From: Occultella glacieicola
GTDB lineage: Bacteria > Actinomycetota > Actinomycetes > Actinomycetales > Beutenbergiaceae
NCBI RefSeq assembly: GCF_004353825.1
Contig: NZ_SMNA01000013.1
Span: 1-64,000, forward strand
Length of the DNA: 64,000 bases
Reading direction: 5' to 3'
A model generated the notes under the pieces. It did not search any database. It was not told the DNA's origin and saw nothing but the letters and a program-made list of their open reading frames with translations. Within the stretch, counting starts at the first letter, position 1. Each line of letters starts with the position of its first letter. Of the stretch, positions 1 through 64,000 are shown in pieces. Made by a program: the position numbers and the translations under genes.

Positions 1-2
1 AC

Positions 3-3642
<3,640 letters not shown>

Positions 3643-3661
3643 CCGGTCGGTTCCCGTCGCT

Positions 3662-3709
3662 GAGATCGCACCTGCCGTGCTGAACTCGTGCATGGGCAGG
3701 TGCGATCTC
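3662..3709. repeat. REP-like palindrome / terminator downstream of lacZ
   Basis: Perfect 15-bp inverted repeat GAGATCGCACCTGCC...GGCAGGTGCGATCTC, followed by a degenerate third arm (GGGTGCGAACTCG, ~3718-3730). Confidence 0.7.
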
Positions 3710-3906
3710 GACGCGGCGGGTGCGAACTCGGCGCCCCCGGCCCGGCTGCGTGGCCGCCTACGTGCCTCGGCCCCAGCGTGGTCTGGTTGAGGCGGTGCGC
3801 GCCGCGCTAGCGTGTGCGACCTCGGATCATTCCGTTCTGCGCGAACGCCGCGCTTCCGCGGAAGAGCTCCCGTGATCCTGCTGTTCGGCGGAAGGTGGGC
3901 TTTGAC

Positions 3907-5865
3907 GTGAGCACGAACAGCACCGGCAGCACCAGCAGCCCGGAGGGCACGGACGGCCCGGAGAGCACCGACGGCACGGACCGACATGCGGACCGACCCG
4001 GGCGGCCCAGCGGCGACGGTCCGCAGAGCCGGACCCACCGCAAGCACCTGATCGGCCAGCTCCCCGGGCCGCTGCGCTCGTTCCTGGCCACCGAGGCGGG
4101 CGGCGCGACCCTGCTGCTCGTGGCAGCCGCGCTCGCGGTCATCTGGGCGAACTCGCCGTGGTCCGCCTCGTACGAGGCGATCTGGGACGCGGACGGCGTG
4201 ATCGGGCTGGGTCCGTGGATGCTCGAGATGCACCTCGGGCACTGGGTCAACGACGGGCTGATGGTCGTGTTCTTCTTCGTCATCGGCCTTGAGGTGCGCC
4301 AGGAGCTCGCCACCGGTGAGCTCACCGACCGGCGCCGGGTCGTGGTCCCGATCCTGGCCGGTATCGGCGGCATGCTGATCCCGGCGGCGGCCTACCTCGC
4401 CCTCAACGCCGGCACCGAGGCGGCGCACGGGTGGGGGATCGTGATCGGCACGGACACCGCGTTCCTCCTCGGAGCGCTGGCCCTGGTCGGCCCCGCGGTC
4501 TCCACGCAGCTGCGGATCTTCCTGCTCACGCTCACGGTCGTGGACGACCTCGTGGCCGTCACCGTCATCGGCGTCGCCTACTCGGACGACCTGGACCTCG
4601 CCGCGCTCGCGCTCGCGGTGGTCTGCCTGCTCGGACTCGTGGTGCTGAGCCGGTACGGGGTGTGGCGGGCCTGGCCGTACGTGGTGGTGGTGGTCGTGCT
4701 GTGGCTGGCCACGCTCGCGTCCGGGGTGCACCCCTCGATCGCCGGCATGGCCGCCGGGCTCCTCGTGCCCGCCTACCTGCCGCGGCGCCAGGAGGTGGAG
4801 GGCGCGGCGCGGTTGTTCGCAGCCTTCCGGCAGTCGCCGCAGCCGGACTCGGGTCTCATCGTGCAGGCCGGGGTGGCCCGCTCCATCTCGGTCAACGAGC
4901 GGATGCAGACCATCCTGCACCCGTGGACGTCCTACCTGATCGTGCCGGTGTTCGCGCTCGCCAACGCGGGCGTGGACCTGCGCGGCGGCGTGCTCGCCGA
5001 TGCGCTCGGTTCGCCGGTGACCTGGGGCGTGGTCGCCGGCCTCGTGCTGGGCAAGACGATCGGGATCAGCCTCGGCGCGTTCGCCGGGGTGCGGGCCCGC
5101 CTCGGCGCACTCCCGCAGGGCGTCGCGCCCGGGCACGTGGTGGGTGGCGCCGCCCTCTCCGGGATCGGGTTCACGGTGTCGCTGCTGATCGTGGACCTGG
5201 CGTTCGGGGACTCGGTGATCGCGGACGAGGCCAGGGTCGGGGTGCTGCTCGCTGCGGTCCTCGCGGTCGGGCTCGGCGCCCTGGTGTTCCGGCTGGCCGC
5301 CCGGTTCCGCGGCGAGACGAACGCGAGCCTGCCGACGGTGCTCTCCGAGCCGGTCGACCCCGGGCGCGACCACATCCGGGGCCCGGTGGACGCCCCGCTC
5401 ACGCTCGTCGAGTACGGCGACTTCGAGTGCCCGTTCTGTGCCAAGGCCACCGGTGTGGCCCGGGAACTGCGCGAGCACTTCGGCGACGAGATGCGGTACG
5501 TGTTCCGGCACCTGCCGCTGCCGGACATCCACCCGCACGCCGAACTCGCCGCGGTTGCGTCCGAGGCCGCCGCCCACCAGGGCCGGTTCTGGGAGATGCA
5601 CGACCTGCTGTTCCGGCGCCAGGACGAGCTCGAGGTGGAGGACCTGGTCGGGTACGCCGCGGACCTCGGCCTGGACGTGGAGGTCTTCATGCGCGGGGTC
5701 GACAAGGAGATGCTCAGACGCCGGGTGCGTGCCGACGTCGCCAGCGCCGAGGCCAGCGGCGCCCGGGGGACTCCCACGTTCTTCGTGGGGGAGCGGCGCC
5801 ACATCGGCCCGCACGACACCGCCTCCCTGATCGCGGCCCTGGAGGCCTCCCGCGTGTCCGCCTGA
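3907..5865 (+). CDS. nhaA: Na+/H+ antiporter NhaA fused to a C-terminal thioredoxin/DsbA-like domain
   Basis: [49 protein letters not shown], then DHIRGP...[11 protein letters not shown]...GTPTFF. GTG 3907 follows GGAAGG. Confidence 0.92.
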
Positions 5866-5908
5866 CCCGGCGCGCCGCGTGCGCTCCGGTGGTGGCAGAC
5901 TCTGCCGG

Positions 5909-6628
5909 ATGGTCACGGACGAGCGGGCGGGCGGGCACCAGCAGGCAGGCGGGCCCGGTCGAGCGCCGGTGCTCGGCGACCGGTCCTGGGTGGCCCTCTC
6001 GCTGCGCGGCCTCATCGTGGTCCTCGGGCTGGTGGCCGAGGTGTGGAACCTGGCCGAGCTGGGCGCCGGCGGCCTGGCGAACCACGTCGCCTACTTCACG
6101 GTCCAGACCAACCTGCTCGTCATCGTGGTGCTCGGCTGGGCGCTCCTGGTGCCGCCGCGGCGCCGGCCCACGTGGTTCGACCCGTTGCGTGGGGCCATGA
6201 CCACCTACATCGTGCTCACCGGGGTCCTGTACAACTTGCTGCTTGCGGCGCCGGGCGAGCTGTTCTCCTGGGACGTGCACCCGTCGAACCTGCTCCAGCA
6301 CCGGATCATCCCGATCCTGGTCGCCCTCGACTGGCTGCTGATCCCCGTGGCGCGGCGGCTGCGGCTGTCCCGGTTCTGGATCTGGCTCGGCTACCCGGTC
6401 GCCTACCTCGCGTTCACGCTGATCCGCGGCCCTCTGGTGGGCGACTGGTACCCGTACTTCTTCCTCGACCCGAACGAGTTCGGCGGGTACGGCGGGTTGC
6501 TGGTGCCGATCCTCGGCCTCGTGGTGGTGTTCGCCGTCGGGGCGTTCGTGGTGGGCGCGCTCGGGAACCTGCGGTACCGGACGACGGGTCAGCCGGTCAG
6601 CCAGTCCGGGGCGGACTCCTCGAGGTAG
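5909..6628 (+). CDS. Pr6Pr-family integral membrane protein
   Basis: YFTVQTNLL, YIVLTGVLYNLLL, H-x-IIP...DW, WLGYPVAY, WYPYFFLDP; multiple hydrophobic segments. Confidence 0.75.
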   Translation: MVTDERAGGHQQAGGPGRAPVLGDRSWVALSLRGLIVVLGLVAEVWNLAELGAGGLANHVAYFTVQTNLLVIVVLGWALLVPPRRRPTWFDPLRGAMTTYIVLTGVLYNLLLAAPGELFSWDVHPSNLLQHRIIPILVALDWLLIPVARRLRLSRFWIWLGYPVAYLAFTLIRGPLVGDWYPYFFLDPNEFGGYGGLLVPILGLVVVFAVGAFVVGALGNLRYRTTGQPVSQSGADSSR

Positions 6629-9333
6629 TCACCGATCAGGGCCAGGTTCTGGATCGCGGCGAGCCCGAACTGGGACGCGTCGTTCGTGGACACGAACGGG
6701 GCCTCGTCCACGGGCTCGAGCACGCCCGGGCCGTCGACCCGGGTCCGGGCCCAATGGCGCTCGCGGCACAGGGCGTTGACGTTGACCATGTCCCCGGAGT
6801 CCACAAAGAACCGACGCCACGCGAAGGCGGCCAGGTCCGCGTCGCCGTCGCGGCCGGCCGCATAGGCGCTCAGCCGGCTGTGCGCCTGGATCAGTGAGAT
6901 CCCGGTCAGCGCCTGCCCGACCGCGGCCTCCTGGGTCGCCGCGTCCGCGAGGTAGAGCCGGCAGTACTGCAGCCACGCCTCCTCGAACCCGGGCACGTCC
7001 GCCAGGTCGATCAGCTCCGAGCACACCTCGACGAGCCCGAACACGGCACTCAGGTGCGAGACCCGGACCCGTTCGGGGGAGGTGTCGAACCGGCCGGTCG
7101 CCAGGTCCAGGCGCGCCTCCCCGGTGAGGAAGCCACGCCGGAGCGCCCCGATATCGGCCATCGTGCCGAGCACCTTGTCCCGGGCCACGGTGTCGGCATG
7201 CCGCTCCCACCGGGTCAGCCAGGTCGCGGCGAGCGCGCCCCAGTCCGTGCCGAGCCCCACCGAGAGCGCGGCCGGGTCGGGAGAGTAGACGTCGCCGCGG
7301 ACCTTGCGGGTGGCGTCCACGTTCAGCAGGGCCCGCTCGGACGCCGCGAGCTCGTCGAGCAGGTCCCCGACCCGCTCATCGGCCGTCAGGTAGTAGTAGA
7401 ACCGCCGGTAGCTGGGGTTGGAGATCCGCAGCTGCTTCGCGCTGCACCCCCAGTGCTGCACGTTGTGCCGGGTGCCCAGCCCGGCGAAGCGCCCCGCGTG
7501 GTAGACGTCCACCTCCCCGGTGTGCCGGGTCATCGCCTCCGCGAACCGGAACACGTCGGCCCTCCCGGACCGCAAGTAGGACAGCCAGAACCACAGGTCC
7601 GGGGACAACTCGGAGTTGTCCCACGCGTACCCGCCGACGTCGTAGCGCCAGGTGTGCCGGTCCGCGTCGTAGGTGTGCATCACGTCGCCGTAGTCCCAGA
7701 ACCCGTACCAGCGGCGCTGCTCCACCTGGTCCAGGTAGAACGCGAGCAGGAAGTCGATCCGGTCCTCGATCGCGGCCCGGGCCGGAGTGGACCGGTCCAC
7801 CGGGGCCCAGTCGCCGAACACACCGGCCGAATGCAGCCGGTCCGGGTCGGCCACCAGCAAGGGGGGTGTCGCCAGCGCTGCGGCGCGGGCCGCAAGAGCC
7901 GCCGACGACGGCGTCCCCGCCACCGCGGTCAGGTTGAGTTCGTGGGTGCGGGCGATGCCGTGGGCATCGCCGTAGCCGGGCTCGTAGTCCTCGTAGGTGA
8001 TCTCGAGCGCGTCGAGCTGGTCGGCGTAGTCGGCCTGGCCGAGCCCGTCGTGGAAGAACCGCAGGTCCATGGCCCGCGACTCCGGCGACCACAGCCACAC
8101 CGTGAGCTCGCCGGTGTCGGTGGTGGCGCCGCGCACGTCGAGCTGCGTCGGCGCGCCCTTCCAGAAGTCCCGGAGACCGAGCTCCAGTCCACCGGAGGTG
8201 TCCCCGAGGTAGGCGTACCCACCGGCCCGGGTGCCACCCCCGATACCGACCCAGCCTGCGCCGTCGGCCGTGCGTTTGCGGACGGTGTAGCCGTCCGGAC
8301 TGCCCTGGTGCAGGGTCCAGTCGTTCCAGGTCGGCACCCAGTGCAGCCGGTCCGCCACGGCCGGCGCCCAGTCCCCGACCGGCGGGGTCGGCCGGCCGGC
8401 CACCTGCGCGGCCCGGACGTCTCCGCCGGGGTTGCGGCGGAGCCCGGTGATCCCGCGGACCGACTCGGTGAGGAAGCCGCCCGCGCTGCCGGCCACGCGC
8501 ACGTGCCGGTCGTGCGGCTGCTCGCGCAGGGGCACCTCGAAGCGAACCCCGAGGCCGGCGAGGAAGTCGCGCTCGGCGTCGCCGTCCCAGACGAAGGAGT
8601 GCATCAACCTGAGGGTGGGTGAGCCGGCGTAGAGATACAGGCGGACGGTGAACGGCAACCACTCACGGGCGCCGCCGTCCTCGCGGTGGACGCCGTCGAT
8701 GCGGAGCACCGCGCGCACCGGACCGGCCTGCTCCACGGTAGCCGCGCGCACCCGGGACGTGAACGGTGCCCGAGGCCGGGGGCCGTCATCGTCCGGGCCG
8801 TCCGCGAGCAGGCTGACGAGGCGGCCCGCGCGAGCGACCACCCGCCCGCCGGTCTCGATCTCGGAGACCAGATGCGCCCCCGTGCGCGGCACCCGGACCC
8901 GGATCACGCCGGTGTCCACGAGGACGTGGTCGTCGGTCTCGCGGACGTCGACGGCGGAACTCGGCTCGGGCGGCTGGGTGCCGGCCTCCAGCACGTAGGA
9001 GTCGGTGGGCGCCGTCGGCGCCGCGGCGTGGGCGGTCCACTTCACGGACCCGTCCGGCCAGGTCGCGGTCACCCAGGTCTGCACCGGTTCGGGGGTGCCA
9101 CCGGCGGTGCGGAGCCCGATCGGGGTGTCCGGCGCGAGCGTGCCCCGAGCCCAGGGGACGCCCCAGGTCACGCCGGTCGCCGCGGCGGGGACGTCCTCCA
9201 ACCAGTGCAGCGCGGTGCTCGGCCGGCCCGTGGGCTGGTTCGTGGGCGTGGTCGGGCCGGTCGCCGGCGACACGCTGGGGGCTTCGGTGGGCATGGGGCT
9301 CCTGGGTCGGGTGGTGCGGTCCAACGGGTTCAC
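6589..9333 (-). CDS. PL26/YetA-like exo-rhamnogalacturonan lyase
   Basis: VTWGVPW, WPDGSVKW, WYGFWDYGDVMHTYD, YDVGGYAWDNSE, HTGEVDVYH, RHNVQHWG. Last gene of a pectin ABC operon. GTG start overlaps the upstream stop (GTGA 9333-9330); no signal peptide. Confidence 0.8.
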   Translation of the reverse strand: MNPLDRTTRPRSPMPTEAPSVSPATGPTTPTNQPTGRPSTALHWLEDVPAAATGVTWGVPWARGTLAPDTPIGLRTAGGTPEPVQTWVTATWPDGSVKWTAHAAAPTAPTDSYVLEAGTQPPEPSSAVDVRETDDHVLVDTGVIRVRVPRTGAHLVSEIETGGRVVARAGRLVSLLADGPDDDGPRPRAPFTSRVRAATVEQAGPVRAVLRIDGVHREDGGAREWLPFTVRLYLYAGSPTLRLMHSFVWDGDAERDFLAGLGVRFEVPLREQPHDRHVRVAGSAGGFLTESVRGITGLRRNPGGDVRAAQVAGRPTPPVGDWAPAVADRLHWVPTWNDWTLHQGSPDGYTVRKRTADGAGWVGIGGGTRAGGYAYLGDTSGGLELGLRDFWKGAPTQLDVRGATTDTGELTVWLWSPESRAMDLRFFHDGLGQADYADQLDALEITYEDYEPGYGDAHGIARTHELNLTAVAGTPSSAALAARAAALATPPLLVADPDRLHSAGVFGDWAPVDRSTPARAAIEDRIDFLLAFYLDQVEQRRWYGFWDYGDVMHTYDADRHTWRYDVGGYAWDNSELSPDLWFWLSYLRSGRADVFRFAEAMTRHTGEVDVYHAGRFAGLGTRHNVQHWGCSAKQLRISNPSYRRFYYYLTADERVGDLLDELAASERALLNVDATRKVRGDVYSPDPAALSVGLGTDWGALAATWLTRWERHADTVARDKVLGTMADIGALRRGFLTGEARLDLATGRFDTSPERVRVSHLSAVFGLVEVCSELIDLADVPGFEEAWLQYCRLYLADAATQEAAVGQALTGISLIQAHSRLSAYAAGRDGDADLAAFAWRRFFVDSGDMVNVNALCRERHWARTRVDGPGVLEPVDEAPFVSTNDASQFGLAAIQNLALIGDYLEESAPDWLTG

Positions 9334-9971
9334 GCCGCGGCCAGGACGGGCGCCAGCGCGTCGGCGACGATCCGGGCCACGGCGGTGGCGCCGGTGACGT
9401 TGAAGTGGGTGTCGTCGGCGATGCCGTCCGGGTAGTTGGGGTGCTCGCCGGGGCCGAACCGGGTGAACAGGGACATCGACCCCTGCTCGCCGAGCGACTC
9501 GTACAGCTCGGTGGTGGCCGCGGTCAGGTCGATCAGCGGCACCCGCTGCGCCGCGGCCAGATCCCGGACGGCGTCCGGGTAGTCCCCGTGGGTGGCCGCG
9601 ACCGCGCCGCCGGCGAACCGGCGCCGCTGCACGCTCGTGCAGAGCACCGGTGCGGCGCCGGCCTCGCGGACCTCGGTGAGCATCCGGGTCAGGTTGGCGG
9701 TGTAGCCGGCGCTCGCACCGAGGACCTCGGGCTGCTTCTGATCGTTGTGCCCGAACTGCAGCAGGACGACGTCACCGGCGGCAGCCTCCCAGAGCAGCGC
9801 GTCCCAGAGCCCGTCCGCGCGCAGCGACGCCGTGGTGGCGCCGCCCTTCGCGAAGTTGTGCACCACCACCCCGGGCGTGAACGTGGCCAGGTGCGCGCCC
9901 CAGCCTGACATCGGGGCCTCGTGCGGCGGGCACGCCGCCACCGTCGAGTCCCCGGCGAGCAGGATCCTCAT
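9330..9971 (-). CDS. Rhamnogalacturonan acetylesterase (SGNH/GDSL, CE12)
   Basis: MRILLAGDSTV, GWG, NFAKGGATT, QFGHNDQK, DDTHF. ATGA overlap with the upstream permease stop. Confidence 0.88.
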   Translation of the reverse strand: MRILLAGDSTVAACPPHEAPMSGWGAHLATFTPGVVVHNFAKGGATTASLRADGLWDALLWEAAAGDVVLLQFGHNDQKQPEVLGASAGYTANLTRMLTEVREAGAAPVLCTSVQRRRFAGGAVAATHGDYPDAVRDLAAAQRVPLIDLTAATTELYESLGEQGSMSLFTRFGPGEHPNYPDGIADDTHFNVTGATAVARIVADALAPVLAAA

Positions 9972-10849
9972 CCCTTGACACTCCCGATCAGCATGCCCTT
10001 GGCGAAGTGCTTCTGCAGGAACGGGTAGGCGAGCAGGACCGGGATCGTGGCGACCATGACCACGGCGAACTTGATGCCCTGAGCCGGCGGCGGCAGTTCG
10101 TTGCCGAGATCCTCGGCGGTGAGGGAGGACGCCGCGGTGACCTGACGCAGGAACATCTGCAGGGTCCACTTCGAGGTGTCGTTGAGGTAGATCAGGGGCG
10201 ACATGTAGTCGTTCCAGATTCCGACGGCGTAGAACAATGCGAACGTGGCTAGCACCGGCTTGGACAGCGGCATCACCACACTGCGCAGGATGCGCAGTTC
10301 GTTCGCGCCGTCGATCTTGGCCGACTCCTCGAGTTCCTTGGGCAGTTCCTGGAAGAAGTTCTTGATGATGATGAGGCTGAACGGGTTGATCGCCGCCGGC
10401 AGGATCAGGGCCCAGTAGGTGTCCAGCAGCCCGAGTTCCTTGACGATCAGGAACGTCGGGATCAGGCCCGCGGAGAACACCATGGTGAACACGACCAGGG
10501 ACATGATGGTGCGCCGGCCGGGCAGGTCGATCTTGGACAGCGGGTACGCCATCAGCGCGGTCAGCGCGAGCTGGATGGCGGTGCCCACGCCGGTGACCGC
10601 GACCGTGGTGATGAACGCGCGCACGAACACGGTCGAGCCGAGGATCGAGGCGTAGGCGTCGGTGGTGAACTCGTTCGGCCACAGGAAGAAGGGCCGGGTG
10701 GTCAGCTCGTACTCGGTGGCGAACGAGCCGGCGAGCACGTACAGGAACGGCAGGATCGCGATCGCCCCGACACCGACCAGGACGACGACGTTGACGACGT
10801 CGAACGCCTTGCCGGCCGGGGTGTTGAACCGGTACTTGACCCTGGCCAT
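9968..10849 (-). CDS. Carbohydrate ABC transporter permease (MalG/LplC-like)
   Basis: EAA loop ELEESAKIDGA, FSAGLIPTF, YPFLQKHFAKGMLIGSVKG. TGATG coupling at 10849. Confidence 0.92.
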   Translation of the reverse strand: MARVKYRFNTPAGKAFDVVNVVVLVGVGAIAILPFLYVLAGSFATEYELTTRPFFLWPNEFTTDAYASILGSTVFVRAFITTVAVTGVGTAIQLALTALMAYPLSKIDLPGRRTIMSLVVFTMVFSAGLIPTFLIVKELGLLDTYWALILPAAINPFSLIIIKNFFQELPKELEESAKIDGANELRILRSVVMPLSKPVLATFALFYAVGIWNDYMSPLIYLNDTSKWTLQMFLRQVTAASSLTAEDLGNELPPPAQGIKFAVVMVATIPVLLAYPFLQKHFAKGMLIGSVKG

Positions 10850-11820
10850 CAGAAGATCCCCTGCTGGTTGAAGCGCTTGGCGAGCCAGTTCGTCCCGAAG
10901 ATCAGGATCACGCCGACGATCGCCTTGGCCAGGCCGACGGCCGTGGCGTAGGAGTAGGAGCCCTGCTGGATCCCGACGAAGTAGACGTAGGTGTCGAACA
11001 CGTCGGCGACGGTGCGGTTCAGGGCGTTGGACATGAGGTAGATCTGCTCGAACCCGGTGTTCAGGATCTGGCCGGTCTGCAGGATCAGCAGCACGATGAT
11101 CGTGGATCGGATGGACGGCAGCGTGATGTGCCAGACCCGCTGCCAGCGCCCGGCGCCGTCGATGATCGCGGCCTCGTACTGCTCCTGGTCCACCCCGGCG
11201 AGGGCGGCCAGGAAGATGATGGTGCCCCACCCGGTGTTCTTCCAGACGTCCTGCAGCACGATCAGCGGGCGGAACCAGGCCGGATCGGCGAGGAAGTTCG
11301 TGTCGGTCCCCAGGACGTCGTTCAGCAGCGTCCACAACGGACCGTTGCCGACCGCGAACAACAGCCCGGTCAGGGAGACCACCACGGTCCAGGACAGGAA
11401 GTGCGGCACGTAGACGAGGGTCTGCACGGTCCGCTTGAGGATGTTCAGGCGCAGCTCGTTGAGCAGCAGGGCCATCACGATCGTCAGCGGGAACGCGATG
11501 AAGAGGCTCAACGCGGCCAGGATCAGCGTGTTGCGCAGCAGCCGCGGGAAGTCGGGGTTCGTGAAGAACGTCTCGAAGTGTTCCCAGCCCACCCACTGGC
11601 TGCCTTCGATCCCGAGGAACGGGATGTAGTCCCGGAACGCGATCTGGGCGCCGTACATCGGCCAGAACCGGAACAGCAGGAAGTAGATGATGCCCGGCAG
11701 CATCAGGAACAGCAGCCACCGGTAGCGAACGAGCGTCTCGCGGACGTTGCGGCGGTTCGGCGGCCGTGGCGTGATGTCCGCGCCGCCGCTGACAGCCTCC
11801 GCCTCGATGAGCGTGGCCAT
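10849..11820 (-). CDS. Carbohydrate ABC transporter permease (MalF/LplB-like)
   Basis: PMYGAQIAF, WVGWEHF, PHFLSW, EQYEAAIIDGAGRW, FEQIYLM. Confidence 0.92.
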   Translation of the reverse strand: MATLIEAEAVSGGADITPRPPNRRNVRETLVRYRWLLFLMLPGIIYFLLFRFWPMYGAQIAFRDYIPFLGIEGSQWVGWEHFETFFTNPDFPRLLRNTLILAALSLFIAFPLTIVMALLLNELRLNILKRTVQTLVYVPHFLSWTVVVSLTGLLFAVGNGPLWTLLNDVLGTDTNFLADPAWFRPLIVLQDVWKNTGWGTIIFLAALAGVDQEQYEAAIIDGAGRWQRVWHITLPSIRSTIIVLLILQTGQILNTGFEQIYLMSNALNRTVADVFDTYVYFVGIQQGSYSYATAVGLAKAIVGVILIFGTNWLAKRFNQQGIF

Positions 11821-11843
11821 GGGAGCCTCCTCTCAGGGGTGGG

Positions 11844-11875
11844 GATGCGGGGGCCGGCCAACCGGCCCCCGCATC
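11844..11875 (-). promoter_or_regulatory. Intercistronic stem-loop after the solute-binding protein gene
   Basis: Perfect 14-bp stem GATGCGGGGGCCGG-CCAA-CCGGCCCCCGCATC. Confidence 0.7.
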
Positions 11876-11880
11876 GTCGA

Positions 11881-13440
11881 TCAGCCGAGTTCGCTGTAGA
11901 GCTCGTTCAGTTCGGCGATCACCTGGTCGCCGCCCTGGGAGTGCCAGCGGTCGATCACGTCCTGCAGCCCGGCCTCATCGATCTGACCCGCGATGAACTG
12001 GATCCGCGCATCGGAGATCAGCGTGTCGAGCTGGGTGCCGCTGGACTGGTAGGTCTCGGAGGCCAGCGAGGCCGCCGGGTTGAACACCGCGTTCTCGAGG
12101 TCCTCCGCCTGCAGGTCGAGTCGGAGCTGGGCCAGCTCCTCGTCGTACGGAGTCGCCGGCTGCGTCGCGTAGGCGTTGTAGCCGGCCACGTTCGTGCCGA
12201 GCTGGGCCCACGCACCGCTCACCTGGTCGGTGAAGTCCTGGCGGTCCTCGTTGTACACGGCGTACTCGCCCTCGACGGTGAAGTTGTCACCTTCGATGCC
12301 GTTGTTCAGGAGGATCTGCGCCTCGGTGCTGTTCATGTCGTTCAGGACCTGGAGCACCTGCTCGAGCTGTTCCTCGGTCTCCACCGAGGACCGCGGGATG
12401 GCCAGGAAGTTCGAGTAGCCGGAGGTGGGCATGGCGAACGTCCCGTGCGGGCCCTCGGGCTGCCCGACCAGGGCGACGTAGGACTCGGCGTTCTCGGGGT
12501 CCTGCTCCCGGAACAGCTCGACCAGCTGCGGTGCCCGGGACTGGACGTCGATGATGATGCCGCCCTGGCCGTTCAGGAACGGTTCGTTCCAGGTGGCCGG
12601 ATCCATCGTGGCGTAGTCCGGGTTGGTGTACCCGTTCTGGACGAGGTCACGCTCGTACTCCACGGCTTCCATCCACGCGTCGGTGGTGAACGACGGGACC
12701 AGCTCCCCGCCGTCATCCAGCCAGACGTTCCCGGCGCCGTGCCAGAGCTCGAGCGCGTCGTACGGGCTGCCCGAGCCGATCGACCCGGGCCATGCGGGGT
12801 TGATGAAGCCGTAGGTGTCGTCCGCGCCGTTGCCGTCGGGGTCGTCCTCGGTGAACGCGCGGGCCACCTCGTAGAGCTCCTCGACCGTCTGGGGCTGCTC
12901 GAGGCCGAGGTTCGCGAGCCAGTCCGCGCGCAGGATGATGCAGTGCCGGATGACGTCACGGGACCGGTACACGCCGTAGACGTGGCCGTTCACGCTCGTC
13001 GCCTCCTGGACCTCCGGGTTCTCCGAGACGAGGTTCGGGTAGTCCCCGGAGTTGAGGTAGTCGGTGAGCTCCCAGAACCCGCCGGCCTCCGCGGTCTGCA
13101 CGAACGCCGGGGTCTTGCCCATCACCATCACGTCCGGGATGTCGTCGCCGGCCAGGACCACGTTGGTGCGCTCGCCGTAGTCGGTGTTCGGCACCCACTG
13201 CACGGAGATGTCGACGCCGGTGAGCTCGGTCAGGGCCTGGTCGATCGGGTCGTCCTCCTCCGGCGGAACGGCCGCGAAGTAGGGCGACATGATGCTCAGG
13301 CTCGAGAGCGCGTCGCCCTCACCGCCGCCGTTCCCGTCGCCATCGCCTTCGTCACCCCCGCTCGAGCAGGCGGCGGTCAGCGCGAGGCCGGTCACGGTCA
13401 GGATCGCGAGCGGAGCTCGCAGTCGCTTCCTCGGTGTCAT
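11881..13440 (-). CDS. Carbohydrate ABC solute-binding lipoprotein (LplA/YtcQ-like)
   Basis: Lipobox LTAAC after a basic/hydrophobic signal; GDDIPDV, RADWLANLGL, DPDGNGADDTYG. ATG 13440 preceded by GAAAGGA. Confidence 0.9.
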   Translation of the reverse strand: MTPRKRLRAPLAILTVTGLALTAACSSGGDEGDGDGNGGGEGDALSSLSIMSPYFAAVPPEEDDPIDQALTELTGVDISVQWVPNTDYGERTNVVLAGDDIPDVMVMGKTPAFVQTAEAGGFWELTDYLNSGDYPNLVSENPEVQEATSVNGHVYGVYRSRDVIRHCIILRADWLANLGLEQPQTVEELYEVARAFTEDDPDGNGADDTYGFINPAWPGSIGSGSPYDALELWHGAGNVWLDDGGELVPSFTTDAWMEAVEYERDLVQNGYTNPDYATMDPATWNEPFLNGQGGIIIDVQSRAPQLVELFREQDPENAESYVALVGQPEGPHGTFAMPTSGYSNFLAIPRSSVETEEQLEQVLQVLNDMNSTEAQILLNNGIEGDNFTVEGEYAVYNEDRQDFTDQVSGAWAQLGTNVAGYNAYATQPATPYDEELAQLRLDLQAEDLENAVFNPAASLASETYQSSGTQLDTLISDARIQFIAGQIDEAGLQDVIDRWHSQGGDQVIAELNELYSELG

Positions 13441-13472
13441 GGTCAGTGTTCCTTTCGTCATCGTTGGCGAGG

Positions 13473-14135
13473 TCAAACGGGGGTGGTGCGGGGCTGCGCC
13501 TCGACCTGGCGGTCATTGGCGGCGAAGAAGGACAAGCACAGCGCGGTGCACAGGTAGATCCAGACACCGACCGAGACGGTCGGCAGCAGGCCGGGCAACC
13601 AGGCGGTGACGGCGGCCACGAGGGCGGTCGTGGCGGCGAGCAGGAGCGGGACGCCGGGGAACCGGAGCGCGAACGCGAGCGCCAGGCGCAGGCAGTCCCG
13701 GGCGCGCAGGTCGTAGTGGGCGTCCATGGTGATGACGAGGACCTGATGGGTCAGGGTCAGACCCGCGGCGACGGTCAGGGCGACGACCAGCGCGGTACCA
13801 CCGGGCTCACCCCAGAACGCCGAGAGGTTGAGCGCCAGGACCAGCAGGAGCAGCCAGCCCGGGGCCTGGAGCAGGTTCGCCCGGCGCAGTTGTCCGCGCC
13901 AGGCCGAGGCGAAGGTGCGCAGCAACGGCTGTGACTCGCCGCGGATCCGCGCCCGGCTGACCGCGACCGCGGCGGCGAGAGCCGGGGCGAACCCCAGCAC
14001 CACACCGCCGGCGACGGTGAAGGCGAGGACCAGCACGTTGAGGACGGCCACGAAACCGACGGCGTCCGCCCACCCGTACCAGCGCTCGGTGCGCCCGGCG
14101 GCGACGGTCGTCGGTGCCTCCGGTGCCGTCGTCAC
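13473..14135 (-). CDS. YesL/DUF624 family membrane protein
   Basis: LNVLVLAFTVAGGVVLGFAPA...F...W...AN pattern; first long gene of a sugar ABC operon. Confidence 0.8.
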   Translation of the reverse strand: MTTAPEAPTTVAAGRTERWYGWADAVGFVAVLNVLVLAFTVAGGVVLGFAPALAAAVAVSRARIRGESQPLLRTFASAWRGQLRRANLLQAPGWLLLLVLALNLSAFWGEPGGTALVVALTVAAGLTLTHQVLVITMDAHYDLRARDCLRLALAFALRFPGVPLLLAATTALVAAVTAWLPGLLPTVSVGVWIYLCTALCLSFFAANDRQVEAQPRTTPV

Positions 14136-14203
14136 GGTGCGTCCGTGGTCGCACGACCGGTGCCGAAGCGCCGTTCGTGAACGTTCACGAAGTTGAGTGT
14201 CAT
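14132..14203 (-). CDS. Putative 23-aa leader peptide/uORF MTLNFVNVHERRFGTGRATTDAP
   Basis: Strong SD (GAGGAAAG) upstream of ATG 14203; its TGA overlaps the yesL GTG (GTGA 14135-14132). Below the ORF-track size cutoff. Confidence 0.55.
   Translation of the reverse strand: MTLNFVNVHERRFGTGRATTDAP
14174..14191. promoter_or_regulatory. LacI-type operator palindrome
   Basis: Perfect 18-bp palindrome TTCGTGAACGTTCACGAA with central CG; a partial copy ACTTCGTGAACGTT at 14382-14395 overlaps the -10/+1 region. Confidence 0.75.
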
Positions 14204-14390
14204 GGTTCTTTCCTCGATGAAGGGCTTGCGCTCGCCTGGCCTGGAGTCACGCGGGCACGTCGCCGGGTGGTAACCGGCTGGGTCGGGATGTCGGAGCTGG
14301 TGCAGTTGTGGCCGAGTGGGTCACCACCTCGGGGCCCATCCGGCCGGAGTGGACTGCGACTTCGCGAGCCACTCGGACGGGACTTCGTGA

Positions 14391-14419
14391 ACGTTAGGGT
14401 TGAAAGCATTCAGTGTCAA
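14391..14419 (-). promoter_or_regulatory. Housekeeping-sigma promoter of the rhamnogalacturonan operon
   Basis: Minus strand TTGACA (14419-14414), 17 nt spacer, TAACGT (14396-14391). Confidence 0.75.
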
Positions 14420-14540
14420 GAGGGTTGGAAAGCGGTCTCCACGGTGATGTGCCTGGCGTGGGGCCGCGTTCCGGCCGGAGCGCGACGCCCGGGGGTTTAG
14501 GCTCGCGCTCACAACGCAGAGCGTGGGGAGTAGGAATCGC

Positions 14541-15554
14541 ATGGTGGCGAATGGTCGTACGCGTCCAGGGATGAACGACGTGGCCAGGCTGGCGGGGGTG
14601 TCCCATCAGACGGTGTCCCGGGTCCTCAACGACCATCCGAACGTCCGTGAGAGCACCCGGGAACGCGTGCTTGCCGCCATTGCCGAACTCGGCTACCGCC
14701 GCAACAGCGCGGCGCGCGCGCTGGTGACCCATCGCTCCGGGATCCTCGGCATCATCACCAGCGGTTCGGTGCACTCCGGGCCGGCGAGCACGCTCGCGGT
14801 GCTCGAGCGGACGGCCCGGGCGGCGGGCTATTTCGTGACGGTGGCGGCGGCCCCGCACCCGACGCCGGAGCTCATGCAGGAGATCTTCGGCTCGTTCATG
14901 GACCAGTCCGTCGAGGGCGTGGTGGTCATCGCCCAGGGGGACGAGGTGGCCGGCGCCGCACGCGCAGCCTTCGCCGAGGTGCCGCTGTTGATGATCTCCT
15001 CGCTCACGCCGGAGCCGGGCGATCCGCCGCTGGTCTGCGTGGACCAGGAGGCCGGAGCGCGGCTGGTGGCCCGTTATCTGCTCGACCGGGGGCACACCGA
15101 CGTCGTGCACCTGGCCGGCCCGCCGGACTGGTTCGACGCTCGGGCGCGGGTGCGCGGGTGGCATGCCGAACTGAGCGAGGCCGGCGTGGCGCCGCGCCCG
15201 GACCTCGCCGGCGACTGGAGCGCGGGCTCCGGGTACGAGGCCGCGCGCACGCTCCTGGCGGACCTGCCGACGGCGGTCTTCGCGGCGAACGACCAGATGG
15301 CCCTCGGGGTGCTGCGAGCGTTCGCTGAGGCCGGGGTCGCGGTCCCGGGCGGGGTCTCCGTGGTCGGCTTCGACGACATCGTCGGTGCGGACAACTTCTT
15401 CCCGCCGCTGACCACGGTCCGGCAGGACTTCGAGGCGCTCGGCCGACGTGCGATCGATGCCCTGGTTGCGGCCATGGGTGGCGCGGCCGTGCCACGCGAG
15501 CTCGTCGAGCCCGTGCTGGTCGAGCGAGCCAGCTCCGGCCCGCCCCGTCCTTAG
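14541..15554 (+). CDS. LacI-family regulator, probable arabinose repressor (AraR-like)
   Basis: MNDVARLAGVSHQTVSRVLN HTH, YRRNSAARAL hinge, VFAANDQMALG, PPLTTVRQDF; directly upstream of araBDA. Confidence 0.88.
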   Translation: MVANGRTRPGMNDVARLAGVSHQTVSRVLNDHPNVRESTRERVLAAIAELGYRRNSAARALVTHRSGILGIITSGSVHSGPASTLAVLERTARAAGYFVTVAAAPHPTPELMQEIFGSFMDQSVEGVVVIAQGDEVAGAARAAFAEVPLLMISSLTPEPGDPPLVCVDQEAGARLVARYLLDRGHTDVVHLAGPPDWFDARARVRGWHAELSEAGVAPRPDLAGDWSAGSGYEAARTLLADLPTAVFAANDQMALGVLRAFAEAGVAVPGGVSVVGFDDIVGADNFFPPLTTVRQDFEALGRRAIDALVAAMGGAAVPRELVEPVLVERASSGPPRP

Positions 15555-15574
15555 CAGGCAGGCGACCCTCTCGA

Positions 15575-15699
15575 CGGTGAGAGTGCTGAAGTGGCGACCA
15601 CTTCAGCACTCTCGGGGGTGGCGGGCGAGGTCGGAAGGTGCGGGCGGGCGTCGCGCCGGCGGTGAGGGTGCTGAAGTGGCGACCACTTCCGCACTCTCG
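15575..15699. repeat. Two copies of a 40-bp palindromic REP-like element
   Basis: CGGTGAG(A/G)GTGCTGAAGTGGCGACCACTTC(A/C)GCACTCTCG at 15575-15614 and 15660-15699; the first copy forms a perfect 16-bp stem with a 3-nt loop. Confidence 0.8.
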
Positions 15700-15746
15700 C
15701 GGCGGCGACCTGGCCGGAGAATGCGGGAGGTGGTTGGCAAGTCGCC

Positions 15747-15762
15747 ATGTGAGCGTTAACAT
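15747..15762. promoter_or_regulatory. Probable AraR operator upstream of araB
   Basis: Imperfect palindrome ATGTGAGCGTTAACAT; related sites TGATAGCGTTAACA (19822-19835) and a half-site GCGCTCACA (14505-14513). Confidence 0.7.
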
Positions 15763-15796
15763 GCTAGGAGCGACACTACGAAGGAGTACGACTGCG

Positions 15797-17524
15797 ATGA
15801 GTGAGCACCCCAACGCCCTCGTGATCGGGGTGGACTACGGGACGCTGTCCGGGCGGGCGGTGGTGGTCCGGGTGGCCGACGGCGCCGAACTGGGCAGTGC
15901 CGAGTATGCCTACCCGCACGCCGTGATGGACCGCGCCCTGACCGCCTCGAACGATCAGCCGCTCCCGCCGGACTGGGCTCTGCAGGTGCCCGCGGACTAC
16001 GTCGACGTGCTCAGGAACGCCGTGCCGGAGGCGCTGCGGGCCGCAGGCGCGGACCCGGCCGACGTGATCGGGATCGGCACGGACTTCACCGCCTGCACGA
16101 TGATCCCGACCCTCGCCGACGGCACCCCGCTGAACGAGGTCGCGCAGTTCGCCGACCGCCCGCACGCGTACGTCAAGCTGTGGAAGCACCACGCCGCCCA
16201 GCCGCACGCGGACCGGATCAACGACCTGGCCCGCCAGCGCGGTGAGGCCTGGCTGCCCCGGTACGGCGGCCTGATCTCCTCCGAGTGGCAGTTCGCGAAG
16301 GCGCTGCAGGTGCTCGAGGAGGACCGCGAGATCTACGACGCGATGGAGCACTGGGTCGAGGCCGCGGACTGGATCGTCTGGCAGCTCGGGGGCACCTACG
16401 TCAGGGACACCACCACCGTCGGCTACAAGGGCATCTACCAGGACGGCGCCCACCCCGGCGCCGACTTCCTCGGGGCGCTCAACCCGGATTTCGCGACCTT
16501 CGTCACCGACAAGCTGGATGCGCCGATCGCCCCGCTCGGCGCCCGCGCCGGGCGGCTCACGGCCCAGGCGGCCCAATGGACCGGGCTGCCCGAGGGCATC
16601 GCCGTGGCCGTCGGGAACGTCGACGCACACGTCACCCTCCCGGCCGCGAACGCCGTGGACCCGGGCCAGATGGTGCTCATCATGGGTACGTCGACGTGTC
16701 ACGTCGTCAACGACGAGAACCTCCACGAGGTGCCCGGCATGTGCGGCGTCGTCGACGGCGGCGTGGTCACCGGTCTGTACGGGTACGAGGCCGGGCAGAG
16801 CGGCGTCGGCGACATCTTCGCCTGGTTCGTCTCCACCGGGGTGCCGCAGGCCTACGTGGAAGAGGCCGAGGCGGCCGGGCAGTCCATCCATGCCTACCTC
16901 ACCGAGCTGGCGTCCCGACAGCCGATCGGGGCCCACGGCCTGGTGGCCCTGGACTGGCACTCCGGGAACCGGTCGGTGCTCGTGGACCACGAGCTCTCCG
17001 GTCTCACCCTCGGGCAGACCCTCGCGACCCGTCCGGAGGACATCTACCGTGCCCTCTTGGAGTCGACGGCGTTCGGCACCAAGAAGATCGTCGACACCTT
17101 CGCCGACTCGGGGGTTCCGGTCACCGAGTTGGTCGTGGCCGGTGGTCTGCTCAAGAACCGCTTCCTCATGCAGATGTACGCCGACGTCACCGGTCTGCCG
17201 CTGAGCACGATCGTCTCCGAGCAGGGACCGGCGCTCGGGTCGGCGATCCACGCCGCCGTGGCCGCCGGCGCCTACCCGGACGTGCGCGCGGCGGCGGCCG
17301 TCATGGGCGGCCGGGTGGCCGGCGCCTACACGCCGGACCCGGAGGCGACGGCAGGCTACGCCGAGCTGTACGCCGAGTACACCGCGCTGCACGACTACTT
17401 CGGCCGCGGCGGCAACGACGTGATGCGTCGGCTCAAGAAGATCCGCCGTCGGGTCTCGGCCGCCGCCGAGGGTGGTGCCGGGACCGTCGCTCCCGACCTC
17501 GAGCCGCAGGGAGATCTCGTATGA
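15797..17524 (+). CDS. araB: L-ribulokinase
   Basis: [69 protein letters not shown]. Confidence 0.95.
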
Positions 17525-18273
17525 CCGGGTCGACCGACGGCACGGAACCGATCGTGCTGGCGGACCTGCCCGACCAGGTGCGCGCCGCCGTCGAGCAGGC
17601 ACGGGAGCGGGTCGCGGCGCTGCACGCCGAGCTGACCCGCTACGAACTCGTGGTCTGGACCGCGGGCAACGTGTCCGAGCGGGTGGCCGGGGCGGATCTG
17701 TTCGTGATCAAGCCGTCCGGTGTCTCCTACGACGACCTGACGCCGGAGTCGATGGTGGTGTGCACCTTGGAAGGCGTGAAGATCGAGGACGGCACCCCGG
17801 CGCATCTGAAGCCGTCCTCGGACACCGCCGCGCACGCCTACGTCTACCGGCACATGGGCGAGGTCGGCGGTGTGGTCCACACCCACTCCACCTACGCGAC
17901 CGCGTGGGCCGCGCGCGGCGAGCCGGTGCCGTGCGTGCTCACGATGATGGCCGACGAGTTCGGCGGCGAGATCCCGATCGGTCCGTTCGCGCTGATCGGC
18001 GACGACTCGATCGGCCGCGGCATCGTCGAGACGCTCCGGTCCTCCCGATCTCCCGCCGTACTGATGCGCAGCCACGGGCCGTTCACGATCGGCGCGGACG
18101 CCCGCGCCGCGGTGAAGGCCGCCGTGATGTGCGAGGAGGTCGCCCGCACCGTGCACATCGCCCGCCAGCTCGGCGACCCGCTGCCCATCGCGCAGACCGA
18201 CATCGACTCGTTGTACGACCGCTACCAGAACGTCTACGGACAGGGCCCCGCGCCCGAGGAGGATCCCGCGTGA
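17521..18273 (+). CDS. araD: L-ribulose-5-phosphate 4-epimerase
   Basis: [43 protein letters not shown] coupling to araB. Confidence 0.95.
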
Positions 18274-19790
18274 GCAACCACTTGACCGACCCGTTCGAGG
18301 GCAAGGAGATCTGGTTCCTGACCGGGAGTCAGGACCTGTACGGCGAGGAGACTCTGGCCCAGGTCGCCGAGCAGTCGCAGCAGGTGGCGGCGTTGCTCGA
18401 GGAGTCGGGCGCGGTCCCGGCCCGGATCGTCTGGAAGCCCGTCCTGAAGGACTCGGCGGCGATTCGCCGGGCCGCGCTGGACGCGAACGCCGACGACGCC
18501 TGCATCGGCGTGATCACCTGGATGCACACGTTCTCACCGGCGAAGATGTGGATCACGGGGCTGGACGCGCTGCGGACCCCGTTGTTGCACCTGCACACCC
18601 AGGCCGGCGTCGAGCTGCCCTGGGCGGACATCGACATGGACTTCATGAACCTGAACCAGGCCGCCCACGGCGACCGCGAGTTCGGCTACATGGCGGCCCG
18701 GCTGGGCGTCTCCCGCAAGGTCGTGGTCGGGCACGCGTCCGACGGCGTCGTCCGCGCCCAGGTGGGCGCGTGGGCTCGGGCGGCGGCCGGGTGGGCCGCC
18801 CTGACGGGCATGAAGCTGGCCCGGTTCGGCGACAACATGCGCGGCGTCGGGGTCACCGAGGGCGACAAGACCGAGGCGGAGCTGCGCTTCGGCGTCTCCG
18901 TGAACACCTGGGGCGTGAACGACCTCGTGGCCCGGGTGGACGCGGTGGCGGACGCGGCCGTGGACGCGCTCGTGGCCGAGTACGTCGAGACCTACGACGT
19001 GGTGCCCGAGCTGCTGCCCGGGGGTGACCGGCACGAGTCGCTGCGGTACGGCGCCCGCCAGGAGCTGGGCCTGAGGTCCTTCCTCGAAGAGGGTGGATTC
19101 GCCGCGTTCACCACGAACTTCGAGGATCTCGGTGGGCTCCGTCAGCTCCCCGGACTGGCCGTGCAGCGCCTGATGGCGGCCGGCTACGGCTTCGGCGCCG
19201 AGGGCGACTGGAAGACGGCGATCCTGGTGCGGCTGGCGAAGGTGATGGGCCACGGGCTGCCCGGCGGTGCGTCGCTGATGGAGGACTACACCTACGAACT
19301 CACGCCCGGCAAGCAGAAGATCCTCGGCGCGCACATGCTCGAGGTCTGCCCGTCGCTGACCACGTCGAAGCCCCGCCTGGAGATCCACCCGCTCGGGATC
19401 GGCGACCGCGAGGACCCGGTGCGCCTGGTCTTCGACGCCGACCTCGGCGAGGGCCTGGTGGTGGCGCTCTCGGACATGCGCGAGCGGTTCCGGCTCGTGG
19501 CCAACGAGGTGGACATCGTCGGCCCCGACGCGGAGCTGCCGAACCTGCCGGTGGCGCGCGCGGTCTGGGTGCCGCGCCCCGACTTCGTCACATCCGCGCG
19601 GTCCTGGCTCACCGCGGGAGGTGCGCACCACACGGTGCTCACGACCGCCGTCGGGCTCGAGGTCTTCGAGGACTTCGCCGAGATCGCCCGGACCGAGCTC
19701 GCGGTGATCGACGCGCAGACGACGGTGCGCGGCTTCGCCCGGGAGTTGCGTTGGAACGCCGCGTACTTCCGGCTCGCCCAGTCGTTGTAG
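18270..19790 (+). CDS. araA: L-arabinose isomerase
   Basis: [66 protein letters not shown]. Confidence 0.96.
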
Positions 19791-19821
19791 GGCAGACTGG
19801 GCCGGGGCACCCGACCGCCTC

Positions 19822-19835
19822 TGATAGCGTTAACA
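19822..19835. promoter_or_regulatory. Second AraR-like operator, upstream of the dehydrogenase-GH27-GH51 unit
   Basis: TGATAGCGTTAACA matches 12/14 of the araB site core TGTGAGCGTTAACA. Confidence 0.6.
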
Positions 19836-19897
19836 ACACCGAGATTCCGCGCACGAGGACGTGATCCCCGAGCGCGTCGCGAAGGAGAAGAGCAAGG

Positions 19898-20911
19898 ATG
19901 CGTCTGGCCAGGCTCCATGGGGTGGGTGACCTCCGGATCGAGGAGGCGGGGGTGCCCGAGGTCCAGCCCGGGCACACGCTGGTCCGGGTCACCGACGTCG
20001 GCCTGTGCGGGTCGGACCTGCACTGGTTCGCCGAGGGGGGCATCGGCGACGCCCAGCTCACCCGGCCGATCGTGCCGGGCCACGAGTTCGCCGGGGTCGG
20101 CGCCTCCGGGGACCTCGACGGCGTCCGGGTGGCGGTGGACCCCGCGATCCCGTGCATGAACTGCGCGATGTGCCACGAGGGGCACCCCAACCTGTGCCCG
20201 ACGGTCGGCTTCGCCGGCCACGGGAGGATCGACGGCGGCCTCGCCGAGTTCATCTCCTGGCCCACGAACCGGCTGTTCCCGCTCCCGGAGTCCTTCACCG
20301 GCGCCGACGGGGCCGTCCTCGAGCCGCTCGGGGTCGCCCTGCACGCGTGGGACCTCGCGCACGTGCCGCTCGCGGCGAACGTGGTGATTGTCGGCGCCGG
20401 CCCGATCGGTCTGCTGCTCGTGCAGCTCGCGCGCTCGGCCGGCGCGGACCGGGTCGCGGTCGTGGAGCCGCGTGAGCACCGCCGGGACGCGGCGCTGCGC
20501 TACGGCGCCGACGAGGTCTTCGCACCCGACGAGGTGCGCGAGGCCGGAGCCTGGCAGGGCTGGGGTGCGGGCGGGCTCGGCGCGGACGTCACCTTCGAGA
20601 TCGCCGGGAACGACGACGCGATCGCGATCGCGATGACGTCGGCCCGCCCGGGTGCCCGGGTGGTCCTCGGCGGCATCCCGGACGACGACTCCTCGTCCTT
20701 CCGGGCCGGCACCGCCCGCCGCAAGGGCCTGACCCTGGTCATGGTGCGGCGCATGAAGGAGATGTACCCGCGCGCCATCCGGCTCGTCGAACGCGGCCTG
20801 GTGGACGTGCGCTCGCTGGTCACCGAGCGGGCCCCGCTGGCCGACGCGCCCGGGGCCTTCGCCCGGGCCACCGAACGCACCGGCCTGAAGGTCGTCATCG
20901 GGCTCGACTGA
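19898..20911 (+). CDS. Zn-dependent (MDR) polyol dehydrogenase, sorbitol/arabitol-DH-like
   Basis: GLCGSDLH, GHEFAG, CMNCAMCHEGHPNLC, LEPLGVALHA, GAGPIG. Confidence 0.85.
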   Translation: MRLARLHGVGDLRIEEAGVPEVQPGHTLVRVTDVGLCGSDLHWFAEGGIGDAQLTRPIVPGHEFAGVGASGDLDGVRVAVDPAIPCMNCAMCHEGHPNLCPTVGFAGHGRIDGGLAEFISWPTNRLFPLPESFTGADGAVLEPLGVALHAWDLAHVPLAANVVIVGAGPIGLLLVQLARSAGADRVAVVEPREHRRDAALRYGADEVFAPDEVREAGAWQGWGAGGLGADVTFEIAGNDDAIAIAMTSARPGARVVLGGIPDDDSSSFRAGTARRKGLTLVMVRRMKEMYPRAIRLVERGLVDVRSLVTERAPLADAPGAFARATERTGLKVVIGLD

Positions 20912-20998
20912 GTCGGGCCCAACCTGCCCAACCGGCTCAACCTGCCCAAACCCGGCACCACCCGTCCGAATCCGAACCACCGAGAGGTCCGCGCAACG

Positions 20999-22291
20999 AT
21001 GCAGGTCGACACCGGCACGCCACCGATGGGCTGGAACAGCTGGGACTGCTACGGGCCCAGCGTCACCGAGGCCGAGGTGCTCGCGAACGCCGAGTTCCTG
21101 GCGCAGCACCTGCTGCCGCACGGCTGGAACGTGGTGGTCGTGGACATCCAGTGGTACGAGCCGACGGCGCGCGCCGGCGGCTACAACGACGACCCGCCCG
21201 TGGAGCTGGACGGCTTCGGCCGACAGCTGCCCGCGCCGAACAGGTTCCCGTCCGCCGCCGGTGGGGCCGGCTTCGGCCCGCTCGCCGCTCGGGTGCACGA
21301 GCTCGGTCTGAGCTTCGGGATCCACATCATGCGGGGCATTCCGCGCCGCGCCGTCGAGCTCGACCTGCCGATCCTCGGCACCGACTGGACCGCCACCGAC
21401 GCGGCCGACACCTCATCGGTGTGCACCTGGAACCCGGACAACTACGGACTGGACCACGACCACCCGGCCGCGCAGGCCTATTACGACGCCCAGGTGGCGC
21501 AGTTCGCGGCGTGGGGCGTCGACTTCATCAAGGCCGACGACATGCTCGCCCCGTTCCACGACGCCGAGATCGCCGCCTACGCCGAGGCGATCCGCCGGTC
21601 CGGCCGCCCCATCGTGCTGTCGCTGTCGCCCGGCACCGGCCTGGACACCGCGCACCTGGACCACCTGCGCGCGAACGCGGCCATGTGGCGCATCAGCGAC
21701 GACCTCTGGGACCGCTGGGAGGACGTGCTCGACCAGTTCGACCGCCTCGCCCGCTGGGCACCGACCCAACGTCCGGGCGGCTGGGCGGACGCGGACATGC
21801 TCCCGCTCGGTCGGATCGGCATCCGCGCCGAACGCGGACAGGACCGCCCCAGCCGGCTCACCGCCGACGAGGCGCGCACGCTGATGACCCTGTGGGTGAT
21901 GGCCCGCTCGCCGCTGATGTTCGGCGGTGACCTGCCCTCCACGGACCCCGACACCCTCGCACTGCTCACGAATCCGGACGTGCTGGAGATCCTCAAGGCC
22001 TCCGACGGCGGAGCGCAGGTCTCCCGGGACGGCGACGCCGTGCTGTGGTCGGCTCGGGCCACGCGGCCCGCGGCGCGGGCCGAAGGTGCGGCGCCCGTCC
22101 CGGCCCTCTACCTGGCCGCCTTTCACCTCGGCGATCAGGCGAGTTCCGCCGTCGTCGATCCTGCGGTCGCCGGCATAGCCGGCCCGCACTCCGCCACCGA
22201 CCTGTGGAGCGGCGAGGCCCTCGACCTCACCGTACCCGTGACCATCCCCGCGCACGGCGTCCGGCTCGTGCGACTCGACCCCCAGCCCTGA
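20999..22291 (+). CDS. GH27 glycosidase, probable beta-L-arabinopyranosidase (Abp type)
   Basis: PPMGWNSWDCYG, VVDIQWYEP, NRFPSA, FGIHIMRGIPR, DFIKADD, MWRISDD, DADMLPLG. Confidence 0.85.
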   Translation: MQVDTGTPPMGWNSWDCYGPSVTEAEVLANAEFLAQHLLPHGWNVVVVDIQWYEPTARAGGYNDDPPVELDGFGRQLPAPNRFPSAAGGAGFGPLAARVHELGLSFGIHIMRGIPRRAVELDLPILGTDWTATDAADTSSVCTWNPDNYGLDHDHPAAQAYYDAQVAQFAAWGVDFIKADDMLAPFHDAEIAAYAEAIRRSGRPIVLSLSPGTGLDTAHLDHLRANAAMWRISDDLWDRWEDVLDQFDRLARWAPTQRPGGWADADMLPLGRIGIRAERGQDRPSRLTADEARTLMTLWVMARSPLMFGGDLPSTDPDTLALLTNPDVLEILKASDGGAQVSRDGDAVLWSARATRPAARAEGAAPVPALYLAAFHLGDQASSAVVDPAVAGIAGPHSATDLWSGEALDLTVPVTIPAHGVRLVRLDPQP

Positions 22292-22310
22292 ACCCGACCA
22301 GGAGTACCTC

Positions 22311-23819
22311 ATGTTGACCGCATCCCTCGTGATCGACCCGGCGTTCGTCGTCGGGCCCGTCCGCCGCCGCACGTTCGGCTCGTTCGTCGAGCACCTCGGC
22401 CGGTGCGTCTACACCGGCATCCACGACCCCGAGCACGAGACCGCCGATGAGGACGGCTTCCGCGGCGACGTCCTCGACCTCGTCAAGGAACTCGGCACCG
22501 GCACGGTGCGCTACCCGGGCGGGAACTTCGTCTCCGGGTACCGCTGGGAGGACGGCGTGGGCCCGCGCGAGCAGCGCCCGGCCCGGCTCGACCTGGCCTG
22601 GCACTCGACCGAGCCGAACACCGTGGGCGTGGACGAGTTCATGCGCTGGGCGCGCAAGGCCGACGTCGAGCCGATGATGGCCGTCAACCTCGGCACCCGA
22701 GGGGTCCAGGAGGCCCTGGACATCCTCGAGTACTGCAACGTCGCCGGTGGCACCCACCTGTCCGACCTGCGCCGGGCGAACGGGGCGGAGGAGCCCTACG
22801 GCATCAGGATGTGGTGCCTCGGAAACGAGATGGACGGGCCCTGGCAGATCGGGCACAAGACCGCCCACGAGTACGGTCGCGTCGCGGCCGAGGCGGCCCG
22901 CGCGATGCGGATGATCGACCCCGACCTCGAGCTCGTCGTCTGCGGGAGCTCGTCCTCGGCGATGCCGACCTTCGGCGCCTGGGAGGCGACCGTGCTGGAG
23001 GAGACCTACGAGCACGTCGACTACGTCTCCGCGCACGCCTACTACAGCGAGAAGGACGGCGACCTGGCCTCCTTCCTGGCCTCCGCCGTCGACATGGACC
23101 ACTTCATCGACTCGGTGAGCGCGACCGCGGACGCCGTGCGGGCCGCGAGGAAGCTGACCAAGCGGATTCACATCAGCTTCGACGAGTGGAACGTCTGGTA
23201 CCAGCACCGCGCCGAGTCCCGCCCGCCGACCGGGGACGACTGGCCGGTCGCGCCCGTGCTGCTCGAGGACCGCTACAACGTCGCCGACGCCGTCGTGGTG
23301 GGCAACCTGCTCATCTCGCTGCTGCGGCACACCGACCGGGTGCACTCGGCCTCGCTCGCCCAGCTCGTCAACGTGATCGCCCCGATCATGACCGAGCCCG
23401 GCGGCCGGTCCTGGCGCCAGACCACATTCCACCCGTTCGCGCTCACCTCCGAGCACGCCAAGGGCGAGGTCCTGCAGGTCGCCGTGGACGCGCCCACGCT
23501 TGAGACCGAGAAGTTCGGCGAGGTCGCTGCGCTCGATGCCGTCGCCACCCGCGACCCCGAGACCGGCGCGGTGGCGATCTTCGCCGTCAACCGGTCCACG
23601 ACCGAGTCGCTGACCCTGACCGTGGACGTCCGCTCGCTCGGTGACGTGCGCGTGGTCGGCGCGCAGACGCTGTCCAACCCGGACCACACCTGGGCCGCCT
23701 CGGCTGACGACGCGACCTCGGTGCTGCCGGTCGAGAACGGCACGGCCGTCGTGTCCGACGGCGTCGTCACGGTCGAACTGCCGGCCGTCTCCTGGTCCGT
23801 GGTGCGGTTGGGCGCCTGA
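22311..23819 (+). CDS. abfA: GH51 alpha-L-arabinofuranosidase (AbfA type)
   Basis: FGSFVEHLGRCVYTG, RYPGGNFVSGY, WCLGNEMDGPWQ, SFDEWNVW, AQLVNVIAP. Confidence 0.93.
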   Translation: MLTASLVIDPAFVVGPVRRRTFGSFVEHLGRCVYTGIHDPEHETADEDGFRGDVLDLVKELGTGTVRYPGGNFVSGYRWEDGVGPREQRPARLDLAWHSTEPNTVGVDEFMRWARKADVEPMMAVNLGTRGVQEALDILEYCNVAGGTHLSDLRRANGAEEPYGIRMWCLGNEMDGPWQIGHKTAHEYGRVAAEAARAMRMIDPDLELVVCGSSSSAMPTFGAWEATVLEETYEHVDYVSAHAYYSEKDGDLASFLASAVDMDHFIDSVSATADAVRAARKLTKRIHISFDEWNVWYQHRAESRPPTGDDWPVAPVLLEDRYNVADAVVVGNLLISLLRHTDRVHSASLAQLVNVIAPIMTEPGGRSWRQTTFHPFALTSEHAKGEVLQVAVDAPTLETEKFGEVAALDAVATRDPETGAVAIFAVNRSTTESLTLTVDVRSLGDVRVVGAQTLSNPDHTWAASADDATSVLPVENGTAVVSDGVVTVELPAVSWSVVRLGA

Positions 23820-23867
23820 ATCGTGGTCGGGGTCGGTCGGGGCTCGTCGGGCGGCTCGTCCGGCGCC

Positions 23868-24527
23868 TCACCGCCGGGCGGTCGGCGTCGCGGCGAGGGC
23901 GCGGATGTCGCGCTCGGCCTCGGCGACGCCGGCCGCGCGGCACCCCTTGGCCACCCAGCCGCGGATCAGCGCCGGCTCGGCCCGGAACAGGGCCAGGCCG
24001 CGGCGGACCAGGGTCGACGGAGGCTTGCGGGACTCGGCGAGATCCCGGAGCAGCCGGAACCAGAACGTCTGCATCCGGGGCCGGACCAGGCAGATCGCGT
24101 CGGCGAGCACGTCCTCGGCGCGCAGGTCGGCGACCAGTTCCGCCGCGAAGATCCCCTCGGCGATCACGATCGGCTCGTCGCCCAGGAGCAGCCGGGTGGT
24201 GCCGGTCCGGCGCGACGTCGGAATGTCGTAGACCGGGAGGTCGCTGACCCCGTCCCGGCACAGCGCCACCAACGCGTCGCGGGCCCCGTCGTGGTCCCAG
24301 GACGCCGGCGAGTCCCAGTCCACGCTGCCGAACCGGGACGGCAGGCCGGGCCGGTCGATGTCGAAGTAGAAGTCGTCCAACGCCACCACCGGCAGCCCGA
24401 GCCGGCGGGTCAGCGAACTCTTGCCCGAGCCGGACGGGCCGGTCAGCAGCACCACCCGGCGGCGCACCCGCCGCTCACCCTCCGGGATGGGGAAGAGGGC
24501 CTCATCGGGGTCGGGGGTCGCCGGCAT
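23868..24527 (-). CDS. P-loop kinase, uridine kinase-like
   Basis: Walker [47 protein letters not shown] lies 6 nt before the ATG (leaderless). Confidence 0.75.
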
Positions 24528-24592
24528 CCGGCCATTATCCCCACCCGTCAGCAGCAACCAGAACGCCACCACCACAGCAGCGAGGAAGCCAC

Positions 24593-26116
24593 GTGAACGC
24601 ATCAGCCAAGGCCATCATCAACCTCGACGTGGAGGGGCCGGTCATCAGCCGGCACCTGTACGGACACTTCGCCGAGCACCTCGGCCGGTGCATCTACGGC
24701 GGCTTCTACGTCGGTGAGGACTCCGACATCCCGAACGCCGGCGGCATCCGCCTCGACGTGGTGGAGGCGCTGCGGGCCCTGAACATCCCGAACCTGCGCT
24801 GGCCCGGCGGCTGCTTCGCGGACGAGTACCACTGGATGGACGGGATCGGTCCGAGATCCGAGCGGCCCTCGATGGTGAACACCCACTGGGGCAACGTTGA
24901 GGAGAACAACCACTTCGGCACCCACGAGTTCATGGCCCTGTGCGAGCTGCTCGGCGCCGAGCCCTACATCAACGGGAACGTCGGCTCCGGCACCGTCAAG
25001 GAGATGAGCGACTGGGTCGAGTACCTGACCCGGGACGGCGACTCCCCGATGGTGCGGCTGCGCAAGGCCAACGGCCGTGAGGAGCCGTGGACGGTGCCGT
25101 TCTGGGGGATCGGGAACGAGGCGTGGGGCTGCGGAGGCAACATGAGCGCCCAGCACTACGCCGACGAGGCCCGCCGCTACGCCACCTACTGCCGTGACCA
25201 CGGAGACAACAAGCTCTACCGGATCGCCGCCGGCGCCTCGAACGACGACTACGCGTGGACCGAGACCCTGATGAAGGCGGTCAACTGCCTCGGCTGCGCG
25301 AAGGAACCGCGTGGCTACTTCCAGGGGCTGACGTTCCACTACTACACGGTGCCCGGCCCGTGGTCGGACAAGGGCAGCGCGCTCGAGTTCGAGGTCGACG
25401 ACTACTACGCCACCATGGTCAAGGCCGCGCGCGTGGAGGAACTCATCGCCGGGCACGCCGCGGTGATGGACTGCTACGACCCCAAGAAGAAGGTCGGCCT
25501 GATCCTGGACGAGTGGGGCACCTGGTGGAACGTGGAGCCGGGCACGAACCCGGGGTTCCTGTACCAGCAGAACACGATGCGCGACGCCCTCGTCGCGAGC
25601 GTCCACTTCGACGCCTTCCACCGGCACGCGGACCGGCTCGTCATGGCCAACATCGCCCAGACCGTGAACGTGCTGCAGGCGATGATCCTCACCGACCCGG
25701 ACTCCGGCGCGCTCGTGCTCACCCCGACCTACCACGTGTTCGAGATGAACAAGGCCCACCAGGACGCCGCCTCGCTGCGGGTCGACGTGGCGTCCGAGGG
25801 CACCACGCGCACCGTCGGTGAGGACGAGCTGGACACATTCTCGGTCTCGGCCAGCACGAAGGACGGCCGGGCCCTGGTGTCCCTGACGAACCTGGACGCG
25901 GACAGCCCGCTGGAGGTCGACCTCGACCTGCGCGGCCGGGCCGTGGGCGGCGTGCGCGGACGGGTGCTGACCGCGGACGCGCTGAACGCGCACAACACCG
26001 CCGACGCGACCGGCGTGGCCGTGCAGGACCTGGACGGCCTGGCCGTCGAGAACGGGGTGCTGCGGGTGAGCATCCCGGCGCACGCGTTCGTGACGGTGGA
26101 GCTCGACCTGGTCTGA
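24593..26116 (+). CDS. GH51 alpha-L-arabinofuranosidase (Abf2/Xsa type)
   Basis: [62 protein letters not shown]. Confidence 0.93.
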
Positions 26117-26185
26117 CTTCGGGCGCCTGAGCGTCCACCTCGTTCCGTACCCACGCCCGGATCACCGGGGGCCCTCGCGCCGCGG

Positions 26186-27052
26186 GTGAGCCCCGGTGAT
26201 CATGAGTGGGTGGACTATGTCGCTCGCGCCCCGGATCCGCCGCTCGCGGCGCTGATCGACGACGTCTATCTGCTCAGCGGGACCCCGCGGCATCGGCGGC
26301 TGAACGTGCCGCCGATGCCGTCCGCGCATCTGTTCCTCAATCTTGGCGAGCCCGTCCGGTTGTACGACTCCGATCCCGGCGTGCCGGCGGCCACGCTCAC
26401 CGACGCCTGGTTCCTGGGGTTGAGCACCAGGCGTTTCATCATCGAGTACCCGACGTCGGTCCGGCTCGCCGGCGTGCACTTCAAGCCGTGGGGGCTGGCC
26501 CCGTTCGTCGACGTCTCCCTCTCCGACCTGCGGGATCAGTGGGTGCCGGCGGACGCGGTCTGGGGACCCGCGGTTCACCGGCTTCGAGACCAGATCGCGC
26601 AGGCGCCGTCGCCGTGGACGGCCCTTCAGGTGGTGGAGGACGAGCTCCGGGCACGCCGGGTGCCCGAACCACCGCGACACTTCGACCTGGTCAACCACAC
26701 TGCGGGGCGCCTGGAGTCGTCCTGGGGCAGTGTCGGAGTTCGCGCCCTGACAGACAGCGCCGGCGTCAGCGCCACCCACCTGGCCTCGCAGTTCAAGGGG
26801 CTGGTCGGGATCACCCCGAAGCGGCTGGCCCGGATCTACCGGTTCGCGCGGCTGATCCTGTCCGTCGACGCGGCGGCACCCGTCGACTGGTCCGGACTCG
26901 CCCAGACGGCGGGCTACTTCGACCAGGCCCACCTCGGCAAGGAGTTCAAGGACTTCACCGGGCTGACCCCGACCGGCTACCTGGCCCTTCGGCGCCGGCT
27001 CCCCGCGGCGCCGGGCTTCCCGCCGGACCTCGGGCCGATGCCGGCCGATTGA
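26186..27052 (+). CDS. AraC-family transcriptional regulator
   Basis: GVHFKPWG; C-terminal HTH F..LVGITPK...RF, AGYFDQAHLGKEFKDFTGLTP. Confidence 0.85.
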   Translation: MSPGDHEWVDYVARAPDPPLAALIDDVYLLSGTPRHRRLNVPPMPSAHLFLNLGEPVRLYDSDPGVPAATLTDAWFLGLSTRRFIIEYPTSVRLAGVHFKPWGLAPFVDVSLSDLRDQWVPADAVWGPAVHRLRDQIAQAPSPWTALQVVEDELRARRVPEPPRHFDLVNHTAGRLESSWGSVGVRALTDSAGVSATHLASQFKGLVGITPKRLARIYRFARLILSVDAAAPVDWSGLAQTAGYFDQAHLGKEFKDFTGLTPTGYLALRRRLPAAPGFPPDLGPMPAD

Positions 27053-27121
27053 TTTCCTACAAGCCACGACCGCTCACCCTTCCTACGATCGAGGCACCGG
27101 GCGCGAACCGAGGGAGAGATC

Positions 27122-27742
27122 GTGGGCACCGTGATCATGCACAACGTCGTGTCGGTCGACGGCTTCATCGCCGATTCGAATGATGACGTGGGACCGTTGC
27201 ACGACTGGTACTTCAGCGGTGACACACCGATCACCGAGCCGACAGACGGCGCCGAGTTCGACCACTCCGGGGACGGTGGGGGGTTCCGGGTCTCCGCGAG
27301 GTCGGCACCGTACGTCCGAGCCATGTGGGCGCGGATCGGCGTGATCGTGATGGGTCGCCACTTCTTCGATCTGATGAACGGGTGGGAGGGCCAGCCGCCC
27401 ACGGGAGAGCACGTGGTGGTGGTCTCCCACCGTCCCAAACCCGAGGGATGGCACCCGGAGGCGTCCTACCACTTCTTCGACGACGTCCGGGCCGCCATGG
27501 CAGCGGCGCAGGAGTTGGGAGGTGACCGGGCGATCGCGGTGAACGCCGGGGAGGTCGGGGGCCAGATCCTCGCGGCCGGCCTGGTCGACGAGGTCGCGAT
27601 GGACGTGGTGCCGGTGGTCTTCGGGACGGGCAAGCGCTACTTCGGTGGCATCGACACCCAGCTCCTGCTCGAGGATCCCCATGTGGTGATCGAGGGCGAC
27701 CGAGTCCTGCACCTGGCCTTCAAGGTGCGCCGCCAACCCTGA
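27122..27742 (+). CDS. DHFR/RibD C-terminal domain family protein
   Basis: VSVDGFIA, VMGRHFF, VVSHR, GLVDEV...VPVVFGTGKRYF. SD GAGGGAG. Confidence 0.85.
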   Translation: MGTVIMHNVVSVDGFIADSNDDVGPLHDWYFSGDTPITEPTDGAEFDHSGDGGGFRVSARSAPYVRAMWARIGVIVMGRHFFDLMNGWEGQPPTGEHVVVVSHRPKPEGWHPEASYHFFDDVRAAMAAAQELGGDRAIAVNAGEVGGQILAAGLVDEVAMDVVPVVFGTGKRYFGGIDTQLLLEDPHVVIEGDRVLHLAFKVRRQP

Positions 27743-27796
27743 GCGCGGGCGCCCGTGTAACCTTCCCTCGACAACGGGGTGAGACGGGGGCACAGC

Positions 27797-28282
27797 ATGG
27801 GCAGGGGCCACATCGCGGCGATTTCGGCTGTGGCGATCACCACGCTCCTGGTCAGTGGCTGCAGCCCCGCAGACAGCGGCGCTGGGGCCGCGGCGCGGGA
27901 AGGAACGTCCGCCCCGGAGGCGACCACCGGACCCTCGGCCGAGGCGATGTCGGACGACGACCTCTGTCGCGCGTTCGGGGACGTGCTGACCATCACCGAG
28001 AACGCCGACCTCGGTCTGCGGGACGGGCGGATGGAGGCCCAGGAACAGCACGGCTGGTACCGACTGGCCACGCGGGTTCTGGGTCGGCTGCCCTCGAGCA
28101 ACACCGGTGCCGTGAGCCAGGCGATCGCCGACCTGCAGGCGGTCGCCCCGGCCGTCCCGAGTGGGGCGTCGGAGACCGTTGAAATCGGGTCGGCCGAGTG
28201 GACGGACGCGTCCGGGCGGCTCAGCACCGCCTGCGAGGCAGCCGGCGTGGAGGTGAGCCTTGAGTCCTTCACCGGAGGATGA
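27797..28282 (+). CDS. Hypothetical lipoprotein
   Basis: Hydrophobic signal ending in lipobox LVSGC, low-complexity linker, small helical domain with two Cys (LCRAF, TACE). Confidence 0.65.
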   Translation: MGRGHIAAISAVAITTLLVSGCSPADSGAGAAAREGTSAPEATTGPSAEAMSDDDLCRAFGDVLTITENADLGLRDGRMEAQEQHGWYRLATRVLGRLPSSNTGAVSQAIADLQAVAPAVPSGASETVEIGSAEWTDASGRLSTACEAAGVEVSLESFTGG

Positions 28283-28333
28283 CGGCCCGGTCCGGGCGGC
28301 TGACGGCGACCCGGGTCTGGTGGGCCAGGGGGG

Positions 28334-28693
28334 GTGAGGTCGACGAGTCCCGGTGCGCACTCATCGGCGGCGAGGGTTCGATCGCCGGCGTCCGTGGCCG
28401 TTGCGGCTGCCCTCGTCGGTGCCGTGCTGGCGATCTTCCCTCTGATGGTCCTCTGGGGAACTGCTCGGCATCCCGGTGGAGGACCGATGGTGCGCTACAG
28501 CCAGGTCGCGACGATCCCGACGGCCCTGGTCTGCGCGGTGCTGCTGTTCTTGGCGAGTCGTCAGAGGCGGCCGCTCGGTGCCTGGCTGCTCGCCGTCGGC
28601 GCCGTCGTCCTCGCGTTGGCCGTCGGCGTCGGTTGTGGCTTCTACGACGAGTGGACGGAGACCCAGCCCGGCGGGCGTGGCTATCAGCCGTAG
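28334..28693 (+). CDS. Hypothetical small membrane protein
   Basis: Three hydrophobic segments; G-rich SD-like run upstream. Confidence 0.5.
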   Translation: MRSTSPGAHSSAARVRSPASVAVAAALVGAVLAIFPLMVLWGTARHPGGGPMVRYSQVATIPTALVCAVLLFLASRQRRPLGAWLLAVGAVVLALAVGVGCGFYDEWTETQPGGRGYQP

Positions 28694-28763
28694 GCGCAGA
28701 GGCCGATGCGCGACCGCGACGGCTCGGACATACTGCCGCTAAATCTCGATGGTGGAAGGTCTC

Positions 28764-28970
28764 GTGACAACGACGAAACTGATCAGTCTGCCCGACCAGT
28801 TGGCTCGTGACATCAAGGCTGCGGCTGCCAGGGCCGGCCAGTCCGACTCGCTCTGGATCCGGGAAGCCGCAGAGGCGAGGCTCGCCGGTGCACGGGAGGA
28901 TTCGCTCGCTGAGGTCGCGGACTTCATCTCCCATCGCGACCGCGAGGCAATGGACCAGCTGGCGGAGTGA
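28764..28970 (+). CDS. Ribbon-helix-helix (CopG-like) antitoxin
   Basis: TKLISLPDQLARDIKAAAARAGQSDSLWIREA; C-terminus RDREAMDQLAE resembles Doc-partner antitoxins; GTGA overlap with the Doc gene. Confidence 0.7.
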   Translation: MTTTKLISLPDQLARDIKAAAARAGQSDSLWIREAAEARLAGAREDSLAEVADFISHRDREAMDQLAE

Positions 28971-29258
28971 CGTTCAGCTACCTCTCGTCCTCGGATCTGC
29001 TCCTCCGGTTCGTCCGGGTCGAGGGCTTTCGACCGGTGGTCCGCGACCTCGGGGCCCTCGAGTCCGCGGTCCAACGTCCGCGGACCGCCTTCGCAGGGCA
29101 GCACTTGTCACCGACCCTGAGCCTGGCAGCAGCCATCCCTGATGGAGGCGATCAACCAGAATCACCCCCTGCTCGACGGGAGCAAGCGACTGGCCTGGAT
29201 CGGCGTGGCGGCGATGTACGCGCTGGCCGGGCACCGCAACCCGGTGCTCTCCCAGGAT
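28967..29258 (+). pseudogene. doc: Fic/Doc-family toxin, frameshifted and 3'-truncated
   Basis: Frame A gives VRDLGALESAVQRP...AAAI. One extra C in ATCCCTG (29135-29141) shifts to frame B: LMEAINQNHPLLDGSKRLAW (canonical HPFxDGNKR). Similarity ends at PVLSQD. Confidence 0.8.
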
Positions 29259-29260
29259 AG

Positions 29261-30085
29261 GTGTACTGCCACCGGGCGGTGGGGTGGCCGAGCGAGCCGG
29301 AGATCGTGGAGGCCGTCCCGGTGCGCTCCTGCCGGCGCCGTGGGGCCGCGATCGACCTCGTGCTCGAGCGGTCCCGGGAGAACCGGAGCCAGCTCGTGCT
29401 CACCCGGATCAAGGGCGGCCGGGAGGCGGTGTTCTGGCAGACCGCCCGCACGGCGAAGCAGGCGCGGCCCGCCGTCAGCATCCCCACCGCCCGGGCGGGT
29501 GGACCGGCCGGGCTCGAGATCGTGGTCGACAGCCGGGAGCGGTACGCCTGGAACTTCGCCCACCAGCAGGTGACCACCCGGCGCGCCTCACTGGCGGCCG
29601 GCGACTACGCGATCACGGTCGACGGCGTGGTGGTGGCCTCGGTGGAACGCAAGAGCCTGGCCGACCTCGCCAGCACGCTGAGCTCCGGCAGGATGCGCTA
29701 CCTCGCGGCAGATCTGAGCGAGGTTCCGCGGGACGCGGTGGTGGTCGAGGACCGCTACTCGAAGGTGTTCTCGCTCGAGCACGTCCGGCCCTCGGTGGTG
29801 GCCGACGCGGTCGCCGAGCACCACGCCAGGTTCCCCCAGGTGCCGATCGTCTTCTGTGAGACCCGTGCCCTCGCGCAGGAGTGGACCTACCGGTTCCTCG
29901 CCGCCGCCCTCACCGAGGTCGCGGGGGAGGACATCGGTGCCGCGCGCACCGGTGCGCTCGCGACCGCTGCGGCACCGGCACCGGCGGCGATCCGTGCCTG
30001 GGCCCGCCGTCAGGGGTTCGAGGTGTCCGACCGCGGCCGCATCCCTGCCGAGATCCGCGCCGCCTTCGACCGCCGCCACGAGTGA
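29261..30085 (+). CDS. ERCC4-domain nuclease-like protein with C-terminal Lsr2 DNA-binding domain, probably 5'-truncated
   Basis: IVVDSRER, AGDY, VERKSLADL (ERKx3D), VVVED; C-terminal IRAWARRQGFEVSDRGRIP (Lsr2 AT-hook). Starts abruptly at VYCHR right at the Doc breakpoint. Confidence 0.78.
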   Translation: MYCHRAVGWPSEPEIVEAVPVRSCRRRGAAIDLVLERSRENRSQLVLTRIKGGREAVFWQTARTAKQARPAVSIPTARAGGPAGLEIVVDSRERYAWNFAHQQVTTRRASLAAGDYAITVDGVVVASVERKSLADLASTLSSGRMRYLAADLSEVPRDAVVVEDRYSKVFSLEHVRPSVVADAVAEHHARFPQVPIVFCETRALAQEWTYRFLAAALTEVAGEDIGAARTGALATAAAPAPAAIRAWARRQGFEVSDRGRIPAEIRAAFDRRHE

Positions 30086-30189
30086 GTCGCGGGCCGGCCC
30101 GGCGCGACGGCGCCATCACGATGTCGGGCGTGGCGAACCGGGGCCGGGGAATGCGGTTCCGGACCTGACTCGGGCCTACCCTGACCCCT

Positions 30190-31212
30190 ATGGCGGCGAC
30201 GATGCGGGATGTGGCTGCACTGGCCGGGGTGTCCCTGAAGACGGTCTCCCGGGTGGTCAACAGCGAACCGCACATCCGGCCCGAGACCGTCGCGCGGGTG
30301 CGGGAGGCGATCGCCCGCCTGGGCTGGGTGCCCAACGGGGCCGCCCGGGCGCTGCGCACCGGGCGGACCGGTGTCATCGGCATCGCCGTGGCCGGGCTGC
30401 GCCGCCCGTATCTGGCCGCCCTCGTCGAGGCGCTGGTGACCGAGACCGACCGGCGCGGGCTCCAGGCCGCCGTGGAGCCCAGTCACGGCGACCCGGCGCG
30501 GATCCGGTCGGTCCTGGACGGCCGCGGCGTCAGCTACGACGGCGTCGTGCTGATCGGGGACGACGGCGCCGGCCTCCCGCTCGACGGCGCGCTCACCGAC
30601 CGCCCGGTCGTGGTGGTCCAGGGTGACGAGGGCGACGCGGACCTCGTGGTCGACGACGTCGCCTCGGCCATGGGGATGGTGACCCGACACCTGGCGGTGC
30701 TGGGACGCCGCCGCCCCCTCCTGCTCGGCGGAGACCGCGGCGCGGACCGTGGCCCGCGGACCCCTGGCACCCTCGCCGAGCCCGGTGCGGTGACCCGGGC
30801 CGCGCTCGCGGCCGCCGGGTTCGAGGCGGCCGTGCCCGTGATCCGGCCCGACGGCGAGTGGGACCGGGCCTGGGGCGCCACGGCCGCGGTCGAGGCCTTG
30901 GCCGCGCACCCGCAGACCGACGCGCTCATCTGCGTCAACGACGAGGTGGCGCTCGGGGCCCTGTCCGCCCTGGCCGCCCGCGGCGTGGACGTGCCGGGCC
31001 GGGTGGCGCTGTTCGGGTACGACAACCTCGACGACGGCTGGTTCACCACGCCGTCCCTGACCACCGTCGACCCCGGCCCGGCGCGTCTGGCCCGGGCCGC
31101 CCTGGACCTGCTCGGGGAGCGGATCGCGCGGACCGCGCCGGCCGCGCCGCGCCGGGTGGTGCTGCCCGTCGAGCTGGTGCGTCGGGAGTCCACGATGGGA
31201 TCGCCCCGATGA
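30190..31212 (+). CDS. LacI-family regulator
   Basis: TMRDVAALAGVSLKTVSRVVN, PNGAARALRTG, CVNDEVALG, PSLTTV. TACCCT 7 nt before the ATG. Confidence 0.88.
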   Translation: MAATMRDVAALAGVSLKTVSRVVNSEPHIRPETVARVREAIARLGWVPNGAARALRTGRTGVIGIAVAGLRRPYLAALVEALVTETDRRGLQAAVEPSHGDPARIRSVLDGRGVSYDGVVLIGDDGAGLPLDGALTDRPVVVVQGDEGDADLVVDDVASAMGMVTRHLAVLGRRRPLLLGGDRGADRGPRTPGTLAEPGAVTRAALAAAGFEAAVPVIRPDGEWDRAWGATAAVEALAAHPQTDALICVNDEVALGALSALAARGVDVPGRVALFGYDNLDDGWFTTPSLTTVDPGPARLARAALDLLGERIARTAPAAPRRVVLPVELVRRESTMGSPR

Positions 31213-32222
31213 GCCGGCCGACCCTTGCGGACGTGGCCGCGCGCGCCGGCGTCTCGGCGAAGACCGTCTCGAACGTCCTGCTCGGGCGCCGGCACGTGGC
31301 CGAGGCCACCCGGGCCAGGGTCCTCGAGGCCGTCACCGAGGTCGGGTACACCGTCAACGCGGCCGGACGCGGGCTGGCGTCCGGACGGACCGGCCGGGTG
31401 GCGGTCGTGGTGCCGATGATCTACCAACCCTATTTCGCCGAGGTCGCCGAGCGGCTCATCCTGGCCCTGGCGGAGCACGGACTGACCACCACGCTGCGGA
31501 TCGCGCACGACGACGCCGCCGAGCGGGACGCCGTGCTCGGACTCACCACCCCGGACGTCGACGGCGTGATCCTGTGCCCGCACGGGCTCAGCCCGGAGGT
31601 CCTCGGCGACGGGATCGTGCCGCGGCCCGTGGTGCAGCTCGGCGGCGGGATCATGCCGTCGTTCGACTGCGTGATCATGGGCGAGACCGAGGGCTTCCGG
31701 TCCATGACCGAGCACCTGCTGGCCACCGGCCGCAAGCGGATCGCCCTGATCGGCACCGGTCCGGGCGGGGCGCCGCAGGGAAGCCGGTTCGCCGGCTACC
31801 TCGAGGCGCTCACGGCCCACGGCATCGACCTCGACGAGCGGCTGCTGATCACCGGGTCGGACTGGGACCGGCGCGCCTCCGGGTACGAGGCGGTGGTGGG
31901 TCTGCTCCGGACCGGAGTGGAGTTCGACGCGGTCATGTGCTTCAACGACGCGATGGCCGTCGGCGCCCTGCGCGGCCTGCGCAGTCACGGCCTCCGGGTG
32001 CCCCAGGACGTGGCCCTGACCGGGTTCGACGACACCGCCGAGGTCGAGTTCACCTCACCGCCGCTGTCCTCGGTCAGCCCCGAGCAGGCGCAGATGGTCG
32101 CCGCCACGGTGCGGATGCTCATCGAGCGGATCGACGGTTACGCCGGCGAGCCGCGGGTGGTGCGCACCGGCGCGCACCTGGTGCCGCGGGAGTCCTCCGC
32201 CCCGGCCGAGTCCGCCGGGTAG
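31209..32222 (+). CDS. LacI-family regulator (second, translationally coupled)
   Basis: PTLADVAARAGVSAKTVSNVL, CFNDAMAVG, GFDD, PPLSSV. ATGA overlap. Confidence 0.9.
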   Translation: MSRPTLADVAARAGVSAKTVSNVLLGRRHVAEATRARVLEAVTEVGYTVNAAGRGLASGRTGRVAVVVPMIYQPYFAEVAERLILALAEHGLTTTLRIAHDDAAERDAVLGLTTPDVDGVILCPHGLSPEVLGDGIVPRPVVQLGGGIMPSFDCVIMGETEGFRSMTEHLLATGRKRIALIGTGPGGAPQGSRFAGYLEALTAHGIDLDERLLITGSDWDRRASGYEAVVGLLRTGVEFDAVMCFNDAMAVGALRGLRSHGLRVPQDVALTGFDDTAEVEFTSPPLSSVSPEQAQMVAATVRMLIERIDGYAGEPRVVRTGAHLVPRESSAPAESAG

Positions 32223-32282
32223 CGCGCGGGCGATCCGGCGCCCTCGCGCGCCCCAAGACGATCGCGATGCCGTGACACGAAC

Positions 32283-32335
32283 TGACAACGCTGATGGCTT
32301 GCCTGTTGACAACGCTGAATGGCAACGTTAACAAT
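32283..32335 (+). promoter_or_regulatory. Promoter with three tandem LacI-type sites
   Basis: TGACAACGCTGA at 32283-32294 and 32307-32318, TGGCAACGTTAA at 32320-32331; TTGACA -35 at 32306-32311; AT-rich TAACAAT at 32329-32335. Confidence 0.7.
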
Positions 32336-32366
32336 TGGTCCCGTCGCACCGATGAGGGAGTCAGAG

Positions 32367-34310
32367 TTGACCACGCAAGCCGTTCCCGCCGGATCCGTCC
32401 AGCCGGGGTCCGTCGCGCCCGCCGTGCCCACCGGGCCGGTCGCCGTGCAGCGTCCGCTGGATCTGCGGGCGGTCCGCCTGGACCCCAGTGGCCGGCTCGG
32501 CGCCTGGCAGGACCTGAACGCGACCGCCACCATCCCGCACTGCATCGACCAACTCGAGGCGTCCGGGGTACTGGACAACTTCCGCCGCCTGGTCTCCGAG
32601 TCCGACGCGGCCCACCGCGGCTTCGTGTTCGCCGACTCCGACCTGTACAAGGTGATCGAGGCGGTCGCCTGGGAGATCGGCCGGTCCGGCACCGACCGCT
32701 GGGACGCCTGGCTCGACGACGTGATCGCCCTGGTCGCGAGGGCCCAGGACGAGACCGGCTACGTGATGACCTGGATCCAGGGCGTCCACCCCGAGAAACG
32801 GTTCGCCGAACTCGAGTGGACCCACGAGATGTACGTGCTCGGGCATCTGGTCCAGGCCGCTGTCGCCCTGGACCGGGCCGCGGGCCGCACCGACCTGCTC
32901 GCGATCGCCGAGCGGTTCGTGGCCCTGGTCCAGCGCACGTTCGGGCCGGGCGGCACCGACGGTATCTGCGGCCACCCCGAGATCGAGACCGCGCTCGTCG
33001 AGCTCTACCGGCACACCGGCGACCGGGCCCACCTCGACCTCGCCCAGCGGATGGTCGACCTGCGCGGCCGCGGTCTGCTCAAGGTCGGCTCGCTCGGCGC
33101 CCGCTACTTCCAGGACCACGCCCCGGTACGGGAGGCGACGGCCGCCGTCGGGCATGCGGTTCGCCAGCTGTACCTGAACGCGGGCGTCACCGACCTCTAT
33201 CTGGAGACCGGCGAGGCGGCGCTCCTGGACGCGATGGACGCCCAGTGGGCCAGCGCGCACGAGCGCAAGATGTACCTCTCCGGCGCGTTCGGAGCCCGGC
33301 ACCGGGACGAGGCCTTCGGCGACGACTACGAGCTGCCGTCGGAGCGCGCCTACGCCGAGACCTGCGCGACGATCGCGGACCTGCACTGGACCTGGCGGAT
33401 GACCCTGGCCCGCGGCGGGTCCGCCTATGCGGAGACGATCGAGCGGGAGATCCACAACGCCCTCGCGGCCTCCGTGGACGCCGGCGGCACCCGGTTCTTC
33501 TACTCCAACCCGCTACAGCTGCGCCCGGACCGCTACTCCGAGGAGAACTCCCCGCGCGAGCGCACCTCCTGGTACGCCTGCGCCTGCTGCCCCCCGAACA
33601 TCGCCCGCGTGGTCGCCCAGCTCTCCGCCTACGTGGCGAGCAGCACCGACGACGAACTCCTCGTGCACCAGTTCGCCGCCGCCGAGATCGACCTCCCGGC
33701 ACACCTCGGCCAGGGCACGCTCCTCGTCGAGACCGACTACCCGCGCACCGGCGCGGTGGCGCTGAGCGTGCGCGGCAGCGTGCGGCCGGGGGCACGGCTC
33801 GCCGTGCGGATCCCGGGCTGGTCGGCCGGCTCCCCTCTCGTCGCCGTGATGCCCGACGGCGGCCCGGCGGCCGGGTCGGGGAGCGTCGCCGAGGCGGACG
33901 GTTACGCCCGCGTCGACCTCGCCGACGGCGCCCGGTACCGATTGGACCTCGACCTCACCCCGCGCTGGACCACCGGGCACCCCCGCGTGGACGCCGTCCG
34001 CGGGTGCATCGCGCTCGAGCGGGGGCCGGTCGTGTACTGCGTCGAACAGGCCGACCTGACCGGGCCCGCCGAGGTCGACGACCTGAGTGTCGTCGTGACG
34101 CAGGCGCCACGCGAGGTGACCGCCGCCGACGGCGGCACCCGCCTGGAACTGGCCGCTCGCCTGAGCGAGCCACCGACCGAGCTGTACCGGACCGCCGAGG
34201 GCGAGCCTGCGCCGTCGGGCACCACCACCGTGACCGCCATCCCGTTCGCGACCTGGGGCAACCGCGCCCCGGGCGCGATGCGGGTCTGGCTCCCTGTCGC
34301 CCGTGACTAG
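32367..34310 (+). CDS. GH127 beta-L-arabinofuranosidase (HypBA1-like)
   Basis: FADSDLYKVIEA, HEMYVLGHL, GHPEIE, GHAVR, EAFGDDYELP, YAETCA, FFYSNPL, CACCPPN. TTG 32367 after GAGGGAG (ATG 32352 is an alternative). Confidence 0.92.
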   Translation: MTTQAVPAGSVQPGSVAPAVPTGPVAVQRPLDLRAVRLDPSGRLGAWQDLNATATIPHCIDQLEASGVLDNFRRLVSESDAAHRGFVFADSDLYKVIEAVAWEIGRSGTDRWDAWLDDVIALVARAQDETGYVMTWIQGVHPEKRFAELEWTHEMYVLGHLVQAAVALDRAAGRTDLLAIAERFVALVQRTFGPGGTDGICGHPEIETALVELYRHTGDRAHLDLAQRMVDLRGRGLLKVGSLGARYFQDHAPVREATAAVGHAVRQLYLNAGVTDLYLETGEAALLDAMDAQWASAHERKMYLSGAFGARHRDEAFGDDYELPSERAYAETCATIADLHWTWRMTLARGGSAYAETIEREIHNALAASVDAGGTRFFYSNPLQLRPDRYSEENSPRERTSWYACACCPPNIARVVAQLSAYVASSTDDELLVHQFAAAEIDLPAHLGQGTLLVETDYPRTGAVALSVRGSVRPGARLAVRIPGWSAGSPLVAVMPDGGPAAGSGSVAEADGYARVDLADGARYRLDLDLTPRWTTGHPRVDAVRGCIALERGPVVYCVEQADLTGPAEVDDLSVVVTQAPREVTAADGGTRLELAARLSEPPTELYRTAEGEPAPSGTTTVTAIPFATWGNRAPGAMRVWLPVARD

Positions 34311-34361
34311 TCGCGGCGACGCACGCATCACACCCGCAACAACCACACGAAGGGCTCAAGG

Positions 34362-35993
34362 ATGAGAACGGCACGAAAGACACTGACCGCGGTCGCCGCG
34401 GTCGCGATCGGCGGGCTCGTGCTCGCCGGCTGCACCTCCGGCGGCGACGACGGTGGCAACGGCGACGCCGACGGTGGCAGCGGCGGCGGCGAGACCCTGC
34501 AGATCCTGGTGCTGAAGCACCCGCTCACCGGTCCGATGGCGGACATGGACTGGGTCAGCCAGCTCGAGGAGCTCGCCGACGTGACCATCGAATGGGAGGA
34601 GGTGTCCGCCGACTGGGACCAGAAGAAGTCCACCATGCTCGCCGCCGGGGACATCCCCGACCTCGTGGTCGGCGTCAACGCGATCACCGACTCGGACCTG
34701 GTCACGTTCAACGGTCTGTTCGAGGACCTCGGTGACGACCTGGACGCGCTGCCCAACGTGCAGGGCATGTTCGAGGCGGTCCCGGAGACCGAGGTGATGG
34801 CCACCCAGCCGGACGGCGCGGTGTTCTCCCTGCCCAGCTACCGCAGGTTCTGGCCGCAGACCGCGACCCGCCAGTACATCAACCAGCAGTGGCTGGACAA
34901 CCTGGGCCTGGAGATGCCGACCACCTGGGACGAGCTGTTCGACGTGCTCAAGGCGTTCAAGGACGAGGACGCGAACGGCAACGGCGACGCGAACGACGAG
35001 ATCCCGATGGACTGGTCACCGACCGGGACCGGCGGCTTCGGCTTCTTCCAGCCGTCCGCGTTCCTGGGCAGCCTGGGCCTGCCGATCACCGGGGGCGGCG
35101 GCTCCGGCTACTTCGTCGAGGACGGCGAGGTCGGCAACTTCTTCACCGACGAGCGCTACCGCGACCTCGTGGAGTTCCTGCACGACTGCTACGCCGAGGG
35201 CCTCATCAGCCAGGAGGTGATGACCCAGGACTACTCCGCCTACCAGTCGGTGGGCCGGGGCAACGGCGACGACGCGACCGTCGGGTTCTCCTGGGGGTGG
35301 ACGGCCTCGGACCGGTTCGGCGCGCAACTCGCCCCCCAGTACGCGGCGACCGCACCGATGGCCGCTCCGGGGGCCGACGCCGCCGACGTGGTCTGGAGCT
35401 ACGACAACTATTCGCTGAACTACGGGCCGAACAGCATCACCATGTCCGCGCAGACCGACGCCCGTGACGCCGCGCTGCGGGTGATCGACGCGTTCTACGA
35501 CCAGGACATCTCCGTGCAGGTGCTCTGGGGCGACATCGGTCCGAACATCGAGGAGACCGGCGACAACGCGTACACGGTGCTCCCGCCAACCGACGCGAAC
35601 TCCGACCCGTCCACCTGGAAGTGGACCACCACCCTGGCGGACAACGGGCCCATGTGGATCCGTGACGACATCGACGTGGTGCTGCCCGCCGACCTGCAGG
35701 AGGCGAACGACCAGGCCGAGCCGCTCGCCGACGCACTGGCCAACGTGGACCCGGTCGCGGACGTGTTCCCGGCGGAGTTCTTCAGCCTGAGCGCCGAGGA
35801 CTCCTCGACGGTCTCCCTGAACAACACCAATTTCCTCGCGATCGCCATGCAGAACTGGGCGACCTGGGTCACCGAGGGCGGCGCCGACGCCGGTTGGGAC
35901 GACTACGTCGCCCAGCTGGAGGCCGCCGGTGTGCCGCAGAACGTGGAGATCTACCAGGGCTACTACGACGAGTACGTCGCCTCCCTGGGCTGA
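34362..35993 (+). CDS. Carbohydrate ABC solute-binding lipoprotein
   Basis: Lipobox LAGC; AAGDIPDL, YINQQWLDNLGLEMPTTWDE, DANGNGDANDEIP. Confidence 0.9.
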   Translation: MRTARKTLTAVAAVAIGGLVLAGCTSGGDDGGNGDADGGSGGGETLQILVLKHPLTGPMADMDWVSQLEELADVTIEWEEVSADWDQKKSTMLAAGDIPDLVVGVNAITDSDLVTFNGLFEDLGDDLDALPNVQGMFEAVPETEVMATQPDGAVFSLPSYRRFWPQTATRQYINQQWLDNLGLEMPTTWDELFDVLKAFKDEDANGNGDANDEIPMDWSPTGTGGFGFFQPSAFLGSLGLPITGGGGSGYFVEDGEVGNFFTDERYRDLVEFLHDCYAEGLISQEVMTQDYSAYQSVGRGNGDDATVGFSWGWTASDRFGAQLAPQYAATAPMAAPGADAADVVWSYDNYSLNYGPNSITMSAQTDARDAALRVIDAFYDQDISVQVLWGDIGPNIEETGDNAYTVLPPTDANSDPSTWKWTTTLADNGPMWIRDDIDVVLPADLQEANDQAEPLADALANVDPVADVFPAEFFSLSAEDSSTVSLNNTNFLAIAMQNWATWVTEGGADAGWDDYVAQLEAAGVPQNVEIYQGYYDEYVASLG

Positions 35994-36000
35994 TCGGTTC

Positions 36001-36034
36001 CCGGGCCCGCCGCCGCTGCAGGTGGCGGGCCCGG
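36001..36034 (+). promoter_or_regulatory. Intercistronic stem-loop after the solute-binding protein gene
   Basis: CCGGGCCCGCCGCC-GCTGCA-GGTGGCGGGCCCGG, 14-bp stem with one G-U pair. Confidence 0.65.
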
Positions 36035-36056
36035 CCAAGCGGTCGAAGGAGACCCG

Positions 36057-37037
36057 ATGACGTTGATAGATCCGGCGCCGGTGAAGATGAGCCGGCGCGC
36101 GAAGACCTCCACGGGAGCGAGTGTGCCCCCCCGCAGGGGACTGCGCCGCCACATCCGGCGGTACTGGCAGCTGTGGGTGATGGCCGCACCGGCCATCGCG
36201 TTCGTGGCCGTGTTCTCCTACATCCCGATGTACGGGATCCAGCTCGCGTTCCGCGAGTTCGACTTCACCGCCGGGCTCACCGGTGGGGAGTGGGTGGGCC
36301 TGAAGTACTTCCGGCAGTTCTTCGAGAGTCCGCAGTTCTGGACGCTCATGCGCAACACGGTCGTGATCAGCGTGACCACCCTGGTGGTCGGGTTCATCGC
36401 CCCGATCGCGCTGGCCCTGCTGGTGAACCAGGTGATCGGCAGGTCGCGCAAGAAGTTCCTGCAGACCGCCACCTACCTGCCGCACTTCATCTCCATCGTG
36501 GTGATCGTCGGCATGCTGCAGGTGTTCCTCTCGCCGACCTCCGGGCTGATCACCCGGTTCCTGGAGGGCCTGGGCCTGACCGGGGTCAACTTCCTCGGCG
36601 ACCCCTCGGCGTTCGTGCCGGTCTACGTCATCTCCGAGGTGTGGCAGCACTGCGGCTGGAACTCGATCATCTACCTGGCCGCCCTGGCCAGCGTGGACAC
36701 CCAGCTCTACGAGGCCGCGAAGATCGACGGCGCCGGCCGGGTGAGCATCGTGCGGCACATCGACTTCCCGGCCCTGATCCCGACGATGATCGTGCTGCTC
36801 ATCCTGAACATGGGCGGGGTGCTGAACGCCGGCTTCGAGAAGATCTTCCTGATGCAGAACCCGCTGAACCTCTCGGTCTCGGAGGTGATCTCGACGTACG
36901 TGTACAAGATCGGGATCCTGTCCAACCAGTTCAGCTACGCGACCGCGATCGGGCTGTTCAACACGGCGATCAACTTCGTGTTCCTGGTGGTCACCAACCA
37001 GATCGCCAAACGCGTCTCGAACACGAGCCTGTGGTGA
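36057..37037 (+). CDS. Carbohydrate ABC permease
   Basis: PMYGIQLAF, WVGLKYF, PHFIS, LYEAAKIDGA, GFEKIFLMQN. Confidence 0.92.
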   Translation: MTLIDPAPVKMSRRAKTSTGASVPPRRGLRRHIRRYWQLWVMAAPAIAFVAVFSYIPMYGIQLAFREFDFTAGLTGGEWVGLKYFRQFFESPQFWTLMRNTVVISVTTLVVGFIAPIALALLVNQVIGRSRKKFLQTATYLPHFISIVVIVGMLQVFLSPTSGLITRFLEGLGLTGVNFLGDPSAFVPVYVISEVWQHCGWNSIIYLAALASVDTQLYEAAKIDGAGRVSIVRHIDFPALIPTMIVLLILNMGGVLNAGFEKIFLMQNPLNLSVSEVISTYVYKIGILSNQFSYATAIGLFNTAINFVFLVVTNQIAKRVSNTSLW

Positions 37038-37042
37038 GAGGA

Positions 37043-37963
37043 ATGACGACCATGCTGACCCGGCTGACCCGGCTGCGGCGCCGCAGTCCCGGTGACATCG
37101 CCTTCACGGTGTTCCTGGGCCTGACCTGTGCCCTCATCCTGTTCATCACCCTGTACCCCGTGTACTTCGTGATGATCGCCTCGATCTCCGACCCGACCCT
37201 GGTGGCCACCGGCCGGGTCTCGTTCTGGCCGCGCGGACTGTCCTCGTTCGGTTACGAGCAGATCTTCGCCGACACCCGCATCTGGACCGGCTACCGGAAC
37301 ACGCTGCTGTACACGGCCGCGGGGACCGCGTTGAACCTGCTGGTGACCCTGCCGGCGGCGTACGCGCTGTCCCGGCGGGAGTTCGCCCCCCGCAAGGTGC
37401 TCATGCTGTTCTTCGCGTTCACCATGTTCTTCAGCGGCGGGCTGATCCCCACCTACCTGCTCTACCGGGACCTCAACCTGCTGGACAACTGGGCCGTGTT
37501 CGTGATCCCGTCCGCGGTGAACGTCTACAACCTGATCATCGCGCGCGCGTTCTTCGAGCACTCCCTGCCGGAGGAGATCTTCGAGGCGGCCACGATCGAC
37601 GGCGCCAACTACTTCCAGTTCTTCCTCAAGATCGCGATCCCGCTGTCCGCGGCGATCATCTCCGTGATCGGCCTGTACTACCTGGTGCAGCACTGGAACG
37701 ACTTCTTCACCGGCCTCGTGTTCGTGCGCACCTACGACAAACAGCCGCTGCAGATCGTGCTCCGGGACATCCTCATCTCCAACCAGGCGTTCGCCGGTGG
37801 TGCGGGTGGTGCCGGCGGCACCGGCGGCAGTTACGCCCAGCAGTACGCGGACCAGATCAAGTACGGCGTGATCGTGGTCTCCACGCTGCCGATCATCGCG
37901 CTGTACCCCTTCCTGCAGCGGTACTTCGAGAAGGGCGTCATGATCGGGTCGGTGAAGGGCTGA
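37043..37963 (+). CDS. Carbohydrate ABC permease
   Basis: FSGGLIPTYL, FEAATIDGA, HWNDFF, YPFLQRYFEKGVMIGSVKG. Confidence 0.92.
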   Translation: MTTMLTRLTRLRRRSPGDIAFTVFLGLTCALILFITLYPVYFVMIASISDPTLVATGRVSFWPRGLSSFGYEQIFADTRIWTGYRNTLLYTAAGTALNLLVTLPAAYALSRREFAPRKVLMLFFAFTMFFSGGLIPTYLLYRDLNLLDNWAVFVIPSAVNVYNLIIARAFFEHSLPEEIFEAATIDGANYFQFFLKIAIPLSAAIISVIGLYYLVQHWNDFFTGLVFVRTYDKQPLQIVLRDILISNQAFAGGAGGAGGTGGSYAQQYADQIKYGVIVVSTLPIIALYPFLQRYFEKGVMIGSVKG

Positions 37964-38625
37964 TGCTGCGGCTGCTCGGCTGGCACACGAGGGCCGGCGA
38001 GGTCGGCCTGCGGCTGCTCCTGCTGAACCTGCTGTGGCTGCTGTACACCCTGCGCGGCGGGATCGTCCTCGGGCTGTTCCCGGCGACTGCCGCCGTGCAT
38101 GCGGTGCTGCGCCGCGACGCGATGGGGCACGACGGCGGAACTCGCCCCGGTCTGCGTGCGGAGTTCGCAGCGGCGTGGCGCAGCGAACTGCGGTCGGCGA
38201 ACGTGATCGGTTACCTGCTCGCCGTGGCCTGGGCGGTACTGCTCACCGAGCATCGCGTCCTGACCGACGGCGGTGCGCAGGGTCTGGCGGCCGGCGTCGC
38301 GGCCGTGCTCTGGTTCGCCGCCGCGTTCCTGTTCGTGGTCAGCGCCGTCGTCTGGATGCTGGCGGTCCATTTCGACGAGGGACCACTGGTCACCCTGCGG
38401 CGCGCCGTGCTCCTCGCGCTGGCCCGGCCGCTGACCGCGCTCGGGGCCGCGGCGATCCTCGCGGTCACGCTGTGCGTCTACTACGTGGTGCCGGGCCTGA
38501 TCCCGGTGTTCGGCGTGGCCGTGCCGGCCATGCTGACCTGCGCCCAACTGTGGCGCAGCGGCGTCCTGCCAGGCCCCGCGCGCCCGGCCCGGCCGGCGCG
38601 GGTGCCGGCACCGTTGAGTCACTGA
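37963..38625 (+). CDS. YesL/DUF624 family membrane protein
   Basis: LNLLWLLYTLRGGIVLGLFPATAA...F...WRSELRSAN; TGATG coupling. Confidence 0.82.
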   Translation: MLRLLGWHTRAGEVGLRLLLLNLLWLLYTLRGGIVLGLFPATAAVHAVLRRDAMGHDGGTRPGLRAEFAAAWRSELRSANVIGYLLAVAWAVLLTEHRVLTDGGAQGLAAGVAAVLWFAAAFLFVVSAVVWMLAVHFDEGPLVTLRRAVLLALARPLTALGAAAILAVTLCVYYVVPGLIPVFGVAVPAMLTCAQLWRSGVLPGPARPARPARVPAPLSH

Positions 38626-38637
38626 GAGGATCCACCG

Positions 38638-40452
38638 TTGGCACAGGTCACCCACGGACCGAACGGCCGCGCCCGGGCGCCGCAGGTGTTGCGGTCGCTC
38701 GGGCACGAGGGGCGGGTCCGGATCGACGGCGGCCCGCTCGCCGAGCGCATCGCCGACGCCACGGCGACCTACCTCGCCATGGAACCGGACGACGTCCTGC
38801 ACGGCTTCCGGGTGGCGGCCGGGCTGGTGTCGCCGGGCACGCCGATGACCGGCTGGTCCTCGGTGACGTCGGAGCCGACATTCGGGCAGTGGGTCAGCGG
38901 GCTCGCCCGCCTGGGCGCCACGACGGGCAACCGGGCGGCGCGCGAGCGGGCGGTCGAGCTGGTCGACGGTTTCGCGGCCACGGTCGGCGTCGATGGCGAC
39001 ACCCGGATGTCCCTCTACGGCTACGAGAAGCTCCTGTGCGGGCTCGTCGATACGTACACGTTCGCCGGGCACGAGGGCGCGCTGACGCTGCTGGAACGGA
39101 CCGTGCCGTGGGCCGAGCGGACGTTCGACCGGGCCCGCCCGACGCCGTCGGCCCACAACTTCGCGGGCGGCCACATCGGGCCGACCGGTCATGCCCGCAC
39201 CATCGAGTGGTACACCCTCGCCGAGAACCTCCATCGCGCCTGGCTGGCCGGCGCCGGCGACCGGGTCGGGGACTTCGCGCGGCTGTGGCACTACGACGCC
39301 TACTGGGACCGCTTCCTGGAGGAACCGGGACCGGGGCGGCCGTGGCCCGTGCCCACCTGGCTGCACGCCTACTCGCACCTGAACACCTTCGCCTCGGCCG
39401 CCGCCGCGTACGAGGCGACCGGACAGCACCGGTACCTGCAGATCGTGCGCAACGCGCACACCTACTTCACCGCGACCCAGACCTACGCGACCGGCGGCTT
39501 CGGTCCCAGCGAGTTCACGCTTCCGGAGGACGGCTCGCTCGGGCGCAGCCTGGAGTGGCGCACCGACACCGCCGAGATCGTCTGCGGGTCGTGGGCGGCC
39601 CTGAAGGTCTGCGCGGCCCTGCTGCGGTTCACGGGGGAGGCCCGCTACGGCGACTGGGTGGAGCAGCTCCTGTACTCCGGCGTGGGCGCGGTGACGCCGG
39701 TCCGGCCCGGCGGTCGGAGCCCGTACTACCAGGACTACCGGCTCGGGACCGCCACCAAGCTGCCCCACTGGGACGACTGGCCGTGCTGCTCCGGTACCTA
39801 CCTCCAGTGCGTGGCGGACCTGCCCGACTTCGTCTACCACGCGAGCGAGGACGGCCTGGCCGTGCTGCTCTACGTGCCGTCGTCCGTCTCGTGGGAGCAC
39901 GACGGCCGCGAGTTCGGCCTCACCCAGGAGACCGACTTCCCACGGACCGACACCGCACGGCTGGTCCTGCGCGGCGCGGGACGACTCGCGCTGCGGCTGC
40001 GCGTCCCCTCCTGGAGCAACGGGTTCCGGACGGCGGTGAACGGCGAGACTGTGCCGACTGTGCCGACTGTGGCGACGCCGGGCCAGTGGCTGGTCATCGA
40101 CCGGGACTGGGCCGACGGCGACGTCGTCGAGGTCACCCTCGGCGCCGGCCTGCGGGTGCTCCCGGTCGACGACCGGCACCCGAACCGGGTCGCCTTCGCG
40201 CACGGCCCGGTGGTGCTGGCGCAGAAGGCGGACTGGACCATGCCGATCTCCCTGCCGACGCCGTGGGAGATGGTCGACCTCGACGAGGCGCTCGTGCGGC
40301 AGGACGCCGGGAACGGCGACGGTCCGCGCTACCGGCCGGTCGGCGTCGGCACCGCGCGGCTGCCGCTCGGCGACCTGCGTCCCCTGTCCGAGATCGCCGA
40401 GCGCACGCCGCACCGGGTGTACTTCGACCTCGACGACCCGCGGATCGTCTGA
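38638..40452 (+). CDS. GH127/GH146-like (DUF1680) cysteine glycosidase, divergent subfamily
   Basis: HAYSH, YATGGFGPSE, AEIVCGSWAALK, YGDWVEQLLY, WPCCSGT, LRLRVPSW, GPVVLA. Confidence 0.82.
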   Translation: MAQVTHGPNGRARAPQVLRSLGHEGRVRIDGGPLAERIADATATYLAMEPDDVLHGFRVAAGLVSPGTPMTGWSSVTSEPTFGQWVSGLARLGATTGNRAARERAVELVDGFAATVGVDGDTRMSLYGYEKLLCGLVDTYTFAGHEGALTLLERTVPWAERTFDRARPTPSAHNFAGGHIGPTGHARTIEWYTLAENLHRAWLAGAGDRVGDFARLWHYDAYWDRFLEEPGPGRPWPVPTWLHAYSHLNTFASAAAAYEATGQHRYLQIVRNAHTYFTATQTYATGGFGPSEFTLPEDGSLGRSLEWRTDTAEIVCGSWAALKVCAALLRFTGEARYGDWVEQLLYSGVGAVTPVRPGGRSPYYQDYRLGTATKLPHWDDWPCCSGTYLQCVADLPDFVYHASEDGLAVLLYVPSSVSWEHDGREFGLTQETDFPRTDTARLVLRGAGRLALRLRVPSWSNGFRTAVNGETVPTVPTVATPGQWLVIDRDWADGDVVEVTLGAGLRVLPVDDRHPNRVAFAHGPVVLAQKADWTMPISLPTPWEMVDLDEALVRQDAGNGDGPRYRPVGVGTARLPLGDLRPLSEIAERTPHRVYFDLDDPRIV

Positions 40453-40524
40453 ACGCACGCCCTCCGGACCCCGGTCCACCCGGTGCGGCCCGGCGGGCAA
40501 CCGCGCGAACCTCGACGTAACTGA

Positions 40525-40554
40525 TTGACCCTAGTCTGACGATCTGTGTAGCGT
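40525..40554 (+). promoter_or_regulatory. Putative promoter of the namZ operon
   Basis: TTGACC, 18 nt spacer, TAGCGT, in an AT-enriched intergenic region. Confidence 0.55.
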
Positions 40555-40575
40555 ACTTACATCAGTCGATGACGA

Positions 40576-41766
40576 GTGGGGGAACGGCCAGTGGTCCAGG
40601 TGGACGATGTGGCACGGGTCCGAACGGGCCTGAGCAGAGCGATCGCCGAGCCCGGCCTGATCGGCGACGGCCCCACCGGACTCTGCGCGAACTACACGTC
40701 CGTGACGGCGGACCTGCAGCGCGGTGTCGACGCGCTCCTGGCTGCGGGCGTGCCGCTGACCACGATCTTCACGCCCGAGCACGGCTACTGGGGGGCGGTA
40801 CAGGCGGGTGAGAGCGAGGGCGACGGCGTCGACGTCGCCACCGGGCTGCCGGTCCTGGACACCTACCGCTCGGACGGCGAGCGGCTGGACGCGCTGCTGC
40901 GCGGGTCCGGCGTGGCTCAGATCCTCGTGGACTTCCAGGACATCGGTGTTCGGTTCTACACCTACACCTGGACGCTCTTCGACCTGCTCTGTTCCGCGGC
41001 GCGCACCGGGATCCGCGTCGTGGTGCTCGACCGGCCGAACCCGCTGGGCGGCCTGGTCCGCACCGGGCCCGGCCTCGCGGCGTCCTGCTCGAGCTTCGTG
41101 GGTCGGGTCTCGATCCCGCTCCAGCACGGACTCACCCTCGGCGAGCTCGCGCGCTGGTTCAACGCCGTCCACGTGCCCGAAGCCGTCGGTGGCCCCGCCG
41201 ACCTCGAGGTGATCGAACTCGCCGGCTGGGGCCGGCAGCGCCAGGATCCGGGGCGCGCCTGGGTGATGCCCTCACCGAACATGCCCACGCTCGACACCGC
41301 CACCGTGTTCCCCGCGATCGGCCTGCTGGAGGGAACCGTGCTCTCGGAGGGCCGCGGTACGACGAAGCCGTTCGAGTTGTTCGGTGCCTCGTGGACCGAC
41401 GGACGCCTGGCGGCTGCCCTGACCGAGCGGGACCTGCCCGGCGTCGCCTTCCGCGAGGCCGTCTTCCGCCCCACGTTCAGCAAATGGCACGGCGACGTGG
41501 TGCACGGCGCCCAACTGCACCTGAGTGACCTCGGCGCATTCGACCCGATCGCCACCGGCGTGGCCGTGCTCCAGACGGTCACGGAACTGCACCCCGGGGA
41601 ATCGATCTGGCTGCCTGCGCACCCGGGGCGCCCGCCGTTCATCGATCTCCTCTGGGGCTCGCCGGCCCTGCGTGAGGGCGTCGACCGCGGCGCGGACACG
41701 GACGCGATCCTCGACGACGGCCCGCCGACGCCCACCGTGCCGGCGGACGCGCTCCTCTACACCTGA
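40576..41766 (+). CDS. namZ: Exo-beta-N-acetylmuramidase NamZ (DUF1343/YbbC family)
   Basis: FTPEHG, DFQDIGVRFYTY, VLDRPNPLGG, HGLTLGELA, WVMPSPNMPT, SEGRGTTKPFE. No signal peptide; start uncertain (40576 or 40591). Confidence 0.88.
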   Translation: MGERPVVQVDDVARVRTGLSRAIAEPGLIGDGPTGLCANYTSVTADLQRGVDALLAAGVPLTTIFTPEHGYWGAVQAGESEGDGVDVATGLPVLDTYRSDGERLDALLRGSGVAQILVDFQDIGVRFYTYTWTLFDLLCSAARTGIRVVVLDRPNPLGGLVRTGPGLAASCSSFVGRVSIPLQHGLTLGELARWFNAVHVPEAVGGPADLEVIELAGWGRQRQDPGRAWVMPSPNMPTLDTATVFPAIGLLEGTVLSEGRGTTKPFELFGASWTDGRLAAALTERDLPGVAFREAVFRPTFSKWHGDVVHGAQLHLSDLGAFDPIATGVAVLQTVTELHPGESIWLPAHPGRPPFIDLLWGSPALREGVDRGADTDAILDDGPPTPTVPADALLYT

Positions 41767-41806
41767 CCGGCACGTGCCAAGACCCGAACGAACGAAGGAC
41801 GAACCG

Positions 41807-42502
41807 TTGTCTCCACAGACGATCATGGCCGTGGGCGGTCACATCGGCGACATGGACCTGGCCGCCGGGCCACTGCTCGCGCAGAACGTGCTCGACGGCG
41901 GACGTTCGGTGCTCGTGGCGCTCACCCCGGGCGAGCGCGGGCACCCCAGGATGTCTGCCGATGACTATCGCGACCAGAAGATCGCCGAGGCGCAGGCGTT
42001 CGCGGCCGGGATCGGGGCGGAGGTGGTGGTCTTCGACGACATCTCCGACGGGTTCCTGACCACCGACGACCTGGTCGCCGAACGTCTCGCGGACCTGATC
42101 CGTGAGGTCAGGCCCGCCACGTTGCTCGCCCACTGGCGGCGCAGCATCCACACCGACCACGAGAACGCGTCGATCCTCGCCGAGCGGGCCCGCTTCCTCG
42201 CCGGCCTGCCCGGCTGGAAGGACGAGACCGAGCGCCACGGCGTCGGGCGCCTGCTGTTCACGGAGAACTGGGAAGACGCGACCGGTTTCGACGCCGACCT
42301 GTTCATCGAGATCTCGGCCGAGGCGCACCGGCGCTGGACCGAGGCGATCGGCGGCCAGGCGTTCGCACGCGGCGAGACCTACGGGTTCCGCTACATCGAC
42401 TTCTACACGGCCCAGATGGTCACGCGGGGCTGCCTTGCCGGCGTGCCCCACGCCGTCGCCCTCTCCTCAGGGCCGACTCGGGGGATGTCACCCCTGGACT
42501 GA
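41807..42502 (+). CDS. PIG-L/LmbE-family Zn-dependent de-N-acylase
   Basis: MAVGGHIGDMD (HxxD), LTPGERGH, IREVRP..LLAHW, HTDH. TTG 41807 after GAAGGA. Confidence 0.85.
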   Translation: MSPQTIMAVGGHIGDMDLAAGPLLAQNVLDGGRSVLVALTPGERGHPRMSADDYRDQKIAEAQAFAAGIGAEVVVFDDISDGFLTTDDLVAERLADLIREVRPATLLAHWRRSIHTDHENASILAERARFLAGLPGWKDETERHGVGRLLFTENWEDATGFDADLFIEISAEAHRRWTEAIGGQAFARGETYGFRYIDFYTAQMVTRGCLAGVPHAVALSSGPTRGMSPLD

Positions 42503-42583
42503 GTCGCCCGCCGACGTCGGGAGGCGCCGGCCGCCCTGGCACCGTCAATCAGCACCATCGAACAGATCGGAAAGGTCATTCCC

Positions 42584-43540
42584 TTGCAGGTCTCCTATCG
42601 TGCGCACCGGCCCGGCGATGCCGCCCGGCTCGCCGAGCTCACCGCCCTCGCGATGCCACGCGATGCGGTCAGTGAGGACTGGTTCACCGACACCGTCCTG
42701 CTCGACCCGAACTTCGACCCGGACGGGCTGATCGTCGCCGTGGACCCGGAGACGGGACGCCCGCACGGTTTCGTCTACGCGGTGCGCGCCGGCCGGGGGA
42801 TAGGCCCCGATCCCGACGGCGGCTGGATCACGATCGGCTGCGTGCACCCCGAAGCCCGCGGCCAGGGCATCGGGACCGAACTGGTGCGGCGGGCCGGCGC
42901 GTTCCTCGCCGGCAAGGGTGCGCACTGGGTCAACTTCGCGGCCTACCCGCTCGCCTACTTCGTGCCCGGCCTGGACTCGGCGGCCTATCCGGACGCCGCC
43001 CGGCTGTTCGAGCGGGCCGGCTTCCGGCGGCTGTACACGGCCGCGGCGATGAGCCTCGATCTGGCCGAATACGCGACCCCCGCCGAGGTGCGGGACCTGC
43101 GTGCCGCCCGGGTCGCGGAGGGCTATTCTTTCGCGACCGCCGGGCCGGACGATCTGCCCGAGGTGATCTCCTTCGCCGCGCAGCGGCTGGCACCGGACTG
43201 GGGTGAGGCGGTCCGGGACTCGGTCCTGCAGCACGGCCGGATCGACCGGGTGCTCCTGGCGCGCCACCCCGAGGGCTCCGTCGTCGGGTTCGCCACCTAC
43301 GGCGCCTACCGCGGCCTGCGGGAACGGTTCGGGCCCTACGGCGTGGACGAGACCTGCCGCGGCACCGGTCTGGGCAAGATCCTGCTGCACGAGACCCTCA
43401 CCCGGATGCGCGCCGAAGGTGCCCAGAGCGCCTGGTTCCTGTGGACCGGTGAGAACTCACCCGCCGGGCACCTCTACCTCCGGTCCGGCTTCCGGGTCAC
43501 CCGGCGCTTCGACGTGCTCCGCGCCGACCTGGACCACTGA
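42584..43540 (+). CDS. Tandem-domain GNAT N-acetyltransferase (GlmA-like)
   Basis: Two acetyl-CoA motifs: VHPEARGQGIGTEL and FGPYGVDETCRGTGLGKILL; YFVPGLD and LYLRSGF. Confidence 0.85.
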   Translation: MQVSYRAHRPGDAARLAELTALAMPRDAVSEDWFTDTVLLDPNFDPDGLIVAVDPETGRPHGFVYAVRAGRGIGPDPDGGWITIGCVHPEARGQGIGTELVRRAGAFLAGKGAHWVNFAAYPLAYFVPGLDSAAYPDAARLFERAGFRRLYTAAAMSLDLAEYATPAEVRDLRAARVAEGYSFATAGPDDLPEVISFAAQRLAPDWGEAVRDSVLQHGRIDRVLLARHPEGSVVGFATYGAYRGLRERFGPYGVDETCRGTGLGKILLHETLTRMRAEGAQSAWFLWTGENSPAGHLYLRSGFRVTRRFDVLRADLDH

Positions 43541-43582
43541 GCCCCGTCCATCCCCTGCTCCACCCCATCGAAAGGTCACCAC

Positions 43583-45244
43583 ATGAGAACCCCGAGGTTC
43601 ATCCGACTGGCCGCCGTGCTGACGGCCGGTGCCCTGGCATTGTCGGCCTGTACCGGCGGCGACGGCGACGGTGACTCCGGCGCCGACGCCGGCGCCGTCC
43701 AGCCGCTCACGATCCACGCCAACACGGCGAACACCTACCAGCAGAACTTCAACCCGTTCTCCCCGACCGCGCTGCAGGGCACCAAGGGCATGCTCTACGA
43801 GCCGCTCATGGTCGCCACCGCGATGGTCCCCGGCGAGACCCAGCCCTGGCTCGCCGAGTCGATGGAGTTCAACGAGGACGGCACGGTCGTCACGTTCGTG
43901 CTCCAAGAGGGCGTCACCTGGTCCGACGGCGAGGCGTTCGACGCCGACGACGTCGCCTTCACCTTCAACCTGATGCGCGACAACCCGGCGGCGAACGCCG
44001 GGGCGCTCGACCTCGCCGACGCGGTCGCCGTGGACGCTCGCACCGTGGAGGTGACCTTCAACAGCGTCGCGTTCGCATTCCAGTCCTCCATCGCGAACAC
44101 CGTCATGGTCCCCGAGCACGTGTTCTCGGGTGTCGACCCGATCGAGTTCCAGAACGAGGAACCGGTGGCCACCGGGCCGTTCGTGCTCGAACAGTTCGGG
44201 CAGCAGCTCTACACACTGGGTGCGAACGAGGCCTACTGGAACGCCGACGAGGTCCAGGTCGAGCAGGTCCGGTACCCGGCGTCCACCGACCAGACGTTCA
44301 ACAGCTCACTGCAGGCCGGCGAGTTCGACTGGTCCGGCGGGTTCGTCGCCAACATCGACCAGATCTACATCTCGGGCGACCCGGACCACCGGTCCTACTG
44401 GTACCCCGGGGACGGGCTCGTCAACCTGCTCGTGAACACCCAGACCGCCCCGTTCGACGACGTCGAGGTTCGCCGGGCGCTCAGCGCCGGCATCGACCGC
44501 AACCAGCTGTCCGAGGTCGCCATGCAGGGGTACACCCCGCCGGCCCACCCCACCGGGCTGCCGTTGCCGGCCTACGAGTCGGTGATGAGCGAGGAGTACG
44601 CCGACGCGGAGTTCAGCTATGACGTCGACGAGGCGAACGCGATCCTCGACGAGGCCGGCTACCCGCTGGGCAGCGACGGGGTGCGCACCACCCCGGACGG
44701 TGAGCAGATGTCCTACGCGCTGCAGATCCCGTCGAGCTATGTGGACTGGGTGACGATAAGCGGACTGCTCCAGGAGCAACTGGCGCAGATCGGCGTGGTC
44801 GTCGAGCCCCAGGGGGTCTCGTTCGAGGCCTGGCTCGAGGCCCGCAACTCCGGCAACTACCAGATGACCATCGCCTCGGTGTCGATGGGGCTCACGCCGT
44901 ACACCCTGTTCCGTTCCATGATGAGCTCGGAGTACCGGACCGGTCCGGGCGAGACCGTCGTCTCGAACTACAACCGTTTCTACGACGAGGACGCGGACGC
45001 CCTGTTGGAGTCCTTCGCGAGCACGATCGACCCGGCGCAGCAGCAGGCGGCCTTCGACGGGCTCGAGCGGATCATGGTCGAGGAGCTCCCGGTGATCGCG
45101 ATGCTCCAGTCCCCGAACTGGTTCCAGTACAACACCGTGCGTTGGGAGGGCTTCCCGACCGAGGAGGACCCCTACGCCCTGGGTGCGCCGTACCAGTTCC
45201 CCGACAACCTGCTCGTGGTCACGAACCTGACGCCCGCAGGCTGA
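43583..45244 (+). CDS. Family-5 (peptide/oligosaccharide) ABC solute-binding lipoprotein
   Basis: Lipobox LSAC; NFNPF, LYEPL, WSDGEAFDADDVAFTF, ATGPF, VRRALSAGIDR. Confidence 0.9.
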   Translation: MRTPRFIRLAAVLTAGALALSACTGGDGDGDSGADAGAVQPLTIHANTANTYQQNFNPFSPTALQGTKGMLYEPLMVATAMVPGETQPWLAESMEFNEDGTVVTFVLQEGVTWSDGEAFDADDVAFTFNLMRDNPAANAGALDLADAVAVDARTVEVTFNSVAFAFQSSIANTVMVPEHVFSGVDPIEFQNEEPVATGPFVLEQFGQQLYTLGANEAYWNADEVQVEQVRYPASTDQTFNSSLQAGEFDWSGGFVANIDQIYISGDPDHRSYWYPGDGLVNLLVNTQTAPFDDVEVRRALSAGIDRNQLSEVAMQGYTPPAHPTGLPLPAYESVMSEEYADAEFSYDVDEANAILDEAGYPLGSDGVRTTPDGEQMSYALQIPSSYVDWVTISGLLQEQLAQIGVVVEPQGVSFEAWLEARNSGNYQMTIASVSMGLTPYTLFRSMMSSEYRTGPGETVVSNYNRFYDEDADALLESFASTIDPAQQQAAFDGLERIMVEELPVIAMLQSPNWFQYNTVRWEGFPTEEDPYALGAPYQFPDNLLVVTNLTPAG

Positions 45245-45250
45245 CCGCGC

Positions 45251-45287
45251 CGGGCACCGGGACGGGCGGCGCCCGCCCCGGTGCCCG
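45251..45287 (+). promoter_or_regulatory. Intercistronic stem-loop after the solute-binding protein gene
   Basis: CGGGCACCGGG-A-CGGGC-GGC-GCCCG-C-CCCGGTGCCCG. Confidence 0.65.
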
Positions 45288-45320
45288 CGTGGCCGCATCC
45301 GACCCGAGAGGTTGTCCCGC

Positions 45321-46298
45321 GTGAAGTACCTCCTGCGCAAGGTGATGTTGTACGTGTTCATCGCCTGGGCTGCGCTCACCATGAACTTCCTGATCCCACG
45401 GCTGATGCCGGGCGATCCCGTCGCGCTGCTCGTCGAACGGCTCCAGGGCCGGATCGACCCGGCCGCCATGGAGGCGATCGCGGAGAGCTACGGACTCACC
45501 GACGCGCCGTTGCTGCAGCAGTACCGGGACTATCTCGCGTCGCTCGCGGCGGGTGACCTGGGCCTCTCGATCGGCTTCTTCCCGGTCCCGGTCTCCGAGA
45601 TCGTGATGGGGGCGTTGCCGTGGACGATCGGCCTGGTCGGGATCACCACCGTGATCAGCTTCCTGGTCGGCACCGGCCTCGGTGTGGTGCTCGCCTGGCG
45701 CCGCGGCTCCTGGACCGACCACCTGCTGCCGGCCCTCACCTTCCTGAACGCCGTCCCGTACTTCTGGATGGCGCTCATCCTGGTCCTGGTCCTCTCGGTG
45801 AACCTGGGCTGGTTCCCCGTCTCGCAGGCCTACGAGCCCGGCCTGACACCGGGGTGGGACTGGGAGTTCATCTCCTCGGTGCTCTACCACGCCTTCCTGC
45901 CGGCGGTCACGATCATCCTGGCGTCCTTCGCCGGGTGGGTGCTGAGCATGCGGAACATGACGGTGACCGTCCTGGGTGAGGACTACGTGACGATGGCGGA
46001 GGCGAAGGGGCTGCCGAAGCGGATGGTGCTGGTCAACTACGCGGCCCGGAACGCGATCCTGCCCTCGGTGACCGGGTTCGCGCTGTCCCTCGGCGCCGTC
46101 GTCGGTGGATCCATGCTGACCGAGGTCATCTTCAACTACCCGGGGGTGGGGTACACCCTGTTCGAGGCGGTCCAGAACCAGGACTTCCCGCTGATGCAGG
46201 GACTCTTCCTGATCATCTCGCTGGCGGTGATCGTCGCGAACCTCGTGGCGGACGTCATCTACGTGTTCCTCGACCCCCGCACCCGCCAGGAAGGCTGA
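45321..46298 (+). CDS. DppB/OppB-type ABC permease
   Basis: LMPGDP, GDLGLS, EDYVTMAEAKGL, RNAILP, EVIFNYPGVG, DPR. Confidence 0.9.
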   Translation: MKYLLRKVMLYVFIAWAALTMNFLIPRLMPGDPVALLVERLQGRIDPAAMEAIAESYGLTDAPLLQQYRDYLASLAAGDLGLSIGFFPVPVSEIVMGALPWTIGLVGITTVISFLVGTGLGVVLAWRRGSWTDHLLPALTFLNAVPYFWMALILVLVLSVNLGWFPVSQAYEPGLTPGWDWEFISSVLYHAFLPAVTIILASFAGWVLSMRNMTVTVLGEDYVTMAEAKGLPKRMVLVNYAARNAILPSVTGFALSLGAVVGGSMLTEVIFNYPGVGYTLFEAVQNQDFPLMQGLFLIISLAVIVANLVADVIYVFLDPRTRQEG

Positions 46299-46300
46299 CC

Positions 46301-48190
46301 ATGAGACTCTCACGATTCCTGCCGACCTCCGGGAAGGTCCGCGCGGGGCTGATCATCGCCGTCTTCTTCGTGCTGCTGGCCGTCTTCGGGCCGCTCCTGA
46401 CGAGCTACTCGCCGCAGGCCAGCGGTACCGATCTGCTCCAGCCGCCGTCCGGCACGCACTGGCTCGGCACCACCCAGACCGGTCAGGACGTCTTCGCCCA
46501 GTTCGTGTACGGGGCCCGGATCTCGCTCGGGGTCGGCCTGGTCGCTGGGATCCTGTCGCAGATCGTCTCGGTCCTGGTCGGCGTGATCGGGGGCTACTTC
46601 CGCGGGCTCTCGGACGACCTGCTCTACATCCTGACGGCCGTGTTCCTGGTGGTTCCCGGGATGCCGCTGCTGATCGTGCTCACCGGCTACCTGCCCTCCC
46701 GGGGGATGGTCTCGGTCGCGTTCGTCATCGCGATCACGTCCTGGGCCGGTTCGGCCCGGGTGCTGCGGGCCCAGACCATGTCGCTGCGACGACGTGAGTT
46801 CGTCGAGGCGGCCCGCGCCACGGGCGAGTCGCGCACCCGGATCGTGTTCTCCGAGATCATGCCGAACGCGTTGCCGCTGATCGCCTCCGGATTCCTGTTC
46901 TCGGTGATCGGGGCGGTGCTGGCCGAGGCCGGGTTGTCCTTCCTCGGCCTCGGCTCGCTGACGACCACGAGCTGGGGCTCGATGCTCTACTTCGCCCAGA
47001 GCGCGCAGGCGTTCCTGTACGGCGCCTGGTGGTGGTTCGTGCCCCCGGGCCTGGCGATCGCCGTTCTCGGGGCCGGTCTGGCCCTGATCAACTTCGGGAT
47101 CGACGAGTACTCCAACCCGCGGCTGCGCACCGGTAGGAGCCGGGCCCGGGCCGTGCGGTCCCGTGGGCCGCACGCGGCCGCCCTCAGCACCGCCGGCGCC
47201 TCGGCCGCCGCCTCCGGTGCCGAGACGCCCGGCGTGGCGACGATCCTGCACGACGACGCCCCGGACGAGACGGTCGGGTCCGTGCCGGCCGGCGCCGCAC
47301 CGGCGCCACCCCAGATCCGAGAGCTCGACGTGCCCGGCAAGCCGATCATCGAGGTCCGTCACCTCAAGGTCGACTATCCGGGCGCGGACCAGGTGGTGCA
47401 CGCCGTCGACGACGTCTCGATCACCCTGCACCGCGGCGAGCTCCTCGGCCTCGCGGGGGAGTCCGGCAGCGGCAAGTCCACGCTCACGAACGCGATCACC
47501 CGGCTGCTCCGCAACCCGGCTCAGGTGACCGGGGGATCGATCACCTACCACCGGTCCGCGCGTGGGCGCCCGAGCGGGCCGACGACCGGCGGCTCGGAAG
47601 CCGAGGTCGAAGCCATCGACCTGCTCGGGCTCTCCACGGAGGAGCTACGCGCCTACCGCTGGGACGAGCTCGCCATCGTGTTCCAGAGTGCGATGAACGC
47701 GCTGAACGCCGTGACCAGTGTCGGGGCCCAGTTCGACGACGTGCTCCGCGTGCACCGGCCCACCATGCCCGCCCGCGAGCGGGAGGCGCTGGCCCGGACC
47801 ATGCTCGAGAAGGTCGGGATCGACCCCGGCCGGGTGTCGGCCTACCCGCACGAGCTCTCCGGCGGGATGAAGCAGCGGGTCGCCATCGCCATCGCCCTCG
47901 TGCTCGAGCCGGACGTGATCGTCATGGACGAGCCGACCACGGCGCTCGACCTGCTGATCCAGCGCGAGGTGCTCGACCAGGTCATGGCCCTGCGGGACGA
48001 GTACGGCTTCGCGATCATCTTCACCACGCACGACCTGTCCCTGCTGCTGGAGGTCTCGGACAGCATCGCCGTGATGCAGCGTGGCCGGCTGGTCGAGTAC
48101 GGTCCGGCGCTCGAGGTGTACGCCGAACCTCGCCACCCCTACACGCGGGCGCTGCTCGCCTCACTCGCAGACATGGGAGCACTGGTATGA
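46301..48190 (+). CDS. DppC-type permease fused to a DppD-type ATPase
   Basis: HWLGTTQTGQD, EFVEAARATG, LSFLGLG; ~70-aa linker; GESGSGKS, LSGGMKQR, MDEPTTALD, HPYT. Confidence 0.9.
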   Translation: MRLSRFLPTSGKVRAGLIIAVFFVLLAVFGPLLTSYSPQASGTDLLQPPSGTHWLGTTQTGQDVFAQFVYGARISLGVGLVAGILSQIVSVLVGVIGGYFRGLSDDLLYILTAVFLVVPGMPLLIVLTGYLPSRGMVSVAFVIAITSWAGSARVLRAQTMSLRRREFVEAARATGESRTRIVFSEIMPNALPLIASGFLFSVIGAVLAEAGLSFLGLGSLTTTSWGSMLYFAQSAQAFLYGAWWWFVPPGLAIAVLGAGLALINFGIDEYSNPRLRTGRSRARAVRSRGPHAAALSTAGASAAASGAETPGVATILHDDAPDETVGSVPAGAAPAPPQIRELDVPGKPIIEVRHLKVDYPGADQVVHAVDDVSITLHRGELLGLAGESGSGKSTLTNAITRLLRNPAQVTGGSITYHRSARGRPSGPTTGGSEAEVEAIDLLGLSTEELRAYRWDELAIVFQSAMNALNAVTSVGAQFDDVLRVHRPTMPAREREALARTMLEKVGIDPGRVSAYPHELSGGMKQRVAIAIALVLEPDVIVMDEPTTALDLLIQREVLDQVMALRDEYGFAIIFTTHDLSLLLEVSDSIAVMQRGRLVEYGPALEVYAEPRHPYTRALLASLADMGALV

Positions 48191-49038
48191 GTTCCGACGT
48201 GACGGATCCAGTCGGCCCCGGAAACGGGCGCGTGGTCCTCGAAGCCCGGAACCTGGTCAAGGACTTCCGCACGAACAAGCGGGCCGGGGTGTTCGGCCGG
48301 GAGTACTTCCGGGCCGTCGACGACGTCTCCCTGGAACTGCGTGCGGGCCAGGTGACCGCGCTCGTGGGCCAGAGCGGCTCCGGCAAGAGCACGGTCGGCC
48401 GCCTGCTCGCGCAACTGGTGCCGCTGACGTCCGGGGAGATCCTGCTGAACGGTGCGCCGGTGGCGGCCACGCGCGGGCGTGCCTTCATCCGCTACACCGG
48501 CACCGTGCAGATGACCCTGCAGGATCCGTTCGCCTCACTGAATCCCCTGCACCGGGTCAGTTACACACTGGGCCGGGCGCTGCGCATCCACGGCGGTCCG
48601 ATGAGTGCCGACGACGTGACCGAGCGCAGCCTCGCGCTGCTCCGGAAGGTGGAGCTGGGTCCGGCCGAGCTGTACCTGCACCGGTTCCCGCACGAACTCT
48701 CGGGCGGGGAACGGCAGCGGATCTCGTTCGCACGTGCGCTCGCCGCCGAACCGAAGGTGCTGCTCGCGGATGAACCGGTCTCGATGCTCGACGTGACGAT
48801 CCGCAAGGGGATGCTCGACCTCCTGGACCAGTTGCGCCGGACCGAGGAACTCGCCGTCCTGTACATCACCCACGACCTGGGTTCCGCCCGTGCCTACTCC
48901 GCCGAGACCCTGGTCATGTACCACGGCAAGGTCGTGGAGCGGGGGCCGAGCGACCAGGTGATCCACGACCCCGCCCACGAGTACACGCGGCGGTTGCTCG
49001 CCGCCGCGCCGAACCCCCGACGGCGTCTGGCCGGGTGA
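48187..49038 (+). CDS. DppF/OppF-type ABC ATPase
   Basis: GQSGSGKS, QDPFASLNP, LSGGERQR, ADEPVSMLD, ITHDL. Confidence 0.92.
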   Translation: MSSDVTDPVGPGNGRVVLEARNLVKDFRTNKRAGVFGREYFRAVDDVSLELRAGQVTALVGQSGSGKSTVGRLLAQLVPLTSGEILLNGAPVAATRGRAFIRYTGTVQMTLQDPFASLNPLHRVSYTLGRALRIHGGPMSADDVTERSLALLRKVELGPAELYLHRFPHELSGGERQRISFARALAAEPKVLLADEPVSMLDVTIRKGMLDLLDQLRRTEELAVLYITHDLGSARAYSAETLVMYHGKVVERGPSDQVIHDPAHEYTRRLLAAAPNPRRRLAG

Positions 49039-49055
49039 GGCCGCCGGTGGCGGTC

Positions 49056-50564
49056 TCACCACAGCAGGAGATCGGCCACGGCGGCCGCGCTCACCGCGCT
49101 CGAGCCGTACGTCGTGACCAGACGCGGCACGTCCACGTCGAGGTCGCCGGGCCAACCCACACGCACCACCACGGTGTCCCGGTGTCGGGCCATGACCTCG
49201 GCGAGCGCATCGCGCTCGGCCGCGGCGAGGTGCGGCTGGTCGACGACCAGCACGACCTCGCCGCTGCGCGGGCCGGGCAGCAGGTCGGCGATGTCGCCGG
49301 CGTCGAACCGGCGGTGGACGATCGGCGTGCGAGCGGCGAGCGCCACGCCGACCAGGTCCGCCTCACGCCCGGCCGCGCGATTGCGCAGCACCCGGGCGTC
49401 GATCACGGTGACCGGTTCGTCGCCGCGCAGACGGACGTCCCCGCGGACGTCGCAGGCACCGGCGGCCGCCCGCGTCGCAGCGGCGGTCGGGATGCGCGAC
49501 GCCGACCCATCGGGGACCCGGGCGCCGCGCTGGGCGGTGACCCAGGCGCGCAGGGACGCGATCCGCTCGACGGCTTCCTCGAGCCGCTCGGTCGGCAGCG
49601 TCCCGGAGCGGAGGGCGTCGACGACTGCGGTGTGCACCCGGACGTAGGCCGACTCGTCCGGGTGCGGGTCACCTGGCGTGCGGGGATCCGCCCCCTGGTT
49701 GCCGAGGCAGACGAGGTCCACGCCGGCGGCGAGGGCGGCGACGGCGCCCGGCCCGAGACCGAGGGTGCCCGCAATGGCCTCCATCTCCACGGCGTCGGAG
49801 ACGATCAGGCCGTCGAAGCCCATCCCGCGCAGGATCGACAGCGCCCGTGGGTTCACCGTCGCCGGTTCCGGACCGAGCACGGGCACGATGATGTGAGCCG
49901 TCAGCACGGCCCGGACCCCGGCCTCGATCGCGGCCCGGAACGGAGCGAGGTGGATCTGCTCGAGTTCCTCGGCGCTCACCTCCATCCGGCTCACGCCGAG
50001 GTGGGAGTCGGTGGTGGTATCGCCATGGCCGGGGAAGTGCTTCGCGCACGCCGCGGTGCCGGCGCGCTGCAGTCCTCGCACGTAGGCGGCCGTGTGCCGC
50101 GCCACCAGTCCGGGATCGGCCCCGAAGGAACGACTGCCGATCACCGGGTTCGCGGGGTTGTTGTTCACGTCGGCGACGGGGGCCAGGTCGAGGGCGATGC
50201 CGTGGCGGGCCAGTTCGCCGCCGATCTGCTCGGCAACGGCCTCCGTGTCCGACTCGACGTCGTGGCGGCCCAGCGCGGCGTGGCCAGGGCTCGGCGAGCC
50301 GTCCCGGGCGTGCAGGCGGGTCACCAGGCCACCCTCCTCGTCCACTCCGACGAGACCGTCCGTGGGACCCAGTTCGCCGACGAGACGTGCCACCTGGCCG
50401 GGGTCGTCGGGCTCGACGTTGTGGGCGAACAGCAGGGCGCCCGGCGTTCCGGCGGCGCGGGCCCGCAACAACCAGTCGGGTGCCCGGGTGCCCGCGAATC
50501 CCGGCCAGAGCACGGCGTGGGCGAGGGACTCGAGCGAGCGGTCGATGCCGCGGTGTTCCGCCAT
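49056..50564 (-). CDS. nagZ: GH3 beta-N-acetylglucosaminidase (NagZ type)
   Basis: VDEEGGLVTRL, LAPVADV, RSFG, KHFPGHGDTTTDSH (NagZ Asp-His dyad), VSDAVEM. No signal peptide; start 50564 or 50582. Confidence 0.9.
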   Translation of the reverse strand: MAEHRGIDRSLESLAHAVLWPGFAGTRAPDWLLRARAAGTPGALLFAHNVEPDDPGQVARLVGELGPTDGLVGVDEEGGLVTRLHARDGSPSPGHAALGRHDVESDTEAVAEQIGGELARHGIALDLAPVADVNNNPANPVIGSRSFGADPGLVARHTAAYVRGLQRAGTAACAKHFPGHGDTTTDSHLGVSRMEVSAEELEQIHLAPFRAAIEAGVRAVLTAHIIVPVLGPEPATVNPRALSILRGMGFDGLIVSDAVEMEAIAGTLGLGPGAVAALAAGVDLVCLGNQGADPRTPGDPHPDESAYVRVHTAVVDALRSGTLPTERLEEAVERIASLRAWVTAQRGARVPDGSASRIPTAAATRAAAGACDVRGDVRLRGDEPVTVIDARVLRNRAAGREADLVGVALAARTPIVHRRFDAGDIADLLPGPRSGEVVLVVDQPHLAAAERDALAEVMARHRDTVVVRVGWPGDLDVDVPRLVTTYGSSAVSAAAVADLLLW

Positions 50565-50679
50565 GACCTCATCGTGCGTCAATCATTGGCGGACAGCAAG
50601 GAATTCGCGTCAATAGTTTTCTCCGACGTGATGTTGCTGGTTTACTTGGCATGGTCGATTCAGGAAGGCGAGGTACGCG

Positions 50680-51606
50680 GTGGCTGAGTCCCAACCCGTC
50701 CCGGGCGACGGGACCGGCGCACTCGAGACCGAGCGGATCGACGCGAGGTATCGGCGACTGGACGTGGTCCCGACCCTGGACGCGCTCCGCGCGATGAACG
50801 AGGCGGAGGCCGGGGTGCCGGCGGCGGTGCGAGCCGTGCTGCCCCAGATTGCGAGGGTCGTCGACGCGGTCGCGGCCCGGATGGAGGCCGGAGGGCGGCT
50901 GATCTACCTCGGAGCCGGCACCTCGGGTCGGTTGGGGGTGGTGGACGCCTCGGAGTGTCCCCCGACGTTCCACACCGACCCGGACCAGGTCGTGGGGGTG
51001 ATCGCCGGAGGACGTGGTGCCATGTTCGAGTCCGTGGAGGGGGCTGAGGACTCCGCCGACCTAGGTGCCGCCGACATCGGCCGCCTCGGGGTCGCCGCCG
51101 TCGACACGGTCGTCGGGATCGCCGCGAGCGGCCGCACCCCGTTCGTGCTCGGCGGGATCCGGGCCGCGCGCGCCGCCGGTGCCCTGACCGTGGGCCTGGC
51201 CTGCAACACCGGCTCCGCGCTCGGGGCTGCCGTGGACCTGCCGATCGAGGTCGAGGTGGGGCCCGAGGTCATCGCCGGCTCGACCCGCCTGAAGGCCGGC
51301 TCCGCGACGAAGCAGGTGCTGAACATGATCTCGACCGGCGTGATGATCAGGCTCGGGAAGACCTACGGGAACCTGATGGTCGATCTGTCCGTCAGCAACG
51401 TCAAGCTTCGGGAGCGGGCCGAGCGCCTGGTCGCGACCATCACGGGTGCGGACCCCCAGGCCGCGGCACGGGCCCTGACGGAGTCCGGTCTTCGGGTCCC
51501 GGTGGCCGCGATCATGCTGGCCCGCGGGGTGGATCGGGACGCCGCCGAGCGGCTCCTCGCCGGGGCCGGTGGCCGGCTCGGCGGCGTTCTGGACGCTCAG
51601 GCCTGA
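50680..51606 (+). CDS. murQ: N-acetylmuramic acid 6-phosphate etherase
   Basis: GAGTSGRLGVVDASECPPTF, EGAED, GIAASGRTP, VGPEVIAGSTRLKAG, GNLMVD, NVKLRERA. Confidence 0.96.
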   Translation: MAESQPVPGDGTGALETERIDARYRRLDVVPTLDALRAMNEAEAGVPAAVRAVLPQIARVVDAVAARMEAGGRLIYLGAGTSGRLGVVDASECPPTFHTDPDQVVGVIAGGRGAMFESVEGAEDSADLGAADIGRLGVAAVDTVVGIAASGRTPFVLGGIRAARAAGALTVGLACNTGSALGAAVDLPIEVEVGPEVIAGSTRLKAGSATKQVLNMISTGVMIRLGKTYGNLMVDLSVSNVKLRERAERLVATITGADPQAAARALTESGLRVPVAAIMLARGVDRDAAERLLAGAGGRLGGVLDAQA

Positions 51607-52820
51607 GCGAGGTGGCGGCGGGCCAGGCCGGTCACGGCGCGTCGTAGCGGACCGGCGTCGAACGCGCTCCGGTCCGGCTGGACACGGTTGGTCAGCAGTA
51701 CCACCGTCAGGTCCGCCTCGGTGTCGATCACCAGCGAGGTGCCGGTGAACCCGGTGTGGCCGATCACCGCCGGATCTGCGGTACCCATGAACGTGGCGTC
51801 GCCGAGGCGCATGCCGAGCGCCTGCCCGTACCCCACCCGGTCCCGCTCGGCCGCGGGGAGGACGTCCCGGCGGAGCAGTGCCAGGGAGTCCTCGCGCAGC
51901 AGTCCCGGTCGGTCCGGACGCAGGGCGGCCGCGAACCGGATCAGATCCGGGGCGGTGCCGAACGCGCCGGCGTTCCCGGAGCCGCCAAGACTCCAGGCCG
52001 CCTCGTCGTGGACGACGCCCCGCACGAGCCCGCGGTCCGGGGCGGACTGGTACTCGGTCGGCACCACCGACTCGCCGGCACCGCTGGGGTCGTAGCCGGT
52101 GCTCGACATCGCCAGCGGCCCGGTGACGGTGTCCCGCAGGAGCGTGGGTAGGTCGCGCGCGGTCAGGTGTTCGAGCAGGAGACCGAGCACCATGAAGCCC
52201 ACGCACGAGTAGGCGTGGCTCGCACCCGGTTCGGACCGCAGCCCGGTGCCCAGCACCAGCCGGGCGCGGTCCTCCCGGGTGCCGGGGACCTCCCACAGCC
52301 GCAGCACCGGCGGCAGGCCGGAGGTGTGGGTGAGCAGGTGCCGGGCGGTCACCTGGTGGTGGGCGCGGTCGACGGCGAACTCGGGGAGGGCGTCGGTCAC
52401 CGGGCGGTCGAGGTCGAGGACGCCCGCGTCCACCTGGACCAGTGCGGTGACGGTGGTCAGGATCTTCGTCAGCGACGCGAGGTCGAACACCGGCGCCAAC
52501 GGCAGCGCGCGCCGGTCCGCGGCCGGGAGCAGGGCGCCGTCGGCCGCGAAGAGGGTGGCGTACCCGGCCTGCGCGCGGGCGACCACCCGCCCGCGGTGGG
52601 CGATCACGGCATCCGCTCCTGCGGTGCCGGGGACGGGGTCGCCGGCTCCGACCGGGGCCGGGCCGGAGGCGGCGCTACGGGTGCTCGCGTCGAGCAGGCC
52701 CTGCAGGGCGGCCGTCAGCTCCTGGTCGAGCCCGGTTCCGGCCGTGGACGTGGGCTCGTGGTCGTTCCGGCCGGTCACGGGTCTCGCCCCGGTGCCCTCG
52801 GTCGTCGGCTGGTCGGTCAT
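51597..52820 (-). CDS. Beta-lactamase-like serine hydrolase, AmiE-like (candidate MurNAc-L-Ala amidase/peptidase)
   Basis: FDLASLTK (SxxK), LLTHTSGL, YSCVGF, GVVHDEAA, GNAGAF, GHTGFTGTSL, LLTNRV. No signal peptide. Confidence 0.8.
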   Translation of the reverse strand: MTDQPTTEGTGARPVTGRNDHEPTSTAGTGLDQELTAALQGLLDASTRSAASGPAPVGAGDPVPGTAGADAVIAHRGRVVARAQAGYATLFAADGALLPAADRRALPLAPVFDLASLTKILTTVTALVQVDAGVLDLDRPVTDALPEFAVDRAHHQVTARHLLTHTSGLPPVLRLWEVPGTREDRARLVLGTGLRSEPGASHAYSCVGFMVLGLLLEHLTARDLPTLLRDTVTGPLAMSSTGYDPSGAGESVVPTEYQSAPDRGLVRGVVHDEAAWSLGGSGNAGAFGTAPDLIRFAAALRPDRPGLLREDSLALLRRDVLPAAERDRVGYGQALGMRLGDATFMGTADPAVIGHTGFTGTSLVIDTEADLTVVLLTNRVQPDRSAFDAGPLRRAVTGLARRHLAQA

Positions 52821-52826
52821 TCGTCG

Positions 52827-53687
52827 TCAGTTGTCCCGGAACAGGGCGACCGCGTCATGGGTGTCGCGCAGGGCGTCGACCGTCTCGGCCATCCGGCGCT
52901 GCGCGACCGCCACGAAGATACAGTCCACGATCAGCAGCTGGGCCGTCCGCGAGGCCATCGACCCGGACCGCAACGGTGACTCTCGGACCGTGGTGCGCAG
53001 CACCAGGTCCGCGGCCCGGGCCACGGGTGAGCCGGCCACGTTCGTGATCGCCACCGCGGTCACCCCGCGCTCGCGGGCGGACTCCAGGAACCGCACCACC
53101 TCGGCCGTCGTGCCCCGGTGCGAGAAGCCGACCGCCACGTCACCCGCGCCCATCAGGCCGAGCGAGGTGACGGCGTCGTGCCCGTCCGGGAAGGAGTAGG
53201 CGACCCGACCGATCCGGAACAGTTTGCGATGCAGGTCCGCCGCGCTCCAGCCGCTTCCGCTGACGCCGTAGACGGAGATCCGCGCGGCGGAGTCGATCGC
53301 GTCCACGACCCGGCCGAGCTCGGCCACGTCCAGGTTGTTGATGGTCTCCTCGATGCACAGGTTCTCGGTGAACCCGATACTCGCCACCACCTCCTCGAGC
53401 GTGCTGCCCGCCGAGATGTCCGAACCGTACGCGGCCACCGGGCCTCGTCGTGCGCCCTCGCGGCCCACCTCGGTGGCGAGTGCGATCCGGAGCTGGACGT
53501 ATCCGGCCAGGCCCAGCGTCCGGCAGAACCTGACGATCGTGGTCTCCGACGTCGAGCACTTGCGCGCCAATTCGGAGATCGTCTCCTCCAGCACCAGCCG
53601 CGGGTCGGCCAGGATCGCGTCCGCCACCCGGCGCATCGAGGGCGCCAGGGTGTCACGCTTCGCCTGGATCTGGGACTGGATGCTCAC
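52827..53687 (-). CDS. murR: RpiR/MurR-family transcriptional regulator
   Basis: [30 protein letters not shown] domain [24 protein letters not shown]. Confidence 0.88.
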
Positions 53688-53876
53688 GTGAGCCCTTCGA
53701 CGACGGGTGCTGTCTCTCGGGTCGGGCGCCACCGGCCGCTCCGACGCAAGCACTTTACCGAGCCGGTCCAGATCCCGGTGCTCGTTTGCGACGGGCCGTC
53801 GAGCCGGTGCAGAACCGCGCGCCCGAGGCAGGACCACGTGTCCGACTGCGTGGGTCTGAGAACTCGGTCGCCGCTC

Positions 53877-53888
53877 TGAAACGATACA
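53877..53888. promoter_or_regulatory. Rhamnose-regulon LacI operator upstream of lldD
   Basis: TGAAACGATACA, 11/12 to the reverse complement of the rhaI site (TGAAACGATTCA); overlaps a -10-like TACAAT. Confidence 0.6.
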
Positions 53889-53965
53889 ATCGACGTCACG
53901 TGTCCGCTACCATCGCGGGGTGGCTGATCGCCGCCCCGCTTGATGAGACTGGAGAGTTCCCCCGG

Positions 53966-55234
53966 ATGGTTCAGCGTCGAGTCCCGAAGGTGCGCGACCT
54001 CGCGCCGCTGATGCAGTTCAAGGCACCGGAGCTGAACGGCCGTAAGCGCCGCCTCGATGCCGCGCTCAACGTCGAGGACCTGCGCGCGATCGCCAAGCGG
54101 CGCACGCCGCGGGCCGCGTTCGACTACACCGAGGGTGCCGCCGAGAAGGAGCTGTCACTGGCCCGTGCGCGGCAGGCGTTCGAGGACATCGAGTTCCACC
54201 CCGCGATCCTGCGCGACGTCGCGCAGGTGGACACCTCCGCGACCGTGCTCGGCGGGCCGGTCGCGCTGCCGTTCGGGATCGCCCCCACCGGGTTCACCCG
54301 GATGATGCAGACCGAGGGCGAGATCGCCGGCGCCGGGGCGGCCGGTGCCGCGGGGATCCCGTTCTCGCTGTCCACCATGGGCACCGCCTCCATCGAGGAC
54401 GTGGCCGCCGCGAACCCCGGCGGGCGGAACTGGTTCCAGCTGTACATGTGGAAGGACCGGGACCGGTCGATGGCCCTGGTGGACCGGGCCGCGAAGGCCG
54501 GGTTCGACACGCTCCTGGTCACCGTGGACGTCCCCGTCGCCGGCGCCCGGCTGCGGGACACCCGCAACGGGATGACCATCCCGCCCTCGCTGACCCCGCG
54601 GACCGTGCTGAACGCGATCCCGCGGCCGCAGTGGTGGATCGACTTCCTCACCACCGAACCGCTCGCGTTCGCCTCCCTCGACCGCTGGTCCGGCACCGTC
54701 GCCGACCTGCTGAACACGATGTTCGACCCGACCGTCGACTTCGACGACCTGCGCTGGGTCTCCGAGCAGTGGCCCGGCAAGGTCGTGGTCAAGGGCATCC
54801 AGACGCTCGAGGACGCGAAGCGGGTCGCCGACCTCGGCGTGGACGGCATCGTGCTGTCCAACCACGGCGGCCGCCAGCTCGACCGCGCCCCGATCCCGTT
54901 CCACCTGTTGCCCGAGGTCGCCCGCGAAGTCGGGAACGACCTCGAGATCGTGCTGGACACCGGGATCATGAGCGGCGCGGACGTCGTCGCCGCCATCGCC
55001 CTCGGCGCCGACTTCACGCTCGTCGGCCGTGCCTACCTGTACGGGCTGATGGCCGGTGGCCGCGAGGGCGTGGACCGGATGATCGCCATCCTCACCGCGG
55101 AGATCGGCCGCACCATGCGTCTGCTCGGGGTCGCCTCGCTGGACGAGCTGGGACCGCAGCACGTGACCCAGCTGAGCCGGCTGGCACCCCTGCAGCGGCA
55201 GATCCGCGCCGAGAGCGACCGCCCGGTCGGCTGA
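53966..55234 (+). CDS. lldD: FMN-dependent L-lactate dehydrogenase (alpha-hydroxy-acid oxidising)
   Basis: [50 protein letters not shown]. Confidence 0.92.
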
Positions 55235-55284
55235 CCGCACGGCCGGGACGGGCGACCCCGAACACCCCGGGGCCACCCGCGGAC

Positions 55285-56592
55285 TCAGCCGACCCGGCTG
55301 GCTCGGCCGACCCGGCTCGCCGCCACCGCCGCCCGTCCCATCCGCGAGAGCCGGCGCAGCGCCTCGGCGTGCACGCGCTCCGCGGCGGCGCGGGCCGCGC
55401 CCGGGTCCGCGACCACCCGGGCGAGCCGCTCGATGACTCCGGCTGCGCCGTCGTCGATCTCGTTGACCATGTGCGTCCCGCCCAGGTCCGCGTACATCGC
55501 GCCCTTGACCGTGTCGGTCGGCTGGCGCAGGTAGGTGCCGGGCGTGCCCGCCGTGGTGGCCAGGATCGGGGAGTGGCACTCGATGCTGACGACGGCGGCC
55601 GCTCGCGCGTACGTGGCGGTCGCCGTGGGCAGGTCCCAGAAGCCGTCCACGATCGCGACCCGGTCGCGGACGTCGCGCGGCAGGGTGGCCGGCCAGTACT
55701 CGGCGATGAGGTCGACGGCGTAGCTCATCTCGGGCGCGATGAGCACCTGCCGGCCCGTGGTCCGGACCCACCAGGCGATGGTCTCGGTCAGGACGGCCAG
55801 GTCGCGCGGGGTGAACGCCTCGTTCACGGCGTCCTTGGTCAGATCGGCGGCGGTGACCGGCAGGTTCCGGAGGTGCGCGTACGGCGTGTACCGCAGCCGG
55901 GGCACGGCGACGAGGAAGCCGGGCTCCAGGCCGTGGTCGGCGAGCACCGCGTCGGCGCCGGCCTCGTCGCGGATGTCGAACGCGAACGTGGCGTCCGGGC
56001 CCGGCTCGAGGATCTCGGCGCGGACGCCCTGACCCTGGAGGTAGGCCAGCGAGATGGTGTCCCGGCAGAACACGAACGCGGCGCCGTCGAGGATCTCGCG
56101 GGCCTCGTCGTCGAGGTGGCCGGGGGCGATCGCGCCGACCACCCGGCGGGCGTCGGGGAGCTGGAACGGCATGAAGTTGCCGAGCGGGTCGAAGGTGATG
56201 CCGAAGAATCCGTACGGCTTGCCGGAGGGGCGCCAGGCGTTCAGTCCGGGCCTCGAGCCCATGCCGGCCGCGCTGCCGTGGATGAACAGGTCCGCCTCGT
56301 CGAACGCGCGCGCCAGCTCCGGGGTGTCCGGGCGACCGTCGGGGCCGATGTCGCCGTAGGCGAACTCGAGGTCGGGGAACCGGTCGGCGAGCATGGCCTG
56401 CTCCCGGTCGCCCAGGCTGCCGGGCCACAGGATGATCCGGCTCGCGCCGGCACCGAGCAGCGCCGTGATCGCGCCCGGCGTGTGGGCCACGTCCCCGATG
56501 TTGATGGTCTGCCAGGAGGACCGGAGCAGGATCGTTCCGGCTCCCTCGGTCTCGGCAGGAGTGTCTTGAAGCATCGTTGCATCACCAGTCAT
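55285..56592 (-). CDS. Polysaccharide pyruvyl transferase-like protein
   Basis: ILLRSSWQTINIGD (NxGD), FCRDTIS (RD..S), GPDATF (PD), ECHSPILA...GTP. TATGCT 6 nt before the ATG. Confidence 0.7.
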   Translation of the reverse strand: MTGDATMLQDTPAETEGAGTILLRSSWQTINIGDVAHTPGAITALLGAGASRIILWPGSLGDREQAMLADRFPDLEFAYGDIGPDGRPDTPELARAFDEADLFIHGSAAGMGSRPGLNAWRPSGKPYGFFGITFDPLGNFMPFQLPDARRVVGAIAPGHLDDEAREILDGAAFVFCRDTISLAYLQGQGVRAEILEPGPDATFAFDIRDEAGADAVLADHGLEPGFLVAVPRLRYTPYAHLRNLPVTAADLTKDAVNEAFTPRDLAVLTETIAWWVRTTGRQVLIAPEMSYAVDLIAEYWPATLPRDVRDRVAIVDGFWDLPTATATYARAAAVVSIECHSPILATTAGTPGTYLRQPTDTVKGAMYADLGGTHMVNEIDDGAAGVIERLARVVADPGAARAAAERVHAEALRRLSRMGRAAVAASRVGRASRVG

Positions 56593-56651
56593 GCCGGCAG
56601 CATAGCGCCTTCACTGACGGGGGATTCGCCCGGATCGGGCCGCCCCGCTGC

Positions 56652-57695
56652 TCAGCCGCTGATGCTGGAGGCCCGGACCACGAGTTCCGGCTCGAACTCC
56701 ACCTGCTCGGCGGCCGCACCCTCGGCGCCCCGACGCAGCAGCATGTCCGCGGCCGTCCAGCCCATCTTGTACATCGGCTGACGCACCGACGTGAGCGGCG
56801 TAGCGAGCATGTTCGCGAACATGACGTCGTCGTAGCCCACCACGGCCATCTCGCCCGGCACCGAGACGCCCAGGTCCCGCAGCGCTCGCAGCGCCCCGAG
56901 TGCGGTCACGTCGTTCACGCAGAACGCGGCGCTCGGGACGGGCCCGGCGCTAGCGAGGAGCCGGCGCATCCCCTCGTCCCCGCCGTCGGCGTTGAGTGCC
57001 TCGAGCGGGATCTCGACGAGCGCCTCCGCCGGGTCCAGGCCGTGCGCGGCGAGCGTCTGCAGCACTCCCTCGCGCCGGTCCGCGCACTGGCGCAGGGTCA
57101 GCGGCCCGTTCAGGAAGGCCAGCCGGGTGTGACCCTGCGCGAGCAGGTGCTCAGTGGCCAGGGCCCCGCCGCCGACGTCATCGACGGCGACCGACGGCAG
57201 GTCCGGCAGGGGCGAGGTGTGGTCGAGGAGCACCACGTCGATGCCGCGCCCACGCATCGCCAGGAGGGTGTCCAGGCTGCCCTCCGAGGGGGTGGCGATC
57301 ACGCCGCGCACGCCGTGCTCCTCGAACAGGCGCAGATACCGGCCCTCCCGCTCCGGGTTCTCGTCCGAGCTGCACAGCATCAGCGTGTACTCGTCCTGCG
57401 CCAGGCGGTCCTCGATGCCGCGGGCCATCTCGGTGAAGAACGGGTTCGCGATGTCGAGCACCACGGCTCCGACGGTGTTCAGCTCGCCGCTGCGCAGCTG
57501 GCGCGCGGAGGCGTTGCGCACGAACGAGAGTTCCTTGATCGCGGCCTCGACCTTGGCCCGGGTGCTCGGCGCGACGTTCGCCGGCCGGTTCAGCACGTTC
57601 GACACCGTGCCCACCGAGACGCCGGCGAGTCTGGCCACGTCCGTGACGCTCGGGCGCTTGCCGTTGCGCACCGGGCCGGGTTGGGTCGCCGTCAT
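56652..57695 (-). CDS. LacI-family regulator, probable rhamnose repressor
   Basis: SVTDVARLAGVSVGTVSNVLN, FVRNASARQLR, LDIANPFF, CVNDVTALG, PLTSVRQP. SD GAGGAG. Confidence 0.9.
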   Translation of the reverse strand: MTATQPGPVRNGKRPSVTDVARLAGVSVGTVSNVLNRPANVAPSTRAKVEAAIKELSFVRNASARQLRSGELNTVGAVVLDIANPFFTEMARGIEDRLAQDEYTLMLCSSDENPEREGRYLRLFEEHGVRGVIATPSEGSLDTLLAMRGRGIDVVLLDHTSPLPDLPSVAVDDVGGGALATEHLLAQGHTRLAFLNGPLTLRQCADRREGVLQTLAAHGLDPAEALVEIPLEALNADGGDEGMRRLLASAGPVPSAAFCVNDVTALGALRALRDLGVSVPGEMAVVGYDDVMFANMLATPLTSVRQPMYKMGWTAADMLLRRGAEGAAAEQVEFEPELVVRASSISG

Positions 57696-57783
57696 GATTC
57701 TCCTCGCGGGTCTGAGCACGATCGGGCCGGGTCACTCCCCTGCGTCCCCCGGACGAAACCGCGGCTGCCCTGCCCAGACCGAG

Positions 57784-57795
57784 TGTAACGATTCA
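57784..57795. promoter_or_regulatory. Operator upstream of the LacI gene (autoregulation)
   Basis: TGTAACGATTCA, 11/12 to TGAAACGATTCA. Confidence 0.6.
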
Positions 57796-57823
57796 CGCCC
57801 CCGGGTGGGTGGAGCCGGGAGGA

Positions 57824-58831
57824 TCAGAGCCGCGGGTCGATGTGGACCTTCGGTCCGCGGCCGCCGGGCCGAGCGCCGTCGAGCACAGCGGCGGCCTCGG
57901 CGAGGGGGACGGTGGCGGCCACCAGCGGTCGAGGATCCACGAGACCGGCGGCGTACGCGCCGATCGCGTCCGCCAGGCCCGCGGACGCGCCCAGGATGCC
58001 GACCGCGGTCACGTCCCGGAACACCAGTGACCGGCTGTCGATCGGGCTCGGGGTCTCCGCGATGCCGATGTACACGACCCGGCCGGCGGGTTCGACGAGG
58101 TCGACGGCCCGGGCCGGCACGCCAGCACCGGTGGAGGCATCGACGACGGCGTCCCACGGTTCGTCGGGGAGCGTCGCCTCGGTCCAGGCGTGCGTCAGGC
58201 CGAGGGAGCGGGCGAACTCCAGGGACTGCTCGTCCGGCCCGAGCAGGTGCGCCTGCGCGCCGGCCGCCTGGGCGAACAGGGCCGTGAGCAGCCCGATCGT
58301 GCCGGGCCCGACCACGAGCAGGCGGTCGCCCGGGCCGACGTTCGCGGCCCTCAGGGCCCGCACCGCGTTCCCGCCGGGCTCCACCATCGCCCCGGCCGTG
58401 TCGTCCAGGGATTCCGGCAGGGCGTGCAGCGCCGACCCGGGCACCAGCAATTGCTCGGCGAGGGCTCCGTGCCAGCCGCCGCGGATGCCGATCTCGTACC
58501 GGTCCGCGCACACGTGGTGCCGGCCGGCCAGGCACCGGCGGCAGTGGCCGCAGCCGAGCATCGTGTCGCCCGTGGTGCGCCGACCCACCCAGGCCGGATC
58601 GACGCCGTCGCCCACCGCACTGACCGTGCCGCACCACTCGTGGCCGGGCCGCAACGGGTAGGCCGCCTGACCGTCGGCCAGGTAACTCATCTCGCCCGTG
58701 AACAACTCGACGTCGGTGCCGCAGACGCCGACCCGGCTCACGTCCACGACCACCTGCCCGGGTCCCGGCTCGGGCGCCGCGACGTCCGCGACCTGAGCCG
58801 AGCGCGGGCCGGTCAGCAGCACCGCCCTCAC
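57824..58831 (-). CDS. Zn-dependent (MDR) sugar/polyol dehydrogenase
   Basis: GVCGTD, GHEWCG, CGHCRRCLAGRHHVC, VEP, GPGTIG. Confidence 0.87.
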   Translation of the reverse strand: MRAVLLTGPRSAQVADVAAPEPGPGQVVVDVSRVGVCGTDVELFTGEMSYLADGQAAYPLRPGHEWCGTVSAVGDGVDPAWVGRRTTGDTMLGCGHCRRCLAGRHHVCADRYEIGIRGGWHGALAEQLLVPGSALHALPESLDDTAGAMVEPGGNAVRALRAANVGPGDRLLVVGPGTIGLLTALFAQAAGAQAHLLGPDEQSLEFARSLGLTHAWTEATLPDEPWDAVVDASTGAGVPARAVDLVEPAGRVVYIGIAETPSPIDSRSLVFRDVTAVGILGASAGLADAIGAYAAGLVDPRPLVAATVPLAEAAAVLDGARPGGRGPKVHIDPRL

Positions 58832-58988
58832 GCCGGGACCGGTCCGGCCGGGCGTGCCGCGGGGCGCCCCGGGCTGACTAGGCTGGCGGCCAACGGAGTC
58901 ATCGTCGAATCGTTCCTCGCAGGTGGAGGGGCAGGTGCGCGTGCGAACCCACCCTAGGGCCCGCGGCGCCGCAATCGGAGGAGTGAGA

Positions 58989-60719
58989 GTGACCGAGCAG
59001 AGCCGTGAGTTGCGCAGTCAGCAGTGGTACGCGGGGCAGGGGCGGGACGCCTACATCCACCGGGCCTGGATGCGCCGCGGCGTGCCCGCGGACGCGTTCG
59101 AGGGGCACAAGCCGCACATCGCGATCGCGAACACCGCCTCCGACCTGGCCCCCTGCAACTCCCACCTGAACGAGGTCGCCTCGAGCGTGCGGGACGGTGT
59201 GCTCGAGGCCGGCGGCGTCCCGCTGAACATGCCGGTGGTCTCCCTCGGCGAGACCCAGCTGCGGCCCACCGCCATGCTCTGGCGGAACATGGCCGCGATG
59301 AGCATCGAGGAGATGATCCGCGGCAACCCGATCGACGGCGTGGTGCTGCTCGGCGGCTGCGACAAGACGATCCCCGCGCTGCTCATGGGCGCGGCCTCGG
59401 TCGGCCTGCCGGCCGTGGTGGTGCCGGGCGGGCCGATGCTGACCGGCACGTTCCAGGGCGTCGCGCTGGGCTGTGGCACCGACGTGTGGCGGCTGTCGGA
59501 GGAGGTCCGGGCCGGCACGCTGCCGGCCGAGCAGTTCACCCGGTCGGAGTCGGCGATGATCCGCTCCCGCGGGCACTGCAACACGATGGGCACCGCGTCC
59601 ACGATGGGGTTGCTGGCCGAGGCGCTCGGCATGGTCCTGCCCGGGCTGGCCGGCACCCCGGCCCCGGACAGCCGGCTGCTCGAGGGCTCCCACGCGACCG
59701 GCCGGCTCATCGTCGAGATGGTCGGAGCAGAACGCGGACCCGCGCAGGTGCTGACCAGGGCCTCCTTCCACAACGCCATCGTCACGCTCGCCGCCATCGG
59801 GGGCTCGACCAACGCCGTCGTGCACCTGCTCGCGATCGCGGGCCGCCTCGGCATCGACGTGACCCTCGACGACTTCGACCGGATCGGCTCCCACGTCCCG
59901 CTGCTCGTCGACCTGCAGCCGGCCGGGCGGTTCCTCATGGACGACCTCTACCGCGCCGGCGGGCTGCACGCCGTGCTGGCCCAGGTGCGGGACCTCCTCG
60001 ACCCGACCGCGCTCACCGTGGACGGAACCCGCCTGGTCGACCACCTCGACGACGTGCCGATCTGGGACCCGGAGGTGATCCGGGTGCGCGAGGCCCCGGT
60101 GCTGACCGAGGCCGGCATCGCGGTGCTGCGCGGCAACCTCGCCCCGGGCGGCGCGATCATCAAGCCCGCCGCGGCCACGCCCGAACTCCTGCAGCACCGC
60201 GGCAAGGCGGTTGTGTTCGACTCGATCGAGGATTTCCACGCCCGGATCGACGACCCGGACCTGGAGGTCGACGGCTCGAGCGTGCTGGTGCTGCGCGGCT
60301 GCGGACCGAAGGGCTACCCGGGCATGCCGGAGGTCGCGAACATGCCGATCCCCAAGCGCCTGGTGGAGCTGGGTGTGCGGGACATGGTGCGCATCTGTGA
60401 CGGCCGGATGAGCGGGACGGCGTACGGCACCGTGGTGCTGCACGTCTCGCCCGAGGCCGCGGCCGGTGGGCCGCTCGCCCTGGTCCGCACCGGCGACACG
60501 ATCGTGCTCGACGTGGCCGGCCGGCGCCTCGACCTGGACGTCCCGGACGAGGAGCTCGCGGCGCGGGTCCCGAACGAGGCGACGGTGGCCGGGTTCGCGG
60601 CGCCGACCCGTGGCTGGGAGCGGCTGTACGTCGACCACGTGCTGCAGGCGGACTCGGGCGCGGACCTGGACATCCTGGTCGGCGCGAGCGGTCACGAGGT
60701 GAGCCGCGAGTCCCACTGA
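58989..60719 (+). CDS. IlvD/Edd-family sugar-acid dehydratase (L-arabinonate dehydratase-like)
   Basis: PCNSHL, RPTAMLWRN, GGCDKT, GHCNTMGTAS, GGSTNA, GYPGMPE, DGRMSGTAYG; C-terminal RESH, as in pentonate dehydratases. Confidence 0.9.
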   Translation: MTEQSRELRSQQWYAGQGRDAYIHRAWMRRGVPADAFEGHKPHIAIANTASDLAPCNSHLNEVASSVRDGVLEAGGVPLNMPVVSLGETQLRPTAMLWRNMAAMSIEEMIRGNPIDGVVLLGGCDKTIPALLMGAASVGLPAVVVPGGPMLTGTFQGVALGCGTDVWRLSEEVRAGTLPAEQFTRSESAMIRSRGHCNTMGTASTMGLLAEALGMVLPGLAGTPAPDSRLLEGSHATGRLIVEMVGAERGPAQVLTRASFHNAIVTLAAIGGSTNAVVHLLAIAGRLGIDVTLDDFDRIGSHVPLLVDLQPAGRFLMDDLYRAGGLHAVLAQVRDLLDPTALTVDGTRLVDHLDDVPIWDPEVIRVREAPVLTEAGIAVLRGNLAPGGAIIKPAAATPELLQHRGKAVVFDSIEDFHARIDDPDLEVDGSSVLVLRGCGPKGYPGMPEVANMPIPKRLVELGVRDMVRICDGRMSGTAYGTVVLHVSPEAAAGGPLALVRTGDTIVLDVAGRRLDLDVPDEELAARVPNEATVAGFAAPTRGWERLYVDHVLQADSGADLDILVGASGHEVSRESH

Positions 60720-60757
60720 GGTCCCGCCGGCCGCCGTGTCGCAGCTCGCCGCGACCA

Positions 60758-60857
60758 CCGGCACCCGGTGACGGCACCGGGTGTCGGGATCGGCCGCCAC
60801 GCGTCGAGTCAGCCGCCAAGCCCTCGAATCAGTCCCTGCCCGAGGACTGATTCGAGG
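60758..60857. terminator. Two hairpins downstream of the dehydratase gene
   Basis: CCGGCACCCGGTG-ACGG-CACCGGGTGTCGG (60758-60787) and a perfect 14-bp stem CCTCGAATCAGTCC...GGACTGATTCGAGG (60822-60857). Confidence 0.6.
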
Positions 60858-60965
60858 CCGGAGTCGCGGTGTCGGCGGGCCGCGCCGGCCGGGCATCCCG
60901 GCACGCCCGGCCCGACCCAGCCCCGCCCGCCCCGGCCCGGGACCACGGCGGCGGTCGAGCATCGC

Positions 60966-61019
60966 TTGACACCCGCCGTCGGCCGCTTCTACTCTGAACG
61001 CAGATGGTGAATCGTTTCA
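60966..61019 (+). promoter_or_regulatory. rha operon promoter with LacI operator
   Basis: TTGACA (60966), 18 nt spacer, TACTCT (60990-60995); palindrome TGAATCGTTTCA at 61008-61019. Confidence 0.78.
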
Positions 61020-61069
61020 GAGCCGAAGGCCGATCATCGTCGTACCGAACCAGACTTTTGGAGCTCACC

Positions 61070-62248
61070 ATGACCACGCCGGCCACCGTCGCGAACGGGG
61101 TGCGCGACGCCCTCGCCGCCCAGACCATCGAGCTGCCCTCGTGGGCGTTCGGGAACTCGGGCACCCGGTTCAAGGTGTTCGCGCAGGCCGGCGTGCCCCG
61201 CGACCCCTACGAGAAGATCGCCGACGTCGCGCAGGTGCACGCCTACACCGGCGCCGCGCCGCGCGTCTCGCTGCACATCCCGTGGGACCTCGTCGACGAC
61301 TACGACGCGCTCGCCACGCACGCCCGTGACCTCGGGGTGAGCATCGGGGCGATCAACTCGAACCTGTTCCAGGACGACGACTACATGCTCGGCTCGCTCA
61401 CCCACCCGGACGCCAAGGTCCGGGCGAAGGCGGTCAAGCACCACCTCGACTGCATCGACGTGATGCGCGCGACCGGGTCCACCGACCTGAAGCTGTGGCT
61501 GCCCGACGGCACGAACTACCCGGGCCAGGACGACATCCGGGCCCGCCAGGACCGGCTCGCCGAGGGCCTCGCGGAGATCTACGCGGCGCTCGACGACAAC
61601 CACCGGCTGCTCCTGGAGTACAAGTTCTTCGAGCCGTACTTCTACACGATGGACGTCCCGGACTGGGGCACCTCGCTGGTGCACTGCCTCGCGCTGGGGG
61701 AGCGGGCCACCGTGGTGCTGGACACCGGCCACCACGCCCCGAACACGAACATCGAATTCATCGTCGCCCAGCTGATCCGGCTCGGCCGCCTCGGTGCGTT
61801 CGACTTCAACTCCCGCTTCTACGCCGACGACGACCTCATGGTCGGCGCCGCGGACCCGTTCCAACTGTTCCGGATCATGAACGAGATCGTCGGCGCGGAT
61901 GCGCTCCGCGCCGAGTCCGGCGTGAACTTCATGCTCGACCAGTGCCACAACATCGAACCGAAGATCCAGGCCCAGATCCGGTCCGTCATGAACGTCCAGG
62001 AGGCCACCGCGAAGGCGCTGCTGGTGGACCGGGAGGCCCTGAAGGTCGCCCAGGCCAGCGGCGACGTGCTCGGCGCGAACGGCCTGCTCATGGACGCCTA
62101 CAACACCGACGTCCGCCCGCTCCTCGCGCAGGTGCGCGAGGACCAGGGCCTGGCTGCCGACCCCATCGCCGCCTACCGCGCGTCCGGGTACGGCGAGAAG
62201 ATCATCGCCGAGCGCGTCGGCGGCACCCAGGCCGGATGGGGCGCCTGA
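61070..62248 (+). CDS. rhaI: L-rhamnose isomerase (actinobacterial RhaI type)
   Basis: IELPSWAFGNSGTRF, LHIPWD, DGTNYPGQ, EYKFFEP, DTGHH, YADDDL, MLDQCHNIEPK, AGWGA. Confidence 0.94.
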   Translation: MTTPATVANGVRDALAAQTIELPSWAFGNSGTRFKVFAQAGVPRDPYEKIADVAQVHAYTGAAPRVSLHIPWDLVDDYDALATHARDLGVSIGAINSNLFQDDDYMLGSLTHPDAKVRAKAVKHHLDCIDVMRATGSTDLKLWLPDGTNYPGQDDIRARQDRLAEGLAEIYAALDDNHRLLLEYKFFEPYFYTMDVPDWGTSLVHCLALGERATVVLDTGHHAPNTNIEFIVAQLIRLGRLGAFDFNSRFYADDDLMVGAADPFQLFRIMNEIVGADALRAESGVNFMLDQCHNIEPKIQAQIRSVMNVQEATAKALLVDREALKVAQASGDVLGANGLLMDAYNTDVRPLLAQVREDQGLAADPIAAYRASGYGEKIIAERVGGTQAGWGA

Positions 62249-62315
62249 CCTCCCGCCGCACCGGCGCCCGCAACCGGAACCGACTCCTACCACCCACGAG
62301 AGTGAAGGCTCTTCC

Positions 62316-64000
62316 ATGACCAACCCGGCCGTCGCCGACCTCATCGCCCGGTCCAACCGCCTCGGCGCGGACCCGCGCAACACCAACTACGCCGGCGGGA
62401 ACACCTCCGCCAAGGGCACCGAGATCGACCCGGTCACCGGGGAGTCCGTGGAGCTGTGCTGGGTGAAGGGCTCCGGCGGAGACCTCGGCACCCTGAAGGA
62501 GTCCGGCCTGGCGGTGCTGCGTCTGGACCGGCTGCGCGCCCTGACCGGCGTGTACCCGGGCGTGGACCGCGAGGACGAGATGGTCGCCGCGTTCGACTAC
62601 TGCCTGCACGGCAAGGGCGGGGCCGCGCCGAGCATCGACACCGCGATGCACGGGCTCGTCGACGCCGCCCACGTGGACCACCTCCACCCCGACTCCGGCA
62701 TCGCGATCGCCACCGCCGCCGACGGCGAGCAGCTCACCGCCACGATCTTCGGCGACCGGGTGGTCTGGGTCCCGTGGCGTCGCCCCGGCTTCCAGCTCGG
62801 CCTGGACATCGCCGCCATCAAGGAGGCGAACCCGGCCGCGATCGGCTGCATCCTCGGCGGCCACGGCATCACCGCCTGGGGGGAGACCTCCGAGCAGGCC
62901 GAGGCGAACTCCCTCGAGATCATCGCCACGGCCGAGGCCTACATCGCCGACCACGGCACGGCGAACCCATTCGGCGCCGTCGTGCCCGGCTACGAGGCGC
63001 TGCCCGAGACCGAGCGCCGCGCGAAGGCCGCCGCCCTGGCCCCCGCGATCCGGGGCATCGCCTCCGCCGACGCCCCCCAGGTGGGCCACTTCACCGACGC
63101 ACCCGAGGTCCTGGACTTCCTCGCCAGCGAGAAGCTCGGTCCGCTCGCGGCGCTGGGCACGTCCTGCCCGGACCACTTCCTGCGCACCAAGGTCAAGCCG
63201 CTCGTGGTCGACCTGCCCGCGGCCGCCCCCGTCGAGGACGTGCTCGCCCGCCTGGCCGAGCTGCACGAGGCCTACCGCGCCGACTACGCCGCCTACTACG
63301 ACCGGCACGCCACGCCGGACAGCCCGGCGATGAGGGGCGCCGACCCGGCGATCGTGCTGGTGCCGGGCGTCGGCATGTTCTCCTTCGGGAAGAACAAGCA
63401 GACCGCGCGCGTGGCCGGCGAGTTCTACGTCAACGCGATCAATGTGATGCGCGGCGCCGAGGCGCTGTCCAGCTACGCCCCGATCGAGGAGTCCGAGAAG
63501 TTCCGGATCGAGTACTGGGCCCTCGAGGAGGCCAAGCTCGCCCGGATGCCCAGGCCGAAGGCGCTCGCCACCCGGGTGGCCCTGGTCACCGGCGCCGGCT
63601 CTGGCATCGGCCGCGCGATCGCCGAGCGGCTCGCCGCCGAGGGTGCCTGCGTCGTCATCGCCGACCTCAACCTCGAGGGCGCGCAGGCCGTCGCCGCCGA
63701 GCTCGGCGGGCCGGACGTGGCCGTGGCCGTTCAGTGCGACGTCACCAGCGAGGAGCAGGTGTCCGCGCTCATCGACGCGGCGGCGCTCGCGTTCGGGGGC
63801 GTGGACCTGGTGGTCAACAACGCCGGCCTGTCCATCTCGAAGCCGCTGCTGGAGACCACGGTCAAGGACTGGGACATCCAGCACGACGTGATGGCCCGTG
63901 GCTCGTTCCTGGTGGCCCGCGAGGCCGCCCGCGCGCTGATCGCCCAGAAGCTCGGCGGCGACATCGTCTACATCGCGAGCAAGAACTCCCTGTTCGCCGG
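62316..64000 (+). CDS. rhaD: Bifunctional rhamnulose-1-phosphate aldolase / short-chain dehydrogenase (RhaEW/YuxG type), runs off the window
   Basis: My translation from ATG 62316: MTNPAVADLIARSNRLGADPRNTNYAGGNTSAKG...VKGSGGDLGT...PSIDTAMH...HVDHLHPD...CPDHFLRTK...EYWALEEAKL...ALVTGAGSGIG...VNNAG. No stop in the window, so absent from the ORF track. Confidence 0.93.
   Translation, partial: MTNPAVADLIARSNRLGADPRNTNYAGGNTSAKGTEIDPVTGESVELCWVKGSGGDLGTLKESGLAVLRLDRLRALTGVYPGVDREDEMVAAFDYCLHGKGGAAPSIDTAMHGLVDAAHVDHLHPDSGIAIATAADGEQLTATIFGDRVVWVPWRRPGFQLGLDIAAIKEANPAAIGCILGGHGITAWGETSEQAEANSLEIIATAEAYIADHGTANPFGAVVPGYEALPETERRAKAAALAPAIRGIASADAPQVGHFTDAPEVLDFLASEKLGPLAALGTSCPDHFLRTKVKPLVVDLPAAAPVEDVLARLAELHEAYRADYAAYYDRHATPDSPAMRGADPAIVLVPGVGMFSFGKNKQTARVAGEFYVNAINVMRGAEALSSYAPIEESEKFRIEYWALEEAKLARMPRPKALATRVALVTGAGSGIGRAIAERLAAEGACVVIADLNLEGAQAVAAELGGPDVAVAVQCDVTSEEQVSALIDAAALAFGGVDLVVNNAGLSISKPLLETTVKDWDIQHDVMARGSFLVAREAARALIAQKLGGDIVYIASKNSLFA

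Follow-up and report, generated by a model that had tools for sequence, protein, structure and literature searches.

A PIG-L-fold metalloenzyme family lacking the general-base aspartate, paired with a tandem GNAT, as a candidate module for salvage of muramic delta-lactam

The tandem GNAT acetyltransferase GlmA N-acetylates glucosamine in cell-wall salvage, a role documented in part by PDB titles. For the muramic nitrogen, the known changes are de-N-acetylation, N-glycolylation and formation of the delta-lactam (PMC11555704). In the spore cortex, 30-50% of the muramic residues are lactam, and the cortex is fully degraded at germination (PMC10116595). The D73N variant of Bacillus subtilis PdaA has lost deacetylation and has kept the cyclisation of MurN to the lactam; this cyclisation requires no energy input and proceeds to as much as 75% or almost to completion. 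The lactam itself is strained, and without a catalyst MurN cyclises slowly (PMC10116595). Among catabolic enzymes, NamZ requires MurNAc at the non-reducing end (PMC8054146), and PIG-L-type CE14 enzymes also act at the non-reducing end (PMC9779004). The first aspartate of the HXD1D2 motif was proposed as general base for all 10 LmbE-like enzymes tabulated in PMC4101496.

The window, i.e., the whole 64,000-nucleotide stretch analyzed here (positions 1 to 64,000 of Occultella glacieicola contig NZ_SMNA01000013.1), carries namZ, nagZ, murQ, murR and a transporter together, and thus a peptidoglycan-sugar catabolic cluster. The gene for a NamZ-family exo-beta-N-acetylmuramidase (40576..41766, + strand; PF07075 E 4e-60, PF20732 E 3e-38) encodes a protein on which no signal peptide was visible by eye. 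It is followed by a PIG-L-fold metalloenzyme gene (41807..42502, +), which starts with TTG at 41807 behind a GAAGGA ribosome site and encodes 231 aa, and, 81 bases further 3', by a tandem GNAT gene (42584..43540, +; TTG start, 318 aa, two GNAT stretches). The first motif of the PIG-L protein reads GGHIGDMD. The preliminary description, which placed a HIGD-type PIG-L protein directly ahead of a two-domain GNAT in a namZ-ABC operon, is borne out by these coordinates. Downstream lie a family-5 solute-binding lipoprotein (43583..45244, +; PF00496), which resembles chitin-oligosaccharide binding proteins (1zty, E 2.6e-71), and three ABC genes on the + strand (45312..49038), encoding a permease (45312-46298), a permease-ATPase fusion (46301-48190) and an ATPase (48187-49038). 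The cluster continues with a nagZ-like GH3 glycosidase (49056..50582, -; PF00933 E 7e-63), the MurNAc-6-phosphate etherase gene murQ (50680..51606, +; above the cut-offs of NF003915, NF009222 and TIGR00274), a beta-lactamase-fold hydrolase that is AmiE-like by context (51597..52820, -; PF00144 E 5e-53) and a MurR/RpiR regulator (52827..53837, -; PF01418 and PF01380), given here as the longest ORF, its true start probably lying about 150 bases further in.

Ahead of namZ, a promoter-like TTGACC-18 nt-TAGCGT stretch (40525..40554, +) was read by eye and is partly kept in two related loci (L007 and L008); it does not pass the consensus of a promoter and terminator scan, which returned no sites. 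Further 5' (30190-40452) lies a separate cluster with two LacI regulators, two GH127 glycosidases, a carbohydrate ABC system and DUF624. On the other side (53786-56592), an FMN-dependent alpha-hydroxy-acid dehydrogenase gene is divergent from murR and is followed by a polysaccharide pyruvyl transferase-family gene (- strand). In the same genome, contig C16 carries AnmK and another murQ; there are also two NagA-like genes, both below cut-off, and six further PIG-L genes (five HPDD, one HCDD), and the genome gave no GlmA-type match at E<=1e-6. The nearest named relative is Occultella gossypii, with 91% identity for both the PIG-L protein and the GNAT.

To follow the pair across genomes, 86 loci were compiled, comprising the best 80 of 566 relatives found among 598 stretches in a genome scan, five loci from an actinomycete sample and the window; because the best-80 set is biased, evenly drawn samples were added. 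The 80 best loci span actinobacteria, Paenibacillus, Cohnella, clostridia, Acholeplasmataceae, Armatimonadota, Acidobacteria and Thermofilaceae archaea. The GNAT gene adjoins the PIG-L gene in 70 of the 86 loci, lies 6.6 kb away in one, and was not seen in 15, several of which are cut by contig ends. Matches came from 22 of 350 evenly drawn Bacillota genomes; ten of these belonged to the core family, with an adjacent GNAT in 10/10, while the other 12 comprised one divergent member and 11 HPDD-type or other PIG-L proteins without GNAT. Among 300 evenly drawn actinomycetes the PIG-L gene occurred in five, each time next to the GNAT gene. When the window's own genome was included, the PIG-L family and the GNAT subfamily (E<1e-90) were found in the same six genomes, always adjacent, and none of the 301 genomes held the GNAT subfamily at this threshold without the PIG-L gene. 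Five weaker GNAT matches (E 1e-26 to 1e-33) were seen in the actinomycete sample, four of them in other genomes. Both proteins also occur as a GNAT-PIG-L fusion of 562 aa, in one protein cluster with two members. The tree distances of 81 PIG-L/GNAT pairs correlate (r=0.75, reached by 0/500 permutations), but related genomes have a common history, and the correlation is not counted as evidence. The PIG-L and GNAT genes form a conserved module, and their pairing is not due to chance. A search aimed at longer forms did not recover the GNAT fusion; its sole product was a 630-aa fusion of an MFS transporter with PIG-L from a Thermoanaerobaculia genome (P0433). A search of the ESM Atlas gave PIG-L clusters only.

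The PIG-L protein of the window scores 61 bits against PF02585 (cut-off 28; E 1.6e-16) and stays below the cut-off of the BshB1 model TIGR04001 (71.6 versus 182.5 bits). Its structural model (pLDDT 91) reaches a TM of ~0.8 to BC1534, TT1542 and BshB. The top match in sequence and fold is GalB (Z 28.4, rmsd 3.9, 220 aligned), about equal to the structural match with BC1534 (Z 27.4, rmsd 3.4, 215 aligned). The family, which counts 41 proteins at E<=1e-30 in a search of 50% representatives, shares the motifs H-x-x-D, HW-x-x-S-x-H-x-[DR]H and [ED]N-x-ED, which in the window protein include H12-I-G14-D15, H115-T-D117-H118 and E153-NWED157. By sequence, the metal ligands H12, D15 and H118 are kept in all 86 loci, as are Asp81 and His115, the equivalents of MshB Asp95 and His144; Asp117 is retained too. 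MshB Arg68 apparently corresponds to Lys58 (84/86), a position mapped via pairwise alignments only. ENWED served as the search pattern for 80 of the 86 loci, and its conservation there is by construction.

The general-base site, position 3 of the first motif, is Gly in 85 and Ala in one of the 86 loci and never Asp. It is without exception other than Asp in 53 full-length EN-x-ED-bearing representatives chosen from the 150 matches listed, and is Phe, Leu or Met in 61 metagenome motifs. In a tree with HPDD outgroups, the 50 dereplicated groups of the family come together in a single clade (support 0.87), which also takes in one extra motif-incomplete member and leaves out a GalB-like protein (L116). 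Using the catalytic Glu and His roles that we assume for GalB, its GERGE aligns with GERGH in the window protein, which does not group with the GalB clade. Pfam and NCBIfam contain no model naming either the PIG-L or the GNAT subfamily. Whatever the acyl group turns out to be, the finding of a widespread family that lacks the base aspartate and is encoded next to muramic-specific genes holds; by our estimate it covers about 900 stretches in one genome-per-species collection, which would be re-annotated.

The model of the GNAT (pLDDT 93) matches GlmA best (5kf1, TM 0.83), at 19% identity. The preliminary description had likened the protein to GlmA, which holds for the fold and fails for identity. 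Asp287 of GlmA, which we take to be the catalytic base (a PDB title documents no more than work on D287N), is replaced by Leu (Leu286 in the window protein) in 67 of 73 GNAT sequences, a set of 73 that includes three GNATs that are not PIG-L partners. An Arg just N-terminal of the FGP strand is present in 66/73 (Arg248), with His in its place in Thermofilum, and the IGPPIYW insert of GlmA is absent from the family. In two loci (L058 and L094) the gene cluster that holds the pair also encodes a true GlmA, complete with DWT motif; these proteins match GlmA at E 3e-81 and 7e-58, compared with 8e-6 for the window GNAT. The missing Asp287, the missing insert and this coexistence rule out a GlmA orthologue, and by sequence the GNAT belongs to a sister family of GlmA. 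Glucosamine is therefore a less likely acceptor than muramic acid. The residue changes suggest an acceptor that bears a carboxylate, i.e., muramic acid: the Arg would hold the lactyl group, whereas an Asp would clash with it or become needless. A third type of tandem GNAT, with GWVG and without the Arg, adjoins the pair on the opposite strand in Actinocatenispora (L016:11314-12195, L019:2980-3945).

The genes near the pair point to muramic acid as well. Across the 86 loci, we found NamZ in 44, MurR in 32, MurQ in 30, NagZ in 26, a BadF-type kinase in 23, an AmiE-like hydrolase in 20 and AnmK in 17; NamZ flanks the pair directly in 31/86 loci, as opposed to NagZ in 1/86. The proposal that the pair is conserved next to mur genes thus agrees with the larger sample. 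Divergent subfamilies adjoin MupG, AnmK or MurQ. Dereplication of 170 sequences gave the 50 family groups, of which 30 have the GNAT, 11 a SIS protein and 30 a muramic-specific neighbour; the 20 without such a neighbour include an ABC-PIG-L-ROK-GntR-SIS-NagA type and two loci that adjoin a beta-mannosidase. When metagenomes were scanned with divergent members, 62 redundant loci were returned, 10 with GNAT only, 30 with a PRK02947 SIS protein only, none with both and 22 with neither. Some of them combine PTS, GNAT, PIG-L and MupG, and in others PRK02947 SIS takes the place of the GNAT, together with MupG, AnmK or ROK kinase and NagA. This mutual exclusion, to which one genomic locus (L013, GNAT and SIS genes ~6.5 kb apart) is an exception, is in keeping with an amine product that can be disposed of in two ways, and the PRK02947 SIS protein may act as an etherase or a deaminase on the phosphate of deacylated muramic acid.

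Several further gene arrangements were observed. GNAT-free operons (L104:5253-12377, L135, L136, L137 and L157) join PIG-L and PRK02947 SIS with MupG-PTS, AnmK or ROK-NagA, mostly without MurQ; a GH2 enzyme beside GNAT-free loci, considered as an exo-glucosaminidase, proved to be beta-mannosidase-like. Genes of the creatininase family (cyclic amidohydrolases) adjoin the module in two unrelated loci (L028:2275-3177, L104:11607-12377). ETF-ETF-FAD oxidase genes lie directly 3' of the pair in L094:3456-6674 and L041:1722-5098. GHL10 glycosidases accompany PIG-L in L036, L080, L044, L049 and L065, the three clostridial loci among these showing no GNAT, and L036 and L080 additionally carry LD-carboxypeptidase, DAP-decarboxylase-like and M19 dipeptidase genes. 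Thermofilaceae archaea make no peptidoglycan, and two of their loci (L062:9028-13048, L084:7460-13384) hold GNAT-PIG-L with namZ and an amiE-like gene, the latter also murQ and a kinase.

From the gene layout, the co-occurrence, the residue changes and the folds we infer both substrates and the order of the steps. De-N-acetylation alone calls for just an acetyltransferase. In our judgement the chances are about even that the base-less PIG-L protein hydrolyses the muramic delta-lactam of cortex fragments and that the adjacent GNAT acetylates the freed amine, yielding MurNAc for NamZ and MurQ. Short wall fragments would be imported by the ABC system and trimmed of their terminal GlcNAc by NagZ. 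PIG-L would then open the exposed lactam ring to give muramic acid, and acetylation of the amine by the GNAT with acetyl-CoA would draw forward a reaction that by itself lies on the side of the ring. NamZ would subsequently free MurNAc, and the kinase, MurQ and NagA would complete its breakdown. The precedent is PdaA, an analogy, as its fold differs from that of PIG-L: because the reaction is reversible, a PdaA-like site could open the ring, provided that the amine is trapped. An enzyme unable to deacetylate would also not run a futile cycle with the GNAT, a concern of the preliminary description that the loss of the general-base Asp helps to dispel. O. glacieicola is an actinobacterium that does not form endospores, and it would obtain such fragments from other organisms. 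The idea that lactam arises spontaneously and so provides substrate is unsupported, uncatalysed cyclisation being slow (PMC10116595), which would leave spores as the only source of lactam. The family's enrichment in spore formers is not significant (10/10 versus 286/350 genomes with spoIVA, p=0.22). Counted against the lactam reading are the GalB match, tied with BC1534 and likewise without the Asp, the 20/50 groups without a muramic neighbour, the 15/86 loci showing no GNAT, the His for Arg in Thermofilum GNATs, and a NamH-like gene in 3/5 chosen PIG-L-bearing actinomycetes.

The acyl swap put forward in the preliminary description, in which PIG-L strips the N-glycolyl group off the muramic acid found in actinomycete walls before the GNAT puts an acetyl group in its place, retains its logic; its choice of acyl group we consider distinctly unlikely. 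The pairing, the muramic context and the residue changes fit this reading too, and the three pair-bearing actinomycetes with a NamH-like gene (G302, G306 and G311), as detected with a query we take to be NamH, speak for it. However, the genome bearing the window lacks NamH, the family extends to clostridia and Thermofilum, and the pair occurs in 0/37 NamH-like genomes of the even sample of 301 (two of them, G006 and G014, unpublished), a weak argument as only ~0.6 are expected by chance. Furthermore, the linked FAD oxidase of L094 is nearer to LctD (380 bits) than to glycolate oxidase (264 bits) in a PDB comparison; judged by this similarity, oxidases of this type are likely a sink for the D-lactate released by MurQ in anaerobes. 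As to genes for glycolate disposal, the FMN dehydrogenase of the window is absent from the recurring neighbour clusters. NagA enzymes already remove N-glycolyl from GlcNGc-6-phosphate, so the swap would be needless. N-glycolyl is thus the less likely acyl group and the muramic delta-lactam fits better, while one enzyme could act on both, as both are alpha-oxy acyl amides.

That PIG-L is a plain N-deacetylase of MurNAc, anhydro-MurNAc or GlcNAc, using the invariant Glu156 or Asp157 or the lactyl carboxylate of the substrate as its base, with the GNAT independently re-acetylating muramic acid of de-N-acetylated walls and both acting on different sugar forms, appears unlikely. The retained metal ligands and substrate residues (Asp81, His115, Asp117) are in line with it, cell walls are known to contain de-N-acetylated muramic acid (PMC11555704, PMC10838918), and GNAT-free SIS loci with MupG or AnmK, mostly without MurQ, could deacetylate first and then use SIS. 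It would, however, leave the 1:1 pairing and the fusion unexplained and risk a futile cycle in the cytoplasm, and the GNAT subfamily never occurred without PIG-L among the 301 actinomycete genomes. It also has to contend with nagA, present in 44 of 50 genomes tested from the best 80 loci (37 over cut-off) and located within several SIS-type loci. The same count, together with the two below-cut-off NagA-like genes of O. glacieicola, rules out PIG-L as a NagA replacement, an objection raised in advance against the acyl swap. Unlikely too, finally, is a chemistry other than amide hydrolysis or on another group: PIG-L would then be a hydratase or lyase of the GalB kind, an O-deacylase, an enzyme that removes an uncharacterised N-acyl group, or one that proofreads mis-acylation by the GNAT. 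The GalB match without Asp and the loci and groups in which wall genes or muramic neighbours are missing favour it, whereas the family clade leaves out the GalB-like protein of L116, a hydratase would have no use for a partner that transfers acetyl groups, and the existence of loci without GNAT speaks against proofreading. MdaA, considered as a candidate lactam hydrolase, was set aside, as the only paper found under this name describes an anhydro-MurNAc deacetylase.

Returning to opening of the muramic lactam, a full-text search of open-access papers and preprints retrieved, among the matches listed, no description of the pair or of a lactam-opening salvage enzyme, and no paper on the catabolic fate of the cortex lactam. 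The module is real and widespread, is set in a known kind of operon and contributes two enzyme activities that are probably new. We regard it as an evenly balanced proposition that it constitutes the first dedicated route of spore-cortex salvage, a base-less PIG-L lactam hydrolase driven by a muramic acid N-acetyltransferase or by the SIS route and spread over actinobacteria, bacilli, clostridia and peptidoglycan-free archaea feeding on germination debris. If so, it would supply an undescribed step of muramic lactam recycling and a reagent for turning cortex fragments into ordinary muropeptides. The pair singles out two enzymes open to testing, and with them come two diagnostic motifs and a substrate that is accessible by synthesis in vitro.

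In comparison with known systems, the GNAT shares its tandem fold with C. acetobutylicum GlmA and with the fungal NagZ-GNAT fusion 4zm6 (TM 0.83 and 0.82), and with both a cell-wall salvage setting and, by prediction, re-acetylation ahead of an exo-glycosidase. In contrast to GlmA, it has Leu for Asp287, a conserved Arg, no IGPPIYW and a PIG-L partner, and its family tracks NamZ and MupG instead of NagZ. The LmbE/PIG-L de-N-acylases MshB, BshB1, Tk-Dac and Mca have the fold (Z 20.5-27.4), the His-Asp-His site and the Asp95 and His144 equivalents in common with the PIG-L family, which differs in lacking the general-base Asp, in the apparent Lys58 for MshB Arg68 and in an EN-x-ED loop of its own. 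GalB, a 4-oxalomesaconate hydratase (5cgz) and the best match, has HSAD and thus likewise no Asp at this site; the identity is 25-29%, and the window family has no aromatic-degradation context. PdaA of B. subtilis, a metal amidohydrolase, still interconverts MurN and lactam when its base Asp is missing (PMC10116595), yet it has the CE4/NodB fold, and it acts on polymer during spore formation and in the biosynthetic direction. The murQ-murR-murP-amiE-nagZ-namZ operon of B. subtilis shares the core catabolic genes and the logic of exo-cleavage with the window locus (PMC8054146), and the accessible portions of that paper mention no lactam, deacetylase or acetyltransferase for it. Compared with this operon, the O. 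glacieicola locus relies on ABC uptake, and its hydrolases appear to be cytoplasmic.
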